Shown here: one piece after another, positions 1 through 40,875 of the stretch | How positions within the stretch are numbered: position 1 is the stretch's first letter | Layout: every line of letters begins with the position of its first letter | Sequence record: OQ703102.1 | Strand: one strand, 5' to 3' | Source of the DNA: Escherichia phage vB_EcoP-R1 | Length of the DNA stretch: 40,875 nt | The notes under the pieces: model-generated | Seen by the model: only the letters and a program-made list of their open reading frames with translations | Databases searched by the model: none | What the model was told of the DNA's origin: nothing | Position numbers and translations under genes: made by a program

Positions 1-394
1 GACGGGTCAGAATGTCGCGATACAGCGCCTGACGGTGCGTTTCGTCATGGGTCGCCAGCACTTCGCCGATCTCTTTATCAATCAGCGGCTTGTCGGCTAA
101 ACCTTGCTGTGCCTGGAAGTCAGCGTGCGACGGTACGCGCATTGAACTCAGGAAGGCGTGTGGATCGTATGGCGCGCCCCAGGTGCGGTGGAAAATCATG
201 CCAAAACGACCGTCGCGCTGACGAGCATAGATACTGCTCTCTTCTTCGCCAATCAGCGAGACATCTGCGCCAATCTGGCGCATATCAGCCTGAATGATTT
301 CCGCCATCGATTTGCTTAACGCATCGGTGCCGATGAACGACAGTTCAATGCGCAGCGGCTGACCATTTTTCTCGCGGATGTCTTTGCCAGCAGG
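1..394 (-). CDS. nikA: Internal fragment of a periplasmic solute-binding protein (SBP family 5, nickel-binding NikA-like); truncated by the window edge and by the junction with phage DNA
   Basis: Minus-strand frame open across 1-394, translating ...PAGKDIREKNGQPLRIELSFIGTDALSK...RDGRFGMIFHRTWGAPYDPHAFLSSMRVPSHADFQAQQGLADKPLIDKEIGEVLATHDETHRQALYRDILTR, which matches my recollection of E. coli NikA; GC-rich enterobacterial codon usage; no start or stop inside the window. The six-frame track misses it because it runs off the window. Confidence 0.55.
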
Positions 395-461
395 ATCCAT
401 ACGGATTGGGCGTACAGCAAGTAATAAACTTTATCTTTCAATTGAATAGGAGAATTATCAT

Positions 462-1511
462 ATGGCAAACGTTCCGGGTCAGAAATTAGGTACAGACCAA
501 GGTAAAGGCAAATCTGGTTCCGACGCTCTGGCGTTGTTCCTGAAGGTCTTTGCTGGCGAAGTCCTGACCGCATTCACTCGCCGCTCTGTAACTGCTGACA
601 AGCATATTGTCCGTACAATTCAGAACGGTAAGTCTGCTCAGTTCCCGGTCATGGGTCGCACCTCTGGTGTGTATCTGGCTCCGGGTGAGCGACTGTCCGA
701 TAAGCGCAAAGGTATCAAACATACCGAGAAAGTAATTACCATTGATGGTCTGCTGACTGCCGATGTGATGATTTTCGACATTGAAGACGCGATGAACCAC
801 TATGACGTGGCTGGTGAGTATTCCAACCAGTTGGGTGAAGCTCTGGCTATCGCTGCTGATGGTGCGGTTCTGGCTGAAACGGCTCTCCTGTGTAACCTCC
901 CAGCTGCATCCAACGAGAACATCGCGGGTCTGGGCACTGCGTCCGTACTGGAAGTTGGTAAGAAAGCTGACCTCAACACCCCGGCTAAACTGGGCGAAGC
1001 AATCATCGGTCAACTGACCATCGCTCGTGCGAAGCTGACCTCCAACTACGTTCCTGCTGGCGACCGTTATTTCTATACAACGCCGGACAACTACTCTGCA
1101 ATCCTCGCGGCTCTGATGCCGAACGCTGCTAACTATGCTGCGCTGATTGATCCAGAGACTGGTAACATCCGTAACGTGATGGGCTTCGTTGTTGTTGAAG
1201 TTCCGCATCTGGTACAGGGTGGCGCTGGTGAGACCCGTGGTGCCGATGGTATCTCTATCGCTTCCGGCCAGAAACACGCATTCCCAGCAACTGCTACTGG
1301 CGACGTTAAAGTTGCTATGGATAACGTTGTGGGTCTGTTCTCTCACCGTTCTGCTGTGGGTACTGTGAAGCTGCGTGACTTGGCGCTGGAACGTGACCGT
1401 GACGTCGATGCTCAGGGCGACCTGATTGTCGGTAAATACGCTATGGGTCACGGTGGTCTGCGTCCTGAAGCGGCGGGTGCGCTGGTTTTCACAGCAGCGT
1501 CAGCGGTCTAA
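462..1511 (+). CDS. 10A: Major capsid protein (T7 gp10A homolog)
   Basis: 349 aa; MANVPGQKLGTDQGKGK...LALFLKVFAGEVLTAF...KHTEKVITIDGLLTADV...DIEDAMNHYDV...KYAMGHGGLRPEAAG closely parallels T7 gp10A; RBS AGGAG 8-10 nt upstream. Confidence 0.95.
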   Translation: MANVPGQKLGTDQGKGKSGSDALALFLKVFAGEVLTAFTRRSVTADKHIVRTIQNGKSAQFPVMGRTSGVYLAPGERLSDKRKGIKHTEKVITIDGLLTADVMIFDIEDAMNHYDVAGEYSNQLGEALAIAADGAVLAETALLCNLPAASNENIAGLGTASVLEVGKKADLNTPAKLGEAIIGQLTIARAKLTSNYVPAGDRYFYTTPDNYSAILAALMPNAANYAALIDPETGNIRNVMGFVVVEVPHLVQGGAGETRGADGISIASGQKHAFPATATGDVKVAMDNVVGLFSHRSAVGTVKLRDLALERDRDVDAQGDLIVGKYAMGHGGLRPEAAGALVFTAASAV

Positions 1512-1774
1512 CGACCTTTAAGGCCCTCTCTACAGAGGGTCCTACCTTAGAGACGTACAGTTCTACGGTGGGGACCAGCCTGAAGGTTGACTTACCTGAG
1601 CTTTCAGACGTGACCGATTGGTCGCTGCTTGAGGTGACTACGCCTGATGGTGTTAGCTACTCCCGTAGAACCAACAGTCTCTACTTCAAGGCCACCTCTG
1701 GCGCGGAAGGTCTGGTGATTGTTGGATATGACGGTTCGCCTGTGCGTTCCTTCAACGTATCTTTCACAAACTAA
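462..1774 (+). CDS. 10B: Minor capsid protein 10B, predicted product of a programmed -1 ribosomal frameshift near the end of 10A
   Basis: Slippery heptamer G GTT TTC at 1484-1490, 20 nt before the 10A stop; the -1 frame is open from 1490 to a TAA at 1772-1774 (the track ORF 1568..1774 is part of this frame). Same arrangement as T7 10A/10B. Confidence 0.45.
1484..1490 (+). promoter_or_regulatory. Putative -1 frameshift slippery site GGTTTTC
   Basis: Heptamer identical to the T7 gene 10 frameshift site as I recall it; sits at the end of the capsid gene with an open -1 frame downstream. Confidence 0.45.
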
Positions 1775-1780
1775 TTGAAA

Positions 1781-1817
1781 CCCCTTGGGTGCCTTCGGGT
1801 GCTTGAGGGGTTTTTTG
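1781..1817 (+). terminator. Phage RNAP terminator (T-phi-like) after the capsid gene
   Basis: CCCCTTGGGTGCCTTCGGGTGCTTGAGGGG hairpin followed by TTTTTTG; position and sequence resemble T7 T-phi. Confidence 0.6.
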
Positions 1818-1933
1818 CTTAAAGTGAGGATGATTATGTTTTACTTACTTACAGCCTTGGGACTATTTGTTAGTTTCTGGGCGATTATATTATTAACCGG
1901 ACCATGCAGTCCTTACGACAGATAGGAGGGAGT

Positions 1934-2500
1934 ATGGCTCAATACATTCCACTGAATGCTAACGATGACTTAGACGCTATCAACGATATGTTAGCTGCTA
2001 TCGGTGAACCAGCAGTCCTACAGCTTGACGAGGGTAACGCTGACGTCTCTAACGCTCAACGTATCCTACATCGTGTCAATCGTCAGGTCCAAGCTAAAGG
2101 CTGGAACTTTAACATCAACGAAGCTGCTGTCCTGACACCTGATGTCCAAGACAATAGGATTCGATTCTTGCCGTCATACCTTCGTGTAATGACCGCTGGG
2201 GCCACCAGCTACTACAGCAACATGGGTGGATACCTGTACGACCTGTCCACTCAGTCGACCACTTTCACCGACCCTATCACGGTAGAGCTTGTGGAGATGA
2301 AGCCATTCTCAGAGATGCCTGTGGTCTTCAGGGACTACATCGTCACTAAAGCTAGCCGTGAGTTCAACGCTAAGTTCTTCGGTAGCCCAGAGTCTGAATT
2401 GTACCTTCGTGAGCAGGAAGCAGAACTCTATCAGCAGGTCATGGAATACGAGATGGATACTGGTCGCTACAACATGATGTCCGACATTGGGAGAGACTAA
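1934..2500 (+). CDS. 11: Tail tubular protein A (gp11 homolog)
   Basis: Start chosen at ATG 1934 behind GGAGGGAG (track ORF starts earlier at 1904); MAQYIPLNAND...AAIGEP...NAQRILHRVNRQVQAKGWNFNINE...VTKASREFNAKFFGSPE...MEYEMD parallels T7 gp11; position after capsid. Confidence 0.85.
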   Translation: MAQYIPLNANDDLDAINDMLAAIGEPAVLQLDEGNADVSNAQRILHRVNRQVQAKGWNFNINEAAVLTPDVQDNRIRFLPSYLRVMTAGATSYYSNMGGYLYDLSTQSTTFTDPITVELVEMKPFSEMPVVFRDYIVTKASREFNAKFFGSPESELYLREQEAELYQQVMEYEMDTGRYNMMSDIGRD

Positions 2501-4857
2501 TGCCACTAATTACTCAATCAATCAAGAACCTTAAGGGTGGCATTAGCCAACAGCCTGACATACTGAGGTTCTCAGACCAAGGCGAGTCACAGGTTAACTG
2601 CTGGTCATCAGAGAGTGATGGCCTCCAGAAGCGTCCACCTACAGTCTTCAAGCGACGTCTTAACATCGACGTTGGGAGCCACCCTAAGTTCCACCTGATT
2701 AACCGTGATGAGCAGGAGCAGTATTACATCGTGTTCAACGGGTCCAACATTCAGGTAGTTGACTTGAGCGGTAATCAATACTCAGTTTCCGGTGCGGTAG
2801 ACTACGTTAAGTCGCCCAACCCGCGAGATTACATCCGTGTCGTTACCGTTGCAGACTATACGTTCATCGTGAACCGTAAGGTTGTCGTTAAAGGTGGAAG
2901 CGAGACATCACACTCTGGTTATAATCGTAAAGCTCGTGCTTTAATTAACCTGCGTGGTGGACAGTATGGTCGCACCCTTAAGGTAGGAATCAACGGAGGA
3001 GTTAAGGTTGAGCATAAGTTGCCAGCAGGTAATGATGCCGAGAATGACCCTCCTAAGGTGGATGCTCAGGCCATCGGTGCAGCTCTGAGAGACCTTCTTG
3101 TTGCTGCTTACCCTACCTTCACGTTCGACCTTGGGTCTGGATTCCTGTTAATCACTGCCCCTTCAGGGACTGACATTAACTCAGTGGAGACGGAGGATGG
3201 CTACGCTAACCAGCTAATCAGTCCAGTACTCGACACGGTGCAAACAATCTCTAAGTTGCCTCTTGCGGCTCCAAATGGGTACATCATTAAGATTCAAGGG
3301 GAGACCAACAGTAGCGCCGATGAATATTACGTGATGTATGACTCCAACACTAAGACGTGGAAGGAGACAGTAGAGCCGGGAGTGGTCACTGGGTTTGATA
3401 ACACCACAATGCCTCATGCTCTGGTTAGACAATCTGACGGCTCCTTTGAGTTCAAGACTCTGGACTGGTCTAAGCGTGGTGCTGGTAATGATGACACAAA
3501 CCCTATGCCTAGCTTCGTGGATGCCACGATTAACGATGTGTTCTTCTACAGGAATAGGCTGGGGTTCTTGTCAGGCGAGAACGTGATCATGAGCCGTTCA
3601 GCAAGCTACTTTGCGTTCTTCCCTAAGAGTGTGGCGACACTGAGTGATGATGATCCTATTGACGTAGCTGTAAGTCACCCTAGAATCTCAATCCTTAAGT
3701 ATGCCGTTCCGTTTAGCGAGCAGCTACTACTTTGGTCGGATGAGGTTCAGTTCGTGATGACAAGCTCTGGGGTCCTTACCTCGAAGTCTATCCAGCTTGA
3801 TGTAGGCTCAGAGTTTGCCCTAGGTGACAATGCCAGACCGTTCGCTGTAGGACGCTCAGTCTTCTTCTCAGCTCCTCGTGGGTCATTCACCAGTATTAAG
3901 CGATACTTCGCTGTAGCTGATGTATCTGATGTGAAGGATGCAGATGATACAACAGGTCACGTACTGTCCTACATCCCTAACGGGGTGTTTGATATTCAAG
4001 GTACAGGTACTGAGAACTACATCTGCGTCAACTCTACAGGTGCATACAACCGAATCTACATCTACAAGTTCTTGTTTAAGGACGGAGTACAGCTTCAAGC
4101 CTCTTGGTCACACTGGGAGTTCCCTAAAGATGATAAGATTCTGGCGTCTGCTTCTATTGGCTCTACCATGTTCATCGTTCGTCAGCACCAAGGAGGGGTA
4201 GACATTGAGCACCTTAAGTTCATCAAGGAGGCAACTGACTTCCCCTCAGAGCCATATAGACTACACATTGACTCCAAGGTGTCTATGGTAATTCCAATTG
4301 GCTCATATAATGCTGACACCTATAAGACTACGGTTGACATTGGTGCTGCTTATGGTGGCAACGCTCCGTCTCCCGGTCGGTACTATCTGATTGACAGTCA
4401 GGGTGCTTATGTGGACCTTGGGGACTTGTCCAGTATCTCTACTGTGATTACCCTCAACGGCGATTGGTCAGGACGTACAGTGTTCATCGGACGGCCCTAT
4501 CTGATGTCCTACAAGTTCTCACGGTTCCTGATTAAGATTGAAGATGATAGTGGCACTCAGTCTGAAGACACTGGTCGTCTACAGCTTCGTCGGGCTTGGG
4601 TCAACTACAAGGACACTGGCGCTCTGAGACTCATTGTCAGAAACGGTGAGCGGGAGTTCGTGAATACCTTCAACGGGTACACCCTTGGTCAGCAAACCAT
4701 CGGTACTACAAACATTGGTGACGGGCAGTATCGATTCGCTATGAATGGTAACGCATTAACCACGAGTCTAACCTTAGAGTCCGACTATCCTACCCCAGTG
4801 TCCATCGTTGGGTGTGGCTGGGAGGCATCATACGCTAAGAAAGCTCGTTCAGTCTAA
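2500..4857 (+). CDS. 12: Tail tubular protein B (gp12 homolog)
   Basis: 785 aa (T7 gp12 is 794 aa); conserved position; start overlaps gene 11 stop (TAATG). Confidence 0.88.
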   Translation: MPLITQSIKNLKGGISQQPDILRFSDQGESQVNCWSSESDGLQKRPPTVFKRRLNIDVGSHPKFHLINRDEQEQYYIVFNGSNIQVVDLSGNQYSVSGAVDYVKSPNPRDYIRVVTVADYTFIVNRKVVVKGGSETSHSGYNRKARALINLRGGQYGRTLKVGINGGVKVEHKLPAGNDAENDPPKVDAQAIGAALRDLLVAAYPTFTFDLGSGFLLITAPSGTDINSVETEDGYANQLISPVLDTVQTISKLPLAAPNGYIIKIQGETNSSADEYYVMYDSNTKTWKETVEPGVVTGFDNTTMPHALVRQSDGSFEFKTLDWSKRGAGNDDTNPMPSFVDATINDVFFYRNRLGFLSGENVIMSRSASYFAFFPKSVATLSDDDPIDVAVSHPRISILKYAVPFSEQLLLWSDEVQFVMTSSGVLTSKSIQLDVGSEFALGDNARPFAVGRSVFFSAPRGSFTSIKRYFAVADVSDVKDADDTTGHVLSYIPNGVFDIQGTGTENYICVNSTGAYNRIYIYKFLFKDGVQLQASWSHWEFPKDDKILASASIGSTMFIVRQHQGGVDIEHLKFIKEATDFPSEPYRLHIDSKVSMVIPIGSYNADTYKTTVDIGAAYGGNAPSPGRYYLIDSQGAYVDLGDLSSISTVITLNGDWSGRTVFIGRPYLMSYKFSRFLIKIEDDSGTQSEDTGRLQLRRAWVNYKDTGALRLIVRNGEREFVNTFNGYTLGQQTIGTTNIGDGQYRFAMNGNALTTSLTLESDYPTPVSIVGCGWEASYAKKARSV

Positions 4858-4882
4858 CTTATTGAAGGGCCTATAGATTTAC

Positions 4883-4905
4883 CTTAACTATCACTATAGG
4901 GACTA
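4883..4905 (+). promoter_or_regulatory. Phage RNAP promoter (phi13-like)
   Basis: CCTTAACTATCACTATAGGGACT; predicted +1 G at 4900; same 23-bp family recurs 10 times in the window. Confidence 0.8.
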
Positions 4906-4933
4906 TAGGCCATTAAGGTTATAAGGAGACTTT

Positions 4934-5404
4934 ATGTATATTCGCAAGGCTACGGAACCGGATGTCCACTACTTTCTGTGGCATCTTTCAGCAGATGATG
5001 TTAATGAGTGCAAAGCAAACTACGGGTCAACCGTTGGTCTCTCTGAAAGACTGCTTAAGCACCTATCTCCGTCATCTGTGGTTTTAACGAACGGTGTAGG
5101 CGAAGTGTTTGCCTATGGTGGAAACCAAGGGGATAACGTATGGTTCTTGACTTCAGGTCTGGTCAACAAGCTGAGACCTAAAGAGAAGCGAGAGTTCATA
5201 AAGCGTATCTCTGAGTACAGGGACTTAATGTTAGACCAATACGGGACCATCTGGAACTACGTGTGGTCAGGCAATAAGTCTCACATTAAATTCTTGAAGT
5301 TGATTGGGGCTAAGTTCCATGATGATTGGACTATCAGCCCGGTAACTGGTGAGCGTTTTCAATTATTCACTATCTCTAAGGAGGACGTATGTGTGAACCC
5401 GTAA
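4934..5404 (+). CDS. 13: Internal virion protein A (gp13 position)
   Basis: 156 aa ORF directly after the phi13-like promoter and before gp14; assigned by position and size. Confidence 0.6.
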   Translation: MYIRKATEPDVHYFLWHLSADDVNECKANYGSTVGLSERLLKHLSPSSVVLTNGVGEVFAYGGNQGDNVWFLTSGLVNKLRPKEKREFIKRISEYRDLMLDQYGTIWNYVWSGNKSHIKFLKLIGAKFHDDWTISPVTGERFQLFTISKEDVCVNP

Positions 5405-5976
5405 GTATCGGTCTAGGAATCATGGCTGTAGCCGGGGCCACTATGTCCGCATCCCAACAGGCCAAGGCAGAAGGTGCAGCAATTGACGCTCAGAACCGAC
5501 AGGCTCAGGAAATGGTTAAGCAGATGAACTACTCTGACGCCAACCTGAAGATGCAGGAGCGAGACCTGAAGGAGCAGCAGATGGCTGAACTGACAGAGAC
5601 CACTCTAAACGGTATCCGCAATCAGGGGATGGTCCGAGCTGCAGTGGCTGAGTCAGGTCTGGAAGGTAACTCTATGGACAGGATTGAACGTCAGGTCGAA
5701 GGAGATACAGTCAAGGAGCGAGCAGGGATTACCGAAAGTTACAACCGCGACTATGCGGCTATCTTCGGGAACCGTATCGCCAACATTGAGAACACCAAGT
5801 CTGCTATCCGTGGTCAAGGTAAAATCATCAAGACCAGTCCACTGGCCCATGCACTTAATGTTGCTAACGCCGGGATGCAAGGTTACGCTGCTGGTGAATC
5901 AATGTCTGGGTCATCCAGCTCTGGCGGTTCTGCACCAATTAGGGCTGCTAAAGGCACACCTACAGGTCATAGCTAA
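5389..5976 (+). CDS. 14: Internal virion protein B (gp14 homolog)
   Basis: 195 aa; MCEPVSIGLGIM...SMDRIERQVEGD...NRDYAAIFGN...GTPTGHS resembles T7 gp14 (196 aa); RBS AAGGAGGA. Confidence 0.8.
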   Translation: MCEPVSIGLGIMAVAGATMSASQQAKAEGAAIDAQNRQAQEMVKQMNYSDANLKMQERDLKEQQMAELTETTLNGIRNQGMVRAAVAESGLEGNSMDRIERQVEGDTVKERAGITESYNRDYAAIFGNRIANIENTKSAIRGQGKIIKTSPLAHALNVANAGMQGYAAGESMSGSSSSGGSAPIRAAKGTPTGHS

Positions 5977-5987
5977 GAGGAGGACTA

Positions 5988-8270
5988 ATGGCTAGTAATA
6001 TTGAATCAGCTCTGGCTAATCGGACTATGGGTCGCGGCAGAGCGCCGGGTAAAACTATCGCCGTAAACTATCAAGCAGCCAGCGTTCAGGCTCCGACTGG
6101 TGACTCCGGTCTGGCTCGTGCGTTAACCAACTTCGTTGAGTCTGGGACTGGATTGTACAAGCAGTTCAAGGACGATGAAAAGACACGGGCCGACGAGAGG
6201 TCTAACGAGATTATCCGTAAGCTGACACCTCAGCAAAGACGTGAGGCTATCCAGAACGGCACATTGCTGTATCAGGATGACCCTTACGCTATGGAAGCAC
6301 TTCGAGTCAAGACTGGTCGTAATGCTGCCTTTGCTGTAGACGACGAGATTAACGTTAAGATTCAGAACGGTGAGTTCCGTACACGTCAGGACATGGAAGA
6401 GTATCGCCACCAGCGACTTCAGGATGCCGCTAAGTCCTATGCTGAAGAGGCAGGTATTAACCCTACCGACGAGTTCTTCCAGCGTGGCTTCAACGATAAC
6501 ATCACGGACAGAAACATCGCTATCTATGGGTCTTTCAATAAGTATTTCAGCAAGCAGTCTGAAGAGACAGCAATGTTGAACACTCGTATTGAGATGAACT
6601 CATTCCTGAACGATGGCGACCTGATGCGTTCACCTGAGTCTGGCAAGACATTCATGGCCTACCTTCGGGATGGATTGACGACTGCTGCTATACCTTCGGA
6701 CCAGAGAGCACGGGAGGTCATTACCCAGACGGTCCGTGACGCAATCCAGAAGTCCGGCGGCTCAAACTTCCTACAGCAAGTACGAGGCGAGAGAATCACC
6801 CTTAACGGTGTAGATGCTACAGTCGAAGAGATTGTAGGACCGGATGTCTTCAACGCTGCTATTGTTGAGGCACAAGGTACTGAGTATAAACTGGTGGCTA
6901 AGTATCAGGAAGACTTGTCGTTAGGCGTTCAGTCTGCGATTCTTCAGGATGACCCAACCATCGGTCTGGCCCAGATTCAGAAACTCAAGGAGCAGAACAA
7001 CCTGCTTCAGCCGGGTGAAGAACTAACGCCTCAGCGTCAGATGCTTATTAACGCCGAAGCCAGCTTACTGGAAGCGGTCAAGCGTAAGTCTGCTGAACAG
7101 GCAAAGGAGAACACTAAGTTAATCCAGACCCAGAACAAGCAACTGGTCATCGACCAAGTTTATCAGCGACGTCTGGCTGGGGACAACGTGTCCACCAACT
7201 ATGAGGACCTTCCGGTCTCTGAAGCTACAGGAGAGTTCAAGCGTTCAGACATGAACAACTATGCGTCTGCTAAGCTACAGCAGATTGACCAGATGGACAT
7301 CCCTGAGGCTGCTAAGGACGCACAGAAGGTTGCATTATTAAGAGCTGACACTAACAACGGTCCGTTCCGTAATGCCTTCCAGACGCTGACTCAGGACGCT
7401 GCTGGTGAGTGGCAAGCTGCGGTCATCCGTGGGAAGTACGACCCAGACAAGATGCAACGCTTCGAATCTCTTCGTCGTGCCTACACTCAGGACCCTTCAA
7501 GTTTTTCTGCTCTGTATCCTGACCAAGCTCAGTTGTTCTCTACGTTCGACCAGATGGACAAGATGGGTCTGGACCCTCAGACGATGATTGAAGCTGATAA
7601 GCAAGCTGCAAGTCAAAGCCGTGAGATGCGCATGGAGTCAGACAAGGCGTGGCAGGAGTTGAAGAATGACTCTCGGAATAAGGACCTTTCGCGTCTTCCT
7701 ACGTCTCTGGACGCAAGTGCTCGTAAGGTCTGGGACTCATGGTACTATCGTACAGGTAACGCTGACGCTGCAACTCAGCAGACTCAACGCTGGCTGAATG
7801 AGAACACCGTAACGTTCCAGTCTGAAGGTTCTGACGGTAAGTCCATCGGCATGGTGTCCAAGCACCAGCTTATGGTCGGGGATAACCCAGAGTCGTGGCA
7901 GGTGGGTCGAGACATTATCGACACCGCTCGTAAGCAGCTCATTAAGGCCAACCCTTGGGTAGTGAACTCTCAGTTGTCCGTTGTTGAACAGAACGGCTCT
8001 ATCTTCCTCCAAGACGCTACAGGGACTATTCGTATTCGGTACGATAAAGAACTTGTAGGTAAACTCTACCGCGAACAACAGCAGAAGGCACAAGATGCCG
8101 CATACGCTCAGGCAGAACGTGACGCTAACAAGCGAGCGCGTATCGTCGGGACTAAAGCTGCTGGTGACAAACGTCGAGCTGACCGAGAGGCCAACATCGA
8201 GAAGCGCGGTGGGATGTACAATGACGTCTCACTGGAGGGTATCGCAAAAGTACTAATTGGTAAGGAGTAA
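5988..8270 (+). CDS. 15: Internal virion protein C (gp15 homolog)
   Basis: 760 aa (T7 gp15 747 aa); conserved position between gp14 and gp16; strong RBS. Confidence 0.8.
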   Translation: MASNIESALANRTMGRGRAPGKTIAVNYQAASVQAPTGDSGLARALTNFVESGTGLYKQFKDDEKTRADERSNEIIRKLTPQQRREAIQNGTLLYQDDPYAMEALRVKTGRNAAFAVDDEINVKIQNGEFRTRQDMEEYRHQRLQDAAKSYAEEAGINPTDEFFQRGFNDNITDRNIAIYGSFNKYFSKQSEETAMLNTRIEMNSFLNDGDLMRSPESGKTFMAYLRDGLTTAAIPSDQRAREVITQTVRDAIQKSGGSNFLQQVRGERITLNGVDATVEEIVGPDVFNAAIVEAQGTEYKLVAKYQEDLSLGVQSAILQDDPTIGLAQIQKLKEQNNLLQPGEELTPQRQMLINAEASLLEAVKRKSAEQAKENTKLIQTQNKQLVIDQVYQRRLAGDNVSTNYEDLPVSEATGEFKRSDMNNYASAKLQQIDQMDIPEAAKDAQKVALLRADTNNGPFRNAFQTLTQDAAGEWQAAVIRGKYDPDKMQRFESLRRAYTQDPSSFSALYPDQAQLFSTFDQMDKMGLDPQTMIEADKQAASQSREMRMESDKAWQELKNDSRNKDLSRLPTSLDASARKVWDSWYYRTGNADAATQQTQRWLNENTVTFQSEGSDGKSIGMVSKHQLMVGDNPESWQVGRDIIDTARKQLIKANPWVVNSQLSVVEQNGSIFLQDATGTIRIRYDKELVGKLYREQQQKAQDAAYAQAERDANKRARIVGTKAAGDKRRADREANIEKRGGMYNDVSLEGIAKVLIGKE

Positions 8271-8274
8271 CATA

Positions 8275-11200
8275 ATGGCGACTCGTGGTATTCGCAATAA
8301 CAATCCGGGTAACATCCGGGTAAGTAAGGACCAATGGGAAGGAATGACTGGAGATGATGGCGCATTCGTCACCTTCGATAGTCCAGAGTCTGGCGTCCGA
8401 GCTTTAGGTAAAAACCTGCTGTCCTACGGTCGCCGAGGTTATGACTCCATCGAGAAGATTATCAACCGATGGGCACCTCCTAACGAGAACGACACTAAGG
8501 CTTATATCGACTCAGTGGTGGCTGCAACTGGTATTCCAGCTACCCAGAGTCTCGACTTATCGAACCCGGACACCCTGTCTGCTCTGGCGCAAGCTATCAG
8601 CTTCCATGAGACAGGCTCCCGGTACGACCCTGAAGTCTATCAGAAGGGAGTCGCACGAGCACTCAATGGCATTAGCCCAAAGACTCCACCAGTAAGCGCT
8701 AACGTATTTGACGCACTCACGGAAGGACTCAAGGCTAAACCTAAAGTAGCTCTGGGTGAGAACCTTCCGACCGCTGCTGGTCTGAATATTGAGGGTCAAG
8801 CACCTGAAGCTCCCAACGAATCGTTCGGTGAGATGTTCTATAAGTCTACTGGCGAGACCATGCAGGAACGAGAGGATCGCTCTACGTGGTTCGGTTTCGG
8901 TGCGGCTACAGAAGCTGAAGTGAAGAACTCTATGGTCGGCGTGGCTATCCGCGCTGGTCAGACCGAGGACTCACTTGATGTCATTGGCGATGTGTTCAAC
9001 CCGACCCGATGGAACAACCATAAGTGGACTCGTGAAGAGCTTGACCAGATTCGTAACGCTGGGGTTCTGCCTCAGTATTACGGAGTCATTACTGGTGGCT
9101 CCCCTCAGAACCTGACCGAGCTTATTAACTTGGCGCTTGAGAACCAGAAGTTGGACCAAGAGAAGGCCAAGGCTGGGACTGGTGCTCAGTTAGCTGCTGG
9201 TGTGATTGGTGCTGGTGTAGACCCTCTGACATACGTTCCTATCGCTGGACAGGTTGGTAAAGGCGGTAAGCTGGTCAACAAGATGTTCACCGTGGCTGCT
9301 CAATCTGGAGCACTGGCTGGTGTGTCCGAGATGGCCCGTACCTCAGTGGCTGGTGGTGATGCTCATGTGGCTGAAGCTATCCTTGGTGGTGCTCTCTTCG
9401 GTGGTGGTATGACTGCTATCGCTGATGGGTTAGGCAGAGCCTTAGGTCGTAACACTAACGAGTTCGCTGGCCCAGCTACACGTCTGGAAGCTCGTGAGAC
9501 AGCCCGTAACGTTGATGGTCAGGACCTGTCTCGTCTCCCTATTCAGGAAGGTGAGCCGACCTTTAGTCATCAAGGCGTTAAGTTCGCTGACGTTCCGAAT
9601 GAGCCGGGTAGTGTACGACTTGAAGATGGTTCAATCCTGATTGGTGAGAACCCTCTTAACCCTAAGACACGTCAAGTCTTTGACGAAGTGATTGAGCCAG
9701 AACGTGCCGCTGCTGGTGTGAACCTTGGTGGACTTACCGAGATTGGCCTGAAGCTGCTTCGGTCTGAGAACCCTGAGATTCGTGGAGTCGCTGCTGACTT
9801 AGTGCGTTCACCAACTGGTATGCAGTCTGGGGCTTCAGGTAAAATCGGGACCACTGCGTCAGACGTATTCGAGAGACTTCGTGCTGTGGACCATCGGTTC
9901 TACAACGACATCGACGACGCGGTTACTGAGGCGCTCAAGGACCCATACTTCCAGACAGCATTCTGGCGAGACTCTGGCGCATTCCGTCAGGACATCTACC
10001 AGCGTGTGTCTATGGCTATTGAAGACGGAAGTGGGAACCTGAAGGCTGAACTGACTCCGGGAGAACTGAAAGTCTATGACCTGCTGAAGAACCAGTTTGA
10101 CGCCAAGCGTGAGATGATGGAGAACCCGGCGATGTTTGGTCGTCCAGACGCTCAGTCTATCTTTCCGGGCAGCCGCTTCAAGGGAACCTACGTCCCGCAT
10201 GTGTATAGCAACCAGATGAAGGAGCTGTACATCAAGGAGCTTGGGAGCCCAGAGGCACTACAGGAGGCCATCAAGAAGTCATGGTTGACCAGCTATGCGT
10301 CTCGACCTGAGGTCAAGAAACGTGTGGACGAGGCACTCTTAGAGGCTGACCCTACGTTGACTCCAGAAGGACTTGCGGCTGCGGTCGATAAGTACGCCAA
10401 CGATAAGGCTTATGGTATCTCTCACACCGAGCAGTTCGAGCGTTCATCCGTAATGGAAGAGAACATCAATGGTCTGGTGGGTCTGGAGAACAACAGCTTC
10501 CTTGAGGCTCGTAACCTGTTCGATAGCGATATGTCAATCGTCCTACCTAACGGTCAGACCTTCAGTGTCAACAACCTGCGTGAGTGGGACATGGACAAGA
10601 TTGTCCCGGCCTACAACCGTCGAGTTAATGGTGACATTGCTATCATGGCTGGTACAGGCAAGACCACGAAGGACATGAAGGACTTGGTTGAGACCATGAT
10701 GAACAAGGCTGGTGATGACGGCAAGTTGAAAGGTGAAGTATCTACCTTACGTGACACCTTGAAGATTCTAACTGGTCGTGCTCGACGTGATGGTGCTGAT
10801 GATGCAGCCTTCGCTACCGTGATGCGCACAATGACAGACCTATCGTTCTTCGCTAAGAATGCCTACATGGGTGTTCAGAACTTAACGGAGATTGGTGGTA
10901 TGCTGGCTCGTGGCAACGTTCGTGCAATGCTGCATGGAGTCCCGATTTTCCGTGACCTAGCCTTCCGTAACAAGAAGGTTGGGGCCTCAGAGATTAAGGA
11001 CCTGCACAATGTTATCTTCGGTAAGGAACTGGATGACTCAATCCGTCCGTCTAAACAGGACGTCATTGACCGTCTGCGATCTTACAGTGACCTCGGTCGT
11101 GGTGCAGCTACAGCTCTGGGGACTGCCAAGTATTACACTGGCGAACTTGCAGTACGCTCTCCGTTCACTAAAGTCCTCAACGGTACTACCAACTACCTGT

Positions 11201-12162
11201 TAGATGCTGGACGTCAAGGCTTCCTGTCTGACATCGTGGAGCATAGCCTGACTGGTAGTAAGCGTAAGTTCAATGACCGCTGGCTTAAGACCGCTGGTAT
11301 CTCTGACGAGCAGTGGAAGGGCATTAAGTCCCTCATCCGTGAGTCAGTGACTCGTGGTCCAGACGGGAAGTACACCATCAAGGATAAGAAGGCGTTCAGT
11401 CAGGACCCAAGGGCTATGGACCTATGGCGTATGGGTGACACCATCGCTGACGAGACGTTACTCCGGCCTCATAAGCTGTCAAACATGGACGCCAAGGCTT
11501 ACGGTCCTCTCGCTAAGACTGTCCTTCAGTTTAAGAACTTCGTCATCAAGTCCATCAATGGACGTACCATGCGAACCTTCTATAACGCCACGAAGAACAA
11601 CCGAGCGATGGACGCTGCACTGTCTACTGTGATGTCTATGGGTCTGGCTGGTATCTACTACATTGCTCAGGCGCACGTCAAGGCTTACGCTATGCAGGAC
11701 GGTCGAGACCGAGATTATCTCAAGCAAGCTCTGGACCCAACGATGATTGGCTATGCGGCCCTGTCCCGTAGTTCACATCTGGGTGGCCCATTTGGTGTCG
11801 CTAACATTCTAGGTGGCATCGCTGGGTATGAGGACACTAAGATGCTCCGTTCGTCTATCCTCCCGCGTTCACCTACAGAGAAACCCGAACGTGCCATCTC
11901 ATATGGTGCGGCTACAAGTGACCCTGTGATGAATGTCGTTGGCAACTTCTTGGAGCAGGTCCCGGCTTTCGGCTATGCTGCTAACGTTGGCGCTTCGGCA
12001 TACAACTTGGCTGGCTACCTCAAGGCTGATACTCGTGTCAACGAGCGTGACTACATGACCGGGATGTATAATACGTTCCGTGAACTGGTTCCGAACGACC
12101 CGATTACTCAGAAGTTGCTACTGGGAACGTTTGAGGAGCAAGGTATCCACATCAAGGACTAA
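8275..12162 (+). CDS. 16: Internal virion protein D (gp16 homolog) with a divergent N-terminal domain
   Basis: About 1295 aa from ATG 8275 (RBS AAGGAG at 8262; track start 8257 is a TTG). Central and C-terminal regions parallel T7 gp16 (e.g. GPATRLEARETARN, SPTGMQSGASGK, GTYVPHVY, KAYGISH, NSFLEARNLFDSD, RVNGDIAIM, RSPFTKVLNGTTNYLLDA, VPNDPITQKLL). Confidence 0.85.
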   Translation: MATRGIRNNNPGNIRVSKDQWEGMTGDDGAFVTFDSPESGVRALGKNLLSYGRRGYDSIEKIINRWAPPNENDTKAYIDSVVAATGIPATQSLDLSNPDTLSALAQAISFHETGSRYDPEVYQKGVARALNGISPKTPPVSANVFDALTEGLKAKPKVALGENLPTAAGLNIEGQAPEAPNESFGEMFYKSTGETMQEREDRSTWFGFGAATEAEVKNSMVGVAIRAGQTEDSLDVIGDVFNPTRWNNHKWTREELDQIRNAGVLPQYYGVITGGSPQNLTELINLALENQKLDQEKAKAGTGAQLAAGVIGAGVDPLTYVPIAGQVGKGGKLVNKMFTVAAQSGALAGVSEMARTSVAGGDAHVAEAILGGALFGGGMTAIADGLGRALGRNTNEFAGPATRLEARETARNVDGQDLSRLPIQEGEPTFSHQGVKFADVPNEPGSVRLEDGSILIGENPLNPKTRQVFDEVIEPERAAAGVNLGGLTEIGLKLLRSENPEIRGVAADLVRSPTGMQSGASGKIGTTASDVFERLRAVDHRFYNDIDDAVTEALKDPYFQTAFWRDSGAFRQDIYQRVSMAIEDGSGNLKAELTPGELKVYDLLKNQFDAKREMMENPAMFGRPDAQSIFPGSRFKGTYVPHVYSNQMKELYIKELGSPEALQEAIKKSWLTSYASRPEVKKRVDEALLEADPTLTPEGLAAAVDKYANDKAYGISHTEQFERSSVMEENINGLVGLENNSFLEARNLFDSDMSIVLPNGQTFSVNNLREWDMDKIVPAYNRRVNGDIAIMAGTGKTTKDMKDLVETMMNKAGDDGKLKGEVSTLRDTLKILTGRARRDGADDAAFATVMRTMTDLSFFAKNAYMGVQNLTEIGGMLARGNVRAMLHGVPIFRDLAFRNKKVGASEIKDLHNVIFGKELDDSIRPSKQDVIDRLRSYSDLGRGAATALGTAKYYTGELAVRSPFTKVLNGTTNYLLDAGRQGFLSDIVEHSLTGSKRKFNDRWLKTAGISDEQWKGIKSLIRESVTRGPDGKYTIKDKKAFSQDPRAMDLWRMGDTIADETLLRPHKLSNMDAKAYGPLAKTVLQFKNFVIKSINGRTMRTFYNATKNNRAMDAALSTVMSMGLAGIYYIAQAHVKAYAMQDGRDRDYLKQALDPTMIGYAALSRSSHLGGPFGVANILGGIAGYEDTKMLRSSILPRSPTEKPERAISYGAATSDPVMNVVGNFLEQVPAFGYAANVGASAYNLAGYLKADTRVNERDYMTGMYNTFRELVPNDPITQKLLLGTFEEQGIHIKD

Positions 12163-12180
12163 ACTATCACTATAGGAAAC
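12158..12180 (+). promoter_or_regulatory. Phage RNAP promoter (phi17-like)
   Basis: ACTAAACTATCACTATAGGAAAC overlapping the gene 16 stop; +1 G at 12175. Confidence 0.8.
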
Positions 12181-12226
12181 GGGAGGCGCTACCATAGGTC
12201 TCCGTTTAAATAACAAAGGAGGCATA

Positions 12227-14758
12227 ATGTCCACGATTACACAATTCCCTTCAGGAAACACTCAGTACAGGATTGAGTTCGACTACCTAGCCAGAACGTT
12301 TGTTGTTGTTACGCTGGTGAATAGCTCTAACCCTACCCTGAACCGTGTACTGGAAGTTGGTCGAGATTACCGATTCCTTAACCCAACGATGATTGAGATG
12401 TTGGTTGACCAATCAGGTTTCGACATCGTTCGTATTCACCGTCAGACTGGAACTGACTTAGTGGTAGACTTCAGGAATGGCTCAGTGTTGACAGCTAGTG
12501 ACCTGACCAATTCAGAGCTTCAGGCTATCCATATTGCAGAAGAAGGTCGAGACCAAACGGTTGACTTAGCGAAGGAATATGCCGATGCTGCTGGTAGCTC
12601 TGCTGGCAACGCTAAGGATAGCGAGGACGAAGCACGCCGAATCGCTGCGAGTATCAGGGAAGCTGGTCTAATTGGCTATATTACCCGTCGCTCCTTCGAG
12701 AAAGGCTACAACGTTACAACATGGAGCGAGGTCCTGCTATGGGAAGAGGATGGTGATTATTACCGCTGGGATGGTACGCTTCCAAAGAACGTTCCTGCTG
12801 GTTCAACTCCTGAAACTTCCGGTGGGATTGGATTAGGTTCGTGGGTTAGTGTTGGTGATGCTGCTTTAAGAAGTCAGATTTCAAACCCGGAAGGGGCAAT
12901 ACTCTACCCGGAATTGCAGATGGCAAGATGGCGTGATGATGGTGATGTTCGAGGCTGGGGTGCTAAAGGGGATGGTGTAACAGATAGTACGGAGAATATA
13001 GCTGCTTCACTAAATTCTCAAAAAGCTGTCGTAGCATCAGAAGGTGTATTCTCTAGTTCTGGTATTAATAGTAATTACTGTAACTTAGACGGCAGAGGCA
13101 GTGGTGTACTAAGTCACCGTTCCAGTACAGGTAACTACTTAGTATTTAACAATCCACGTACAGGTCGCTTAAGTAATATTACGGTAGAAAGTAATAAGGC
13201 GACGGATACCACTCAGGGACAGCAGGTATCTCTTGCTGGTGGCAGTGATGTTACGGTAAGTGACGTTAACTTCTCAAACGTTAAAGGTACTGGTTTCAGT
13301 TTAATCGCATACCCTAATGATGCGCCACCTGATGGGCTTATGATTAAAGGCATTCGAGGTAGCTATTCCGGCTATGCCACTAATAAGGCGGCTGGATGCG
13401 TACTTGCTGACTCCTCAGTTAACTCCCTCATAGATAACGTCATTGCTAAGAACTACCCTCAGTTCGGAGCTGTAGAGCTGAAAGGTACAGCCAGTTACAA
13501 CATAGTTAGTAATGTTATAGGGACAGATTGCCAGCATGTAACCTACAACGGTACTGAAGGGTCAATAGCTCCTTCTAATAACCTTATCAAGGGGGTAGTT
13601 GCTAATAATCCTAAGTATGCAGCGGTTGTTGCAGGCAAAGGTAGTACGAACTTAATATCAGACGTGCTCGTAGATTACTCAACCTCTGATGCTAGGCAGG
13701 CTCATGGTGCTACAGTAGAAGGTTCTGATAACGTCATAAATAATGTGCTTATGACAGGGTGTGATGGTACTAACTCTTTAGGGCAAGCTCAAACTGCTAC
13801 AATTGCTCGCTTTATAGATACAGCTAATAACAACTATGCGTCTGTATTTCCTAGCTACAGTGCTACAGGTGTTATTACTTTCGAATCAGGTTCTACCCGT
13901 AACTTCGTAGAGGTAAAGCATCCGGGAAGGAGAAACGACCTTCTCAGTGCTACTGGTACTATTAGCGGTGCAGATACTATTGACGGCACTAATAATAGCA
14001 ACGTAGTGCACGCCCCTGCATTAGGGCAGTACATAGGCAGTATGTCCGGTAGGTTCGAATGGCGGATTAAGTCCATGTCACTTCCATCAGGGGTTCTTAC
14101 CTCTGCGGATAAGTACAGGATGCTTGCCGATGAGGCTGTGTCATTAGCTGTAGGCGGAGGTACTTCTTCTCAAGTACGCCTGTTCACTTCTGACGGCACT
14201 TATCGGAATATATCACTTACTAGGGGTAACGTGCGTCTTCCTACCAGTAGCACAGGTTATTTGCAGTTAGGTTCTAATGCAATGACACCAGATAGTACTA
14301 ATACATACGCATTAGGTTCCGCAAGTCGAGCATGGTCTGGCGGTTTTACTCAATCAGCATTCACTGTTGTCTCAGATGCTAGGGATAAAACAGAGCCTCT
14401 TAATATCTCAGATGCTTTACTGGATGCTTGGTCTGAAGTTGACTTTGTGCAGTTTCAGTACTTGGACCGAATTGAGGAGAAGGGTGCAGACTCAGCTAGA
14501 TGGCACTTCGGCATCATCGCTCAGCGAGCTAAGGAGGCCTTCGAACGTCACGGTATAGATGCACATCGCTATGGCTTCCTGTGCTTCGACAGTTGGGATG
14601 ATGTATACGAGGAAGATGCCAATGGCTCTCGTAAACTGATTACACCAGCAGGTTCCCGCTACGGTATTCGTTACGAGGAAGTACTGATATTAGAGGCTGC
14701 GTTGATGCGGCGTACTATTAAGCGTATGCAGGAAGCATTAGCTGTTATGTCTAAGTGA
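12227..14758 (+). CDS. 17: Tailspike/tail fiber: T7 gp17-like N-terminal adaptor, pectate-lyase-type beta-helix (putative polysaccharide depolymerase), C-terminal intramolecular chaperone (peptidase S74-like)
   Basis: 843 aa. N-terminal about 150 aa resembles the gp17 tail-attachment domain; GAKGDGVTD motif at aa 245-253 (nt 12959-12985) is the hallmark of pectate-lyase-3 type tailspikes; C-terminal about 128 aa (from SDARDK at nt 14372; ...WHFGIIAQRAKEAF...) resembles the auto-cleaved chaperone domain of endosialidase-type tailspikes. Confidence 0.85.
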   Translation: MSTITQFPSGNTQYRIEFDYLARTFVVVTLVNSSNPTLNRVLEVGRDYRFLNPTMIEMLVDQSGFDIVRIHRQTGTDLVVDFRNGSVLTASDLTNSELQAIHIAEEGRDQTVDLAKEYADAAGSSAGNAKDSEDEARRIAASIREAGLIGYITRRSFEKGYNVTTWSEVLLWEEDGDYYRWDGTLPKNVPAGSTPETSGGIGLGSWVSVGDAALRSQISNPEGAILYPELQMARWRDDGDVRGWGAKGDGVTDSTENIAASLNSQKAVVASEGVFSSSGINSNYCNLDGRGSGVLSHRSSTGNYLVFNNPRTGRLSNITVESNKATDTTQGQQVSLAGGSDVTVSDVNFSNVKGTGFSLIAYPNDAPPDGLMIKGIRGSYSGYATNKAAGCVLADSSVNSLIDNVIAKNYPQFGAVELKGTASYNIVSNVIGTDCQHVTYNGTEGSIAPSNNLIKGVVANNPKYAAVVAGKGSTNLISDVLVDYSTSDARQAHGATVEGSDNVINNVLMTGCDGTNSLGQAQTATIARFIDTANNNYASVFPSYSATGVITFESGSTRNFVEVKHPGRRNDLLSATGTISGADTIDGTNNSNVVHAPALGQYIGSMSGRFEWRIKSMSLPSGVLTSADKYRMLADEAVSLAVGGGTSSQVRLFTSDGTYRNISLTRGNVRLPTSSTGYLQLGSNAMTPDSTNTYALGSASRAWSGGFTQSAFTVVSDARDKTEPLNISDALLDAWSEVDFVQFQYLDRIEEKGADSARWHFGIIAQRAKEAFERHGIDAHRYGFLCFDSWDDVYEEDANGSRKLITPAGSRYGIRYEEVLILEAALMRRTIKRMQEALAVMSK

Positions 14759-14862
14759 GTAATACTGGTACGATATTTTCGCACAATGAAATCGTTGAAC
14801 ACGCTAACCAACGTATGTAACAACTTTGGGTCACGGACGACCCGCTTTAAACTGGAGGTTTT

Positions 14863-15057
14863 ATGATTGAGTTAGACTTCAAGAATGAGGTCCTTAAAGC
14901 CTCTCCTATCGTCGGGACCGCTGCGGCTGATGGTGCCAGTCGGTTCTTCTTCGGACTTACACTGAACGAATGGTTCTACGTTGCAGCTATCGCGTATACC
15001 GTTGTCCAGATTGGTGTGCTAGTCTACAAAACGATTAAAGGAGGTGGTAAAACATGA
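14863..15057 (+). CDS. 17.5: Holin, class II (gp17.5 homolog)
   Basis: 64 aa; ...LKASPIVGTAAADGASRFFFGLTLNEWFYVAAIAYTVVQIG... parallels T7 gp17.5; hydrophobic helices. Confidence 0.85.
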   Translation: MIELDFKNEVLKASPIVGTAAADGASRFFFGLTLNEWFYVAAIAYTVVQIGVLVYKTIKGGGKT

Positions 15058-15317
15058 CGCAGATGGACTTAGAGAAGTTCCTCTTAATGCTAGATACTGA
15101 ACGTGCTAGACTCATGCTGCAAGACCTGCGGGATGACTCTAAGCGTTCACCTCAGCTTTACAACGCCATTGAGAAGCTACTGGCTCGTCACAACTTTGTG
15201 TTAAGCAAGGTGTCTGTGGACGAGAAGACGCTGGCTGATATGGAGGCCCTGAACGCAGAGTACGATAAGGTGCTTTCAGCGACTGAGGATAATGACACCG
15301 GGTATGGTGTTCAATAA
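15054..15317 (+). CDS. 18: Terminase small subunit (gp18 position)
   Basis: 87 aa (T7 gp18 89 aa) between holin and Rz; overlapping start/stop (ATGA). Confidence 0.7.
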   Translation: MTQMDLEKFLLMLDTERARLMLQDLRDDSKRSPQLYNAIEKLLARHNFVLSKVSVDEKTLADMEALNAEYDKVLSATEDNDTGYGVQ

Positions 15318-15321
15318 GTGT

Positions 15322-15366
15322 TAGACTCAAGGTCATTACTATGTGTAGTGGCCTTTATGGTTAACA
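15322..15366 (+). promoter_or_regulatory. RNase III-type processing hairpin (R18.5-like)
   Basis: TTAGACTCAAGGTCAT...GTGGCCTTTATGGTTAA; one of three near-identical copies (also 24159 and 31550); resembles the conserved GTGGCCTTTATGATT element of T7 RNase III sites. Confidence 0.5.
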
Positions 15367-15418
15367 CTAACTAGTGGAGGAGACTCTACGTGAAATCTGA
15401 TAAACCGGGAGGGCAACT

Positions 15419-15859
15419 ATGCTCGAATTTTTAAAGAGAGCGGCTCCGTGGCTACTTGCAGCAGTGATGTTTGCTGGTGGCTACCACACCGCTAACAATA
15501 AGTGGGAGGCTAAGGTCAATGCAGAATACACCTCGAATCTTAAAGCATCGGAAGATACAAGGCTTGCTGTCCAAGCTGAAGTCAACAAAGTGTCAAAACG
15601 GTTTCAGGACGAAATGTCCTCGCTGGAAGGCAGCACTGATAGGATTATTGCTGACCTTAACCGCGATAACAAGCGGCTGCGCGTCAAAGTCAACACCTCA
15701 GGTCTCACCGAGTCAGATGTCAGTCGATGCTTCCCTAATGGTAGAGTCGAACTACACCCAGAAACTTCTAAAAGTCTTATCCGAATAACTCAGGAGGCAG
15801 ACCTTAAGGAGAAGGCGCTTCAGGACACAATAAGGAGTCTCCAAGGTGTTAATAAGTGA
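15419..15859 (+). CDS. 18.5: Rz-like i-spanin (gp18.5 homolog)
   Basis: 146 aa; N-terminal transmembrane segment (WLLAAVMFAGGY) then a charged coiled-coil region; position before terL. Confidence 0.7.
   Translation: MLEFLKRAAPWLLAAVMFAGGYHTANNKWEAKVNAEYTSNLKASEDTRLAVQAEVNKVSKRFQDEMSSLEGSTDRIIADLNRDNKRLRVKVNTSGLTESDVSRCFPNGRVELHPETSKSLIRITQEADLKEKALQDTIRSLQGVNK
15519..15788 (+). CDS. 18.7: Putative Rz1-like o-spanin lipoprotein embedded in +1 frame within Rz (start uncertain)
   Basis: Embedded ORF (track 15471..15788) contains a signal-peptide-like stretch and lipobox-like Cys (KAALIGLLLTLTAITSGC) followed by a Pro/Ser-rich tail; embedded Rz1 is typical of T7-like phages. No ATG close upstream of the signal peptide, so the real start may be non-canonical. 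Confidence 0.4.
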   Translation: MQNTPRILKHRKIQGLLSKLKSTKCQNGFRTKCPRWKAALIGLLLTLTAITSGCASKSTPQVSPSQMSVDASLMVESNYTQKLLKVLSE

Positions 15860-15894
15860 TTACTGCAAAGTGGACCTAATGCTGGAGGGACTCT

Positions 15895-17661
15895 ATGTCT
15901 AAGAAAACACCTGTCGAAAGACAGGCAGAAATGACCCAAAGGATGAGGGACGACTTCGTGTTCTTCATCTTCGTTCTCTGGAAAGCTCTTAGCCTTCCGG
16001 CTCCAACCCGCTGCCAGATAGATATGTGTAAGAAGCTGGCTGCTGGGGATAATCGCCGCTTCATCCTTCAGGCGTTCCGTGGTATTGGCAAGTCGTTTCT
16101 GACCTGTGGTTTCGTGGTCTGGAAACTATGGAACAACCCAGACTTAAAGTTCATGATTGTGTCGGCCTCAAAGGAACGAGCCGATGCTAACTCCATCTTC
16201 ATCAAGCGAATAATCGACCTCATGCCTCAGCTTAAGGAACTCAAACCTAAGCAGGGGCAGCGAGATGCGGTTATCAGCTTCGACGTTGGACCAGCCAAGC
16301 CAGACCACTCACCTTCGGTTAAGTCCGTTGGTATCACTGGTCAGTTGACTGGTAGTCGTGCTGACATCCTGATTGCCGATGACGTGGAGGTTCCGAACAA
16401 CTCAGCGACTCAGTCTGCACGAGACCGTCTGTCAGAGCTTGTGAAAGAGTTCGACGCTATCCTGAAGCCGGGAGGTACAATCATCTATCTGGGTACTCCT
16501 CAGAACGAGATGACCTTGTATCGTGAGCTGGAAGGCCGTGGGTACACCACTACCATCTGGCCTGCTCGTTATCCACGCGACAGGAAGGACTGGCAGTCTT
16601 ACGGCGACCGTCTGGCACCGATGCTTCAGGCAGAGCTGGAAGAGGACCCTGAGTCCTTCTACTGGCGTCCGACCGATGAAGTACGATTCGATGATACGGA
16701 CCTGAAGGAACGTGAGCTGTCCTATGGTAAAGCTGGCTTCGCTCTACAGTTCATGCTTAACCCTAACCTGAGTGATGCTGAGAAGTACCCTCTGAAGCTC
16801 CGTGACCTTATCGTAGCCGACTTGGACCCAGCGTCTAGCCCAATGGTATACCAATGGCTTCCTAACCCTCAGAACAAGCGTGAGGACGTTCCTAACGTTG
16901 GACTCATGGGTGACTCATACCACACGTATCAGACTGTAGGTTCTGCCTTCAGTTCGTACACCCAGAAGATTCTAGTCATTGACCCTAGTGGTCGTGGTAA
17001 GGATGAAACTGGTTATGCGGTACTGTACCAGCTAAACGGCTACATCTTCGCTATGGAAGTTGGCGGTATGCGAGGTGGCTATGAAGACTCTACGCTGGAA
17101 GCCTTGGCTAAGATTGGTCGTAAGTGGAAGGTCAACGAATACGTCATTGAGGGTAACTTCGGTGATGGTATGTACCTTGAGCTATTCAAGCCTGTAGCTT
17201 CCCGTATCCATCCTGCGGCTGTAACTGAAGTGAAGAGTAAGGGTCAGAAGGAACTCCGCATCTGTGACGTTCTGGAGCCTATCATGGGGTCTCACCGACT
17301 TATCGTTAACGCTGCTGCTATCGTCCAAGACTACCAGTCTGCCTCTGATAAGGATGGTGTTCGTAATCCTATCTACTCTCTCTTCTACCAGATGACACGT
17401 ATCTCTCGTGAACGTGGAGCATTGGCACACGATGACCGACTTGATGCGCTGGCTATCGGTGTACAGTTCTTCGTTGAGTCTATGGCTAAGGATGCCAACA
17501 AAGGCGAACGTGAAGTCACTGAGGAGTGGCTGGAGGAACAGATGGAGAACCCACGGAAAGGCTTCGAGTCCATCCACACTGAGTTCTGGGACAATGGGGT
17601 CCGGGTAACTCACGATACGGACGACGAGCTTGGACTAGGGTCCTACGTTACGTTCCACTAG
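15895..17661 (+). CDS. 19: Terminase large subunit (gp19 homolog)
   Basis: 588 aa (T7 gp19 586 aa); conserved position; RBS GGAGGGA. Confidence 0.93.
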
Positions 17662-17755
17662 CTGAATGAATAACTATGGGTGAAAACTGAATTAATAAGC
17701 AGTTAGTAACCTATAGTTACTACCAGTCTAACCTACTGTTTTATAAGGAGTTTGG

Positions 17756-17778
17756 ACTTAACTATCACTATAGGGAAG
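17756..17778 (+). promoter_or_regulatory. Phage RNAP promoter (phiOR-like, near the right genome end)
   Basis: GACTTAACTATCACTATAGGGAA; +1 G at 17773. Confidence 0.8.
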
Positions 17779-17958
17779 ACCCCCGGTTACTTATAGTATT
17801 ACTGTAGTGAATATACATATGCAGACTTTATGCAAGACCTTAGGAGGCAGACTCCGAGTTCTTACCTAAGGCTTGCACCGATGGAAGGAGGGTGATATTA
17901 ATCATAATCCCTCCAATACAGATAGTCACCGACCATAGATACAGGAGGTATGTAGCAT

Positions 17959-18117
17959 ATGGCAAAGACCAAAGCTGTACTTAAAGCTCTGGCGACCAAT
18001 CGAGCTACATACAGGTTTCTTGCTGCTGTTCTACTTGCTGCTGGCGTTACTGCTGGAAGTAAGTGGGTCGGGTGGGTCGAGACTCTCGTATGTTCTCTGG
18101 TGTCTCAGTGTAATTAA
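17959..18117 (+). CDS. Small hydrophobic protein (gp19.5 position)
   Basis: 52 aa MAKTKAVLKALATNRATYRFLAAVLLAAGVTAGSKWVGWVETLVCSLVSQCN with RBS AGGAGGT 8 nt upstream; below the track size cutoff. Confidence 0.4.
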   Translation: MAKTKAVLKALATNRATYRFLAAVLLAAGVTAGSKWVGWVETLVCSLVSQCN

Positions 18118-18150
18118 CGCAATCATGGTAACGATTCATGAGCGGAAGAC

Positions 18151-18193
18151 CTAAGGTCAGTACGTGGATAAAGACTCACTCTACTGACCTTAG
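18151..18193 (+). repeat. Perfect 12-bp inverted repeat (CTAAGGTCAGTA / TACTGACCTTAG) forming a hairpin in the right-end unique region
   Basis: Read directly from the sequence; arms separated by 19 nt. Confidence 0.6.
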
Positions 18194-18355
18194 CTACTGT
18201 AGTCAAGGACTTTAGGTAACACCTTAATAGAAGCTCACCTAGGGTCATCCTACTTATTGGTCTATCCTAGTGTCGCCTGACCTACGGTCCTTGACCTACA
18301 GTAGCTGCCACCTACGGTCACTCGATGAGTTTTGGACCAAAAGTTTGAGACCACA

Positions 18356-18550
18356 TCTCACAGTTCAAGAACCTCAAGTCTCCCCATAGGCCCTCTTTCA
18401 GTCCAGACCAAAGGCCCTACCCCAGTCTATCATAAGGTTAGACCGATGGTCAAGACGTTAGGTCAACGATAGGTCTAGGCTATGGCTTAGGGAAGGACGA
18501 TAGGTAGGGACTATGGGTCTGTCTCTGAGTCTCTATCTGTATAGTGATAT
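18356..18550 (+). repeat. Genome terminal repeat region (single copy at the joined right-end/left-end junction)
   Basis: TCTCACAGTTCAAGAACCTCAAGTCTCCCCATAGG... closely resembles the first bases of the T7 left end (TCTCACAGTGTACGGACCTAAAGT...); the stretch ...GTCTCTGAGTCTCTATCTGT near 18520-18540 resembles the end of the T7 terminal repeat. Boundaries approximate. Confidence 0.5.
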
Positions 18551-18571
18551 AGTATAACATTACGTCCTACA

Positions 18572-18660
18572 CCTACAGTCTGACTAACCTACAGTCTGAC
18601 TAACCTACAGTATCAACCATAAGACACCAACACCTACAGTCAAAGACCTACAGCTAATAG
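18572..18660 (+). repeat. Short direct repeats built on CCTACAG (including a 16-bp tandem CCTACAGTCTGACTAA x2)
   Basis: Read directly; analogous in position to the CCTAAAG-type repeats next to the T7 terminal repeat. Confidence 0.6.
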
Positions 18661-18767
18661 ACACAAAGCTATAGACTTAAGGTCAGAGACATGTTAGTCA
18701 AAGACTATATCCTATTACTCACCATGGGGCCGACGATAGCTCAATCAATATTATTTAAGATTACCTA

Positions 18768-18796
18768 TTGACTACAGGTCCAGACTATGGCTTAAT
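18768..18796 (+). promoter_or_regulatory. Host sigma70-type early promoter (A1-like)
   Basis: TTGACT - 17 bp - CTTAAT with AT-rich upstream element; resembles T7 A1 (TTGACT...GATACT). Confidence 0.45.
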
Positions 18797-18908
18797 AGCT
18801 TCCGTCAACACGACACGGCAACAACCGGATAGTGAAGACGCCGGGTCATCCCGGTTAAGTAGACAGCCTGATAAGTCATACGAACAACAGGCAGATGACA
18901 GAAAGTAG

Positions 18909-18938
18909 TTGACAAGATGTACCGACTTAAAGTAGTAT
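18909..18938 (+). promoter_or_regulatory. Host sigma70-type early promoter (A3-like)
   Basis: GTTGACAAGATGTACCGACTTAAAGTAGTATGTACCACATCAAC resembles T7 A3; -35 TTGACA, -10 TAGTAT with 18-bp spacer. Confidence 0.5.
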
Positions 18939-19060
18939 GTACCACATCAACACGAAACAACGGTGACGACCAACACTGAAATGGTCTACCTGAAGTCCTC
19001 TGACTGAAGGGAATGCTCTTTAACAATCTGGATAAACTCTTAATGTGCGCCGATAGCGAC

Positions 19061-19115
19061 TAACTACAGGGTCTTTGAGTCTACATTTGAAGGCCCTGAC
19101 TGATAGTCACTAACT
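19061..19115 (+). repeat. Early-leader element copy 1 (R0.3-like), direct repeat of 19382-19430
   Basis: ...CTAACTACAGGGTC...CCTGACTGATAGTCACTAAC; the 20-nt core CCTGACTGATAGTCACTAAC is identical in both copies and resembles the T7 gene 0.3 leader. Confidence 0.5.
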
Positions 19116-19121
19116 TAACGG

Positions 19122-19376
19122 ATGGACACTATGAAACACTTAAGCACAATCACTAATCACAATGAAGTATTCGTGAACACTAAAGGTTATGCGTGGATTC
19201 AGCTTAAAGAGATGACAGGAGCGCGTCACCGTGTGGTAGTGCGCAGGGTATCAAGCAAGCCGTTCAGCAACTACAGTATAGACACTGTGCGTATAGACAA
19301 CGATACCTACCTGATAGACTCACAGATAACCGTGAGTCCTACAGCGAGCGCCTCAGCTCCTTATTTCGCTAACTGA
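19122..19376 (+). CDS. Hypothetical early protein upstream of ocr
   Basis: 84 aa ORF (alternative start ATG 19131); bracketed by two copies of the leader repeat; no recognisable motif. Confidence 0.5.
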   Translation: MDTMKHLSTITNHNEVFVNTKGYAWIQLKEMTGARHRVVVRRVSSKPFSNYSIDTVRIDNDTYLIDSQITVSPTASASAPYFAN

Positions 19377-19381
19377 GAGTG

Positions 19382-19430
19382 ATTAACTACAGGTCGTTAG
19401 ACTCATAGCGGCCTGACTGATAGTCACTAA
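19382..19430 (+). repeat. Early-leader element copy 2, immediately upstream of ocr
   Basis: Direct repeat of 19061-19115. Confidence 0.5.
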
Positions 19431-19463
19431 CATACATATAAACAACTTTGAGAGGATATAACT

Positions 19464-19967
19464 ATGGAACGCAACGCTAACGCATACTATGAGCTGCTGG
19501 CTGCAACCGTTGAGGCATTTATCGAGCGTATTCAGTACGACCACCTGACTAAAGATGACGACTACAGCGATGCGCTGCATGAGGTCGTAGACGGTCAGGT
19601 CCCGCTCTATTACCACGAGATTTTCACGGTGATGGCTGCTGATGGTATAGACCACGAGTTCGAAGACTCTGGGCTGATGCCTGAAACCAAGGACGTAACG
19701 CGTATCCTACAAGCTCGCATCTATGAGGCACTTTATAACGACGTGTCTAATAGCTTGGATGTAGTCTGGTTTGAGGATGAAGAGGCAGACGAAGAGGATG
19801 AATATTGGGTAGTTGACGCTAAAACAGGCGCAATAATTGTGCAATCTGTAGCTCTTGAGGTCGCTACTGCATGTGCCGAGGTCAACTATGCGGCAGGTCG
19901 CCACCTGAAGGTGGAAGACATCAATGATAACGTAGTGTTCGACCCTGCGGCTGAGGACTGCGAGTGA
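19464..19967 (+). CDS. 0.3: Ocr-like anti-restriction DNA mimic (gp0.3 homolog) with a C-terminal extension of about 50 aa
   Basis: 167 aa; ...[54 protein letters not shown]... parallels T7 Ocr (...[46 protein letters not shown]...); acidic run [12 protein letters not shown], then extra non-acidic sequence absent from T7 Ocr (117 aa). Confidence 0.85.
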
Positions 19968-20121
19968 TGATAACTTACGGTTTATGCCAGCACCACGTCA
20001 CCAACGCCAGGATTTTGGTCAAAACCGGGCGGTTAAACCACGAGGAGGCCATGCGTCTCTTGAAAGTGGTCTACAGGAGACGCAAGCGCATACACGATAG
20101 TTTACACACTGAGTGATAGAC

Positions 20122-20158
20122 GAGAGGTCATCGACTGATAGGTGGCCTCAAAGATTAT
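20122..20158 (+). promoter_or_regulatory. RNase III-type hairpin (R0.5-like)
   Basis: GAGGTCATCGACTGATAGGTGGCCTCAAAGATTA matches the AAGGTCAT...GTGGCCT...ATTA pattern of the other hairpins. Confidence 0.35.
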
Positions 20159-20182
20159 CACTTACATTGATAGGGGTTAACT

Positions 20183-20287
20183 ATGAGCACTGCAGTCATC
20201 TGGACTATCTCAGGCTTCGTAGCGTGGGGAATGTTTACTCTAGTCTGCAAACTACCGGTCCTTACTCAACTGTTATGGGGCTTATGA
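20183..20287 (+). CDS. Small hydrophobic early protein (gp0.4-like position)
   Basis: 34 aa MSTAVIWTISGFVAWGMFTLVCKLPVLTQLLWGL; ATG 20183; single predicted transmembrane helix. Confidence 0.35.
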   Translation: MSTAVIWTISGFVAWGMFTLVCKLPVLTQLLWGL

Positions 20288-20487
20288 CTATGAGTAGCAC
20301 ACTATTGATAGCCATAGGCTATGGACTTATCGCCTACGTGCTGGTGAGAGACATCAACAAAGCGCGTAAAGTCTATAAATTCAACTATGTACGTATGGTC
20401 CGCTGGACTGTACGTCAACCTAACGGACGATTCCTGCGCAATTTAGCGAACGTCTGGGATATAGCAACTCTTGGGAGCAAACTGTAA
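20284..20487 (+). CDS. Small early protein (gp0.5/0.6 position)
   Basis: 67 aa from ATG 20284 (overlaps the preceding stop as ATGA); same frame as track ORF 20113..20487, whose upstream part lacks a credible start. Confidence 0.35.
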   Translation: MTMSSTLLIAIGYGLIAYVLVRDINKARKVYKFNYVRMVRWTVRQPNGRFLRNLANVWDIATLGSKL

Positions 20488-20813
20488 TGAACAAGTCATA
20501 CGGGATTAATCTGGTACACTCTATGGACGCAGAAATGAACATGTTAAGCCTACTGGCTACCGGGTATCGTCACGGAACATCAAGTCACACCGCACGTCAA
20601 CAGCAGGAGCGGGACCGTGTACTACAGGCGCGACTCCGGGCAGAGGGCCATAAGTCCGAACTGATGTGTCTGGCGTATGGTGGACGACCAATCACCGACG
20701 ATGGTAAACTTTTAGTCTCAGGCTGGAAGGCGATAGACCAACGGTCAACCATCAAGCACACGACTCACGGTGACTTCAGTCATCTTCACGCTAACCCACT
20801 GATATGCAAGTAA
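20487..20813 (+). CDS. Hypothetical early protein occupying the position of T7 gene 0.7 (no kinase)
   Basis: 108 aa, no kinase motifs; T7 gp0.7 is 359 aa. Confidence 0.45.
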   Translation: MNKSYGINLVHSMDAEMNMLSLLATGYRHGTSSHTARQQQERDRVLQARLRAEGHKSELMCLAYGGRPITDDGKLLVSGWKAIDQRSTIKHTTHGDFSHLHANPLICK

Positions 20814-20818
20814 TTATG

Positions 20819-20841
20819 ACTTAACTATCACTATAGGACTC
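20819..20841 (+). promoter_or_regulatory. Phage RNAP promoter immediately upstream of the RNAP gene
   Basis: GACTTAACTATCACTATAGGACT; +1 G at 20836; followed by tandem repeats CAAGTGAAAGAC (20857 and 20881). Confidence 0.75.
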
Positions 20842-20910
20842 AAGGTCTAAGACTCCAAGTGAAAGACCAAAGAGACTCTAAGTGAAAGACTAATAACAAG
20901 GACTTTAAGT

Positions 20911-23592
20911 ATGAGCGTCATCTCTATTGACAAACATGACTTCTCTGATGTGTCAAACGCCATTGAGCCGTTTAACCTGCTGGCCGACCACTACGGGCAA
21001 GACCTTGCAGTCAAACAGCTTCAGCTTGAGCATGAGGCATATACAGAAGGCGAGCGACGTTTCATCAAGAACCTTGAGCGCCAGACCGAGCGCGGGGAAC
21101 TGGCAGACAATCAGGTCGCCAAGCCTTTGATGCAGACTCTGGTCCCTAAGATTGCGCAAGCCGTCAGGGAGTGGCACGAAGGCCTAGACGGGAAGCTGTC
21201 AACCTCGCGTCCTAGCGTAGCGTTCACCATGTTGAGCACTGAAGAGAAGGCCGTAAAGGACCGCTCTATGCGCATCTCCTGTGAGTCCGCTGCGGTTATC
21301 ATACTGAAGGTCATACTCTCCAAGCTGGTCAAGCCTGAAGGGATACCGATTACACCGATGGCCTCCGCGATAGGTCGCACACTTGAGGACGAAATCCGCT
21401 TCGGTCGCATCCGTGACAAAGAGAAGGAGCACTTCAAGAAGGCGATAGCTGAGAACCTGAACAAGCGAGCTGGGGCATCCTACAAGAAAGCCTACATGCA
21501 AGCGGTCGAGGCGTCCATGCTGGAGCAAGGCCAACTGGAAGATGCATGGGGGACTTGGAGTCCTACAGAGGCTGTCCACGTTGGCATCAAGATGCTCGAG
21601 ATTGTCATCCAGTCAACACAACTGGTCGAGCTTAAGCGGTACGGTGCTGGTAATGCAGCGGCTGACGTAGAGATGGTCCACCTGTCAGACTTCTGGGTCA
21701 AGAAGATGGCACAACGAGGATTCAGCCTTGCGGGTATCGCTCCAGTCTACCAGCCTTGCGTCGTTCCACCTAAGCCGTGGACTGGTGTCGTAGGTGGTGG
21801 GTACTGGGCCAAAGGTCGCAGACCGTTACCATTGATTCGCTTAGGGTCTAAGTCTGCGGTAGCACGTTATGAAGACGTATACATGCCTGAAGTCTATGAC
21901 GCTGTGAACATCATTCAGAATACACCTTGGAAAGTTAACAAGAAGGTATTGGACGTGGTGAACATGGTCGAGAAGCTGAACAACACGCCTATTGATGACA
22001 TCCCTCAGATGGAACCGCTGAAGCCTGAGGACTATGCTGGTGAAACCGAGGAGGAACTCAAGGCATGGAAGAAGGCTGCTGCTGGTATCTATCGCCGCGA
22101 GAAGGCCAGACAGTCACGCAGATTGTCCATGAGTTTCATCGTATCACAGGCCAACAAGTTCTCACAGTTTAAGGCCATCTGGTTCCCGTACAACATGGAT
22201 TGGCGAGGTCGTGTCTACGCTGTCCCGATGTTCAACCCTCAGGGTAACGACATGCAGAAGGGTCTACTGACTCTGGCGGTCGGAAAGCCTATCGGGGCGG
22301 ATGGTTTCAAATGGCTTAAAGTCCACACCGCCAACTGCGCGGGTGTCGATAAGGTAACCTTTGAGGAGCGTATCAAATGGGTGGAAGACAATCACGAGAA
22401 CATTCTGGCAGCAGCCAAATCACCGATGGACAGCATCGAGTGGTGGGGGAGTATGGACAGCCCCTTCTGCTTCCTAGCGGCTTGCTTCGAGTATTCTGGG
22501 GTGATGAACCATGGCTTGACCTACAATTGCTCACTTCCGATTGCCTTCGACGGCTCGTGTTCGGGGATTCAGCACTTCAGCGCGATGCTGAGGGACCACG
22601 TAGGCGGACATGCAGTGAACTTAACGCCGTCTGGTCAGGTGCAGGACATCTACCGTATAGTCTCAGACCGTGTGTCAGACCAGTTGAAAGAGCTATTACT
22701 GATCGGTACGGACGACGAGCTGGTGACCGTAGAGGACAAGAAGACTGGGGAAATCAGCGAACGCCTGAAGCTTGGGACCAAGAGTCTTGCGCGTCAGTGG
22801 CTGCAATTCGGTATGTCTCGCTCGGTCACTAAGCGCTCGGTCATGACTCTGGCCTACGGGTCGAAAGAGTATGGGTTCGCCGACCAAGTGTTCGAAGACA
22901 CCGTGATGCCAGCGATTGACTCCGGTAAGGGAGCAATGTTCACCGAGCCAAGCCAAGCGTCTCGCTTCATGGCTAAGATGATTTGGGAAGCTGTGAGTGT
23001 GACAGTAGTTGCTGCGGTTGACGCGATGAAGTGGCTTCAAGGTGCCGCCAAGCTGCTGGCTGCTGAAGTGAAGGACAAGAAGACTGGTGAAATCCTGAAG
23101 CCATGCCTTCCGGTACACTGGGTCACACCTGATGGGTTCCCGGTCTGGCAGGAATACCGCAAGAAGGATACCACTCGTCTGAACCTGATGTTCTTAGGGT
23201 CCTTCAACCTTCAACCTACGGTCAACAAAGGTACGAAGAAAGAGCTGGACAAGCACAAGCAGGAGTCAGGCATTAGCCCGAACTTCGTCCACTCACAAGA
23301 TGGTAGCCACCTCCGCAAGACTGTAGTCCACACGCACCGCAAGTATGGCGTGATGTCATTCGCAGTGATTCACGATAGCTTCGGGACCATCCCGGCTGAC
23401 GCTGAGTATCTGTTCCGTGGCGTCCGTGAGACGATGGTAGAGACATACCGCGATAACGATGTGCTGCTTGACTTCTACGAGCAGTTTGAATACCAGCTTC
23501 ATGAAAGCCAGCGCGACAAGTTGCCTGAGCTTCCGAAGAAAGGTAAACTGAATATCGAAGACATCTTGTCTTCAGACTTTGCATTCGCTTAA
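20911..23592 (+). CDS. 1: Single-subunit DNA-dependent RNA polymerase (gp1 homolog)
   Basis: 893 aa; NDFSD...PFN.LADHYG, GRIRD.E..HFKK, PCVVPPKPWTG..GGGYWA.GRRPL, AIWFPYNMDWRGRVYA, FDGSCSGIQHFSAMLRD, RSVTKRSVMTLAYGSKE, HDSFGT and C-terminal FAFA all parallel T7 RNAP. Confidence 0.97.
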   Translation: MSVISIDKHDFSDVSNAIEPFNLLADHYGQDLAVKQLQLEHEAYTEGERRFIKNLERQTERGELADNQVAKPLMQTLVPKIAQAVREWHEGLDGKLSTSRPSVAFTMLSTEEKAVKDRSMRISCESAAVIILKVILSKLVKPEGIPITPMASAIGRTLEDEIRFGRIRDKEKEHFKKAIAENLNKRAGASYKKAYMQAVEASMLEQGQLEDAWGTWSPTEAVHVGIKMLEIVIQSTQLVELKRYGAGNAAADVEMVHLSDFWVKKMAQRGFSLAGIAPVYQPCVVPPKPWTGVVGGGYWAKGRRPLPLIRLGSKSAVARYEDVYMPEVYDAVNIIQNTPWKVNKKVLDVVNMVEKLNNTPIDDIPQMEPLKPEDYAGETEEELKAWKKAAAGIYRREKARQSRRLSMSFIVSQANKFSQFKAIWFPYNMDWRGRVYAVPMFNPQGNDMQKGLLTLAVGKPIGADGFKWLKVHTANCAGVDKVTFEERIKWVEDNHENILAAAKSPMDSIEWWGSMDSPFCFLAACFEYSGVMNHGLTYNCSLPIAFDGSCSGIQHFSAMLRDHVGGHAVNLTPSGQVQDIYRIVSDRVSDQLKELLLIGTDDELVTVEDKKTGEISERLKLGTKSLARQWLQFGMSRSVTKRSVMTLAYGSKEYGFADQVFEDTVMPAIDSGKGAMFTEPSQASRFMAKMIWEAVSVTVVAAVDAMKWLQGAAKLLAAEVKDKKTGEILKPCLPVHWVTPDGFPVWQEYRKKDTTRLNLMFLGSFNLQPTVNKGTKKELDKHKQESGISPNFVHSQDGSHLRKTVVHTHRKYGVMSFAVIHDSFGTIPADAEYLFRGVRETMVETYRDNDVLLDFYEQFEYQLHESQRDKLPELPKKGKLNIEDILSSDFAFA

Positions 23593-23607
23593 CAGGAGGA
23601 GAAGTAT

Positions 23608-23838
23608 ATGTCAATTAAACTTGTAGCACACAACAGGACATACAACGATGGGTCGGGACGTTGCCATGTAGAGCTGACTTATAGGGATTTAGTCATTCTC
23701 CGAGACAGATTACAAGCGGGTGTGACTGGGTGGATTAAACCTAACGAGTACAACCTTATAGCTTCGATTGATGAAGTGCTTAACGCGTGGATGGAAGACG
23801 AGCGCACTCAGTATCCATCATTCCCTATAATTAGATAA
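23608..23838 (+). CDS. Hypothetical protein (between gene 1 and gene 1.1)
   Basis: 76 aa; strong RBS AGGAGGAGAAG; no recognisable motif. Confidence 0.5.
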   Translation: MSIKLVAHNRTYNDGSGRCHVELTYRDLVILRDRLQAGVTGWIKPNEYNLIASIDEVLNAWMEDERTQYPSFPIIR

Positions 23839-23848
23839 GGAGAGAGTT

Positions 23849-24064
23849 ATGAAATTTGCACACAAGCATGCTGGAGTTAATGGCGGGACTCAAATCGTGA
23901 CCGTAACAGAACACAACGGCAATGGTCTGGTGAAGACCACGGTCATTCCTACCGAAATGTCAAAGCAGCTTAACGTCCCATTCAAGACCCTCGTCTATCT
24001 TGTGGAATCCAGCCACGAGAAATACCTGAAAGACGCAGTGACCAAGCTGGAGCAGACCAAATGA
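23849..24064 (+). CDS. Hypothetical protein (between gene 1 and gene 1.1)
   Basis: 71 aa; RBS AAGGAGAGAG; no recognisable motif. Confidence 0.5.
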   Translation: MKFAHKHAGVNGGTQIVTVTEHNGNGLVKTTVIPTEMSKQLNVPFKTLVYLVESSHEKYLKDAVTKLEQTK

Positions 24065-24138
24065 CAGACCTACAGGTACTGGCCTTGTGGCTGGGAGCAC
24101 TCGCAGTATTCACTTTAATCCCACGCAGAAGAGGTTAA
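24061..24138 (+). CDS. Putative 25-aa membrane peptide
   Basis: MTDLQVLALWLGALAVFTLIPRRRG; start overlaps the upstream stop (ATGA); below the track cutoff. Confidence 0.3.
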   Translation: MTDLQVLALWLGALAVFTLIPRRRG

Positions 24139-24161
24139 CCTAAACTATCACTATAGGATTA
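24139..24161 (+). promoter_or_regulatory. Phage RNAP promoter (phi1.1-like)
   Basis: ACCTAAACTATCACTATAGGATT; +1 G at 24156. Confidence 0.8.
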
Positions 24162-24206
24162 GACTCAAGGTCATGACTCAAAGTCGTGGCCTTCATGATT
24201 AACCCT
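24159..24206 (+). promoter_or_regulatory. RNase III-type processing hairpin (R1.1-like)
   Basis: TTAGACTCAAGGTCATGACTCAAAGTCGTGGCCTTCATGATTAACC; near-identical to the copies at 15322 and 31550. Confidence 0.5.
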
Positions 24207-24231
24207 AACTCATTCAATCAGGAGCTACACC

Positions 24232-24411
24232 ATGTATCAGAACACTATCAACTTCGAGCGCATCCGTGAACGTCAGCAGACTGAAGATTATATTCCGAAG
24301 GGCCGAAAGCTGAACAAGACCAAGCGGGGCGGCGGTGTCAAGGGTGCTTTCCGTAACGCTGAAGGCAAAGACTCTATGGTCAACCAAGAGAAGTATTTCG
24401 TAGGAGCATAA
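24232..24411 (+). CDS. 1.1: gp1.1-like small basic protein
   Basis: 59 aa MYQNTINFERIRERQQTEDYIPKGRKLNKTKRGGGVKGAF...; the KGRKLNKTKR stretch matches T7 gp1.1 as I recall it; below the track cutoff. Confidence 0.6.
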   Translation: MYQNTINFERIRERQQTEDYIPKGRKLNKTKRGGGVKGAFRNAEGKDSMVNQEKYFVGA

Positions 24412-24414
24412 GAC

Positions 24415-24663
24415 ATGAGCAGACGTTGGGTATTTGATGCGTCCACCAGCCAGTGGTCATCGTTAGGCCGGACACACCGCGAGCTGAGTGAGGCAGGACT
24501 TGAGGTCAGAATGGATGTCCTGCCGTGCTCCGGAAAGACTCTGGTCCTAATCATTGAAGCAGACGGGAAGCCTCTGGTATCCCGCGAGTTCACCGAACAC
24601 GAAATCTTTAGCTGTGAGCAATGGTGCTTGCAACAACTGAATGCTTATAGGAGCTGGAAATAA
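24415..24663 (+). CDS. gp1.2-position protein (possible dGTPase inhibitor homolog)
   Basis: 82 aa (T7 gp1.2 85 aa) directly upstream of ligase; assigned by position and size. Confidence 0.45.
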   Translation: MSRRWVFDASTSQWSSLGRTHRELSEAGLEVRMDVLPCSGKTLVLIIEADGKPLVSREFTEHEIFSCEQWCLQQLNAYRSWK

Positions 24664-25727
24664 TGACTACGACTATTAAAACTAACCCGCACCGCGCTGT
24701 AGATTACTCTGAGTCTGGCGTTAAGAAAGCGCTGGAAGCTGCCGGGTCGCTGGAAGCTGAAGTGAAATATGATGGTGTGCGGTTGAATATTCCGGTATTC
24801 CCTGATGGGCGAACTGAATGGTTAAGCCGTGAGTCAAAGACGCTTCCGGCCTTAGACCATTTGTCAACAGTTGGTCAGGACATCGGAGCGTGCCGTGCGT
24901 CCGACTGGCGATGGTTCCTGAAGCAAGCAGGACATGAAGTATCTGGCCTGATGATTGATGGCGAGGTGATGGTCAAGGGTGTAGACTTCAACACGTCCTC
25001 AGGTCTTATCCGAACCATGTGGTCTGACCGCAAGAACTACAAGTGGAACATGAACCCTAAGGCCGATATGGAGACCAAGAAGTCTAACAAGGTTCCATTC
25101 CAGATTAGCCATGAGTTCCTACAAGTGGTCGTCTACGGGGTCATCGACCTTAACGTCATCAACGACCCGAAAGCAGAAGGTCCTATCCATAGCGTCACAC
25201 GCCTGAAGGCCGAAGCTATCGTCCCTCTCCTCCAGAAATACTTCCCGGAAATCGACTGGGTTCTGTCTGAGTCACACACGGTCTATGACCTTGAGTCGCT
25301 CAACTCCCTGTACGAACAGAAGCGTCTGGAAGGACACGAGGGTCTGGTAGTCAAGGACCCGCTGGGTAAATATAAGCGTGGCAAGAAGTCAGGCATGTGG
25401 AAGATGAAGCCTGAGGAGACCATCGACGGGACCGTGTGTGGCCTAGTGTGGGGGACTCCTGGTAAGGCTAACGAAGGTAAGGTCATCGGCTTCGAGGTTC
25501 TGCTTGAGGATGGCATGGTGGTTAATGCTTGTGGTCTGACTGAAGAACAGAAGGACGAGTTTACGGAAGCCTGTAACACTGATACATATATTCTCGGTGG
25601 AATCAATCCATACGAAGGCTGGCAGTGTGAAGTACTCTTCATGGAGCGGTTCCCTGATGGCTCCCTTCGTCACCCCAGCTTCAAGTGCTGGCGTGGAACG
25701 GAAGATAACCCGACCGTTAAGAGCTAA
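24663..25727 (+). CDS. 1.3: ATP-dependent DNA ligase (gp1.3 homolog)
   Basis: 354 aa; adenylation motif KYDGVR (AEVKYDGVRLNI); conserved position. Confidence 0.93.
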   Translation: MTTTIKTNPHRAVDYSESGVKKALEAAGSLEAEVKYDGVRLNIPVFPDGRTEWLSRESKTLPALDHLSTVGQDIGACRASDWRWFLKQAGHEVSGLMIDGEVMVKGVDFNTSSGLIRTMWSDRKNYKWNMNPKADMETKKSNKVPFQISHEFLQVVVYGVIDLNVINDPKAEGPIHSVTRLKAEAIVPLLQKYFPEIDWVLSESHTVYDLESLNSLYEQKRLEGHEGLVVKDPLGKYKRGKKSGMWKMKPEETIDGTVCGLVWGTPGKANEGKVIGFEVLLEDGMVVNACGLTEEQKDEFTEACNTDTYILGGINPYEGWQCEVLFMERFPDGSLRHPSFKCWRGTEDNPTVKS

Positions 25728-25738
25728 CTAAACGTCAA

Positions 25739-25769
25739 CCCAGTGGTCTTCGGACTGCTGGGTTTCTTT
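25739..25769 (+). terminator. Intrinsic terminator after ligase (TE-like early terminator)
   Basis: 10-bp stem CCCAGTGGTC / GACTGCTGGG (two G-U pairs), loop TTCG, then TTTCTTT; same position as T7 TE. Confidence 0.6.
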
Positions 25770-25809
25770 GCTTATGCTAGCAAGCTATCGTTTGGGGAAC
25801 CAGCCTGAC

Positions 25810-25832
25810 CCTAAGCTATCACTATAGGACAA
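25810..25832 (+). promoter_or_regulatory. Phage RNAP promoter (phi1.5/1.6-like)
   Basis: CCTAAGCTATCACTATAGGACAA; +1 G at 25827. Confidence 0.75.
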
Positions 25833-25860
25833 CCATAACTTCGACCTAAGGAGGCCGACC

Positions 25861-26115
25861 ATGTTTAAGAACTTAATGTTCAACCGTTATTCCAATACCT
25901 TCCACCTGTCTCACAACCCGTTAGCTTGCATTAAGTGTAATGAGAAGCTGGGCTACTTCGGGAAGGCCGTTAAGCTGTCACCTACAGTCTTCGCTCTCAT
26001 TACTCCGGGCAAAGCTGAAGAGGCTCGCCAGAAGCGTGAGACAAATGTGCCAGTGGTCTACACTAAGTGGCCTCGAGTTCGTCTGTTCGTTGAGGTCGTG
26101 AAGGAGGTGTTCTGA
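25861..26115 (+). CDS. Hypothetical protein (gene 1.6 position)
   Basis: 84 aa (T7 gp1.6 88 aa); assigned by position. Confidence 0.45.
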   Translation: MFKNLMFNRYSNTFHLSHNPLACIKCNEKLGYFGKAVKLSPTVFALITPGKAEEARQKRETNVPVVYTKWPRVRLFVEVVKEVF

Positions 26116-26185
26116 TGGGATGTATAGCTTGCTTAGAGAAGGATGACCATTATCCACACACACCTGTAATAAAGGAGCTAACAAT

Positions 26186-26656
26186 ATGAACGCACTTGAA
26201 CAAGAGATTATCATTAAGTTGGTAGATAATAACGAAGGTCGCCCAGATGATTTGAATGGCTGCGGTATTTTCTGCCATAATGTCCCTTGCTACCTCTGTC
26301 CTGTAAATATCAATAAAAAGATAACCTTAGGTGAAATCCGAGCGATGGACATACGTAAGCCTAAACTGGAGAAACCAGAGGTAACTACTACAGACGACCA
26401 GCCTTACGCTAAGGCTATCGACGACGTACGCAAGCCGTCCCACTATCAGGTCTTTGACGGTGTGGAGTCCATTGAGATTATCGCTCGGTCCCTGACTGTC
26501 AGCGAGTTCCGTGGTTTCTGCATGGGTAACGTCCTGAAGTATCGACTCCGAGCTGGTAAGAAGTCCGAGCTGGCTACTATGGAGAAGGACCTAAACAAAG
26601 CAGCCTTCTATCAGGAGCTGTTCGACCTGCATAAAGGTAAGTGTTATGACGCGTGA
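26186..26656 (+). CDS. Hypothetical protein (gene 1.7 position)
   Basis: 156 aa; RBS AAGGAG; assigned by position. Confidence 0.45.
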   Translation: MNALEQEIIIKLVDNNEGRPDDLNGCGIFCHNVPCYLCPVNINKKITLGEIRAMDIRKPKLEKPEVTTTDDQPYAKAIDDVRKPSHYQVFDGVESIEIIARSLTVSEFRGFCMGNVLKYRLRAGKKSELATMEKDLNKAAFYQELFDLHKGKCYDA

Positions 26657-26873
26657 AGAACTTAAAGCTGTAGGGGTGAAGCGTAGAGCGCTCAGTTTTT
26701 ACCGAGCATACAAGGCGCTACGTAAGGGTATGTTAGCGTTCTCATTAGGACACAGTGAGTATTATGACTCTGACCTCCTACCGTTTGCTTATATGAAGAC
26801 TCCTAGTATGATTATTAGGGTAGAGGAGTATGACCATTCTGACGACTGTGTAATGGTGAACCGATATGCTTAA
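26646..26873 (+). CDS. Hypothetical protein (gene 1.8 position)
   Basis: 75 aa ORF overlapping neighbours. Confidence 0.4.
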   Translation: MTREELKAVGVKRRALSFYRAYKALRKGMLAFSLGHSEYYDSDLLPFAYMKTPSMIIRVEEYDHSDDCVMVNRYA

Positions 26874-26882
26874 ACCGAGTGA

Positions 26883-27080
26883 GTGGTGCCGGGAGATGTA
26901 CGAGAAGACTCTCAACCCGGACTACATTACGTTATACAACCAATGGAAGGAGCGTGGTTTATGAACCAAGACCAGATTAACTTTGTGTGTCAGCTTATTA
27001 AGGAGTTCGTGGACTTCACTGATTTATCCGAAGAGGAACTTGTTAAGCTGGAAGAGATTCTCGACAAGGAGGTTTTATGA
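26883..27080 (+). CDS. Small acidic hypothetical protein (start uncertain; likely ATG 26961)
   Basis: Track ORF begins at a GTG; an internal ATG at 26961 with RBS AAGGAG gives a 39-aa product [39 protein letters not shown]. Confidence 0.3.
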
Positions 27081-27235
27081 CTGAGGTTGAGAAGAAGTAC
27101 ATCGTGGAGCTTGAGGGACGCGTTCAGTCCTTCGAGGTTCCGTTGTACGCAAAGTCTCTTGAAGAGGCTACCCTGAAGTCCCAAGAGTATGAGGACGCTG
27201 GTTTTGTGGTCGGTCGGATTCGTCCTGAGGCCTAA
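27077..27235 (+). CDS. 2: Host RNA polymerase inhibitor (gp2 homolog)
   Basis: 52 aa [52 protein letters not shown]; resembles T7 gp2 (...[34 protein letters not shown]); below the track cutoff. Confidence 0.7.
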
Positions 27236-27253
27236 ACTATCACTGTAGGACAG
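27231..27253 (+). promoter_or_regulatory. Phage RNAP promoter variant (phi2.5-like), G at -3
   Basis: CCTAAACTATCACTGTAGGACAG; one mismatch to the family core (TATA to TGTA). Confidence 0.6.
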
Positions 27254-27292
27254 ACGTCCAGTTCGTAACTTTAAAATAGGAGATTCACACCA

Positions 27293-27991
27293 ATGGCTAA
27301 AGAGCAACTGAAGACTTTCACCACTCCGGTAGCTGGTATCGTTGAGCCTTACGCATGGCTGAACAAAGCAGACACTAAGTTTAACGAGCGTGGTGAGCAT
27401 AAGGTTAACCTGACATTCGACCTGAGCAGCCCGAAGGTCCGTAAGATGATTGATGTCTTACAGAAGATTCACGACGATGCGTATGCGAAAGCACTTGCAG
27501 ACCACGAGAAGAACCCACCTCAGGTTCAGCGTGGCAAGAAGCCTATTGAACCACGAGAAGGCGACATGCCGTGGATTGAGAATGGTGACGGTACTGTTAC
27601 CATGAAGTTTAAATGCTTCGCGTCTTACCTGAAGGATGGTAAGTCAGAGCCTATCGTATTACGGTTCTACGACACCGATGCTAAGTTAATCCGTGACGTC
27701 CCGAATATTGGCGCTGGCTCCAAACTGAAGGTCAAGTTTAAAGTCCTTCCGTTCAAGTGGAACGCTGCGACTGGTGCAAGCGTTAAGCTCCAGCTTGAGT
27801 CCTGCCTTCTGGTAGAACTGAAGGAGTGGAAAGGCGATGGTGCTGGTAGCGATGGTGGCTGGGGTGATGATGAAGACCTCGGTACTGGCTACAAAGCGTC
27901 AACCGATGGTGACTTCGGGTCTGACGACTTCAGTGACGATGGTTGTGATGGCGATGACGACTCCAACTCTGGTGGCGATTACGACTTCTAA
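27293..27991 (+). CDS. 2.5: Single-stranded DNA-binding protein (gp2.5 homolog)
   Basis: 232 aa, same length as T7 gp2.5; acidic C-terminal tail ending ...DDDSNSGGDYDF. Confidence 0.9.
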   Translation: MAKEQLKTFTTPVAGIVEPYAWLNKADTKFNERGEHKVNLTFDLSSPKVRKMIDVLQKIHDDAYAKALADHEKNPPQVQRGKKPIEPREGDMPWIENGDGTVTMKFKCFASYLKDGKSEPIVLRFYDTDAKLIRDVPNIGAGSKLKVKFKVLPFKWNAATGASVKLQLESCLLVELKEWKGDGAGSDGGWGDDEDLGTGYKASTDGDFGSDDFSDDGCDGDDDSNSGGDYDF

Positions 27992-28443
27992 TGGCCCAAT
28001 GGTCTGCAAAACGGGGGCACTCTGTGGGTGCCTACCGCTCTGGACTTGAAGCCAAGAACCAGCAGTGGCTGGAACAGAACGGCGTCAAAGCGGAGTACGA
28101 AAGCCATTATATCAACTATGTGATTCCGGCTTCCGACCACAAGTACACACCAGACTTTATCCTTCCTAACGGTATCATCGTGGAGACCAAAGGTATCTTC
28201 GATAGTGATGACCGTAAGAAGCACCTTCTGGTACGAGAACAGCACCCAGAGTTAGACATTCGGTTCGTGTTCTCAAGTTCCCGCTCCAAGTTATACAAAG
28301 GGTCTCCGACCACGTATGGCGCATGGTGCGAAAAGAACGGCTATAAGTATGCCGATAAGTTCATCCCGGTTGAGTGGCTTCGAGAGGCGACTGTACGTCT
28401 GCCTTCAGGTATCCTCATCCCCAAGAAGAAAGGAGTTAAGTGA
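27991..28443 (+). CDS. 3: Endonuclease I, Holliday junction resolvase (gp3 homolog)
   Basis: 150 aa; ...YVIPASDHKYTPDFILPNGIIVETKGIFDSDDRKKHLLVREQHPELDIRFVFSSSRSKLYKGSPTTYG... parallels T7 gp3. Confidence 0.92.
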   Translation: MAQWSAKRGHSVGAYRSGLEAKNQQWLEQNGVKAEYESHYINYVIPASDHKYTPDFILPNGIIVETKGIFDSDDRKKHLLVREQHPELDIRFVFSSSRSKLYKGSPTTYGAWCEKNGYKYADKFIPVEWLREATVRLPSGILIPKKKGVK

Positions 28444-28913
28444 TGACTCAGAAATATAGACTTAAAGTTAGCATCTACGGGTGGCCTAGAGGTACTATCG
28501 TCACAAAATGTGCGAAAGACCCTGTACCAGTGCCTGGACTTGTTCTGGTGGAATCCACTGAGCGTGGCCTCTACAAGCACGGAGCAGCGGGGCATAACAG
28601 TCAGCCTGACGGAATGTGGGGGGCATGGGTTTCAAATGAATATCTTGAGGAAATTGGAGAGGATAAACCTCAAGTCCTGCCAGCCTCAAGCGTCCCTCCT
28701 GTCACCGTTAAACGTGAAGTCCTGACCATCGACAAGATTGGTGTAGGCCAGACGTTCATCGTCCACGGGAAGCCTGAAGAAGTTTACGTGAAGATTAGCA
28801 ACTCACACGTCTTCAACCATAAGCGTCTCCAGATGCACACCACGGACGCACAGCGCTTCACCCAGCACCTGAATCTAGTGGTCGTAGAATTGGTGGTGTA
28901 CAATGGTAAGTAA
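28443..28913 (+). CDS. Hypothetical protein inserted between endonuclease I and amidase
   Basis: 156 aa from ATG 28443 (track start 28440 is a GTG); RBS AAAGGAG; no counterpart in T7, where gene 3.5 follows gene 3. Confidence 0.55.
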   Translation: MTQKYRLKVSIYGWPRGTIVTKCAKDPVPVPGLVLVESTERGLYKHGAAGHNSQPDGMWGAWVSNEYLEEIGEDKPQVLPASSVPPVTVKREVLTIDKIGVGQTFIVHGKPEEVYVKISNSHVFNHKRLQMHTTDAQRFTQHLNLVVVELVVYNGK

Positions 28914-29361
28914 GGTACAGTTCAACCCACGGTCCCGGACTGACGCTATCTTCGTTCACTGTTCGGCTACCAAGCCAGAGATGGACATCGGGGTAGAGAC
29001 CATCCGTATGTGGCACAAGCAGCAAGGATGGCTGGACGTAGGCTACCACTTTATCATCAAACGTGATGGCACTGTGGAAGAGGGTCGCCCGGTCAATGTC
29101 GTAGGGTCACACGTTAAGGACTGGAACTCCAAGTCCGTAGGCGTCTGCCTTGTAGGTGGAATTGACGCTAAGGGCAAGTTTGAAGCTAACTTCACTCCGG
29201 CCCAGATGAACTCACTGCGCACCAAGCTGGCTGACCTGAAGGCCCTGTATCCTCAGGCAGAAATAAAAGCACACCATGATGTAGCACCTAAGGCGTGTCC
29301 AAGTTTCGACTTGCAGCGCTGGCTATCTACCAATGAACTGGTAACTTCCGACCGTGGTTAA
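28903..29361 (+). CDS. 3.5: N-acetylmuramoyl-L-alanine amidase / T7 lysozyme (gp3.5 homolog)
   Basis: 152 aa; ...TDAIFVHCSATKP...WLDVGYHFIIKRDGTVEEGR...VGVCLVGGIDAKGKF.ANFTPAQM...AHHDVAPKACPSFDL.RW...NELVTSDRG nearly collinear with T7 gp3.5. Confidence 0.95.
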   Translation: MVSKVQFNPRSRTDAIFVHCSATKPEMDIGVETIRMWHKQQGWLDVGYHFIIKRDGTVEEGRPVNVVGSHVKDWNSKSVGVCLVGGIDAKGKFEANFTPAQMNSLRTKLADLKALYPQAEIKAHHDVAPKACPSFDLQRWLSTNELVTSDRG

Positions 29362-29385
29362 TAAACTCTAAAGGAGAACAACTCA

Positions 29386-29601
29386 ATGATTAAACTTATC
29401 GAATTTCTCGGTCGTCTGGTGGTGCGTGGTTATCGTCGTGCTGCGGTTATGGAACGAAAGGTAGAAAAGAAGACTGCTGACAGTGCGGCTGATGCAGCTG
29501 CTCTGGCTGACAAGCTGACCATCGCGTCACTGGAAGCTGGCATGAAGGCACGTCAAGCTGACACCAAAGCTGACCAGTTGGCTAAGTTCTTCAAAGCCTA
29601 A
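29386..29601 (+). CDS. Hypothetical small protein (gene 3.8 position, not HNH-like)
   Basis: 71 aa Ala/Lys-rich, predicted helical; assigned by position. Confidence 0.45.
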   Translation: MIKLIEFLGRLVVRGYRRAAVMERKVEKKTADSAADAAALADKLTIASLEAGMKARQADTKADQLAKFFKA

Positions 29602-29619
29602 ACTATCACCTTAGGGATG
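29597..29619 (+). promoter_or_regulatory. Phage RNAP promoter variant (phi4-like), two substitutions at -4/-3
   Basis: GCCTAAACTATCACCTTAGGGAT; upstream half conserved, TATA box changed to CTTA. Confidence 0.5.
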
Positions 29620-29666
29620 GGACAATAAGTCCTGTCCCTTTGTTCGCATTCGTGATTAAGGAGTGA

Positions 29667-31370
<1,704 letters not shown>

Positions 31371-31381
31371 GGAGGAGTACA

Positions 31382-31546
31382 TTGCTAAGAAAACTTAAAG
31401 CTCGCTACCATCGGTTCATGTACAAATGGTGGAGTGATGAAGCAACCTGCCTGTCCAACATTCTGGGAGACCAGAGGTTCGACTCTAAGGCTTGGAAGAA
31501 GGCTAACCGGAAGTTTATGTATCACTTCTTGCGTACAGACTTCTAG
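31382..31546 (+). CDS. Hypothetical small protein (gp4.3 position; start uncertain)
   Basis: Track ORF 31349..31546 overlaps the gene 4 end; a TTG at 31382 follows RBS AAGGAGG; an ATG at 31419 is the alternative. Confidence 0.35.
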
Positions 31547-31549
31547 GTC

Positions 31550-31592
31550 TAGACTCAAGGTCATTCACATCGAGTGGCCTTTATGATTAGAC
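31550..31592 (+). promoter_or_regulatory. RNase III-type processing hairpin (R4.7-like)
   Basis: TAGACTCAAGGTCATTCACATCGAGTGGCCTTTATGATTAG; third near-identical copy. Confidence 0.5.
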
Positions 31593-31614
31593 TTATAACT
31601 AAAGGAGAAGCAAT

Positions 31615-32046
31615 ATGAGGACTTGTAGTAGATGTGGCTCTACAAAGGAGTCCACTGAGTTCAGGAAGACAAATGGGTGGTGCATATCCTGTGTTCGTGA
31701 GGATAATAGGTCGCGATATCATCGAAACAAAGGTACAGAGGCCGGTGAGGCGCATCGCCTATCTGCCCGTAAGTCTTGGCTTAAGAAAGCCTATGGTCTC
31801 ACACTTGAGGAATATGACACTATGTTCGATAGTCAAAAGGGCAGATGCGCTATATGCTCAGACATTATCTTCAAGCATGGGTCTATTGAGAGTAAGAATA
31901 ATGTAGCCCACGTTGACCATTGCCATGACTCAGGTATTGTTAGGGGATTGCTATGTGGTACATGTAATAGCGCACTTGGTAAGTTCGGTGACAAGGTAGC
32001 CGTGCTTAGGGCTGCTATAACGTACTTGGAGAAATATAATGTTTAA
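31615..32046 (+). CDS. HNH endonuclease, endonuclease VII-type (putative homing endonuclease)
   Basis: 143 aa; Cys-rich N-terminus (CSRCGS...CISC) plus CAICSD...HVDHCHDSGIVRGLLCGTCNSALG, the typical endonuclease-VII/HNH zinc-binding core. Confidence 0.8.
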   Translation: MRTCSRCGSTKESTEFRKTNGWCISCVREDNRSRYHRNKGTEAGEAHRLSARKSWLKKAYGLTLEEYDTMFDSQKGRCAICSDIIFKHGSIESKNNVAHVDHCHDSGIVRGLLCGTCNSALGKFGDKVAVLRAAITYLEKYNV

Positions 32047-34210
32047 TCTCAACTCATTCTATGGCACAGATATAGAGACTGACGGTCTACTAGACACTGT
32101 GTCACAGTTCCATTGTGGTGTTATCATTAACGCTGGAACTCAGGCTACTGAGAAATATGGTGTTGCCCCTATGACTGGGCTGACAGGTGGATTCAAAGAG
32201 TACATAGACCGCATAGAATCTATTATGGCATCCACTGACGGTATGCTGGTTCTGCACAATGGTGTGAACTATGATATACCAGCCTTGAAAATACTGAAGA
32301 AGAAATACTTTGGTAAGAACCTAAATGTGAATAAGGGTCGAATTATTGATACCTTGGTACTTGGTCGCTTGATGTATCCAAACATTAAGTTCTCAGACAT
32401 GGGCGCGGTGAAAGCTGGTCGTCTGCCACCTAAGATGATGGGACGCCAGTCTCTTGAGGCTTGGGGCTATCGTCTCGGTGAGATGAAAGGTGAGTACAAA
32501 CACGATTACGTTGCCAAGTGCAAGGCTGAAGGTATCGAATATAAGGCTGGGGACGAATGGTTGTTCCCGTCTCAGGAGATGCTGGACTATAACGTTCAAG
32601 ACGTTGTGGTCACACTGGCGTTGTTCAAGAAGTTCCTGACTGACAAGTATTACTTCCAGTCTGAACAGTTTGCTTTCGACCAGATTTATGCGTTGCGTCT
32701 GGAACATGATGCTGCGTGGACCTGTGCGAAGATGGAGCGTAACGGCTATCCGATGAACACCGAGATGGTCGAAGGCTTATATCGTGAACTCACCGTCAAA
32801 CGTGCAGAGTTGTTGGACAAGCTGCGTTCGACTTTCGGTAGCTGGTATGCACCAAAGGGAGGCAAGGAGTTCTTCAAGCACCCACGGACAGGCAAGGACC
32901 TTCCGAAGTATCCGCGAGTCGTGTATCCTAGGGTCGGGTCAGTATTCAAGAAGCCGAAGAACAAAGCTCAACGCTTAGGTCTGGAGCCTTGCGAGTTCGA
33001 CTCACGAGACACGATGGAAGGAGCACCGTTCACGCCAATCACTTACGTTGAGTTTAATCCGGGAAGCGGAGACCACTTAGCGAAAGTCTTGATGGAGCGT
33101 GGTTGGGAGCCTGTGGACTTCACTGACACTGGGAAACCTGTAGTAGATGACGAGACGTTAGAACACGTTAAGCTACCAGACGCAGAGGCTCAGGCTTGCG
33201 TAGAGCTGGTCCGTGAGTATCTGGTAGTCCAGAAGCGCATCGGTCAGGCGGCTGAAGGTAAGAACGCATGGTTGAAACTTGTAGGTCCAGACGGACGTAT
33301 GCACGGTTCAATCAACCCATGCGGTGCAGTAACAGGACGTGCGACTCATAGTTCACCAAACATGGCTCAGGTCCCTGCTAACGGTGCTCCGTATGGTGAG
33401 ATTTGCCGTGGTGCTTTCGGTGCAGCTTGGAACAAGACGGATGGTAAGCCAGACCCTTGGATTCAAGTGGGTGTGGATGCTTCAGGTCTTGAGCTTCGTT
33501 GTCTGGGGAACCGAGCAGCTCCGTTTGATGGTGGTGCCTATGCGAAGACTGTGGTCGAAGGTGACATCCACTGGGCCAACGCAGTAAACGCTGGTTTAGC
33601 ACCTAACGTCCCACGCGATAAATCGAGCCACGACCATGATGCTTTCCGTAACAACGCTAAGACGTTCATCTATGCGTTCCTGTATGGTGCAGGGGCCGCT
33701 AAGATTGGACTGATAGTCGGCGGTGGTAAGAAGGAAGGTTCAGCTCTCATGAAGAAATTCATTGAGGGTACACCAGCCATCAAAGACCTCAGGGAAGCTG
33801 TGAGTAATACGTTAATCTCAGACTCTAAGTGGGTAGATGGTGAGAACATCGTTAAGTGGAAACGCCGTTGGCTGCGTGGACTTGACGGTCGCCGTATCCA
33901 CATCCGGTCGCCACACTCAGCACTGAACGCCTTACTTCAAGGTGACGGTGCGGTAGTCTGTAAGCACTGGATGGTACTGACGGAGAAGAAACTTGAGGAA
34001 GCTGGCTACGGTAATGGCTGGGATGGTGACTTTGCGCTAATGGCTTGGATTCACGACGAATTGCAGATTGCGTGTCGTACTCAGGAGATTGCCGAAGAAG
34101 TCGTCCGTATTGCACAAGAAGCAATGCGTGAGGTAGGACGTTTTTATAACTTCAAGTGTGATCTTGATACGGAGGGTAAGATTGGACCAACGTGGAAAGA
34201 GTGTCACTGA
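32039..34210 (+). CDS. 5: DNA polymerase, family A (gp5 homolog)
   Basis: 723 aa; ...SQFHCGVII, LEAWGYRLGEMKGEYK, DYNVQDVVVT, HPRTGK.LPKYPR, FKKPKNKAQR, GAVTGRATHS.PN.AQ.P, DASGLELRCLG, KTFIYAFLYGAG, KRRWL.GLDGR..H.RSPH.ALN.LLQ, GWDGDFA.MAW.HDE.Q parallel T7 gp5. Confidence 0.97.
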   Translation: MFNLNSFYGTDIETDGLLDTVSQFHCGVIINAGTQATEKYGVAPMTGLTGGFKEYIDRIESIMASTDGMLVLHNGVNYDIPALKILKKKYFGKNLNVNKGRIIDTLVLGRLMYPNIKFSDMGAVKAGRLPPKMMGRQSLEAWGYRLGEMKGEYKHDYVAKCKAEGIEYKAGDEWLFPSQEMLDYNVQDVVVTLALFKKFLTDKYYFQSEQFAFDQIYALRLEHDAAWTCAKMERNGYPMNTEMVEGLYRELTVKRAELLDKLRSTFGSWYAPKGGKEFFKHPRTGKDLPKYPRVVYPRVGSVFKKPKNKAQRLGLEPCEFDSRDTMEGAPFTPITYVEFNPGSGDHLAKVLMERGWEPVDFTDTGKPVVDDETLEHVKLPDAEAQACVELVREYLVVQKRIGQAAEGKNAWLKLVGPDGRMHGSINPCGAVTGRATHSSPNMAQVPANGAPYGEICRGAFGAAWNKTDGKPDPWIQVGVDASGLELRCLGNRAAPFDGGAYAKTVVEGDIHWANAVNAGLAPNVPRDKSSHDHDAFRNNAKTFIYAFLYGAGAAKIGLIVGGGKKEGSALMKKFIEGTPAIKDLREAVSNTLISDSKWVDGENIVKWKRRWLRGLDGRRIHIRSPHSALNALLQGDGAVVCKHWMVLTEKKLEEAGYGNGWDGDFALMAWIHDELQIACRTQEIAEEVVRIAQEAMREVGRFYNFKCDLDTEGKIGPTWKECH

Positions 34211-34241
34211 CCCTCGAACCAAGACCTTGCGCTTCCACACA

Positions 34242-34535
34242 ATGCCTACTGGATGTATCGTCTGCGTGTCCCACAAGAGGAACCAAGATGGATACTTCCG
34301 GTATTCTATGGGAAGCTACAGGAAGGGCAACAAGTTCGCCTTCATGTTTCACAGATGGGTGTGGGAACAGAAGCGCGGACCTATACCGGATGGCTATGAG
34401 ATAGACCATTTGTGTTTGAATCGTGGGTGCTGTAACGTAGAACATCTACAATGTATTCCAAAGCGTGATCACGTCATCAAGACGAACCGTGAGCGCAAAC
34501 TTATTAAGAAGGAGAAGACTAATGGCTATTACTAA
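34242..34535 (+). CDS. HNH endonuclease (gene 5.3 position)
   Basis: 97 aa from ATG 34242 (track ORF 34158..34535 starts inside DNAP); ...GYFRYSMGSYRKGNKFAFMFHRWVWEQKRGPIPDGYEIDHLCLNRGCCNVEHLQCIPKRDH...N is a classic HNH core. Confidence 0.75.
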   Translation: MPTGCIVCVSHKRNQDGYFRYSMGSYRKGNKFAFMFHRWVWEQKRGPIPDGYEIDHLCLNRGCCNVEHLQCIPKRDHVIKTNRERKLIKKEKTNGYY

Positions 34536-34806
34536 ACGTATTCGTGTAAGTTTCGACCTGAAGATGGTTGTCAGCTCAAAGGAAGAAGATACCATGTGTC
34601 GCCAACTGGCTGAGATGACTAAAGCCTACGCTGAGGGTGAGAAGCTGGATGGACTTCAGGTGGCTATGGTCAAAGCAGCAATCGAGTCAGGCCCTGAGTC
34701 TGCCCTTGAAATTGCCCTCAAGAAGACCATCAAGGAGGAGCTGGTAGACGCCTTTGGTGATGACCAGTTCGGAGTATCTAACCTGCGATTCGAGGTCAAG
34801 CAATGA
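34522..34806 (+). CDS. 5.5: gp5.5-position protein
   Basis: 94 aa from ATG 34522 (MAITKRIRVSFDLK...); N-terminus resembles T7 gp5.5 as I recall it; start overlaps the HNH gene end. Confidence 0.55.
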   Translation: MAITKRIRVSFDLKMVVSSKEEDTMCRQLAEMTKAYAEGEKLDGLQVAMVKAAIESGPESALEIALKKTIKEELVDAFGDDQFGVSNLRFEVKQ

Positions 34807-35012
34807 GTGAATACTTACGGGTCCTAGCGGCCCTTAAGTCCTGCCCGAAGACCTTCCAGTCTAACTATGTGCGCAACAACGCTGCACTTGTGGCTGAGGC
34901 TGCGAGTCGTGGACATCTAAGCTGCCTGTCTATGGATGGGCGTAACAACGGTGCGTGGGAAATTACCGCTGCTGGCACCAAGTTCCTGAACCAACACGGA
35001 GGCTGTCTATGA
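34803..35012 (+). CDS. 5.7: gp5.7-position protein
   Basis: 69 aa, same length as T7 gp5.7; ...KSCPKTFQSNYVRNNAALVAEAASRGH...; assigned by position and size. Confidence 0.6.
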   Translation: MSEYLRVLAALKSCPKTFQSNYVRNNAALVAEAASRGHLSCLSMDGRNNGAWEITAAGTKFLNQHGGCL

Positions 35013-35458
35013 AGATACCTGAAAGTCTGAAAGAGCTGGTCCTTGACATGGGTGAGTGCGAGAAGGAGCACCGCAAGTACGCTGAGTTCTACGCATCTTG
35101 GTCATACACCTTGACAGAGAAGGACGTTGAGTCATACACCGAGTCTCCCGCTGAGGCTTATGAGTGGCGTCCATTCATCGGACTGACCATCGTAGCTAGC
35201 GGTATGTGGGATGACAGATACGGTTCAGAGGTAAACGACTGGGACGTGTGCCGCCAAGTTGAGAAGGAGACTGAGATGTCTTCAAACTTCTGGAACCTGA
35301 TGTCACACCTAAACTCAGAGGACAACGACAAGGCCCATGAGTTCGCCAACAAATGGCTGAAGCCTGAGGTGACTCTCGAACGTATAGAGGAGCCGAAAGT
35401 GCCCTTGATGCCATATGTAGTCGCTATGGCTACAGGAGGTCTGGACGATGGGTGCTGA
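35009..35458 (+). CDS. Acidic hypothetical protein at the gene 5.9 position (much longer than T7 gp5.9)
   Basis: 149 aa from ATG 35009 (overlaps the 5.7 stop as ATGA); Glu/Asp-rich; T7 gp5.9 is 52 aa. Confidence 0.5.
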   Translation: MKIPESLKELVLDMGECEKEHRKYAEFYASWSYTLTEKDVESYTESPAEAYEWRPFIGLTIVASGMWDDRYGSEVNDWDVCRQVEKETEMSSNFWNLMSHLNSEDNDKAHEFANKWLKPEVTLERIEEPKVPLMPYVVAMATGGLDDGC

Positions 35459-36317
35459 GAAGAAGATAGCTCTTGTTCTTGATGGCGATTACCTAGTATT
35501 CTCTTCTATGGCTGCTGCCGAGGACGAGACAGACTGGGGTGATGACATCTGGACCCTTATCTGCGACCATGAGAAGGCTCGCCGTATCCTTGAGAACACC
35601 ATCGCTGAAATCGTTAAGAAGCGCAAGGCGTGGAAAGACGCTAAGATTGTGATGTGCTTCACCGACGATTACAACTGGCGTAAGGACGTACTTCCTACCT
35701 ATAAGGCTAACCGTAAGGGTTCTCGCAAGCCTGTAGGTTACAAGAAGTTCGTAGCCGAAGTGATGGCTGACCCACGGTTCAACAGCTTCCTGCGTCCCAC
35801 GCTTGAGGGTGATGACTGTATGGGTATCATCGGGACCAGACCTCAGATTGTCGGATGTGACCATGCGGTTCTGGTGTCCTGTGATAAGGACTTCAAGACC
35901 ATACCGAACTGTGAGTTCTTCTGGTTGACCACTGGTGAAATCCTGAGTCATACGACTGCTGAGGCAGACTACTGGCACATGGAGCAGACCATCAAGGGCG
36001 ATACTACAGATGGCTACGGCGGGATTCCGGGGATGGGTGAGGACACCACTCGTGCGTTCCTTGACGAGCCGTACTACTTCGTTCAGGAGAGCCGTGAGCT
36101 TAAGACTGGTAAGAACAAAGGCCAGATTAAGACTGAGTGGAAGAAGTATCCGAAGCGTGAAGACATGACGCTGTGGGACTGCATGGTTACACTGGCTGCT
36201 AAGGCTGGCATGACCGAGGAGGAACTTCTGGTCCAAGCTCAGGTCGCTCGTATTTGTCGAGCCTCCGACTACGACCCTAAGTCCAAGGAGGTCATCCTAT
36301 GGACACCATCCATGTAA
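35448..36317 (+). CDS. 6: 5-prime to 3-prime exonuclease (gp6 homolog)
   Basis: 289 aa; ...WRKDVLPTYKANRK...KPVGY..F......LEGDD.MG.I......VSCDKDFKTIPNCEFFW.TTG.IL...DYWH...QTIKGD.TDGY.GI.G...KTGKNKGQ...TLWDC....AKAGMTEE parallel T7 gp6. Confidence 0.92.
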   Translation: MGAEKKIALVLDGDYLVFSSMAAAEDETDWGDDIWTLICDHEKARRILENTIAEIVKKRKAWKDAKIVMCFTDDYNWRKDVLPTYKANRKGSRKPVGYKKFVAEVMADPRFNSFLRPTLEGDDCMGIIGTRPQIVGCDHAVLVSCDKDFKTIPNCEFFWLTTGEILSHTTAEADYWHMEQTIKGDTTDGYGGIPGMGEDTTRAFLDEPYYFVQESRELKTGKNKGQIKTEWKKYPKREDMTLWDCMVTLAAKAGMTEEELLVQAQVARICRASDYDPKSKEVILWTPSM

Positions 36318-36391
36318 TTTACTGGGTCGGACTTCTGGCCCTTTACTGCATGTACAAGTGGTTCGGGTCGAACAACCGCCCTAAACACTGA
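36299..36391 (+). CDS. Putative small hydrophobic peptide (gene 6.3 position)
   Basis: 30 aa MDTIHVIYWVGLLALYCMYKWFGSNNRPKH; RBS AAGGAGG 7 nt upstream; overlaps the 3-prime end of gene 6. Confidence 0.3.
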   Translation: MDTIHVIYWVGLLALYCMYKWFGSNNRPKH

Positions 36392-36443
36392 GTCTAGCCG
36401 ATAGTCATATCCTATCAATCCAACAGTCATCCATAGGTGAAAC

Positions 36444-36466
36444 ACTAAACTATCACTATAGGGACT
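36444..36466 (+). promoter_or_regulatory. Phage RNAP promoter (phi6.5-like)
   Basis: CACTAAACTATCACTATAGGGAC; +1 G at 36461; followed by an inverted-repeat leader (GACTTTAGGACC...GACTTTAGTC). Confidence 0.8.
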
Positions 36467-36527
36467 TTAGGACCTAAGATATGACTATAAGATAGACTTT
36501 AGTCTTAACTTAAAGAGGAGATTCAAG

Positions 36528-36800
36528 ATGGCTATTACTGCTATTGAAAACGTTGTTAAGCAGTTACAGGAAGAAAGACTTGATGTCCCGAACATCTCAC
36601 AGTCTGCTATCCAGTTCCTGCACGTATTGTTCAACGCAAGCTACGCTGAGAAGATGGGAGCTATCAGTCTCCTCAAGCAGCAAGGCTACAGCGATGCGTT
36701 CATTGCCGGGTTCATCAAGGGTCTCCAGTATTGTTCTGACACTCTCGACTCTGCGATTGCTATGCGTCGTGAGCTGAAAGATACCGTTCAGTTTGATTAA
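36528..36800 (+). CDS. gp6.5-position protein
   Basis: 90 aa; RBS AAAGAGGAG; assigned by position. Confidence 0.5.
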   Translation: MAITAIENVVKQLQEERLDVPNISQSAIQFLHVLFNASYAEKMGAISLLKQQGYSDAFIAGFIKGLQYCSDTLDSAIAMRRELKDTVQFD

Positions 36801-36814
36801 CTGTAGGAGGGACT

Positions 36815-37039
36815 ATGTGTTTCAGTCCGAAGATTAGCACTCCGAAGCCTTCGGTCCAAGCACCTGAACCAGCACCTCTGAGTGAGGAAGTTGCGTCAGT
36901 TGACATCGGGGCTGAATCAGATGTGGACACCAACGAGACCCAAGGTATCAAAGACCTGAAGGTCAAGAAGGAGTCTGCACCTAAAGATAAATCGTCAGTT
37001 AGCCGCGCCATGCGAGCCTCTGGCGTCAACATGGGGTAA
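36815..37039 (+). CDS. 6.7: gp6.7-like virion protein
   Basis: 74 aa; N-terminal MCFSPKI.TPK and EPAPL motif resemble T7 gp6.7. Confidence 0.7.
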   Translation: MCFSPKISTPKPSVQAPEPAPLSEEVASVDIGAESDVDTNETQGIKDLKVKKESAPKDKSSVSRAMRASGVNMG

Positions 37040-37043
37040 GACA

Positions 37044-37448
37044 ATGCTACCATATCTCAACTCACGCGAAGGTCGCCATATGTGCGCTTGTCGCCTCTGG
37101 GAAGACGGGCAGTCTAACTTCAAGTCATTCGAGGACTTCAAGGCTCATACTTACCGTATGGCTGACGAGTTCGACGGTGAAGAATACACAATCTACGATG
37201 CCTCAGGTCAACCAGTAGCGTATCTCTACATGCTGGCTACCGCATCTTGGCACCGACCGACTCCCGGTCTTGACCTTTCAATAGTCGCTATTCGTCGTGA
37301 CTCGCAGTCCTCCCGCAAGGTTCTTGAGACTGTCAGACACATCATAGACGAAGAGTGCAAGCGTTGGGGTCTTGGCTGGTATTCTCGTGTCAAGCATGTT
37401 TCCGGGTCGGTAGACATCGTAACAACTAAGGAGATTAATCGTGGGTAA
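37044..37448 (+). CDS. gp7-position protein
   Basis: 134 aa (T7 gp7 133 aa); assigned by position and size. Confidence 0.5.
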   Translation: MLPYLNSREGRHMCACRLWEDGQSNFKSFEDFKAHTYRMADEFDGEEYTIYDASGQPVAYLYMLATASWHRPTPGLDLSIVAIRRDSQSSRKVLETVRHIIDEECKRWGLGWYSRVKHVSGSVDIVTTKEINRG

Positions 37449-37689
37449 ATCAATCAGTAAGGCCTTCAAGAAAGTGGTGAAAAGTACGTTAGGGACCGTT
37501 GGTCTTGGCTCTGATGACGCGCCTAAGGTTGTTGAGGCTAAGACCCCAGCAGCACCAGTGGAAGTACCGAACGACAAAGTGGAGGATGTGGATACTGAAG
37601 CAACCGCATCTGATGAGAAGAAAGTGAAGCGTTCCGGTAAGCGTAGCCTTCAGGTCTCTCGCACCTCTGGTGGCGGTATTTCTATATGA
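37441..37689 (+). CDS. 7.3: gp7.3-like tail/virion protein
   Basis: 82 aa, Lys/Ala/Val-rich, ends ...RSLQVSRTSGGGISI (T7 gp7.3 ends similarly as I recall); GTG start. Confidence 0.65.
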   Translation: MGKSISKAFKKVVKSTLGTVGLGSDDAPKVVEAKTPAAPVEVPNDKVEDVDTEATASDEKKVKRSGKRSLQVSRTSGGGISI

Positions 37690-38102
37690 CAGGGTGCATC
37701 GAGTGGAAGTGGGCCAAATCCTCAGCAGGATACGGGCAGAAGCGTATAGACGGTAAGTTAGTGTATATGCACCGACTCGCTTACGCCGATGCACATGGGC
37801 CAATACCAGACGGAATGCTCGTCCGTCATAAGTGTGATAATCCAGCATGTTTTAACGTAAACCACTTAGAGTTAGGAACTCAGCGTGATAACATGCAGGA
37901 CGCCTCAAAGCGTGGTCGAGTCAATAAAACCAAAATGGCTAGAGGTGAGGACCAAGGGTTATCGGTTTTAACAGAAGACCTTGTTCGAGAAATCCGCAAG
38001 TCAACAGTAGGTTGTACAACACTGGCTCGTGAGCTGGGCGTTAGCAAGTCTACAGTTTTGCGGGTTCGCCAAGGTAAAACATGGAGGCACGTAGATGGCT
38101 GA
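37686..38102 (+). CDS. HNH endonuclease with C-terminal helix-turn-helix (gene 7.7 position)
   Basis: 138 aa; ...GYGQKRIDGKLVYMHRLAYADAHGPIPDGMLVRHKCDNPACFNVNHLELGTQRDN... HNH core; C-terminal ...TLARELGVSKSTVLRVRQGKTW is HTH-like. Confidence 0.75.
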   Translation: MTGCIEWKWAKSSAGYGQKRIDGKLVYMHRLAYADAHGPIPDGMLVRHKCDNPACFNVNHLELGTQRDNMQDASKRGRVNKTKMARGEDQGLSVLTEDLVREIRKSTVGCTTLARELGVSKSTVLRVRQGKTWRHVDG

Positions 38103-39663
38103 ACGTGAAGGATTTGCCGCTGAAGGCGCGAAGTCAGTTTATGATAGGCTGAAGAACGGACGACAACCTTACGAGACCAGAGCACAGAACTGCGCTGCCG
38201 TGACCATACCGTCGCTATTTCCGAAGGAATCTGATAACTCCTCGACGGAATATTCAACTCCGTGGCAAGCTGTAGGTGCTCGCTGTTTGAACAACTTGGC
38301 TGCAAAGCTGATGTTGGCATTATTCCCTCAGTCACCGTGGATGCGACTGACAGTCTCCGAATATGAGGCCAAGACCTTGAGTCAGGACTCAGAGGCTGCT
38401 GCTCGTGTTGACGAAGGGCTGGCTATGGTCGAGCGTGTGTTGATGGCCTACATGGAGACCAACAGTTTCCGTGTGCCATTGTTCGAAGCTCTGAAGCAGC
38501 TTATCGTCTCCGGTAACTGTCTGCTTTACATTCCAGAGCCTGAACAGGGTACTTACAGTCCTATGCGAATGTACCGCTTAGTGTCATACGTTGTTCAACG
38601 TGATGCTTTCGGTAATATCTTGCAGATTGTGACTCTCGACAAGGTAGCGTTTAGTGCTCTACCGGAAGACGTGAAGTCACAACTCAACGCAGACGACTAT
38701 GAGCCTGACACAGAGCTGGAAGTTTATACGCACATCTACCGTCAAGACGACGAGTATCTACGTTATGAGGAAGTGGAAGGCATTGAGGTAGCAGGGACCG
38801 ATGGTTCCTACCCACTGACTGCATGTCCATACATCCCGGTACGAATGGTTCGACTGGATGGTGAAGACTATGGTCGTTCTTACTGCGAGGAGTATCTGGG
38901 TGACCTGAACTCGCTGGAGACGATTACAGAAGCTATCACCAAAATGGCTAAGGTAGCCTCCAAGGTGGTGGGCCTCGTTAACCCGAACGGTATCACGCAA
39001 CCTCGTCGGCTGAACAAGGCGGCTACAGGTGAGTTCGTTGCCGGTCGCGTTGAGGACATCAACTTCCTGCAACTGACTAAGGGTCAGGACTTTACGATTG
39101 CCAAGTCGGTGGCTGACGCTATCGAGCAACGTTTAGGCTGGGCCTTCCTTCTTAATAGTGCTGTTCAGCGCAACGCCGAGCGAGTCACTGCTGAAGAGAT
39201 TCGTTATGTTGCTGGCGAACTGGAGGCGACCTTAGGTGGCGTGTACTCAGTACAATCCCAAGAGCTTCAGTTACCTATCGTCCGTGTGCTGATGAACCAA
39301 CTTCAGTCTGCTGGCATGATTCCTGACCTTCCGAAAGAAGCGGTAGAGCCTACTGTCTCCACTGGTCTGGAAGCGTTAGGTCGTGGTCAGGACTTGGAGA
39401 AGCTAACTCAGGCGGTTAACATGATGACTGGTCTTCAGCCGCTATCTCAGGACCCGGACATCAACTTGCCGACCCTTAAGCTACGACTCCTGAACGCTCT
39501 GGGTATCGACACCGCCGGCCTTCTGCTGACTCAGGACGAGAAGATGCAACGTATTGCTGAACAATCCGCTCAAGGAGCTGTGGTCAACGGTGCGTCTGCT
39601 GCTGGTGCTAACATGGGTGCTGCTGTAGGTCAGGGAGCTGGTGAGGACATGGCTCAAGCCTAA
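38095..39663 (+). CDS. 8: Portal / head-to-tail connector protein (gp8 homolog)
   Basis: 522 aa (T7 gp8 536 aa); conserved position between 7.7 and scaffold. Confidence 0.93.
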   Translation: MAEREGFAAEGAKSVYDRLKNGRQPYETRAQNCAAVTIPSLFPKESDNSSTEYSTPWQAVGARCLNNLAAKLMLALFPQSPWMRLTVSEYEAKTLSQDSEAAARVDEGLAMVERVLMAYMETNSFRVPLFEALKQLIVSGNCLLYIPEPEQGTYSPMRMYRLVSYVVQRDAFGNILQIVTLDKVAFSALPEDVKSQLNADDYEPDTELEVYTHIYRQDDEYLRYEEVEGIEVAGTDGSYPLTACPYIPVRMVRLDGEDYGRSYCEEYLGDLNSLETITEAITKMAKVASKVVGLVNPNGITQPRRLNKAATGEFVAGRVEDINFLQLTKGQDFTIAKSVADAIEQRLGWAFLLNSAVQRNAERVTAEEIRYVAGELEATLGGVYSVQSQELQLPIVRVLMNQLQSAGMIPDLPKEAVEPTVSTGLEALGRGQDLEKLTQAVNMMTGLQPLSQDPDINLPTLKLRLLNALGIDTAGLLLTQDEKMQRIAEQSAQGAVVNGASAAGANMGAAVGQGAGEDMAQA

Positions 39664-39681
39664 ACTATCACTATAGGAACT
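39659..39681 (+). promoter_or_regulatory. Phage RNAP promoter (phi9-like)
   Basis: CCTAAACTATCACTATAGGAACT overlapping the portal stop; +1 G at 39676. Confidence 0.8.
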
Positions 39682-39760
39682 TAGACAAGATTCACAAAGC
39701 ATTAGGCCGGGTGAGACTCCCGGTCGGTTCCTATCATCAACTTAAAAGGAGAATGACTCA

Positions 39761-40605
39761 ATGTCTCAATCAGTTTATGCCGAGTTCGGCGTTAGCTCTA
39801 ATGCAATCACTGGTTCCGTTGAGGACCTGAACGAACACCAGAAGTCTATGCTTGAACAGGACGTAGCTGTTCGTGATGGCGACGACGCTATTACTTTCAA
39901 GCAACTGGAAGCCGAAAACGAAGAGGCGACCGAAGAAGACGAGAACGTCGAAGAGACTGAAGGTGAAGAAGACCACGAGTCCGATGACGAAGAGTCTGAG
40001 ACCGATGGTGAGCAGCCTGAGTTCATCGAACTGGGTGATGCACCAAAAGAGCTGACCGAAAGTGTCACCGCTCTGGATGAAAACGAAGCTGCATTCGACG
40101 ACATGGTGTCTTCTGCTGTAGAAGCTGGCAAGGTCACTGCTGATGAAATTACCGCTATCAAGGCTGAATACGCCAAGGACGGTAAGCTGTCTGACGCATC
40201 CTACGCTAAGTTGCAGGAAGCAGGTTACACCAAGCGTTTCGTAGATTCGTTTGTCCGTGGTCAGGAAGCTCTTGCTGAACAGTATGCTGCTGGTGTGGTT
40301 CGCTACGCTGGTGGTGCTGAACAGTTTAATCGCATCCTGTCACACCTTGAGTCCAACGACCCGTCAACTCGTGAAGCACTGGAAGCTGCTATCGTTCGTA
40401 AGGACATTGCGACTACCAAAGCTCTGCTGAATCTGGCTGGCAAGACTCTGGGTAAAGCTGTAGGTGTTAAACCTCAGCGAACCATCACCACTCAGGCTAA
40501 ACCTGTGGTCGCACCTAAGGCTCCTCAGACCGAAGCATTCAGCTCCAAGGCTGACATGATTAAGGCTATGAGTGACCCGCGATACCTGCGTGACGCTAAG
40601 TACAC
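39761..40605 (+). CDS. 9: Scaffolding protein (gp9 homolog), 3-prime truncated and fused in-frame to non-phage sequence
   Basis: MSQSVYAEFGVSSNAITGSVEDL...VRDGDDAI..., acidic EEDE-rich region, ...FVRGQEALAEQY...AMSDPRY parallel T7 gp9; no stop codon, and after about 40605 the translation no longer looks like gp9. Confidence 0.85.
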
Positions 40606-40843
40606 GGTGTTTAGTTTTCAGGCTGGCGCACTGGCAGGTGTGCAAATTGTTTCACAAGCTGCAAAACGCAGTGCCGATGGCGAGCTGCTGTTAGCGACCC
40701 GTAACCGCTTGAGTAGTGTTGTTCCACTGTCGCCAGACGCCTGGCAAATGTTGAGCGCGCCGTTGCGCCAGCCGGGCATTGTGGCTTTGCGGGAATATTT
40801 ACGCCAGCGTCCCCCCGCCTGCATACGACCACTCAACCAGGTC
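40606..40843 (+). other. Unidentified non-phage, GC-rich coding-like fragment (probable bacterial chromosomal DNA) joined in-frame to gene 9
   Basis: Open + frame ...LAGVQIVSQAAKRSADGELLLATRNRLSSVVPLSPDAWQMLSAPLRQPGIVALREYLRQRP... with GC content clearly higher than the phage; I cannot assign it from sequence alone. Confidence 0.3.
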
Positions 40844-40875
40844 AGATCGGAAGAGCGTCGTGTAGGGAAAGAGTG
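40844..40875 (+). other. Illumina TruSeq adapter sequence (AGATCGGAAGAGCGTCGTGTAGGGAAAGAGTG)
   Basis: Exact 32-nt match to the standard Illumina adapter read-through sequence at the extreme 3-prime end of the window. Confidence 0.95.

Follow-up and report, generated by a model that had tools for sequence, protein, structure and literature searches.

A K1F-type phage promoter directly before the RNA polymerase gene of Escherichia phage vB_EcoP-R1 and a probable self-sustaining loop of polymerase synthesis in Kayfunavirus

The stretch of DNA analysed in this work (40,875 nucleotides of record OQ703102.1, referred to as the window) comprises almost the whole genome, in circularly permuted form, of a K1F-like coliphage of the genus Kayfunavirus in the Studiervirinae. 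The 1 kb surrounding the locus of interest was 98.9 % identical to phage IME177 and was matched by 211 phage records. Gene 1, encoding a single-subunit RNA polymerase (RNAP) of 893 aa, occupies positions 20911 to 23592 on the plus strand (phrog_414 RNA polymerase, E = 0); its product is 99.9 % identical to the IME177 RNAP and carries the same specificity loop as the K1F enzyme. The left end of the K1F genome corresponds to window position 18356, hence gene 1 lies about 2.5 kb from the genome left end, as it does in K1F. The preceding early orf of 108 aa (20487-20813, plus strand; phrog_7066, function unknown) ends with a stop codon placed 5 nt ahead of position −17 of the promoter described below. 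The K1F counterpart of this orf is shorter and unannotated.

Between the early orf and gene 1 a K1F-type phage RNAP promoter, ACTTAACTATCACTATA GGACTC, extends from −17 to +6 on the plus strand (20819-20841) as an exact match to the consensus. Its 17-mer ACTATCACTATAGGACT was found at 20824-20840 and the first G of the GG pair, the predicted +1, is at 20836. Since the ATG of the RNAP gene begins at 20911, the leader is 75 nt long. The sequence-only reading of this DNA had proposed a full-consensus phage-type promoter 75 nt upstream of the RNAP start codon, and both the sequence and the distance were borne out. A search with the 17-mer allowing up to 3 mismatches returned 9 sites, all of them on the plus strand, in comparison to 0.09 expected, and none of the 100 shuffled sequences reached 9; the minus strand, searched at the same stringency for inverted decoys in repeats, gave no match. 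A tenth promoter-like site at 29602 is weaker than the other nine. The aligned sites yielded the consensus CTWAACTATCACTATAGG, with which the gene-1 site agrees at all positions. The block of approximately 23 bp thus recurs on the transcribed strand before gene clusters in the manner of T7-group promoters, and its ACTATC motif at −12 to −7 is matched by a specificity loop identical to that of K1F.

The neighbouring phage promoters were also located. A phiOR-like promoter follows the terminase gene (17761-17777, plus strand). No phiOL-like promoter was found from the genome left end (about 18356) to 20824. The next promoter downstream of gene 1 is phi1.1A-like and, together with a T7 R1.1-type hairpin at 24160-24210, spans positions 24144 to 24210 of the plus strand; the hairpin folds to −20.7 kcal/mol (z −2.9) and the whole promoter and hairpin region resembles the T7 phi1.1A/R1.1 sequence. 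Another hairpin of the T7 type was noticed at 15320-15372.

The 75-nt leader (20836-20910, plus strand), the 5' UTR of the predicted phage-initiated gene-1 mRNA, is A-rich and unstructured. Its minimum free energy of −14.5 kcal/mol (z +0.41) is no better than that of shuffled sequence. With 43 % of A it belongs to the top 0.3 % of 75-nt windows of the genome, and its AT content of 61 % places it in the top 4 %. T accounts for only 19 %, and this strand asymmetry points to a constraint at the RNA level rather than at the DNA level. The leader runs into a translation initiation module, AAGGACTTTAAGTATG (20898-20913, plus strand), composed of the Shine-Dalgarno motif AAGGA at 20898-20902, an 8-nt spacer and the ATG. 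The module is kept in relatives of subgroup a (K1F-type), subgroup b (marked by A at −2 of the gene-1 promoter) and subgroup c (marked by ACCCT); phage Kc166A has AAGGACTTAAAGTATG in its place and the relative L014 (subgroup d) differs too. Comparison of K1F-type relatives with the window in sliding windows gave a mean identity of 97.5-97.8 % for the promoter and leader and 94-98 % for the flanks. The leader is barely more conserved than the coding flanks, so that conservation is no argument for selection on the leader itself; an estimate of such selection from the contrast with third codon positions of the whole gene was discarded as overstated, the flanks being nearly as conserved in the sliding window. 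Small upstream orfs (GTG AAA GAC and following codons) noticed by eye in each repeat of the leader were likewise rejected, as they are not conserved in relatives L015, L038 and L014.

A direct repeat occupies much of the leader. Copy 1, AGACTCCAAGTGAAAGACCAA (20850-20870), and copy 2, AGACTCTAAGTGAAAGACTAA (20873-20893), both on the plus strand, are identical at 19 of 21 positions and lie 23 nt apart. They are preceded by a degenerate first unit of an iterated GACT..AAG motif, GACTCAAGGTCTAAGACT (20837-20854, plus strand), and degenerate GACTYYAAGT units begin at 20837 and 20901. The tandem repeat noted earlier from the letters alone, placed at 20857 and 20881, is thus real, but the unit is longer than had been stated, with its true length being 21 nt, and the coordinates were slightly off: the 12-mer CAAGTGAAAGAC is exact at 20856-20867, its second copy at 20879-20890 is TAAGTGAAAGAC, which begins with T and contains one mismatch, and the exact 11-mer common to both copies starts at 20857 and 20880. 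The 12-mer gave 8 matches in the window when up to 2 mismatches were allowed, versus 4.3 expected, which is no enrichment. GACTYYAAGT-like words were about four-fold enriched genome-wide (51 versus 12 expected), and three of the five exact copies fall within the gene-1 leader. The unit start GACTCAAGGTC is common to this leader and to the leader of the promoter at 24144. Tandem Repeats Finder reported nothing in the leader region because the copies number only two.

The repeat varies considerably among relatives. Two copies of the exact repeat were found only in the K1F-type subgroup, and the second repeat reads GACTCT in the window and GACTTT in most relatives. L015 and L038 have a degenerate copy 1, and the units are rearranged in genomes of the L010 type (subgroup b), in Kc166A and in L014. 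What the other subgroups retain is GGACTCAAGGTC at the beginning, a number of GACT..AAG units and the ribosome-binding module; the 21-nt duplication is missing from them. Neither the number of units nor their sequence is conserved across relatives in the way expected of iterons. The 21-nt repeat is best read as a lineage-specific duplication in a leader built of iterated GACT..AAG units.

The promoter itself is conserved in position throughout the clade. K1F (DQ111067) carries an identical gene-1 promoter, its promoter and leader lie at 2470-2566, and the leader differs from that of the window at 2 of 75 bases; neither K1F nor other Kayfunavirus genomes such as PE3-1 and Sparklingdew differ materially from the window at this locus. 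Promoter and leader were present together in 221 phage records, in agreement with 220 records encoding an RNAP at least 80 % identical to that of the window. To extend the comparison, 80 loci around RNAP relatives were taken from IMG/VR, and a locus was scored as positive when a 16-mer promoter word, with no more than 1 mismatch, occurred both in the 250 nt preceding gene 1 and downstream of the gene. All 20 tested loci with an RNAP at least 78 % identical carried the word before gene 1, with the predicted +1 lying 75-93 nt from the ATG. The 34 T7-, T3- and K11-like loci tested, with 58-63 % RNAP identity, all lacked it, and no phage promoter was present within 250-300 nt upstream of gene 1 in the T7-, T3-, K11- or Berlin-type loci tested.

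The gene-1 promoter changes in step with the other promoters of the same genome and with the polymerase. In the window and in K1F every promoter, including that of gene 1, has ACTATC at −12 to −7, and the specificity loop is RLNLMFLGSFNLQ. In L015 and L038 every promoter including that of gene 1 has TTAAACCCTCACTATAGGA and the loop is RLDLMFLGTFRLQ, whereas in L014 the corresponding elements are AAGGAAGGTACACTATAGG and RIKLMFMG-VQYR. Relatives with ACCCTC or GGTACA promoters have different RNAP loops, and their gene-1 promoters change accordingly. The L015 and L038 loop shows an Asn-to-Asp change alongside C-rich bases at −11 and −10, the classic T7/T3 specificity switch. A deviation from this pattern was seen in L010, L011, L012, L017 and L019, which have A at −2 in the gene-1 promoter alone and T in their other promoters; it suggests that the gene-1 site has been tuned down in some lineages. 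Its co-variation with the genome promoters and with the polymerase loop makes function of the gene-1 promoter very probable, and a chance or relic copy of a phage promoter at this place appears very unlikely. Temme et al. tested the K1F loop in a hybrid system, in which T7 RNAP bearing this loop gave a 17-fold activation of a promoter with the −12 to −7 consensus of the K1F subfamily (PMC3458549).

The position taken by the promoter, between the last early gene and gene 1, is occupied differently in T7-, T3-, K11- and Berlin-type phages. Sequences from T7, one K11-like locus and one Berlinvirus were folded, and each showed a strong two-tier hairpin upstream of gene 1 (about −20 kcal/mol, z −2.8 to −3.7). 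Among the remaining T7-, T3- and K11-like loci the sequences before gene 1 resemble one another. The T7 hairpin is the R1 RNase III site. The window has the promoter here and no such hairpin: the 57 nt upstream of the +1 fold to just −3.4 kcal/mol. The absence of the hairpin from exactly this spot raises the question of whether the promoter core and the second repeat could form an RNase III-type hairpin of their own, confined to host-initiated read-through transcripts and replacing R1, with the repeat as its 3' arm. A fold of 20815-20898 in which promoter bases pair with repeat 2 (−17.2 kcal/mol, z −2.0) speaks for it, but longer contexts around the same segment fold like shuffled sequence (z +0.19). 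The energy of the promoter-leader duplex was then compared with dinucleotide-preserving shuffles of the leader, 1000 for each of six representatives. Shuffled leaders folded at least equally well in 222 cases for the window and in 103 for L009 (both of subgroup a), in 417 for L015 (subgroup c), in 249 for Kc166A and in 695 for L014. The sole significant representative was L010, with 8 in 1000, and its subgroup b contains a perfect 11-nt inverted repeat, TATCACTAAAG / CTTTAGTGATA, that includes the divergent promoter base −2A. The paired columns are nearly invariant within the subgroup of the window, so covariation gives no test, and Rfam at gathering thresholds returned no match, the one hit in the region being at chance level (E = 0.52). 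A processing hairpin in the window was rejected on these grounds, and the rival explanation built on it is given little credence. The earlier suggestion that the repeat might be a processing site fares no better, as the leader lacks structure, its pairing with the promoter is at chance and Rfam offers no family for it. A related idea, that two classes of gene-1 mRNA exist, one read through from upstream and carrying a promoter-repeat hairpin for processing or stability in place of R1, the other initiated by the phage enzyme without the 5' arm and hence unstructured, is also distinctly improbable. If it were true, one piece of DNA would serve both as a promoter and as a transcript-class-specific RNA switch for polymerase translation or mRNA stability, early versus late. 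The only real hints of it are the 11-nt inverted repeat of the L010 type and the matching −2A; the hairpin is intriguing for the L010 lineage and lends no support to one in the window.

Other explanations accept the promoter, or at least the sequence, and assign it a different role. It may be functional and yet selected for something other than polymerase amplification, either as a replication origin, activated by transcription like T7 phi1.1A/B with its AT-rich region or like phiOL, or as the class II promoter that first serves genes 1.1-1.3, the extra gene-1 mRNA being a by-product. Such a role would suit the leftmost phage promoter of a genome in which no phiOL-like site precedes it and a single promoter (24144) lies downstream of gene 1, where T7 has the tandem phi1.1A/phi1.1B and an AT-rich leader. 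The last 14 nt of the leader, GGACTTTAAGTATG, are moreover identical to the T7 gene 1.1 start region, the end of the phi1.1B leader, and the leader is AT-richer than 96 % of 75-nt windows. The resemblance to phi1.1B, however, does not reach beyond the ribosome-binding module, as the similarity of the rest of the leader was not significant (207 of 2000 shuffles), and homology to the phi1.1B origin leader, being restricted to 12-14 nt, was dismissed. An AT-rich origin finds little favour as well: at 61 % AT the leader is surpassed by the one following the promoter at 36449, which reaches 65-71 %, and its strand-asymmetric composition points to the RNA level. Transcripts starting at this promoter must also cross gene 1 and would amplify it regardless of any further role. 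We therefore regard an origin or by-product role as rather unlikely. The view that the element serves the sigma-70 polymerase of the host, or else is a chance or relic copy without function, has some basis in the record of phage PE3-1 (KJ748011, 2014), where the promoter annotation covering the homologous 23 nt bears the remark 'host RNAP promoter', and in the minor E. coli promoter C of T7 at 3113, just upstream of gene 1. The annotated 23 nt, though, are precisely the phage promoter from −17 to +6, the same record calls its other 23-nt sites phi6.5 and phi9, and no sigma-70-like match was found on the plus strand near 20780-20850. A relic would not match three promoter specificities, each time alongside the polymerase, or be 100 % identical throughout the K1F-type subgroup, and this last explanation is extremely unlikely.

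We prefer to read the element as a class II-type promoter, probably active, from which the phage RNAP starts directly before gene 1, and as part of a loop that is primed by the host and then sustains itself. The layout of the region corresponds to that of an autogene: the cognate promoter precedes the RNAP orf and points in the same direction, and a search for terminator-like sites from 17500 to 24500 found none. A candidate source of the first gene-1 transcripts is a sigma-70-like early promoter at 18909-18938 on the plus strand (TTGACA, 18 nt, TAGTAT; 10 of 12 consensus positions), the scan being a count of consensus matches whose sites are no more numerous than in shuffled sequence. With this promoter and no terminator before gene 1, the host polymerase could supply the first gene-1 transcripts. 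The host-transcribed early unit may end at an intrinsic-terminator-like hairpin after the ligase gene (25737-25764, plus strand; a 12-bp stem followed by a T-tract), which is TE-like. In K1F the terminator has been placed at 7128-7161 (PMC4099482).

According to this preferred reading, host RNAP would start at sigma-70-type early promoters near 18.8-18.9 kb and read through the early genes into gene 1, giving rise to the first polymerase. The first phage RNAP molecules would then recognise ACTATC at −12 to −7 together with the ACTATA core and start at G20836, producing a second gene-1 mRNA with the A-rich, unstructured leader and the strong ribosome-binding module. A phage RNAP that transcribes its own gene from 20836 would make its synthesis self-sustaining, with positive feedback and free of the host polymerase, and its transcripts would continue into genes 1.1-1.3 and beyond. 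Positive autoregulation of gene 1, also proposed when only the letters had been seen, can soundly be inferred from this arrangement. The GACT..AAG units of the leader most likely act at the level of the mRNA, in ribosome loading or leader accessibility, since an unstructured leader of strand-asymmetric composition suits such a role better than a DNA-level or a processing role. T7 lysozyme inhibits T7 RNAP, and by analogy the T7-lysozyme-like amidase encoded at 28903-29358 is a likely brake on the feedback.

Parts of this arrangement have appeared in previous records and publications. For Sparklingdew, another Kayfunavirus, eight CTWAACTATCACTATAGG repeats were given in 2026 as probable promoters, including one at the SPD_007 3' end, SPD_008 being the RNAP gene (PMC13298934). 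Autoregulation at this site is undiscussed in the accessible Kayfunavirus sources, and the searchable literature yielded no transcript, 5'-end or reporter data on the gene-1 promoter, nor a transcriptome, for any Kayfunavirus. The closest mapped parallel is the phage promoter phi1, directly upstream of the RNAP gene of Pseudomonas phage LUZ100, which was located by ONT-cappable-seq and incorporated in a model of positive feedback with host read-through supplying the first polymerase (PMC10134795). LUZ100 is a distant, temperate-like T7 relative, for whose loop a MarR-like repressor has been proposed as the gate, whereas no repressor was seen at the Kayfunavirus locus and the promoter is known here from sequence. 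In vibriophage phiA318 a predicted phage promoter upstream of the kinase and RNAP genes was read as autoregulation (PMC4099482). The Pseudomonas phages NOI and Pf1 ERZ-2017 (Ghunavirus) contain a genome-consensus promoter; its predicted +1 precedes the RNAP start by about 103 nt, and the shared promoter word begins 116-122 nt before that start. Their leader has three CTTAAAG motifs and a 12-bp long-range stem from the +1, a stem that is lacking in the window, and the promoter sequences of both Ghunavirus and phiA318 differ from that of the window. Phage SP6 was rejected as a precedent, as its record has no site (up to 3 mismatches) before 6287.

The same circuit logic is found in the synthetic T7 autogene, in which T7 gene 1 is placed under a T7 promoter (PMC6395690, PMC1500874); that circuit is engineered, whereas the Kayfunavirus arrangement is natural, genus-wide and set in a host-primed early operon. 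In the T7 record the stretch between positions 405 and 5848 is free of annotated T7 promoters, and the 300 nt before gene 1 contain no recurring promoter-like word. The statement in the sequence-only reading that host promoters alone transcribe T7 gene 1 thus holds for the region adjoining the gene and has to be qualified for the genome, because the T7 record places phiOL at 405, ahead of gene 1 and in the same orientation.

For the window as such the gene-1 promoter is nothing new, as it is a standard Kayfunavirus feature already contained in public records. In the textbook model of T7, gene 1 is a purely host-transcribed early gene. The Kayfunavirus clade, represented by 221 records and including every relative examined, has a cognate phage promoter where T7 has an RNase III site, and synthesis of its polymerase is, judging from this organization, probably self-amplifying and independent of the shut-off of host polymerase. 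K1F polymerase-promoter pairs serve as orthogonal parts in synthetic biology, so a natural and evolutionarily stable autogene of this kind would be a useful reference design. The arrangement bears on models of the timing of gene expression in the T7 group and on engineered K1F phages.

The vB_EcoP-R1 contig is a chimeric assembly. Sequence matching showed that both termini of the window (1-395 and 40610-40875) are foreign to the phage: positions 1-394 correspond to E. coli nikA (99.7 % identity), positions ~40605-40847 to E. coli yehQ (98.8 % identity), and the final ~32 nt to an Illumina adapter (AGATCGGAAGAGCGTCGTGTAGGGAAAGAGTG). Phage homology ends at 40609, within scaffold gene 9, and restarts at 396. 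Due to the chimeric junction (40610-40875 / 1-461) the window lacks the terminal 3' part of gene 9 as well as the gene-10 leader and the promoter that would precede the capsid gene, which in PE3-1 is located at 21446-21468. The loss of this promoter at the junction explains why the promoter scan of the window found no phage promoter in front of position 462, where the capsid gene starts. Two promoter variants with deviating cores, CACTGTAGG (27236-27252) and CACCTTAGG (29602-29618), lie upstream of a 232-aa ORF at 27293 and a 566-aa ORF at 29670, respectively, and are possibly weaker class II promoters.

The public records of related phages were also inspected. In PE3-1 (KJ748011.1) a phage-type 23-nt promoter 5' of gene 1 (2874-2896) is annotated as 'host RNAP promoter', which is probably a mislabel because the record gives its other 23-nt sites the names phi6.5, phi9 and phi. 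The K1F record has no features annotated across 2208-2566; an unannotated 65-aa ORF with a GTG start, present at 2271-2468, matches the C-terminal part of the 108-aa ORF encoded at 20487-20813 of the window (phrog_7066). A phage database search also returned MT350292.1, 'Enterococcus phage EFA-1', with an RNAP 95.4 % identical to that of the coliphage studied here. The Enterococcus host assignment of this record looks doubtful.

In one Kayfunavirus subgroup among the RNAP relatives (records L010, L011, L012, L017 and L019; L010 positions 2407-2471) an A at -2 is confined to the gene-1 promoter (CACTAAAGG), the remaining promoters of these genomes being CACTATAGG. Through this -2A, promoter and leader together make up a perfect inverted repeat of 11 nt (TATCACTAAAG / CTTTAGTGATA); for L010, 8 of 1000 shuffles of the leader gave a promoter-leader duplex at least as stable. 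A genome-consensus promoter (ATTTAAAAACCCTCACTGTGG) is also present upstream of the RNAP gene in two Ghunavirus genomes, NOI and Pf1 ERZ-2017 (L084 3378-3500 and L085 2869-2991, respectively), with the predicted +1 ~103 nt 5' of the gene. There, a 12-bp long-range stem (GGCTGCACACAC / GTGTGGGCAGCC) begins at +1 and encloses three CTTAAAG motifs. Phage gh-1 is described as being without a phage promoter of such type (PMC4099482).

Across the whole window the word GACTYYAAGT, with at most one mismatch allowed, was observed 51 times versus 12 expected from shuffles. By eye, several promoter leaders also hold related GACT..AAG or CTTAAG-like words.

Finally, two 52-nt segments of the window, 24159-24210 and 15321-15372, are 83 % identical to each other, and both folded into two-tier hairpins of the T7 type (z of -2.9 and -2.7, respectively). 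The former occupies the position of the T7 RNase III site R1.1, following a phi1.1A-like promoter, and the latter that of R18.5; both hairpins are probably RNase III sites.

Follow-up and report, generated by a model that had tools for sequence, protein, structure and literature searches.

F-CphI of cyanophage S-PM2 is a characterised free-standing homing endonuclease and the founder of the 'DHHRN' family (Fang et al. 2018, Mob DNA, PMC6083498). The family is defined by D-H-x-H, R and N residues, with CX2-4C and CX2C zinc ligands around DHxH, and cleavage by F-CphI was abolished when D101, H102, R110 or N118 was mutated (PMC6083498). Proteins with the Endo VII motif were divided in that study into two clades: a 'resolvase' clade, in which the motif is N-terminal as in T4, and an 'endonuclease' clade, in which it is C-terminal. 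The 'endonuclease clade' contains intron-encoded copies from DNA polymerase genes, Hpy99I, and proteins of T7-like podoviruses in which endonuclease I is already present (PMC6083498). Both the Endo VII-motif family as such and its occurrence in T7-like phages have been published already, as has its role in homing (PMC6083498).

Two further proteins with this nuclease core serve as points of comparison. T4 endonuclease VII (gp49) has a beta-beta-alpha-Me core, a Cys4 zinc site and D/H/H/N residues, whereas Hpy99I is a bacterial type II restriction enzyme that cuts duplex DNA sequence-specifically. HNH genes associated with the DNA polymerase (DNAP) gene have also been described: Bonocora and Shub reportedly showed in 2009 that T3 gene 5.3 is a free-standing HNH gene beside the DNAP gene and that I-TslI of phage PhiI is encoded in an intron. 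Both represent a different HNH subfamily, and their positions are downstream of gene 5 or within it.

In this study, we analysed an Endo VII-type gene located upstream of the DNAP gene in a stretch of 40,875 bp, hereafter called the window. The gene has already been deposited (WGL34767.1, Escherichia phage vB_EcoP-R1) with the annotation 'endonuclease VII'. With a probability of roughly 80%, we consider it to be a free-standing homing endonuclease gene that has inserted precisely at the DNAP start codon of a Kayfunavirus; among the HNH/beta-beta-alpha-Me nucleases, it belongs to the Endo VII-motif ('DHHRN', F-CphI-like) branch.

Results

Genome and locus

The window comprises an entire T7-like coliphage genome, which is circularly permuted and belongs to the genus Kayfunavirus (Autographiviridae, Studiervirinae); its genome-wide nucleotide identity to Kayfunavirus isolates was 93-95%. 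Besides the genes listed in Table 1, those for exonuclease, portal, capsid and terminase were found, and all of these lie on one strand. No Rfam family was matched in a scan of the whole window. Mosaicism was observed throughout, the nearest relative switching in many of the 200-nt bins; general homologous recombination is rampant among T7-like phages and could account for a mosaic pattern taken alone.

The first-pass annotation had described a 143-aa protein with the motifs CAICSD, HVDHCHDSG and CGTCNSALG, encoded behind an RNase III-like hairpin by an open reading frame (ORF) that ends 8 nt into the DNAP gene. The ORF is real, starts with ATG on the plus strand and contains all three motifs, which supply C78 and C81, D101-H102-C103-H104, and C114, C117 and N118, respectively. 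Its neighbours are a 65-aa gp4.2x-like ORF (PHROG 13039) and the DNAP gene, and no methyltransferase gene was found among them. The DNAP gene is a single unbroken ORF, and the HNH ORF lies upstream of its start codon and outside any intron. The gene is not a homologue of T7 gp4.7, whose position between R4.7 and gene 5 is syntenic with it; this candidate was rejected on a BLASTP E of 3.6.

A second HNH gene is located at the 3' end of the DNAP gene, so that HNH genes flank DNAP at both ends, the 5' one being of the Endo VII type. The second gene fits the 'HEG island' pattern around essential genes reported by Barth et al. 2023 (PMC10448857). Its identification as a homologue of T7 gp5.3 was ruled out, as BLASTP gave no similarity.

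Table 1 Positions in the window of the features discussed in the text, with percentages of nucleotide differences where segments were compared.
Feature	Position	Strand	Remarks
Single-subunit RNA polymerase	20911-23592	same as other genes	
Phage_endo_I PF05367 (gene 3, T7-type resolvase endonuclease I)	27991-28443		Pfam E=2.8e-81
Primase/helicase	29670-31370	same as other genes	
RNase III-type hairpin, conserved backbone	~31551-31593	+	Fold -22.1 kcal/mol, z=-2.55 vs shuffled
Cassette	31594-32352		Differences from window: four carriers 0.7-2.5%; ZG49 without HNH gene
Cassette leader with own Shine-Dalgarno (AAGGAG 31602-31607, 7 nt before ATG)	31594..31614	+	
Putative free-standing homing endonuclease gene, Endo VII-motif / DHHRN (F-CphI) family, 143 aa, ATG start	31615..32046	+	
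New DNAP ribosome-binding site (GGAG 32028-32031) and start codon	32028..32041	+	Inside 3' end of endonuclease gene
HNH-linked DNAP 5' tract, codons 1-~104, DIET and HNGxxYD exonuclease motifs	32039..32352	+	Sliding identity, per-50-nt difference counts
DNA polymerase (DNAP), T7 gene 5 homologue, 723 aa	32039..34210	+	Pfam DNA_pol_A; neighbour and presumed target of HNH gene
Flanks, both sides pooled			Differences from window: four carriers 3.7-5.4%
Right flank	32353-33600		Differences from window: four carriers 3.8-4.3%; ZG49 1.2%
Second HNH gene, DNAP 3' end	34158-34535		

The protein and its relatives

The proposal that the protein is an Endo VII-type HNH nuclease with zinc-binding cysteines agreed with profile searches, PDB matches, the homologue alignment and the predicted structure. 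The Pfam family Endonuclease_7 (PF02945) matched residues 55-140 over profile positions 3-82 of 82 with 86.3 bits against a gathering cut-off of 23.6 (E=1.4e-24), and PHROG 2633 ('endonuclease VII') matched with E=1.3e-35; the family assignment is thus far beyond chance. In an alignment of 33 homologues, the catalytic residues D101, H102, H104, R110 and N118 and the zinc ligands of the nuclease core, C78-x2-C81 and C114-x2-C117, were all invariant. In the N-terminal Cys4 module, C7, C23 and C26 were invariant and C4 was nearly so. The Endo VII motif occupies residues 78-118 of 143 and is therefore C-terminal.

The best PDB sequence matches were Hpy99I (E=1e-6) and T4 Endo VII (E=2.5e-5). An AlphaFold model built from the alignment reached a pLDDT of 92.2, and T4 Endo VII (~92 aligned columns) and Hpy99I were the top Foldseek matches of this model. 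An Endo VII/Hpy99I-like fold is predicted with confidence for the protein. Residue conservation and the modelled fold together support a nuclease-competent protein.

All six copies of the HNH gene that were compared are full-length, with 143 codons and intact catalytic and zinc-binding residues. Against an 82%-identical variant on the metagenome contig L009, pS was 0.83, which is saturated, pN was 0.137 and pN/pS was 0.17. This low ratio at saturated synonymous sites indicates that the protein has been maintained by purifying selection.

We took the F-CphI sequence from the S-PM2 record for direct comparison. BLASTP aligned the two proteins end to end (residues 2-141 against 10-141) with 36% identity and E=1e-24. 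They are similar in length (142 aa for F-CphI and 143 aa for the window protein) and share an architecture consisting of an N-terminal CxxC...CxxC module, which also aligns, and a C-terminal Endo VII motif. The catalytic residues are alike, and even their numbering coincides (D101, H102, R110, N118). Both genes are free-standing, and each has a conserved or essential gene as its neighbour: for F-CphI, which targets an intron insertion site, this is psbA of a T4-like cyanomyovirus, whereas for the window gene it is DNAP of a T7-like phage. Unlike F-CphI, the window gene overlaps the downstream gene and putatively feeds it translationally. As judged from the alignments, the window protein has every sequence-testable feature of the F-CphI family and lacks those that define a T4-type resolvase.

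Przondovirus IL33/BIS33 and T7-like phages of Aeromonas have homologues with ~49-51% identity, which immediately precede DNAP. The IL33 gene encodes a protein of the same family and also adjoins the DNAP 5' end with an overlap. The copies in Berlin and LUZ24 are of this family and associated with a T7-like DNAP gene as well, but they lie inside a group I intron, whereas the window gene is free-standing at the 5' end. The relatives in the Berlin/LUZ24/IL33 group are only ~47-51% identical to the window protein. Hpy99I, the best PDB sequence match, falls in the 'endonuclease clade', and its similarity includes the C-terminal helix LGxFxD...YLxKY; the N-terminal domain differs, and the window protein is viral and has no adjacent methyltransferase. 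T3 gene 5.3 and I-TslI differ from the window gene, which is an Endo VII-type gene lying upstream of gene 5.

Sporadic occurrence at a fixed site

If the gene belonged to the core of the genus, it would be present at this position throughout; this was not so. In a megablast search with positions 31300-32300, the left flank was matched as far as 31593 by 192 phage records, of which only SHAK9454, Zappy, HC13 and UFJF_EcSW4 continued through the HNH gene. In a tblastn search of 50,697 records, the protein was found at >=95% identity in the same four, and the next matches were at ~51%. The gene was thus carried by 4 of the 192-223 related records matched. It is less rare in raw-run assemblies than among phage records: a 90%-identity cluster from such assemblies holds 43 distinct sequences of the HNH, mostly on ~40-kb contigs.

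The slot itself was surveyed with a query in which the flanks were joined (31000-31593 and 32400-33000), and the span between them was read for each record. Among 43 evenly spread relatives with full coverage, the slot was empty in 36, of which 33 had the usual length. In the other three, SH3, SH4 and SFP20, the extra length is due to a longer gene-4.x region further upstream, where a 176-aa ORF without Pfam match replaces the gp4.2x ORFs; an endonuclease insert was rejected for these longer spans. An insert of ~400 bp was observed at the slot in CR44b, 101118UKE1, T147P5 and Bas105. It codes for a 133-aa HNH_3 endonuclease with a helix-turn-helix tail, which is unrelated to the Endo VII type. 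The HNH_3 gene was counted in 4 of the 43 relatives, or in 5 when T147P5, whose insert of ~400 bp matches it at 88.8%, is included. vB_EcoP_F, which has an intermediate span, and one further record were left unclassified in these counts. Among close relatives, the HNH gene is accordingly polymorphic, being present or absent at one fixed site.

The insertion point was located by comparison at base resolution with the HNH-less site, using the fully sequenced ZG49 and the partial CR44b. The empty site of ZG49 reads ...GATTAGAC-TAAACGGAGGATTAACC-ATG TTT GAC..., with gene 5 starting in its last part. The HNH_3 gene of CR44b begins at the native ribosome-binding site and ATG, and so does the Endo VII-type variant of metagenome contigs L009 and L010, whose HNH product has 82% aa identity and which shares both the slot and the 8-nt overlap. 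For the window-type cassette, the match to the empty site breaks off at this point too, after GATTAGACT. In all three kinds of insert (window type, L009/L010 and HNH_3), a new GGAG...ATG for the polymerase lies inside the 3' end of the endonuclease gene. By this alignment, two unrelated endonuclease families occupy the identical nucleotide position, the start codon of gene 5.

A cassette including the 5' end of the polymerase gene

Comparison of the N-terminal region of DNAP with HNH-less relatives, which the first-pass annotation had proposed, was informative. The first ~310 nt are 38% divergent from the common Kayfunavirus allele (against ZG49, DNAP nt 1-306), and the gene is then close to ZG49, with 98.8% identity beyond ~32352. 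The divergent 5' allele was seen only in the four carriers of the window-type HNH gene. The HNH gene and these first ~310 nt of DNAP form a cassette of ~760 bp.

The difference counts in Table 1 separate the cassette from its surroundings. In the carriers, the cassette differed less from the window than the flanks did (Fisher p from 0.034 to 1.5e-10), and in the right flank ZG49 was closer to the window than the carriers were (p<=3e-5). From these counts, the window consists of a ZG49-like backbone and a segment of ~760 bp common to the carriers. The cassette has been transferred into a backbone otherwise closest to HNH-less ZG49.

At the protein level, the linked tract (searched as DNAP residues 1-109) was 66% identical to the Kayfunavirus norm, and its nearest relative was that of Caroctavirus CR8 (77.8%). 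No HNH gene was found at the corresponding site of CR8. The donor lineage of the divergent tract is unsampled, CR8 being the closest match found. The L009/L010 variant is associated with a diverged tract of its own, with 72-78% identity to ZG49 over gene 5 nt 0-240 and 93-98% thereafter. The protein encoded by the L009/L010 tract is near the common allele (85% aa), and therefore a strongly divergent polymerase segment is not obligatory. Positions altered in both HNH-linked DNAP alleles had no power to single out a target site, as the divergence was uniform and synonymous sites were saturated (pS 0.73-0.81).

Hairpin and expression signals

The first-pass annotation had placed an RNase III-like hairpin before the gene. 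The fold was recovered, and the invariant blocks CTCAAGGTC...GTGGCCTT(T/C)ATGA of its sequence recur in the T7 sequence immediately before promoter phi4.7; the second block, after CTCAAGGTC, can also be written GTGGCCTTYATGA. We take this T7 sequence to be the RNase III site R4.7 of Dunn and Studier (1983). At least two more copies of the hairpin sequence family occur at 15321 and 24159, in addition to two weaker ones. The 3' end of the hairpin coincides with the left insertion boundary, and HNH-less relatives are homologous through 31593. The hairpin is identical in HNH-less ZG49 and in CR44b, which has the other endonuclease gene at the slot. Because HNH-less relatives have it unchanged, the hairpin is part of the conserved backbone rather than of the inserted gene.

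In the junction alignments, the cassette leader stands in place of the native gene-5 leader TAAACGGAGGATTAACC. At the other end of the gene, the HNH stop codon and the DNAP start codon overlap by 8 nt (AATATAATGTTTAA), which confirms the overlap claimed initially; GGAGAAATATAATG was also found in the 82%-identical variant of contigs L009 and L010. This stop/start overlap suggests that translation of DNAP may be coupled to that of the HNH ORF.

The genome contains 10 copies of a phage promoter with the consensus CTAAACTATCACTATAGGA. None lies between 29616 and 36416, and no promoter belonging to the cassette was found there; the HNH gene, which follows the RNase III-type hairpin, is therefore expressed from the gene-4 transcript. 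Scans for sigma-70 promoters and terminators gave nothing over the shuffled expectation.

Discussion

The sporadic occurrence, the shared slot, the cassette transfer and the full-length homology to F-CphI agree with what had been proposed at first sight, namely that this is probably a free-standing mobile endonuclease gene adjacent to DNAP. From the sequence, we infer nuclease activity, a cleavage site and homing of the HNH protein. In a mixed infection, genomes without the HNH gene would be cut by the enzyme, either around the gene 4.x/gene 5 junction or somewhere in the ~300 nt that open gene 5. Resection would follow, and the phage recombination system would repair the break with the HNH-carrying genome as the template. 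Such repair would copy in the endonuclease gene and co-convert the adjacent 5' segment of the polymerase gene as far as the first long stretch of near-perfect identity, which starts from ~32350. The carrier allele would escape cutting because its site is destroyed by the insertion, the divergent tract or both. Expression is parasitic on gene 5, whose ribosome-binding site is in turn replaced and whose start codon now overlaps the endonuclease gene.

The Pfam name and the database annotations, which read 'recombination endonuclease VII', would suggest a different role, in which a structure-specific nuclease like T4 Endo VII resolves Holliday junctions or branched intermediates, or cuts mismatches, before packaging. 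T4 Endo VII is indeed the best structural match of the predicted model and shares its catalytic residues. Only the catalytic core aligns, however, covering T4 residues 9-71 of 157 in sequence and ~92 columns in structure (TM 0.36-0.40). The window protein stops ~25 residues past the core, so that the C-terminal half of the T4 protein has no counterpart, and it has instead an N-terminal zinc module, a Cys4 extension of ~55 residues, as in F-CphI. Unlike T4 gp49, the window gene is sporadic and dispensable. A resolvase role is unlikely because the phage has its own T7-type resolvase (gene 3), and a gene that is missing in most close relatives cannot be an essential resolvase. The T7-like podovirus members that have endonuclease I also fall in the 'endonuclease clade' (Fang et al. 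2018, PMC6083498). We regard a resolvase function as extremely improbable.

The evidence for nuclease competence and purifying selection would apply equally to an active site-specific nuclease kept mainly as a weapon, which cuts the polymerase gene of co-infecting competitors or host DNA and for which copying of the gene is incidental. The bracketing of DNAP by two HNH genes, comparable to 'HEG islands' (PMC10448857), would suit such a use, and a Kayfunavirus paper has speculated that nucleases of this kind act against the host (PMC8861465). This possibility overlaps homing rather than excluding it, since the cut in a competitor and the copying of the gene into it are one event. The structure of the cassette demonstrates copying of the gene into other backbones, and no evidence pointed to host DNA as the target; we consider use mainly as a weapon unlikely. 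It is very unlikely, in our estimation, that the gene is an inactive or decaying passenger whose encoded protein contributes nothing, the cassette pattern arising from ordinary homologous recombination between T7-like phages. The mosaicism of T7-like genomes, seen throughout the window, is compatible with such a passenger; the intactness of every catalytic and zinc residue in six of six full-length copies and a pN/pS of 0.17 at saturated synonymous divergence are not what would be expected of one. Moreover, homologues with ~50% identity occupy the same position upstream of DNAP in other genera, and the identical insertion point of two unrelated endonuclease families is unexpected from neutral recombination.

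Returning to the homing endonuclease, we can extend its interpretation to the genus. We propose tentatively, with somewhat more doubt than belief, that two or more unrelated families of homing endonuclease (Endo VII/DHHRN, and HNH_3 with a helix-turn-helix) compete for the gene 5 start codon of Kayfunavirus as a landing site, that the Endo VII-type element would also be a vehicle by which the N-terminal exonuclease-motif segment of DNAP is swapped between lineages to give chimeric polymerases, and that the divergent tract would be a selected, cleavage-resistant 'immunity' allele and not a neutral hitch-hiker. On the last point, the linked tract may be just hitch-hiking donor DNA, which would be the simpler reading. 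Because the L009/L010 protein stays close to the common allele, the 'immunity' allele is something that we infer rather than observe.

Our literature search found no description of this Kayfunavirus lineage, its cassette or the shared start-codon slot. These are small additions to the published family and no new kind of system.

The findings bear on how such genes are named and on the evolution of polymerase genes in these phages. Databases list proteins of this type as 'recombination endonuclease VII' or 'hypothetical protein'; in T7-like phages, they would be better read as mobile homing endonucleases than as resolvases. The locus would be a natural example of an element that captures the expression signals of an essential gene, using an RNase III-processed leader and giving the gene a new ribosome-binding site and an overlapping start codon. 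It would likewise exemplify the use of one nucleotide position by two unrelated endonuclease families, and the carrying along of ~310 nt of the neighbouring polymerase gene, by which chimeric polymerases arise. In phage engineering and therapy cocktails, mixed Kayfunavirus infections would be expected to exchange the cassette segment, and phylogenies based on the polymerase gene will be distorted near its 5' end.

Endonuclease genes at the ends of the DNA polymerase gene

A variant of the endonuclease VII-type HNH gene was found on two ENA metagenome contigs (L009 and L010), where it was 82% identical to the window gene, with 71.5% identity at the nucleotide level. It occupied the same insertion slot as the window gene and likewise overlapped the start of gene 5 by 8 nt, and a phage promoter adjoined the hairpin. 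Linked to the variant was a separate diverged tract of approximately 240 nt at the 5' end of the polymerase gene, and the 90% cluster of the variant comprised six members, one of which was derived from a 39.7-kb contig.

Furthermore, a second HNH gene, unrelated to the endonuclease VII-type gene, was located directly 3' of the DNA polymerase stop codon (34210), and its true start is probably the ATG at 34242. ZG49 and UFJF_EcSW4 carry this gene; SHAK9454, Zappy, HC13, and CR44b lack it. T7 gp5.3, considered as a possible relative, showed no similarity to it. The last approximately 400 nt of the DNA polymerase gene (33800-34200) showed just 70-90% identity to each comparator. Two mobile endonuclease genes therefore flank the DNA polymerase gene, each of them adjoining a diverged tract.

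A third HNH gene was observed at the portal gene, whose start (38095) lies within the 3' end of the HNH gene. The resulting 8-nt overlap has the same stop/start geometry as that between the endonuclease VII-type gene and the DNA polymerase gene.

Features in the window and at the comparison loci
Feature	Locus	Coordinates	Domain or family match
Variant HNH gene	L009, ENA metagenome contig	147-578	
Variant HNH gene	L010, ENA metagenome contig	539-970	
Second HNH gene	Window	34158-34535	Pfam HNH_3, E=2.4e-18
Third HNH gene	Window	37686-38102	Pfam HNH_3, E=1.3e-15
Endonuclease, 133 aa	L003, CR44b	3811-4212	HNH_3 + helix-turn-helix
Endonuclease, 133 aa	L014, Bas105	650-1051	HNH_3 + helix-turn-helix
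Gene 4.7, 135 aa	L013, T7	628-1035	
ORF, 176 aa	L015, SH3	415-945	
ORF, 176 aa	L016, SFP20	429-959	
ORF, 157 aa	Window	28440-28913	
ORF, 167 aa	Window	34955-35458	
Small ORF, 65 aa as listed	Window	31349-31546	PHROG 13039, residues 12-65

Database records

A further deposit of the endonuclease VII-type HNH protein, in its protein cluster, bears the name 'endonuclease VII domain-containing protein [Pantoea ananatis]' (WP_455939285.1) and comes from a 40,742-bp contig, which is most likely a phage genome within a bacterial assembly. In the UNVERIFIED record of SHAK9454 (OR594184.1), the annotation table and the BLAST sequence coordinates differ by an offset of 2,775 nt; hence, the feature names under the matches are wrong, such as 'exonuclease' over the HNH gene.

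Accessory genes around gene 5

The 65-aa ORF that separates the primase/helicase gene from the hairpin is retained in relatives, where its annotation is gp4.21/4.22-like. In some Kayfunavirus genomes, small gp4.2x ORFs in the primase/helicase-polymerase interval are replaced by a 176-aa ORF, for which no Pfam match was obtained in SH3 and SFP20. Neither the 157-aa nor the 167-aa ORF of the window had a Pfam match, and their segments aligned poorly or not at all to several close relatives. They are additional variable islands in the early/replication region.

In other Kayfunavirus genomes, exactly the same position at the start codon of gene 5 is occupied by a 133-aa HNH_3 endonuclease unrelated to the endonuclease VII-type protein. 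This gene takes over the ribosome-binding site, ATG, and first codons (MFD...) native to gene 5. Megablast retrieved eight records of it, corresponding to six distinct phages, and further, more divergent copies exist. In T7, the syntenic slot extends from RNase III site R4.7 to gene 5, and is filled by gene 4.7, which is not homologous to the endonuclease VII-type gene. The position directly upstream of gene 5 therefore houses accessory genes across the subfamily.

Follow-up and report, generated by a model that had tools for sequence, protein, structure and literature searches.

The intron-encoded I-HmuI (PDB 1U3E) of Bacillus phage SPO1 is a nicking homing endonuclease of the HNH type, in which a His reportedly acts as the general base and a distal Asn is said to bind metal. 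The product of gene 5.3 of phage T3 has intron-borne relatives, namely I-TslI (phages PhiI/W31) and gp5.3 of phage K1F, and it reportedly cuts the polymerase gene at a group I intron insertion site with the motif WVH/DE. According to PMC10448857, T3 gene 5.3 is the free-standing endonuclease of a "collaborative homing" system, and site-specific cleavage of the cassette-less allele is reported for its enzyme (citing Bonocora & Shub 2009). The K1F gp5.3 gene is located in a putative polymerase intron (PMC4925675). T7 tolerates deletion of gene 7.7 and of its 5.3-slot gene, and this dispensability of T7 gp7.7 is all that we found published on the function of gp7.7 family members, with no biochemical function among it (PMC12153263, PMC9825161). 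Enzymes bearing the endonuclease VII (Endo VII, DHHRN) motif belong to the beta-beta-alpha-metal superfamily, and are not HNH enzymes in the strict sense (PMC6083498).

This analysis concerns Escherichia phage vB_EcoP-R1 (OQ703102.1), whose whole stretch of 40,875 nucleotides, called the window here, is a Kayfunavirus-like (T7-group) coliphage genome. An initial annotation had placed two HNH genes in it, at the gene 5.3 and 7.7 positions. We read both as free-standing homing endonuclease genes, selfish cassettes lodged in slots between genes, each next to a conserved essential one, with a probability of about 0.8. This reading draws upon domain identity, catalytic residues, fold, purifying selection, patchy distribution, junctions, alternative occupants of the slots, lost or decayed copies, and flank haplotypes. 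The features are collected in Table 1.

Table 1. Positions of the endonuclease genes, their domains, junctions and candidate targets in the window
Feature	Position	Strand	Basis or remark
Endo VII-motif (DHHRN-type) endonuclease gene, gene 4/5 slot	31615-32046	+	Pfam Endonuclease_7
DNA polymerase gene 5, intronless	32039-34210	+	continuous 723-aa ORF
Probable target/immunity site of the 5.3-slot enzyme in gene 5, motif WIH/DE	34040-34069	+	K1F intron mapping and carriage association
T3-gene-5.3-type free-standing HNH endonuclease gene	34242-34535	+	97 aa from ATG 34242
T7-gene-7.7-type free-standing HNH endonuclease gene	37686-38102	+	138 aa
Left cassette junction, ATGA overlap of gene 7.3 stop and HNH start	37686-37689	+	sequence
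HNH core of 7.7-slot protein	about aa 26-71, nt 37761-37898	+	
HTH of 7.7-slot protein	about aa 97-128, nt 37974-38069	+	
Right cassette junction	38083-38102	+	sequence
Portal gene 8 5' end, candidate target/immunity or co-conversion tract	38095-38265	+	haplotype comparison

Identity of the nucleases in the window

Both open reading frames are present with the positions and lengths first given, stop codons included, the shorter containing EIDHLCLNRGCCNVEHL and the longer RHKCDNPACFNVNHL. When the 646 ORFs of the six frames of the window were all scanned with profiles, exactly two matched HNH_3 and one matched Endo VII, the cutoff for Pfam HNH_3 (PF13392, model length 46) being 24.8 bits. The 5.3-slot protein matched HNH_3 with E=1.3e-18 (66.8 bits, model 2-45/46) and the 7.7-slot protein with E=1.3e-15 (57.2 bits, model 1-46/46), which bears out the call of two HNH proteins. 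Alignment also found the catalytic His and Asn residues retained. The key residues of the 5.3-slot protein are H56, N60/N65, H68, H77 and N82, plus Cys5/58/63/64, and H56, N60/N65, H68 and H77 are at least 90% conserved among 29 homologs; those of the 7.7-slot protein are C4, H48, C50, N52, C55, N57, H60 and N69, with H48, N52/N57 and N69 invariant or at least 90% conserved in an alignment of 51 sequences.

The AlphaFold models of the 5.3-slot and 7.7-slot proteins (pLDDT 83.6 and 89.2) both have I-HmuI (1u3e) as their best structural match in the PDB (probability 1.00 for each; TM 0.59 for the former), followed by I-PpoI. I-HmuI is only about 20-26% identical to the two proteins, and its alignment puts H48/H56 at His75 and N69/H77 at Asn96. 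By profile, residues and predicted fold, both proteins are assigned to the HNH_3/I-HmuI-like beta-beta-alpha-metal nucleases. Their Cys/His cluster, C..HxCxNxxCxNxxHL, suggests a structural zinc site, which I-HmuI does not have; I-HmuI is moreover intron-encoded, whereas the two genes here are free-standing. Its nuclease core and C-terminal HTH region both align with the 7.7-slot protein (residues 22-135, including the C-terminal DNA-binding region), while this DNA-binding extension is missing from the 5.3-slot protein, a short form with HNH_3 only. The C-terminal HTH that had been proposed for the 138-aa protein was upheld by weak Pfam HTH matches together with three short helices modelled confidently at residues 97-128, the I-HmuI alignment, and the annotation of an HTH in the CR44b gene, which is 97% identical. 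Both HNH genes are under strong purifying selection, with dN/dS of 0.03-0.04 for the 5.3-slot gene (against 22664BS1, MopsHU1 and EcSW4) and 0.03-0.05 for the 7.7-slot gene, over a dS range of 0.1-0.5.

Three HNH nucleases had been counted in the genome, of which the two HNH_3 proteins stand. The product of the third gene matches Pfam Endonuclease_7 (E=1.4e-24) and carries its motif C-terminally (residues 55-140), like the F-CphI/DHHRN enzymes; it belongs to the same superfamily, but is not strictly HNH (PMC6083498), because the central Asn is missing. The gene is probably another free-standing homing endonuclease gene, the third in the window. Together with the matching polymerase 5' allele it occurs in only 4 of 229 related records, and elsewhere the gene 4/5 slot holds an HNH gene ("7.7B") in CR44b and nothing in KM02 and EFA-1. 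As with F-CphI/DHHRN, it is found sporadically beside an essential gene, here in a podovirus that also encodes the T7-type resolvase endonuclease I; unlike them, it has no intron association.

It had further been noted that at least one such nuclease cooperates with terminase in other phages, or else acts as a homing enzyme. On the first view the HNH proteins would be packaging cofactors that help in the cutting of concatemers by terminase, as happens in HK97-like cos phages, and only the general precedent of HNH proteins that assist terminase speaks for it. However, the terminase genes (15054-15317 and 15895-17661) lie far from the HNH genes at 34.2 and 37.7 kb, most close relatives package normally without these two genes, the T7 genes at both slots are dispensable (PMC12153263, PMC9825161), and both proteins, being of I-HmuI/HNH_3 type, have homing endonucleases as relatives. 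A packaging role is effectively refuted by the patchy distribution of the genes, and we hold it to be exceedingly improbable. A terminase-associated HNH of the HK97 gp74 kind was likewise rejected, since the genes neither adjoin terminase nor are conserved across relatives.

The slot downstream of the polymerase gene

The 5.3-slot gene, which follows the polymerase stop and precedes gene 5.5, is on sequence grounds orthologous to T3 gene 5.3. The two products share 84.4% amino acid identity over 96 residues, each is about 100 aa with HNH_3 only, and both genes lie directly downstream of gene 5. At 131 aa, the intron-encoded K1F gp5.3 is the longer protein and carries a C-terminal HTH, which the 5.3-slot protein lacks; the two are 49% identical. 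The positions 5.3 and 7.7 given to the two genes agree with the slots of the T7-group map, but kinship of the 5.3-slot protein with T7 gp5.3 is ruled out. T7 gp5.3 occupies the same slot between genes 5 and 5.5 and is also a dispensable, endonuclease-family protein; it matches Pfam PDDEXK_5, a PD-(D/E)XK fold unrelated to that of the HNH_3 protein, and BLASTP found no significant similarity between the two.

The 5.3 gene is carried by 18 of 220 related records. Elsewhere the 5/5.5 slot is empty or holds a T3-type HNH gene, a PD-(D/E)XK gene or a small ORF, with PDDEXK_5-family genes replacing the HNH gene in SFPH2, YZ1, Zappy and L033. K1F has a related HNH inside a group I intron of the polymerase gene, 156 nt before the stop codon. 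This intron was located by exon translation and Rfam RF00028, and its insertion site maps between 34054 and 34055 of the window, 188 nt upstream of the 5.3-slot gene; an Rfam search of the window itself gave no hit. At the mapped site vB_EcoP-R1 has the carrier-specific Ile codon ATT (34049-34051), sharing with T3 the Ile variant (TGG ATN CAC). The sequence TGG-GTN-CAY is absent there from all nine carriers of the T3-type HNH and present in 14 of 16 non-carriers, and Ile/Phe variants are found in 9/9 carriers vs 2/16 non-carriers, at sites that are tightly linked in genomes related to one another; the Ile variant also occurs in SFPH2 and L033, which do not carry the HNH gene. From the intron mapping and the carriage association, the 5.3-slot enzyme probably has its target/immunity site in this stretch. 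Gene 5 is flanked by two endonuclease genes, and in the identity profile both of its ends (the first ~350 nt and the last ~300 nt) stand out as divergent alleles in linkage with them, the 3' end being 68-80% identical against a background of 94-99%.

The start of the 5.3-slot ORF bears on whether these genes are still active. A 12-nt deletion has removed from this allele the canonical Shine-Dalgarno and ATG start of T3, EFA-1 and EcoIv41, and with respect to T3 also 11 N-terminal residues; no Shine-Dalgarno sequence is present at ATG 34242, and owing to the lost start, expression may be weak. The frame is open upstream to GTG 34158, and TTG 34182, which lies 5 nt after GGAGGG within the polymerase gene, is a possible alternative start. 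The C-terminal tail, overlapping gene 5.5, is slightly unlike that of T3. The 5.3 copy of KM02, the closest relative of this allele, has a premature stop. The missing start and this nonsense mutation would fit homing endonuclease genes that have become inactive relics, unable to cut DNA and on the way to being lost, and decay after fixation is what the homing cycle predicts. Against this, both ORFs are intact and keep all conserved catalytic and zinc residues, and their low dN/dS shows continued constraint at the protein level, which leaves the relic explanation very unlikely.

The slot upstream of the portal gene

The 7.7-slot gene, by similarity and by its position between genes 7.3 and 8 (flanking genes identified as VirionAssem_T7 and Head-tail_con), is assigned as genuinely homologous to T7 gp7.7, at 46.6% identity over 133 aa (E=1.3e-41). 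T7 gp7.7 and CR44b gp7.7 share with it the 7.3/8 slot and the combination of HNH_3 with a C-terminal HTH. From CR44b gp7.7 there is no difference of substance (97% nucleotide and about 98.6% amino acid identity), and the CR44b gene is already annotated "predicted homing endonuclease".

Of 192 records sharing its flanks, 5 carry the 7.7 allele. The slot is empty in most relatives, reading ATTTCTATTTAAGGAGGTGACTAATGGCTG in K1F and EcSW4, and otherwise holds three alleles only 44-48% identical, with exactly the same junction. L034 has lost the 7.7 HNH gene; its last 12 nt survive as a "scar", GGAGGCACGTAG, together with the linked gene 8 haplotype. Both cassettes thus show fixed-site presence/absence polymorphism with clean junctions among close relatives, and the comparison sides with the homing enzyme that the initial annotation had offered as its other possibility.

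At the left junction, the ATGA overlap would allow translational coupling of gene 7.3 and the HNH gene. At the right, the Shine-Dalgarno sequence of portal gene 8, GGAGG (38083-38087), is contained in the 3' end of the HNH gene, whose stop reaches into the gene 8 start with an overlap of 8 nt; the ST31-type allele has an identical HNH 3' end. Beyond the junction, the 5' end of gene 8 encodes a nearly invariant protein with dense synonymous differences, and is 77-90% identical against a 94-99% background. Codons 6-7, GGA TTT at 38110-38115, mark occupied slots. GGATTT is found in 10 of 11 occupied genomes (three HNH allele types) and in none of 12 empty ones, and also in the scar-bearing L034, these again being linked sites in related genomes; GA2A is occupied yet reads GGGTTC. 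We infer that the 7.7-slot enzyme has its target near the beginning of gene 8, in its first few tens of bases. Next to each endonuclease gene are short flank tracts of high divergence, and the association of flank haplotype with carriage could be due to common ancestry or co-conversion instead of immunity.

The tight fit of the 7.7 cassette in its operon, with the ATGA overlap and the portal Shine-Dalgarno sequence inside it, and the purifying selection on both genes would also suit domesticated nucleases, useful to the phage through marker exclusion of competing phages, degradation of host DNA or regulation of neighbouring genes. Cutting a co-infecting rival would be a competitive gain that overlaps mechanistically with homing, as PMC3428280 relays from Goodrich-Blair & Shub 1996. 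Most close relatives, however, are without either HNH gene, and decayed (KM02 5.3) and lost (L034 7.7) copies are known. In T7-like phages, host DNA breakdown has been ascribed to genes 3 and 6, and the window has both. In T7 the genes at both slots are deletable, and gp5.3 disruption mutants took over passaged populations (PMC12153263, PMC9825161). Domestication is therefore considered unlikely.

Proposed homing cycle and its setting

Under the homing reading, each cassette would encode a small beta-beta-alpha-metal (HNH_3, I-HmuI-like) nuclease. Upon co-infection with a related phage lacking the cassette, the enzyme would nick or cut the neighbouring essential gene of the rival at a specific site, and recombinational repair on the carrier template would copy the cassette and some of its flank into the rival genome, while base changes at the target would protect the carrier. 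The 5.3-slot enzyme would have its target at 34054/34055, where the carrier-specific Ile variant sits. The 7.7-slot cassette, inserted exactly between genes 7.3 and 8, would supply the ribosome-binding site of the portal gene. Cleavage, target positions, immunity and mobility are what we infer for both enzymes.

The two genes had also been described as bracketing the late replication genes, a description that turned out to have no functional content. Between them lie 5.5, 5.7, the gene 6 exonuclease, 6.5, 6.7, 7 and 7.3, mostly host-takeover and virion genes, and the two HNH genes assort independently (7.7 only in CR44b; 5.3 only in 22664BS1, MopsHU1 and EcSW4). The finding is correct but ordinary, being a well-known kind of gene at fixed T7-like slots, and it is already known. 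What matters is not the bracketing, but the placement of each HNH cassette beside a conserved essential gene, the polymerase at the 5.3 slot and the portal at the 7.7 slot.

HNH endonuclease genes in a T7-type genome

The genome of Escherichia phage vB_EcoP-R1 follows the gene order of the T7 group, and by nucleotide comparison about 300 phage records match the 9.9-kb stretch around its two HNH genes, the best being the Kayfunavirus coliphages UFJF_EcSW4, Zappy, KM02, ZG49 and others, at 94-96% identity. Close kin also include the Kayfunavirus-like records MT350292.1, OR786095.1 and PV615262.1, labelled Enterococcus phage EFA-1 (UNVERIFIED_ORG), Staphylococcus phage MBBL139 and Acinetobacter phage vB_Aba_01KA, host labels that are probably wrong.

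Positions of the endonuclease genes and their neighbors in the genome
Feature	Coordinates	Strand	Product
Terminase	15054-17661
Accessory ORF after endonuclease I (gene 3)	28440-28913		157 aa
Gene following the accessory ORF	28903-29361
Primase-helicase	29670-31370
Third gene (Endo VII motif), gene 4/5 slot	31615-32046	+
DNA polymerase (gene 5)	32039-34210
5.3-slot HNH gene, between genes 5 and 5.5	34242-34535	+	97 aa
ORF at gene 5.9 position, GTG start	34955-35458		167 aa
Exonuclease	35448-36317
gp7.3	37441-37689
7.7-slot HNH gene, between genes 7.3 and 8	37686-38102	+	138 aa
Portal (gene 8)	38095-39663

Both HNH reading frames of the initial annotation were recovered with exactly the boundaries listed in the table, and the Pfam check it proposed matched HNH_3 almost end to end in each (97-aa product, E=1.3e-18; 138-aa product, E=1.3e-15). 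Weaker zf-His_Me_endon matches occur in both, weak HTH matches lie at residues 103-127 of the 138-aa protein, and the PHROG families of both are HNH endonucleases. The inventory of three HNH nucleases was thus correct for these two, but the third gene carries an Endo VII motif and is, strictly speaking, no HNH gene. When the ORFs of all six frames were scanned with profiles, only these two HNH_3 ORFs and this single Endo VII ORF were returned; further HNH or homing genes were found neither by that scan nor by Pfam and PHROG scans of mid-sized ORFs, the Pfam scan covering ORFs of about 90 aa and above. The accessory ORF beyond endonuclease I had no Pfam match but aligned over its full length with PHROG 16385 (unknown function), representing an uncharacterised accessory gene.

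The catalytic core is well preserved. In a 51-sequence alignment of the 7.7-type proteins, C4, G38, H48, C50, D51, N52, C55, H60, L61, G64, N69 and D72 are invariant and N57 is at least 90% conserved; in a 29-sequence alignment of the 5.3-type, residues conserved to at least 90% include C5, H56, C58, N60, C63, N65, H68, H77 and N82. Every family-conserved residue is present in both proteins of this phage. Aligned with I-HmuI, H48 and H56 face the general-base His, while N69 and H77 face the distal metal ligand. AlphaFold models are confident (pLDDT 89.2 for the 7.7-type, 83.6 for the 5.3-type), and fold searches with both returned I-HmuI (1u3e, probability 1.00) first and then I-PpoI; a PDB sequence search with the 5.3-type protein gave chance matches only. 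The conserved residues, the I-HmuI alignment and the confident I-HmuI-like models therefore argue against a loss of catalytic His or Asn residues, the weakness the initial annotation had allowed for. Compared with its closest intact relatives, the 5.3-slot gene differs by 18-19 synonymous and 3-4 non-synonymous changes (dN/dS 0.03-0.04), and the 7.7-slot gene by 9-11 and 1-2, respectively (dN/dS 0.03-0.05). Both genes are maintained as proteins, and it is very improbable that they are inactive relics.

Free-standing homing endonucleases are the best-supported reading for both genes, at a probability of roughly 0.8, and agree with the homing alternative of the initial annotation. Its other suggestion, cooperation with terminase, is scarcely credible and for practical purposes ruled out: the terminase genes lie far from both slots, most relatives are without these HNH genes, and the T7 genes at the 5.3 and 7.7 slots can be deleted (PMC12153263, PMC9825161). 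Domestication for a competitive or exclusion function is unlikely as well.

The polymerase gene and its flanking endonucleases

The 5.3-slot protein shares 84% identity with the product of T3 gene 5.3 and 49% with K1F gp5.3. Orthology to T7 gp5.3 was rejected, as the two show no similarity and the T7 protein (gene at 2984-3340 of the compared T7 locus) is a PD-(D/E)XK endonuclease matching Pfam PDDEXK_5; the gene 5.3 label consequently holds in the T3 sense and not in the T7 sense. The 5/5.5 slot is a hotspot. It is empty in CR44b, SH4, ST31 and EcoDS1, holds a T3-type HNH gene in this phage, KM02, 22664BS1, MopsHU1, EcSW4, SH3, EFA-1, EcoIv41 and ZG49, a PDDEXK_5 gene about 48-50% identical to T7 gp5.3 at the protein level in SFPH2, YZ1, Zappy and the relative L033, and a 159-bp ORF in vB_EcoP_F. 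With PDDEXK_5 and HNH genes in one slot, unrelated endonuclease families therefore compete for it. An accessory indel lies between 5.7 and gene 6, where the ORF at the gene 5.9 position (PHROG 4382, unknown function) is missing from CR44b, as a pairwise-alignment gap at 34950-35400.

The start of the 5.3-slot gene is less clear-cut. No Shine-Dalgarno sequence precedes ATG 34242, and the frame continues open on its upstream side; the T3, EFA-1 and EcoIv41 versions begin 11 codons earlier, at an ATG with a Shine-Dalgarno sequence, which a 12-nt deletion removed in this phage (34211-34241), KM02, 22664BS1, MopsHU1 and EcSW4. An alternative is TTG 34182, 5 nt past a GGAGGG inside the polymerase coding sequence (34171-34184), the position chosen by the annotators of MopsHU1. 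The closest copy, in KM02 (99% nucleotide identity), is unannotated in its record and freshly inactivated at codon 24 (equivalent to 34311-34313), where GGA has become the stop TGA and ends the frame early.

In 2009, Bonocora and Shub reportedly found a single cleavage position in intronless polymerase genes for both T3 gp5.3 and I-TslI, an intron-encoded enzyme. In K1F, gene 5 has a 598-nt interruption that holds gp5.3 and is a full-length group I intron in Rfam (E=1e-6, below the gathering score), a form noted in the literature (PMC4925675). By exon translation, the insertion follows the His codon of polymerase motif WVH|DE, equivalent to 34054|34055 here; from that point it is 156 nt to the polymerase stop and 188 nt to ATG 34242. 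The Rfam coordinates are offset by 10 nt from this protein-based junction, which was kept because it restores WVH|DE and obeys the exon-U and intron-terminal-G rule. A group I intron in the polymerase gene of this phage was rejected, with no Rfam match and a continuous 723-aa ORF.

Sliding identity with four relatives has a background of 94-99% but falls sharply in short tracts directly beside each endonuclease gene. The polymerase 3' end (33900-34350) is only 68-80% identical to EFA-1 and CR44b. At the polymerase site, TGG-GTN-CAY is missing in all nine T3-type HNH carriers, which encode Trp-Ile-His (7/9, as in T3) or Phe-Val-His (2/9), and is present in 14 of 16 non-carriers, both exceptions having a PDDEXK occupant. 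By orthology to T3, this motif-C site is probably the target of the 5.3-type enzyme.

The third gene bears its Endo VII motif at the C-terminus, and the phage has its own T7-type resolvase, endonuclease I; on these grounds, using the criteria of PMC6083498, we group it among the homing endonucleases of DHHRN type and not among the resolvases. Only 4 of 229 related records have it, the same four that alone carry this polymerase 5' allele. The first 350 nt or so of the polymerase gene are 62-69% identical in relatives lacking the third gene, with 96-99% over the rest, and 98-100% in EcSW4, a carrier of the third gene. In CR44b this slot is taken by an HNH gene ('7.7B'). The region 31615-32400 resembles a further hotspot of homing endonucleases, the third in this genome, whose long diverged tract would be immune or co-converted.

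The 7.3/8 slot and the portal gene

The gene 7.7 assignment proved well founded: the 7.7-slot protein is a genuine T7 gp7.7 homolog (46.6% identity, E=1e-41), and its gene, like that of T7, lies between 7.3 and 8. Citrobacter phage CR44b has a gene 7.7 with 97% DNA identity, whose existing annotation reads predicted homing endonuclease and places an HTH at aa 108-129. In the presence/absence comparison that had been proposed, this allele was found in only 5 of 192 records sharing its flanks. Most relatives have an empty site, ...ATTTCTATTTAAGGAGGTGACTAATGGCTG..., whose 15-nt spacer is replaced exactly by the cassette. The start codon of the cassette and the 7.3 stop overlap in the sequence ATGA, and the GGAGG of the portal gene comes from the final cassette codons. 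At least two other alleles, the ST31/GA2A-type and the T147P5/KM02-type, occupy the identical junction with only 44-48% protein identity. One IMG/VR genome (L034, IMGVR_UViG_3300045988_000139) has no HNH gene there, yet the final 12 nt of one (GGAGGCACGTAG) remain as the scar of a lost cassette, which may also explain nine very short matches of at least 99%.

Over its first 150 nt, gene 8 has 77-90% identity to each of the four relatives, and its protein is nearly invariant among the compared genomes. Codons 6-7 are GGA TTT in 10 of 11 occupied genomes, with each of the three allele types represented, and never in the 12 empty genomes; the scarred genome, with its carrier-type gene 8 haplotype, likewise has GGA TTT. 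The flank patterns at both slots fit target-site immunity or co-conversion and prove neither, given the tight linkage of the sites and the relatedness of the genomes. Movement of both HNH genes as one island was rejected, as they assort independently and the intervening DNA keeps 93-99% identity in every relative, carrier or not. A further mosaic boundary, with no nuclease gene seen associated, spans the portal end and gene 8/9 intergenic region (39450-39750; 76-86% identity in EcSW4, EFA-1 and CR44b, 86-99% in KM02).

Probable homing and its meaning for the phage group

The 7.3/8 slot may record the complete homing cycle of an uncharacterised T7 gp7.7-like endonuclease family, with three alleles (44-48% identical), one insertion point, a shared synonymous 'immune' gene 8 haplotype and scarred ex-carriers. 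Such a cycle with its shared haplotype would place the gp7.7 target at the 5' end of gene 8, a tentative assignment. The polymerase gene, lying between Endo VII-type and HNH genes that each abut a strongly diverged segment of it, could likewise undergo modular exchange of its termini driven by these endonucleases, as in the 'HEG islands' of Barth et al. 2023. That both processes operate together is rather doubtful.

The observation of the initial annotation is confirmed, and its interpretation was largely right with the corrections given. All of it agrees with well-described biology, near-identical genes being annotated already as homing endonucleases, and it has little importance beyond correct annotation: the two genes should be labelled free-standing homing endonucleases of the HNH kind, of T3 gene 5.3-type and T7 gene 7.7-type respectively, and not packaging factors. 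Because the genes are dispensable and variable, the slots are safe insertion sites for phage engineering, as already done in T7. They also matter to comparative genomics, since the adjoining short diverged tracts can distort polymerase and portal phylogenies. A modestly useful lead is the predicted target of the gp7.7 family, the first 20-45 nt or so of the portal gene.

Follow-up and report, generated by a model that had tools for sequence, protein, structure and literature searches.

The window considered here is the whole 40,875-nucleotide stretch of Escherichia phage vB_EcoP-R1 (OQ703102.1), and the subject of the analysis is one of its plus-strand open reading frames, which encodes 149 amino acids at 35009-35458 and for which X is used as shorthand. 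Alignment of the genome ends of K1F places the physical ends of vB_EcoP-R1 at about positions 18356/18533 of this stretch, so the window is a complete but circularly permuted genome, and the phage is a complete K1F-like (Kayfunavirus) relative of T7. The 2-kb region around X is 97.5% identical to that of Enterobacteria phage IME177 and 88-96% identical to its other best matches, which are mostly Kayfunavirus. Genes around X are on the plus strand throughout (Table 1), and the T7 gene order at the matching place is 5.5, 5.7, 5.9 (52 aa) and 6. A search for phage promoters or terminators from gene 5 to gene 6 found none; the first promoter-like site downstream of gene 5 is TCACTATAGG at 36453, with no terminator-like site in between, which places X within the class II polymerase-exonuclease transcription unit.

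Table 1. Genes and features in and around X in vB_EcoP-R1 (positions of the window).
Feature	Position	Strand	Family match or remark
Gene 5, DNA polymerase	32039-34210	+	
HNH endonuclease ORF	34158-34535	+	PF13392
gp5.5-like H-NS inhibitor	34522-34806	+	phrog_1452
gp5.7 homologue, 69 aa, conserved left flank of the slot	34803-35012	+	phrog_1334; 77% identity to T7 gp5.7, 100% to K1F
Translation-coupling junction	34998-35012	+	SD GGAGG at 34998-35002, 6 nt before the X ATG; ATGA at 35009-35012 is the overlap of X start and gp5.7 stop
X, complete ORF, 149 aa plus stop, acidic accessory protein	35009-35458	+	PHROG 4382 member (phrog_4382, E 4.8e-46)
X N-domain, residues 1-86 (predicted alpha1 beta1 beta2 alpha2 alpha3 beta3 beta4)	35009-35266	+	
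X H module, residues 90-115, predicted helix-loop-helix (alpha4 89-100, alpha5 107-116)	35276-35353	+	MSSNFWNLMSHLNSEDNDKAHEFANK
X residues 116-127, end of alpha5 and strand beta5 closing the predicted fold	35354-35389	+	poorly conserved
X C-terminal tail, residues 128-149, predicted disordered	35390-35455	+	pLDDT < 50 from residue 129
Gene 6 SD and start codon, inside the T-G-G-L-D-D codons of X	35435-35450	+	SD GGAGG at 35435-35439, ATG at 35448-35450; ACAGGAGGTCTGGACGATG
Gene 6, 5'-3' exonuclease, 289 aa, conserved right flank of the slot	35448-36317	+	

The reading frame of X runs for 149 codons from an ATG at 35009-35011 to a TGA at 35456-35458, and its 3' end overlaps the start of gene 6 (35448) by 11 nucleotides. 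A longer, GTG-started frame from 34955 was rejected as the gene, since homologues and annotations start at MKIPESLK. The protein contains 21 Glu and 10 Asp residues (20.8%) and 15 basic residues (K+R 10.1%), giving a net charge of -16 and a pI of 4.47. It ranks third in acidity among the real ORFs of vB_EcoP-R1, exceeded only by the Ocr homologue (19464-19967, 167 aa, PF08684) and the gp2 RNA-polymerase inhibitor (27077-27235, PF16857), and its size and acidity lie in the range of the small, strongly acidic DNA mimics (pI about 3-4.5), albeit at the weak end. A preliminary description of this locus, made from the sequence alone, had noted a Glu/Asp-rich protein of 149 aa at the position where T7 encodes the 52-aa gp5.9, and the ORF coordinates, gene order and composition bear out each of these points. 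X is under purifying selection and is a real gene rather than a chance reading frame, as an intact copy is found in at least 54 genomes of related phages, homologues occur in other genera and pairwise dN/dS values are 0.08-0.21 (seven alleles, residues 1-127).

The place that X occupies is itself variable. In K1F, the type species, gene 5.7 abuts gene 6 through the junction GGAGGCTGTCTATGA, the same one that precedes X in vB_EcoP-R1; because the K1F junction leads straight to gene 6, positions 34998-35012 mark the left boundary of the X cassette. The gp5.7 proteins of the two phages are 100% identical, but the K1F slot is nevertheless empty, and neither an X-family nor a gp5.9-family gene was found anywhere in the K1F genome. 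Among 229 phage records that match the 5.7-X-6 segment at 80% identity or more, X is present in 54 (~24%), the rest having shorter or no inserts. Therefore, X is a dispensable accessory gene. Eighty IMG/VR loci were fetched with a gp5.7 profile and classified by their contents between genes 5.7 and 6; five loci, with two or three cassettes each, were counted in more than one class. The slot is empty at 24 loci and otherwise holds five unrelated cassette types: an SH4/IJM-type protein (phrog_2251; 23 of 80), a basic protein of 54-58 aa (phrog_12303; 16 of 80, in 11 of them the sole cassette), an ST34-type acidic protein (phrog_18166; 8 of 80) and X-family or gp5.9-family proteins (together 14 of 80), with a single locus in which no member of these cassette families was recognized. 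The 5.7-6 slot is thus an accessory hotspot, a site of cassette exchange with at least six states. X is not homologous to the ST34- or SH4-type cassettes outside the tail, as hhalign gave a probability of 0.9% for the former and matched the latter in the tail only. The use of the gp5.9 slot as evidence for function was therefore right as to position but weak as an argument: since the slot is often empty, as in K1F, and elsewhere holds basic and unrelated proteins, the same slot does not imply the same function.

The family to which X belongs has been catalogued before, as hypothetical proteins of PHROG 4382 in more than 170 phage records. X matches the PHROG 4382 HMM over its full length (E 4.8e-46, residues 1-130 against profile positions 6-129 of 130), and its Przondovirus, Suspvirus and short-form relatives are assigned to this PHROG too; the family carries no recorded function, and the Kayfunavirus clade has a 22-residue tail in addition. 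No relatives with sequence similarity were found in Pfam, NCBIfam or the PDB, hmmscan at E <= 1 returned two chance matches only, and HMMER, run exhaustively over 1.84 billion cluster representatives, yielded only 25 related clusters. Homologues share 43% identity with X in Klebsiella Przondovirus phages and ~30% in 90-kb Ounavirinae, with cross-genus values down to ~25%, and acidity was seen in each of the 49 family members examined (pI 4.2-4.8). The literature searched, the supplements of an accessory-gene screen, and the BASEL and AntiDefenseFinder papers contain no mention of X or of its family motifs.

An AlphaFold2 monomer model built with 49 family sequences has a pLDDT of 79.4 overall and of ~88 over residues 1-128, with five strands and five short helices in the order a1 b1 b2 a2 a3 b3 b4 a4 a5 b5, followed by a disordered tail (residues 129-149). 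Its fold matches in BFVD are PHROG 4382 members only; X is unlike all solved anti-defence proteins in sequence and in fold, and neither a catalytic motif nor an enzyme signature was found in it. The preliminary description had proposed structure prediction as a check on its suggestion of an expanded, DNA-mimicking gp5.9, and the model predicts a globular alpha/beta domain instead of a gp5.9-like parallel coiled coil. Together with sequence comparisons across the family, the model resolves X into a mosaic of three parts, namely an alpha/beta domain of ~86 aa specific to PHROG 4382, a helix-loop-helix called here the H module, and the disordered tail. The N-domain carries the motifs E-x-EHRKYxEFY and GMWxDxxGxE, with G65 and G72 invariant and K23 nearly so, and it occurs alone in short forms of 104-117 aa that lack the H module, one of which (P0053) occupies the 5.7-6 slot. 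Other departures from the usual architecture include an internally deleted allele of 91 aa (P0031) and a form of 137 aa (L019).

T7 gp5.9 belongs to a group of proteins of ~50-80 aa in which an N-terminal strand and a long helix form a parallel coiled-coil dimer (PMC9836394); it inhibits RecBCD by DNA mimicry (PMC9836394) and MukBEF as well (PMC7617805), and in solved complexes the contacts with RecBCD and MukE are made by the gp5.9 domain (PMC9836394, PMC7617805). X has no direct homology to this protein. The Pfam profile PF25708 (Phage_T7_Gp5_9, gathering score 24.5 bits) recovered all positive controls (T7 gp5.9 at 27.8 bits, L089 at 62.8, L051 at 62.3, L024/GW1 at 55.8 and yong1 at 36.1) and gave no match to X at E <= 1 in hmmscan, hhalign of the X alignment against T7 gp5.9 returned a probability of 0.2%, and blastp and tblastn found nothing significant. 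With the predicted alpha/beta fold, these results speak against X as an expanded gp5.9. Nor was a gp5.9 gene found elsewhere in the vB_EcoP-R1 genome with T7 gp5.9 (tblastn noise), divergent gp5.9-family queries or an HMM of the W domain (best E 0.14). In a phage collection, tblastn with T7 gp5.9 returned 187 records, none named as a Kayfunavirus; the matches listed come from T7, from T3 and from phages of Yersinia, Serratia and Salmonella related to them.

A more distant connection emerged from single-linkage clustering of the slot proteins, which unexpectedly linked X to T7 gp5.9 through intermediates. For example, the 59-aa protein of locus L089 resembles T7 gp5.9 over its N-terminal 27 residues (48% identity; phrog_9014, E 1.9e-8) and ends in FLDALRACGVDNWDGY, a segment seen again in the 66-aa protein that Kayfunavirus locus L024 and Cronobacter phage GW1 have in identical form, and in 78-aa proteins of phages yong1 and CLB_P1 (annotated 'gp5.8'). 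All of these proteins score above the PF25708 threshold (36-63 bits), and almost all of 102 relatives drawn from a collection of 5.8 billion proteins have a precomputed PF25708 annotation. By these profile scores, true gp5.9-family proteins are present in the 5.7-6 slot of some Kayfunaviruses. In the slot proteins of yong1, CLB_P1 (78 aa) and GW1 (66 aa), which score 36-56 bits, the H module stands in front of the PF25708 domain, and an N-terminal extension is likewise found in the long PF25708 member of Przondovirus P510. The N-terminus of the long forms reads LLKKFDxLMSHLNGEENxMAEEF, with several invariant residues, and lies mostly before the Pfam domain, with which it shares no more than the first ~8 profile positions.

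Comparison of X with these long gp5.9-family proteins by hhalign gave a probability of 96.9% (E 1.7e-10, 50% identity) over 26 columns that correspond to X residues 90-115, where the alignment ends. An HMM of the H module alone recovers X at E 9e-8, with no other match in the vB_EcoP-R1 genome, and phrog_6163, the PHROG of the long gp5.9-family forms, matches the same residues of X weakly (E 0.0024). X also contains the motif F-x-x-L-M-S-H-L-N-x-E-[ED]-N-x-M-A-x-E-F of the phrog_6163 N-terminal extension, and these alignments indicate that its homology to phrog_6163 is at the level of the module only and does not amount to family membership. Conservation across 16 long-form X proteins is highest in the H module, with a mean pairwise identity of 0.51 as compared with 0.30 for the N-domain and 0.19 for the strand that follows. 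At the DNA level, the similarity between X and gp5.9-family genes is confined to a single 17-nt patch, so the homology is old and preserved in protein sequence, not the product of recent recombination. The module is kept in phages with quite different replication proteins, including Aeromonas and 53-kb phages, and phage ECBP5 has a 42-aa ORF that consists of the H module alone. The proposed relation between X and gp5.9 thus survives in part: the 26-residue module is common to X and long PF25708 slot proteins, but T7 gp5.9 lacks the SHLN motif. Because it does, and because only the last ~8 residues of the stretch overlap the Pfam domain, nothing ties the H module itself to RecBCD.

The last 22 residues of X, PKVPLMPYVVAMATGGLDDGC, are predicted to be disordered, and unrelated slot cassettes share the same type of ending, with SH4-type proteins finishing in LAMAKGGLRDE or GGLDDGC (hhalign 85.7%, tail only). 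The tail is mere read-through of the segment in which the ribosome-binding site of gene 6 lies. In many X alleles it closes with GGLDD[DEG]F, a resemblance to the acidic, Phe-terminated tails of gp2.5 and gp4 of vB_EcoP-R1, although X of vB_EcoP-R1 itself ends in GC. In T7, the corresponding gp2.5 and gp4 tails dock on the polymerase. A docking role for the X tail was nevertheless downgraded, given its disorder, its GC end, its occurrence in unrelated cassettes and its encoding by the codons of the gene 6 SD and ATG; as the tail overlaps gene 6, the likeness to gp2.5 and gp4 is best seen as a by-product. The idea that the tail is a truncated form of the gp5.9 'GGVDNW' core was also rejected, since the hhalign alignment stops at residue 115 and there is no DNA similarity past the gene 6 start.

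Homologues of X occur in Kayfunavirus, Przondovirus, Jarilovirus, Aarhusvirus, Providencia phages and Ounavirinae. Beyond Kayfunavirus, the family is found in the 5.7-6 slot of at least five Studiervirinae lineages, represented by Przondovirus, Jarilovirus, Aarhusvirus, a Providencia phage and a divergent metagenomic T7-like contig whose slot holds the N-domain short form only. Among complete genomes, X alone is present in vB_EcoP-R1 and SUSP1, a gp5.9-family gene alone in yong1, gp5.9 alone in T7 and neither type in K1F, and X and a gp5.9-family gene occur together at none of the 80 loci, a complementary pattern that comes from few genomes and carries no correction for phylogeny. As far as sampling goes, the two families occupy different genera, but each is present in both Studiervirinae and Ounavirinae. 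In the Ounavirinae phage SUSP1 the X homologue is flanked by nrdG on one side and on the other by a homing endonuclease adjacent to nrdD, whereas in Kolesnikvirus the gp5.9-family gene follows pseT and so sits at a different place from X. The density of Chi sites was considered as a proxy for exposure to active RecBCD and set aside as uninformative, since vB_EcoP-R1 has seven sites as against ~1.4 expected and the same excess is seen in phages with gp5.9 (T7), with a gp5.9-family gene (yong1) or with an empty slot (K1F).

The reading that we favour, and which we hold with roughly even confidence, is that X is a host-directed binder that acts as a functional alternative to gp5.9-type proteins, its target being a host complex that handles DNA or DNA ends. 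X is a dispensable accessory gene, co-transcribed and translationally coupled with the class II genes of DNA metabolism. The lack of a catalytic motif and of any relative of known fold suggests that the protein is non-enzymatic and would act stoichiometrically, by binding and blocking a host protein. Ocr and gp2 of T7 bind and block host proteins in this way. Since X replaces gp5.9-type proteins and has its most conserved element in common with them, the target class of gp5.9 is the most likely one, with RecBCD as the first and MukBEF as the second candidate; the H module could provide the common contact, and the X N-domain would stand in place of the coiled-coil DNA mimic. RecBCD in particular is a possible but doubtful target. 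A more far-reaching version, in which the 'SHLNxEDN' helix-loop-helix is a portable targeting module carried on gp5.9 DNA-mimic or PHROG 4382 domains to the same host complex, and X is a structurally new class of inhibitor of RecBCD, MukBEF or another machine acting on DNA ends, one that needs no DNA mimicry and trades places with gp5.9-type genes as an allelic cassette, appears unlikely. Several observations count against a host binder of this kind: the gp5.9 domain that contacts RecBCD and MukE is absent from X, the Ounavirinae X homologue and gp5.9-family gene lie at different places, short forms lack the H module, the complementary distribution comes from few genomes uncorrected for phylogeny, and Chi density lends it no support.

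The position in the T7 gp5.9 slot, the net charge of -16 and pI of 4.47, and the acidity conserved throughout the X family would also suit an enlarged gp5.9 DNA mimic that enters the DNA-binding site of RecBCD or of another host nuclease through its surface carboxylates. DNA mimics are very diverse in fold (PMC9836394), and vB_EcoP-R1 has no other gp5.9-type gene; still, the failure of X to match PF25708 and its predicted alpha/beta fold make this alternative quite unlikely. It is also conceivable, if rather unlikely, that X has no role against RecBCD or MukBEF and instead counters other host immunity, or serves as a decoy or evader of a system that senses gp5.9, the slot being a general anti-defence island. 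Such a role would accord with the concept of accessory regions for phage counter-defence genes (bioRxiv 10.1101/2023.04.06.535777), with the high turnover of the slot, its unrelated small cassettes and their presence or absence among near-identical genomes, and with the different neighbourhood of the family in Ounavirinae; the conserved H-R-K, W, D and E residues of the N-domain could even form a ligand pocket like those of nucleotide sponges. An anti-defence role of this type, however, leaves the module shared with the gp5.9 family unexplained, and X resembles no solved anti-defence protein and its family is absent from the supplements of the accessory-gene screen that were searched.

It is improbable that X acts in the DNA metabolism of the phage itself, for instance as a modulator of the exonuclease of gene 6 or of the replisome. 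X is embedded in the polymerase-exonuclease operon and translationally coupled to it, the SUSP1 homologue lies among the nucleotide-metabolism genes nrdD and nrdG, and the GGLDD[DEG]F ends of many alleles recall the gp2.5/gp4 tails, but X is dispensable and absent from K1F, its disordered tail is common to unrelated cassettes, is accounted for by the gene 6 SD and ATG and ends in GC, and the H module is kept despite quite different replication proteins. Finally, in favour of X as a decaying or functionless remnant of cassette exchange are the read-through of regulatory sequence in the tail and truncated or odd alleles such as the 91-aa P0031, the 137-aa L019 form and the 42-aa ORF of ECBP5 with the H module only. 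This last explanation is extremely improbable in view of the dN/dS of 0.08-0.21 over residues 1-127, the confident fold prediction, and the conservation of a full-length frame by at least 54 genomes and by homologues of other genera with as little as ~25% identity. Accordingly, X is best described as a candidate host-interference gene at the gp5.9 locus and is no demonstrated RecBCD inhibitor.

What this analysis contributes is the domain dissection of X, the recognition of the 5.7-6 interval as a cassette-exchange site that in Kayfunavirus at times holds true gp5.9-family proteins, and the module common to X and the gp5.9 family. A former 'hypothetical protein' now has a three-part architecture, with a 26-residue module as a testable hot spot. 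Isolation of Kayfunavirus and Przondovirus phages for therapeutic use against E. coli, Salmonella and Klebsiella is widespread. In the presence of gp5.9 or λ Gam, retron Ec48 sets off abortive infection (PMC9836394), and RecBCD status is likewise monitored by further guard systems. Since gp5.9 inhibits RecBCD and such guards watch for this, whether a phage has gp5.9, X or nothing in the slot could decide both its sensitivity to RecBCD and the triggering of guards. Should RecBCD or MukBEF prove to be the target of X, its fold would be new among inhibitors; otherwise the slot would be a general counter-defence island worth screening.

Among known systems, T7 gp5.9 is the closest point of reference, as X lies in the same slot, directly upstream of and overlapping gene 6, and is likewise small, acidic and non-essential. 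X differs from it in being two to three times longer, in lacking the PF25708 domain and the 'GGVDNW' core, and in its predicted globular alpha/beta fold, as opposed to the parallel coiled-coil dimer of gp5.9, which in turn has no H module. Lambda Gam and P22 Abc2 are also small phage modulators that bind RecBCD, Gam being acidic as well, and they illustrate that unrelated folds are able to modulate this enzyme (PMC9836394). Neither has sequence or fold similarity to X: Gam is an all-helical dimer, and Abc2 binds RecC and requires PpiB. Within vB_EcoP-R1 itself, Ocr (gp0.3; 19464-19967) resembles X as an acidic, non-enzymatic protein and is an inhibitor of a host protein, but it belongs to a family of all-helical dimers (PF08684), is expressed early (class I), is more acidic and has no sequence relation to X.

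The slot between genes 5.7 and 6 holds different proteins in different phages, and the ~60-nt segment directly upstream of gene 6 encodes the C-terminus of the cassette alike whether this is the 149-aa acidic protein (PHROG 4382) of the window, the SH4-type (phrog_2251) or the ST34-type (phrog_18166). Unrelated slot proteins therefore end alike ('...P.L..A.VAMA.GGL.D'), because this segment is translated as their C-terminus. The segment could represent the boundary at which slot cassettes recombine on the right-hand side, or it may instead be conserved for the translation of gene 6.

The Przondovirus slot often contains a 54-58-aa basic protein (phrog_12303, pI 9.4) that adjoins gene 6 on its upstream side, either alone or downstream of a homologue of the 149-aa protein; it is like gp5.9 in size and position, yet unrelated to it. 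The acidic ST34-type slot protein has a second match, to phrog_2294, annotated 'ribonucleotide reductase' (E 8.8e-9), and nrdD and nrdG flank the homologue of the 149-aa protein in the 90-kb phage SUSP1, so small acidic proteins of the 5.7-6 hotspot seem to recur beside nrd genes in larger phages. Escherichia phage ECBP5 (Gajwadongvirus) encodes a 42-aa ORF comprising only the SHLN module (MLSNQELLEKFDELMSHLNSEDNSMAEEFRINLEEVLEYLVS), the segment common to the 149-aa protein and long gp5.9-family proteins. Annotated 'putative tail spike protein' and situated downstream of a gene for a tail protein, this ORF could represent either a vestige of the module or its minimal form.

Features of the window and of comparison loci (L-numbers)
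Feature	Position	Details
Common C-terminal tail segment	window 35390-35458	also L010, L031, L039, L091, L100
HNH homing-endonuclease ORF	window 34158-34535	ATG at 34242; PF13392, E 2.4e-18
Chi sites, - strand	window 2202, 6407, 24443	
Chi sites, + strand	window 9349, 13235, 15473, 40307	
Ocr (DNA-mimic anti-restriction) homologue	window 19464-19967	167 aa
SHLN-only ORF	L105:1498-1626	ECBP5
phrog_12303 basic protein	L004:2371-2547	Klebsiella phage SH-Kp 152234; plus 16 IMG/VR loci
ST34-type slot protein	L008:507-839	Salmonella phage ST34

Alignment to the K1F ends (region 18011-18925) indicates that the window is the whole genome in circularly permuted form, with a terminal repeat of ~180 bp present as a single copy at 18356-18533. 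The Chi site nearest each physical genome end has the orientation recognised by RecBCD entering there. Seven E. coli Chi sites (GCTGGTGG) occur in the window, whereas dinucleotide shuffling predicts ~1.4 and none of 300 shuffled sequences contains as many as 7; the density is close to that of the E. coli chromosome, which carries roughly one per 4.5 kb. T7, K1F and yong1 have the same Chi excess, with 7, 8 and 7 sites respectively, those of T7 lying exclusively on the + strand; SUSP1 has only one site.

An HNH ORF lies between gene 5 and gene 5.5, overlapping the 3' end of the polymerase gene, whereas the HNH gene of K1F lies within gene 5; the HNH segment is absent from many close relatives, as their matches begin at query position 107 at the earliest. 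The Pfam ocr domain spans only residues 8-95 of the Ocr homologue, leaving an unassigned C-terminal extension of ~70 residues outside it; T7 Ocr, at 117 aa (T7 record coordinates 925-1278), is shorter than the homologue by ~50 residues.

Follow-up and report, generated by a model that had tools for sequence, protein, structure and literature searches.

The right end of the genome record of Escherichia phage vB_EcoP-R1 (OQ703102.1) raises the question of whether a phage scaffold gene is fused to a second, foreign gene. The window, which is the whole stretch of 40,875 nucleotides that was analysed, closes with a gp9 homolog, the scaffold (capsid assembly) gene, whose frame starts with the ATG at 39761 and contains 371 stop-free codons up to the last base. 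The absence of a stop codon, reported in the initial annotation, is confirmed over this entire length. The extension of gp9 at the right end is very probably an artefact of assembly or library preparation rather than a genuine fusion protein. The features that bear on this question are listed in Table 1.

Table 1. Positions of the phage, host and adapter features in the window.
Feature	Position	Strand	Basis or remark
E. coli chromosomal nikA fragment (nickel ABC transporter substrate-binding protein)	1..394	-	megablast, 99.7%
Left junction base A, fits neither parent	395		nikA C; five phage relatives G
Phage resumes: 3' part of gene 10 leader with ribosome binding site	396..461	+	alignment to relatives
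Major capsid gene (gene 10), 349 aa	462-1511		ORF, 66 nt after phage resumes
Terminal repeat, single copy	17865..18265	+	ZG49 mapping; natural genome ends here
gp9 homolog, scaffold (capsid assembly) gene, truncated	39761..40606	+	282 of 294 codons, without stop codon
Right junction base G, fits neither parent	40607		phage relatives A; yehQ C
E. coli chromosomal yehQ fragment (SWIM zinc finger family protein)	40608..40843	+	megablast, 99.2%
Illumina TruSeq universal adapter, reverse complement	40844..40875	+	32 of 32 nt exact; sole copy in window

The translated gp9 homolog matches the Pfam family PF05396 (Phage_T7_Capsid) with 217.6 bits (E = 2.4e-64, profile positions 2-178 of 188). The curated cut-off of this family is 27.1 bits, and the gp9 homolog is thus a member. 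It also matches PHROG 1052 ('head assembly') with E = 1e-90 over positions 2-281 of 293. Like the T7 gp9 scaffolding protein (PF05396, PHROG 1052), residues 1-282 are those of a normal Kayfunavirus scaffold protein. Upstream of the gene, the portal gene occupies 38095-39663 and is followed by a phage promoter at 39664. Positions 40300-40606 (307 nt) have 100% DNA identity to the phages IME177, pO2 and PDP21P1.

Kayfunavirus identity stops at 40606, after ...AMSDPRYLRDAKYT (...RDAKYT). Among 50,697 phage records, more than 200 genomes of the Kayfunavirus type match positions 38000-40875 by megablast, and every alignment ends at 40606-40609. The comparison of gp9 length with close relatives that had been suggested gives a uniform result, as gp9 is 885 nt long (294 codons plus stop) in IME177, pO2, PDP21P1, ST0223 and ZG49. 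In these close relatives, the normal 294-aa gp9 is followed by the promoter and then by gene 10. The normal 3' end is present in five of the five inspected relatives and in 122 relatives by BLAST. Unlike the gp9 of the inspected relatives, which ends in MEVRAKVAASSL plus stop, the window gp9 is without these last 12 residues and the stop. The initial annotation had noted the loss of the last gp9 codons and of the promoter that should come next, and the comparison with the five relatives upholds this: a full-length gp9, with its C-terminus and stop and then the promoter and major capsid gene, is not found, and 12 codons, the stop and the promoter are gone. A literature search on the C-terminus of T7 gp9 and its function turned up nothing usable. 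In the IME177 record (MZ398247.1), the scaffold gene is labelled 'head-to-tail connector protein', which is a misannotation.

An HNH homing-endonuclease gene (138 aa; Pfam HNH_3, PHROG 59) is located at 37686-38102, between the gp7.3-like and portal genes, and overlaps the portal start by 8 nt. It is absent in ST0223 and in ZG49, where position 19195 jumps to 19211, and it is present in CR44b (gene 7.7) and EFA-1. This distribution suggests a mobile insertion that some members of the genus have and others lack. EFA-1 (MT350292.1), which is labelled an Enterococcus faecalis phage, is 94% identical to the window over gp7.7-gp9, and this makes its host label doubtful.

Past 40606, the gp9 frame stays open for 79 more codons (40607-40843) and then for approximately 10 codons of adapter. 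The 79 codons had been described as compositionally different, and they are: GC content is 57.8%, versus 49.8% in the phage part, and only 0.2% of 237-nt phage windows reach this value. The BLASTN search of the right end proposed in the initial annotation was run on 40600-40843 and identifies E. coli yehQ, with matches in 5336 of 5426 complete E. coli genomes and a best identity of 99.2% over 239 nt. The best matches include E. coli SK1144, where the locus is annotated yehQ, and the piece is accordingly assigned to this gene. The fragment corresponds to approximately codons 390-468 of the 667-codon yehQ and lies on the sense strand, in phase with gp9. When 40610-40843 (78 codons) is translated in the gp9 phase, 77 of 78 residues are those of native YehQ, and the other two phases on the same strand contain three stops each. 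One private G to T change, at 40641, replaces Gly with Val in YehQ.

The 79 codons are open because yehQ is joined on its sense strand and in its own reading frame. The probability of an in-frame continuation by chance had been given as one in three. Chance does suffice, but the native phase and the sense strand of yehQ together correspond to approximately one in six, and at this frequency no selection is needed. Compared with E. coli YehQ (667 aa), the piece in the window is an internal fragment of approximately 12%, without a start or end of its own, and it therefore does not constitute the acquisition of a functional domain.

The yehQ allele is not evenly distributed by identity among the matching E. 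coli records. Only 556 are at least 99% identical, and 4171 are at 90-95%. The host thus falls in one particular lineage, with SK1144, SA186, AR_0089 and strains like them, and by these identity bands alone it is outside the majority. In the PHROGs database, phrog_29006, a 'viral' family of unknown function, matches 40607-40843 at E = 1e-46, and its 667 profile positions equal the length of YehQ. This family most likely entered PHROGs via the host flanks (yehQ/yehV) in the VT1-Sakai prophage record AP000400.1. The match most likely represents host flanking DNA in a prophage record and is no evidence of phage origin.

The adapter adjoins the yehQ piece directly, and the contig ends there. The terminal sequence, AGATCGGAAGAGCGTCGTGTAGGGAAAGAGTG, is identical to the start of the reverse-complemented TruSeq universal adapter over 32 nt. 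Unrelated phage records, from Bifidobacterium, Klebsiella, Enterococcus and other hosts, also contain this 32-33-mer, and this corroborates its identity as an adapter. Its presence is explained by a short insert that was read through to the adapter. Assembly of a real sequence with good coverage would have continued past the adapter reads, and a contig that ends at the adapter thus points to an artefact.

Among deposited phage genomes, the adapter string is also found in PQ571273.1 (260-292), KT254133.1 (59296-59328), OU509537.1 (58534-58566), OR360270.1 (1-32), MW748999.1 (78677-78708) and PQ462667.1 (7574-7605). Some copies are at record ends, and two are inside annotated genes ('putative tail fiber protein' and 'endonuclease'). 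For those records, these strings suggest incomplete adapter trimming or chimeric joining.

The layout of the right end recurs in mirror image at the left end of the window: host DNA, one orphan base and then phage. The nikA match over 1-394 is present in all 5426 genomes searched (99.7% identity) and contains one private mismatch, the G at position 35. The best strains are the same for the nikA and yehQ pieces (SK1144, SA186, 4/4, AR_0089 and others), which fits DNA from a single host strain. In SK1144, nikA is located at 272 kb on the plus strand and yehQ at 1.761 Mb on the minus strand. With 1.49 Mb between the two loci and opposite orientations, an integration site or one continuous host insert is ruled out. 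Capture of a host gene as a unit bounded on both sides by phage DNA is likewise not what the window contains, as yehQ runs into the adapter. The view that a chimeric join is more likely than a fusion protein, already taken in the initial annotation, agrees with yehQ and the adapter at the right end and nikA at the left.

Between the host fragments, positions 396-40606 are a circularly permuted Kayfunavirus (T7-like) genome that is opened between gp9 and gene 10. By local BLAST, colinearity of the phage part with ZG49 extends around the full circle, from ZG49 position 21820 to 40291 and then from 1 to 21721. ZG49 has an exact 401-bp terminal repeat. ZG49 1-792 maps to window positions 17865-18653 and ZG49 37969-40291 to 15943-18265, and the repeat therefore maps once, in the middle of the window. 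This rules out the contig ends as natural genome ends.

Where the phage resumes, 396-461 was aligned to ST0223, IME177, pO2, PDP21P1 and ZG49. Compared with these five relatives, 98-99 bp are missing from the window: the 12 gp9 codons and stop, the promoter CTAAACTATCACTATAGGGAGACC and approximately 42 nt of the gene 10 leader. The phage sequence stops approximately 45 nt before the gene 10 promoter and resumes approximately 42 nt after it. In the real phage, gp9 almost certainly ends with the usual 12 codons and is followed by the usual promoter and gene 10 leader.

The promoter core ACTATCACTATAGG (zero to two mismatches) is present in 10 copies, all on the plus strand, at 4887, 12163, 17761, 20824, 24144, 25815, 27236, 29602, 36449 and 39664, and 0.23 copies are expected by chance. 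An eleventh promoter, before gene 10, lies in the missing segment. The repeated promoter is insufficient as a cause of the break. Between the missing segment and the rest of the window, exact repeats reach no more than 22 nt, and a repeat-induced break is feasible only at very small k.

The same join was not found elsewhere. According to the initial annotation, related phages with the same C-terminal extension on gp9 would speak against a chimeric join, and none appeared: 0 of 833 matching phage records cover both halves of the gp9-yehQ junction peptide. A 35-mer across the right junction is not found in viral, metagenome or genome contig collections, and a 32-mer across the left junction is not found in viral or genome contig collections. 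For gp8 and the major capsid protein of the window, there is likewise no identical protein on record. In the phage collection, yehQ DNA is confined to one record, that of the VT1-Sakai prophage, whose sequence extends into the host flanks. Neither the related phages nor the independent contigs searched thus contain the join that is expected of a real gene fusion.

These searches bear on the reading in which the window represents a viable variant, with the 98-99 bp gp9-gene 10 spacer swapped for a yehQ...nikA patchwork and a true gp9-YehQ fusion. We regard such a variant as extremely unlikely. The join is in no relative or public contig searched, the contig stops in adapter and does not run through the supposed insert, and the two host loci are 1.49 Mb apart in opposite orientation. 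Both host flanks do point into the same gap on the circular map, as the variant would require, and yehQ continues the gp9 frame with its sense strand; however, an in-phase, same-strand join has a one in six chance and makes selection unnecessary. The fusion reading is further disfavoured because it would cost the phage both the conserved C-terminus of gp9 and the promoter of gene 10.

The junction sequences are informative about the type of join. At the right junction, the window reads ACG-G-TG-TTTAG, the phage relatives read ACG-A-TG-GAAG and yehQ reads CGG-C-TG-TTTAG. The G at 40606 and the TG at 40608-40609 are common to both parents, and the crossover is therefore ambiguous within 40606-40609. 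A natural phage variant with G at 40607 (ACG GTG GAA), with which the join would have a clean 2-nt microhomology, was considered and rejected. This base in an otherwise normal gp9 end has an exact match in 0 of 122 relatives, and the best match is 98.8% with one mismatch in 85. At the left junction, nikA extends to 394 and the phage begins at 396, with zero overlap. Proximity ligation of the Hi-C/3C type was also rejected. GGATCC/GATC is present at the left junction, but GATC is in neither parent there, and there is none at the right junction.

The shared sequence is too short at the right junction (G.TG) and absent at the left, and a physically chimeric read is therefore required. It is highly improbable that no chimeric molecule was present and that the assembler mis-joined phage and host contigs via a shared k-mer or by scaffolding. 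Contig ends are a typical site for such errors and host DNA is clearly in the data set, but phage and host share four positions at most on the right side and zero on the left, which is far under any usable k. In addition, the window is without N runs or gaps, and the one base per junction that belongs to neither parent is not created by a graph join.

Both joins appear blunt or near-blunt, like ligation or template-switch chimeras. Blunt joins with an orphan base are a product of libraries made by end repair, A-tailing and ligation, and polymerase template switching can have the same outcome. We infer that the join arose in vitro, by fragment-to-fragment ligation or template switching. Few reads would support the junctions, because the adapter follows directly after the host piece and each host fragment has one private mismatch. 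The private mismatches (40641 T and 35 G), which none of the best-matching complete genomes shares, are compatible with uncorrected errors in low-coverage reads, and they could also be real variants of a host strain outside the collection.

The right end is accordingly best explained as follows. A near-complete Kayfunavirus genome would have been assembled from an adapter-ligation Illumina library that contained a little E. coli host DNA. At 40606/40607, the assembler would have followed one or a few chimeric molecules, each composed of a phage fragment ending in gp9 and a fragment of yehQ. The insert would have been short, so that sequencing reached the adapter, where the contig stopped. By chance, yehQ is joined on its sense strand and in phase, which extends the gp9 frame without a stop. 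Under this mechanism, the phage makes no gp9-YehQ protein.

The window shares several properties with other Illumina phage assemblies that contain chimeric library molecules or adapter read-through. The joins of host DNA to high-copy phage DNA are of the same kind, blunt or with 0-3 nt of overlap, the contig terminus is the same TruSeq sequence, and the permutation by collapse of the terminal repeat is the same. The window differs from these assemblies in that both of its ends are chimeric and are 98-99 bp apart, which is more orderly than random. The counter-point to the artefact is thus that two independent phage-host chimeras are this close together and that the intact connecting sequence was unused by the assembler. 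The proximity of the chimeric ends is an odd coincidence that goes beyond a purely random chimera model. One possibility is a local coverage dropout combined with greedy extension through rare chimeric reads. Another possibility is a mixed phage population that differs in the gp9-gene 10 spacer.

The same proximity would be accommodated by rare, non-heritable hybrids that formed in vivo, when replicating phage DNA broke near the strong late promoter of gene 10 and its ends were joined, by phage ligase or microhomology-mediated end joining, to pieces of a host chromosome under attack by phage nucleases; the hybrids were then captured in the library. T7-like phages cut the DNA of their host into pieces and code for a ligase, and a ligase gene is annotated in ZG49. 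Both junctions are within the 98-99 bp that flank the gene 10 promoter, as would fit a break hotspot, and both partners are chromosomal DNA of apparently one host strain. The short G.TG overlap at the right junction is also in keeping with this origin, but the left junction is without microhomology. The adapter after 237 nt of host DNA, together with the private mismatches, points to very few reads, and in vivo hybrids would leave the assembler's lack of the abundant intact path unaccounted for. The sequence has nothing that separates an in vivo from an in vitro join, and on this balance we consider in vivo hybrids improbable. The more specific proposal, that the gene 10 promoter as the strongest late promoter is a hotspot of in vivo breaks and illegitimate phage-host recombination, is very improbable.

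An artefact of assembly or library preparation, the preferred reading, is of a known kind, and the phage part of the record is an ordinary Kayfunavirus. The finding matters chiefly for quality control, which calls for trimming the record to 396-40606 and for filling in the missing 98-99 bp to close the contig. Left untrimmed, the record would add adapter sequence to databases, along with a spurious gp9-YehQ "fusion protein" and spurious "host genes in a lytic phage". The spread of such errors is exemplified by host yehQ, which is already in PHROGs (phrog_29006), and by the adapter string in several deposited phage genomes. For the biology of these phages, the junctions would be of interest only in the unlikely event that they reflect breaks which concentrate at the gene 10 promoter in vivo.

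Follow-up and report, generated by a model that had tools for sequence, protein, structure and literature searches.

The window, the whole 40,875 nt stretch of record OQ703102.1, holds, at about 396–40609, the nearly complete genome of a Kayfunavirus-like (T7-like) phage, with an internal fragment of a different E. coli gene at each end and an Illumina adapter sequence behind the right-hand fragment (Table 1). About 900 GenBank phage records match the phage part, and the limits of all these matches are 396 on the left and 40606–40609 on the right. Among relatives in GenBank that span the greater part of each contig half, the best are Kayfunavirus genomes, with 93–95% identity. Gene order is the usual one, running from capsid through tail tube, internal virion proteins, tail spike, terminase, RNA polymerase, ligase, primase/helicase, DNA polymerase, exonuclease and portal to scaffold. 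Across 5426 complete E. coli genomes, we found no match to any part of 380–40620. Exact look-ups of the tail spike, portal and capsid proteins returned no recorded match.

Table 1. Features of the window in order of position, with the basis for each.
Feature	Position	Strand	Basis
nikA internal fragment (nickel ABC transporter substrate-binding protein)	1–394	-	CDS nt 1045–1438 of 1575
Left junction base A	395	+	Neither nikA (C) nor six phage relatives (G)
Phage sequence resumes in gene 10 5' UTR	396	+	66 nt upstream of ATG at 462
Major capsid gene (gene 10)	462–1511	+	ORF list; relative annotates major head protein
RNA-polymerase promoter-like repeats, (C/T)TAAACTATCACTATAGG(A/G)	~4881, 12158, 17756, 20819, 24139, 25810, 27231, 29597, 36440, 39659 (approximate starts)	all +	
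Collapsed direct terminal repeat, single copy	18356–18533	+	Homology to K1F direct terminal repeat, 178 bp
RNA polymerase	20911–23592		Gene-order survey
Portal	38095–39663		Gene-order survey
Gene 9, capsid assembly/scaffolding	39761–40606	+	Pfam PF05396 Phage_T7_Capsid, E=2.4e-64, residues 109–282
Right junction zone	40607–40609	+	Alignments with yehQ and six phage relatives
yehQ internal fragment (SWIM zinc-finger family protein)	40610–40843 (from 40608 with the ambiguous TG)	+	CDS nt 1169–1404 of 2004
Illumina TruSeq adapter read-through	40844–40875	+	First 32 nt of AGATCGGAAGAGCGTCGTGTAGGGAAAGAGTGT; unique exact match

Comparison with K1F located the natural genome termini inside the contig. 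Nucleotide 1 of the K1F left end maps to 18356 and nucleotide 39704 of its right end maps to 18533. K1F right-end sequence enters the repeat between these positions, and K1F left-end sequence leaves it. The contig thus runs through the natural termini with the terminal repeat collapsed: a linear genome has been assembled in circularised, permuted form. The assembly graph was, in effect, circular, and its opening lies between genes 9 and 10.

A short piece of phage DNA is absent at that opening. The two phage ends of the contig lie 96–101 nt apart in six relatives, and the intervening stretch is missing from the window. Gene 9 consequently stops 13 codons short, where relatives go on with ...YT M EVRAKVAASSL and a stop codon. 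Besides these last 13 scaffold codons (M-EVRAKVAASSL-stop), the stretch in relatives carries a phi10-type promoter, ACTAAACTATCACTATAGGGAGACC, and the 5' stem-loop of the capsid mRNA, GGGAGACC...GGTTTCCC. The missing ~96–101 nt are expected to be similar to ...ATGGAAGTTCGCGCTAAGGTAGCTGCCTCAAGCCTGTAGGACTAAACTATCACTATAGGGAGACC...CTTCAG. The promoter repeat CTAAACTATCACTATAGG has 10–11 copies in the window and another in the relatives' version of the missing stretch, and no copy of the relatives' phi10 promoter 23-mer occurs in the window with up to 3 mismatches. We set this repeat aside as a possible reason for the break, since exact sharing extends over about 20 nt, too short to interrupt most assemblies, the effect depending on the assembler's k.

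The phage part holds several further features. The tail spike (12227–14758, 843 aa) combines T7 tail-fibre N-terminal, Tail_spike_N and C-terminal Peptidase_S74 chaperone domains. Pfam reported no endosialidase catalytic family in this protein, and it may recognise a different receptor from K1F. An ORF for an HNH_3 homing endonuclease (37686–38102, 138 aa) sits directly upstream of the portal start at 38095 and overlaps the portal gene; it is present in some relatives and absent in others, with matches beginning at query position 96 in several records. Separately, a 52 nt direct repeat, TTAGACTCAAGGTCAT...GGCCTT.ATG.TTAAC.CTAACT, occurs at 15321–15372 and 24159–24210 with 83% identity. Its second copy directly follows a promoter copy, and the repeat may represent either a transcript leader or a processing site that has been conserved.

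Both ends of the contig are E. coli DNA. Megablast against the 5426 complete E. coli genomes identified the left end as part of nikA and the right end, up to the adapter, as part of yehQ. The nikA piece is matched in 5426/5426 genomes, with a best identity of 99.7%, and is identical to strain SK1144 (NZ_AP018784.2) at 393 of 394 positions. The yehQ piece, taken as 40608–40843, matches 5336 genomes and agrees with SK1144 at 235 of 236 positions; its best reported identity of 98.8% is a figure that counts two gapped alignment ends. In SK1144 the two matches lie at 272,251–272,644 (nikA) and 1,761,247–1,761,489 (yehQ), about 1.49 Mb apart. GC content is 0.561 in the nikA flank and 0.577 in the yehQ flank, against 0.498 in the phage part.

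Each host piece carries one private mismatch. The G at window position 35, in nikA, occurs in none of the 5426 genomes, and the T at 40641, which changes Gly to Val in YehQ, occurs in no matching E. coli genome. Both probably reflect read errors left uncorrected where coverage was thin, and could also be true strain variants.

Alignment of the parental sequences placed each phage-host join to within a few bases. At the left join, nikA reads ...CAGCAGGCAGCG, the relatives ...ACTTCAGTCCATACGG and the window ...CAGCAGGATCCATACGG. At the right join, the relatives read ...TACACGATGGAAG, yehQ ...GTCGGCTGTTTAG and the window ...TACACGGTGTTTAG. The G at 40607 fits neither parent, with A in six relatives and C in yehQ, and the following TG at 40608–40609 is common to phage and yehQ. 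Overlap between the parents therefore amounts to at most 2 nt (TG) at the right join and 0 at the left. Because the parents share so little at the joins, a k-mer mis-join is excluded and physically chimeric reads are required. Instead of marking a join scar, the orphan base at each join (395 and 40607) could represent a SNP of the phage itself.

The joins are unrelated to one another and have no counterpart in the collections searched. Junction 32-mers from both joins were not found in IMG/VR, JGI metagenome contigs or GTDB species genomes. The junction sequences of the two ends are unrelated to each other, and a repeat scan with a 12 nt seed, covering lengths of at least 24 nt, found no direct repeat joining the two ends.

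Two explanations of the bases at the joins were set aside. A BamHI site (GGATCC) spans the left join at 393–398 and might be taken for a cloning scar; nikA reads CAGGCAGC there and the phage relatives TTCAGTCC, so that neither parent has GATC at this place, and we regard the site as coincidence. Ligation of two A-tailed ends would fit the A at 395 and not the G at 40607, and as an account of the orphan bases it is speculation.

The final bases of the contig are sequencing adapter. Direct reading and an exact-pattern search both show 40844–40875 (+) to be AGATCGGAAGAGCGTCGTGTAGGGAAAGAGTG, with 32 of 32 positions matching and no mismatch. This is the start of TruSeq read-2 read-through, corresponding to the universal (i5) adapter read as its reverse complement, and it is oriented outward from the insert. 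The 33-mer that contains it, AGATCGGAAGAGCGTCGTGTAGGGAAAGAGTGT, is given in two papers under the names 'universal_i5_rev_comp' and 'read 2' Illumina adapter, for use in trimming. The 32-mer occurs once in the window when both strands are searched, even with 3 mismatches allowed. None of 100 dinucleotide-preserving shuffles of the window contained a match, and the chance expectation for this given 32-mer on both strands of 40,875 nt is about 4e-15. A search that allowed 2 mismatches found no further copy of the 13 nt adapter core in the window, and the window also lacks a Nextera mosaic end. The left contig end, 1–394, carries no adapter.

Host sequence gives way to adapter without an intervening base. 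Homology to yehQ ends at 40843, directly before the adapter, and beyond this point E. coli reads GATAAC where the window reads AGATCGG. The leading A of the adapter is the A-tail base, as expected for a ligation-type TruSeq library. One E. coli megablast match reached 4 nt into the adapter (to 40847); we discounted it as a gapped-alignment artefact in which GTC-GAT is set against GTCAGAT.

The same adapter sequence recurs sporadically in public collections. In IMG/VR, a scan for the 32-mer found at least 120 contigs with an exact copy. Among the matches listed, 115 of 122 face outward no more than 150 nt from a contig end and run on into the adapter remainder TAGATCTCGGTGGTCGCCGTATCATT. One 38.8 kb viral contig, IMGVR_UViG_3300045988_159093, carries two internal copies at 1142–1173 (+) and 1184–1215 (-) that face each other 10 nt apart; this pair suggests an adapter-dimer-like join and a chimeric contig. 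Exact copies are present in 6 of 50,697 GenBank phage records (PQ571273.1, KT254133.1, OU509537.1, MW202825.1, OR360270.1 and PQ462667.1), which are sporadic and belong to unrelated hosts and taxa; the window is not one of these records. Some copies sit inside the genome and overlap annotated CDSs, as at MW202825.1 6021–6052 and PQ462667.1 7574–7605.

Complete E. coli genomes (28 Gb) contain no full-length copy of the 32-mer. There is a single match of 28 nt, in E. coli AREA_R485 (NZ_CP123349.1, 702311–702338), a RefSeq 'complete' genome in which it falls inside fliI, annotated as a frameshifted pseudogene. It is probably an adapter-derived assembly error. A distribution of this kind marks the 32-mer as sporadic contamination of technical origin and not as a biological element. 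The earlier note had identified the last 32 nt as an exact TruSeq adapter and had taken them as direct evidence that untrimmed reads were assembled. The zero-mismatch match bears out the identification, and the terminal position of an exact adapter, together with its lack of any full-length match in 28 Gb of E. coli genomes, bears out the technical origin.

We consider it very probable that the two ends of the contig arose by adapter read-through together with chimeric inserts that extended the dead ends of a circular phage assembly. Under this explanation, a ligation-type Illumina library would have been made from a phage preparation or sample holding some E. coli DNA, and its reads assembled without adapter trimming. 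The terminally redundant linear phage DNA would have assembled as a circle whose closure failed over the ~96–101 nt between genes 9 and 10. Rare chimeric inserts would then have lengthened the two dead ends, phage plus nikA on the left and phage plus yehQ on the right. The right extension would have reached the end of a short insert and continued into 32 nt of adapter. The joins themselves were most likely made in vitro, by insert-to-insert ligation or by template switching in a ligation-type preparation, and read support at the contig tips would be very low. The adapter end is a known artefact and no biological feature.

These results refine how far the adapter can serve as evidence. The earlier note had declared everything beyond about 40605 untrustworthy; that conclusion stands with its coordinate moved, as the passage from phage to host lies at 40607–40609. 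The left end, 1–394, is equally untrustworthy, though it has no adapter. The adapter does demonstrate untrimmed reads and a library fragment ending at 40843, and alone it does not prove that the phage/yehQ join is artificial. The case for an artificial join rests instead on the distance between nikA and yehQ, the missing phage stretch, the homology of at most 2 nt, the absence of both junctions from three public collections and the absence of the phage from all 5426 complete E. coli genomes. Since the host flanks come from chimeric inserts and not from the adapter, adapter trimming would remove 40844–40875 but need not remove the flanks.

The best-surviving alternative places the joining in the infected cell. 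The joins might be rare in vivo illegitimate recombinants between replicating phage DNA and fragments from host-chromosome breakdown, caught in the library. T7-type infections degrade host DNA, and homology of 0–2 nt also suits end-joining or illegitimate recombination. The resulting molecules would be non-viable, missing both the capsid promoter and the final part of the scaffold gene; a different host locus is found at each end, and the junctions are absent from the collections searched. Moreover, the right piece meets the adapter after just 234–236 nt, a length that suggests a short insert in the library. Sequence alone cannot tell an in vivo recombinant from an in vitro chimera; in vitro chimeras are the far commoner source of such joins. 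We therefore hold recombination in the cell to be improbable and much less likely than library chimeras. A more specific version, in which replicating Kayfunavirus DNA, prone to break beside the strong gene-10 promoter, was end-joined there to pieces of the degraded E. coli chromosome, seems slightly less probable again.

It is very unlikely that the assembler mis-joined phage and host contigs through a shared repeat or by scaffolding, with no chimeric read involved. Assemblers do err in this way at contig ends. Against such an error, at most 2 nt are common at the joins, no E. coli-like sequence occurs within the phage part, and the window is free of the Ns that would mark scaffolding.

To an integrated prophage with real E. 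coli flanks, in which only the last 32 nt would be artefact, we give almost no credence: host genes do flank what looks like a complete phage genome on either side, and provirus-calling software would agree, but the flanks are internal pieces of two genes that are not neighbours, no end-linking direct repeat of at least 24 nt was found, the break deletes the capsid promoter together with the last part of an essential gene, a linear T7-like genome's natural terminal repeat sits inside the contig, none of the phage's DNA occurs in the complete E. coli genomes, and T7-like Studiervirinae are, to our knowledge, strictly lytic.

The artefactual ends have consequences for annotation. The yehQ piece keeps its native frame and is in frame with phage gene 9, and the outcome is a false ORF in which gp9 (283 aa) is fused to 78 aa of YehQ and an adapter peptide, RSEERRVGKE, and which remains open to the contig end. 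The false fusion protein ends ...PLNQVRSEERRVGKE. Such an ORF could reach protein databases and mislead host prediction or calls of auxiliary genes and horizontal transfer. Host genes at both ends would make provirus callers mislabel a strictly lytic T7-like phage. The relevance of the case is thus one of quality control only, and with at least 120 examples in IMG/VR, adapter-ended contigs are widespread among public viral contigs. The contig is best trimmed to about 396–40606, rotated to the 18356–18533 repeat, and flagged as ~96–101 nt short between genes 9 and 10.

Each component of the contig resembles a known artefact or a known genome. The right end matches TruSeq read-through left in other assemblies, which shows the same 32 nt in terminal position, pointing outward, with the A-tail base right after genomic homology; the window keeps 32 of 58 possible adapter bases, and the IMG/VR contigs listed keep 32–58. 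The joins resemble chimeric-insert artefacts in their 0–2 nt of homology, one unmatched base per join, a private mismatch in each of two unrelated host pieces and junctions absent from the public collections searched; such inserts are the probable mechanism. Compared with K1F and other Kayfunavirus genomes, the window is permuted, has one repeat collapsed, is ~96–101 nt short and carries foreign ends. With K1F and other members of this genus (Autographiviridae, Studiervirinae) it shares a colinear gene order and a 178 bp terminal repeat, and Pfam also places a T7-type scaffold, a tail-fibre N-terminal domain and an HNH endonuclease in the window.
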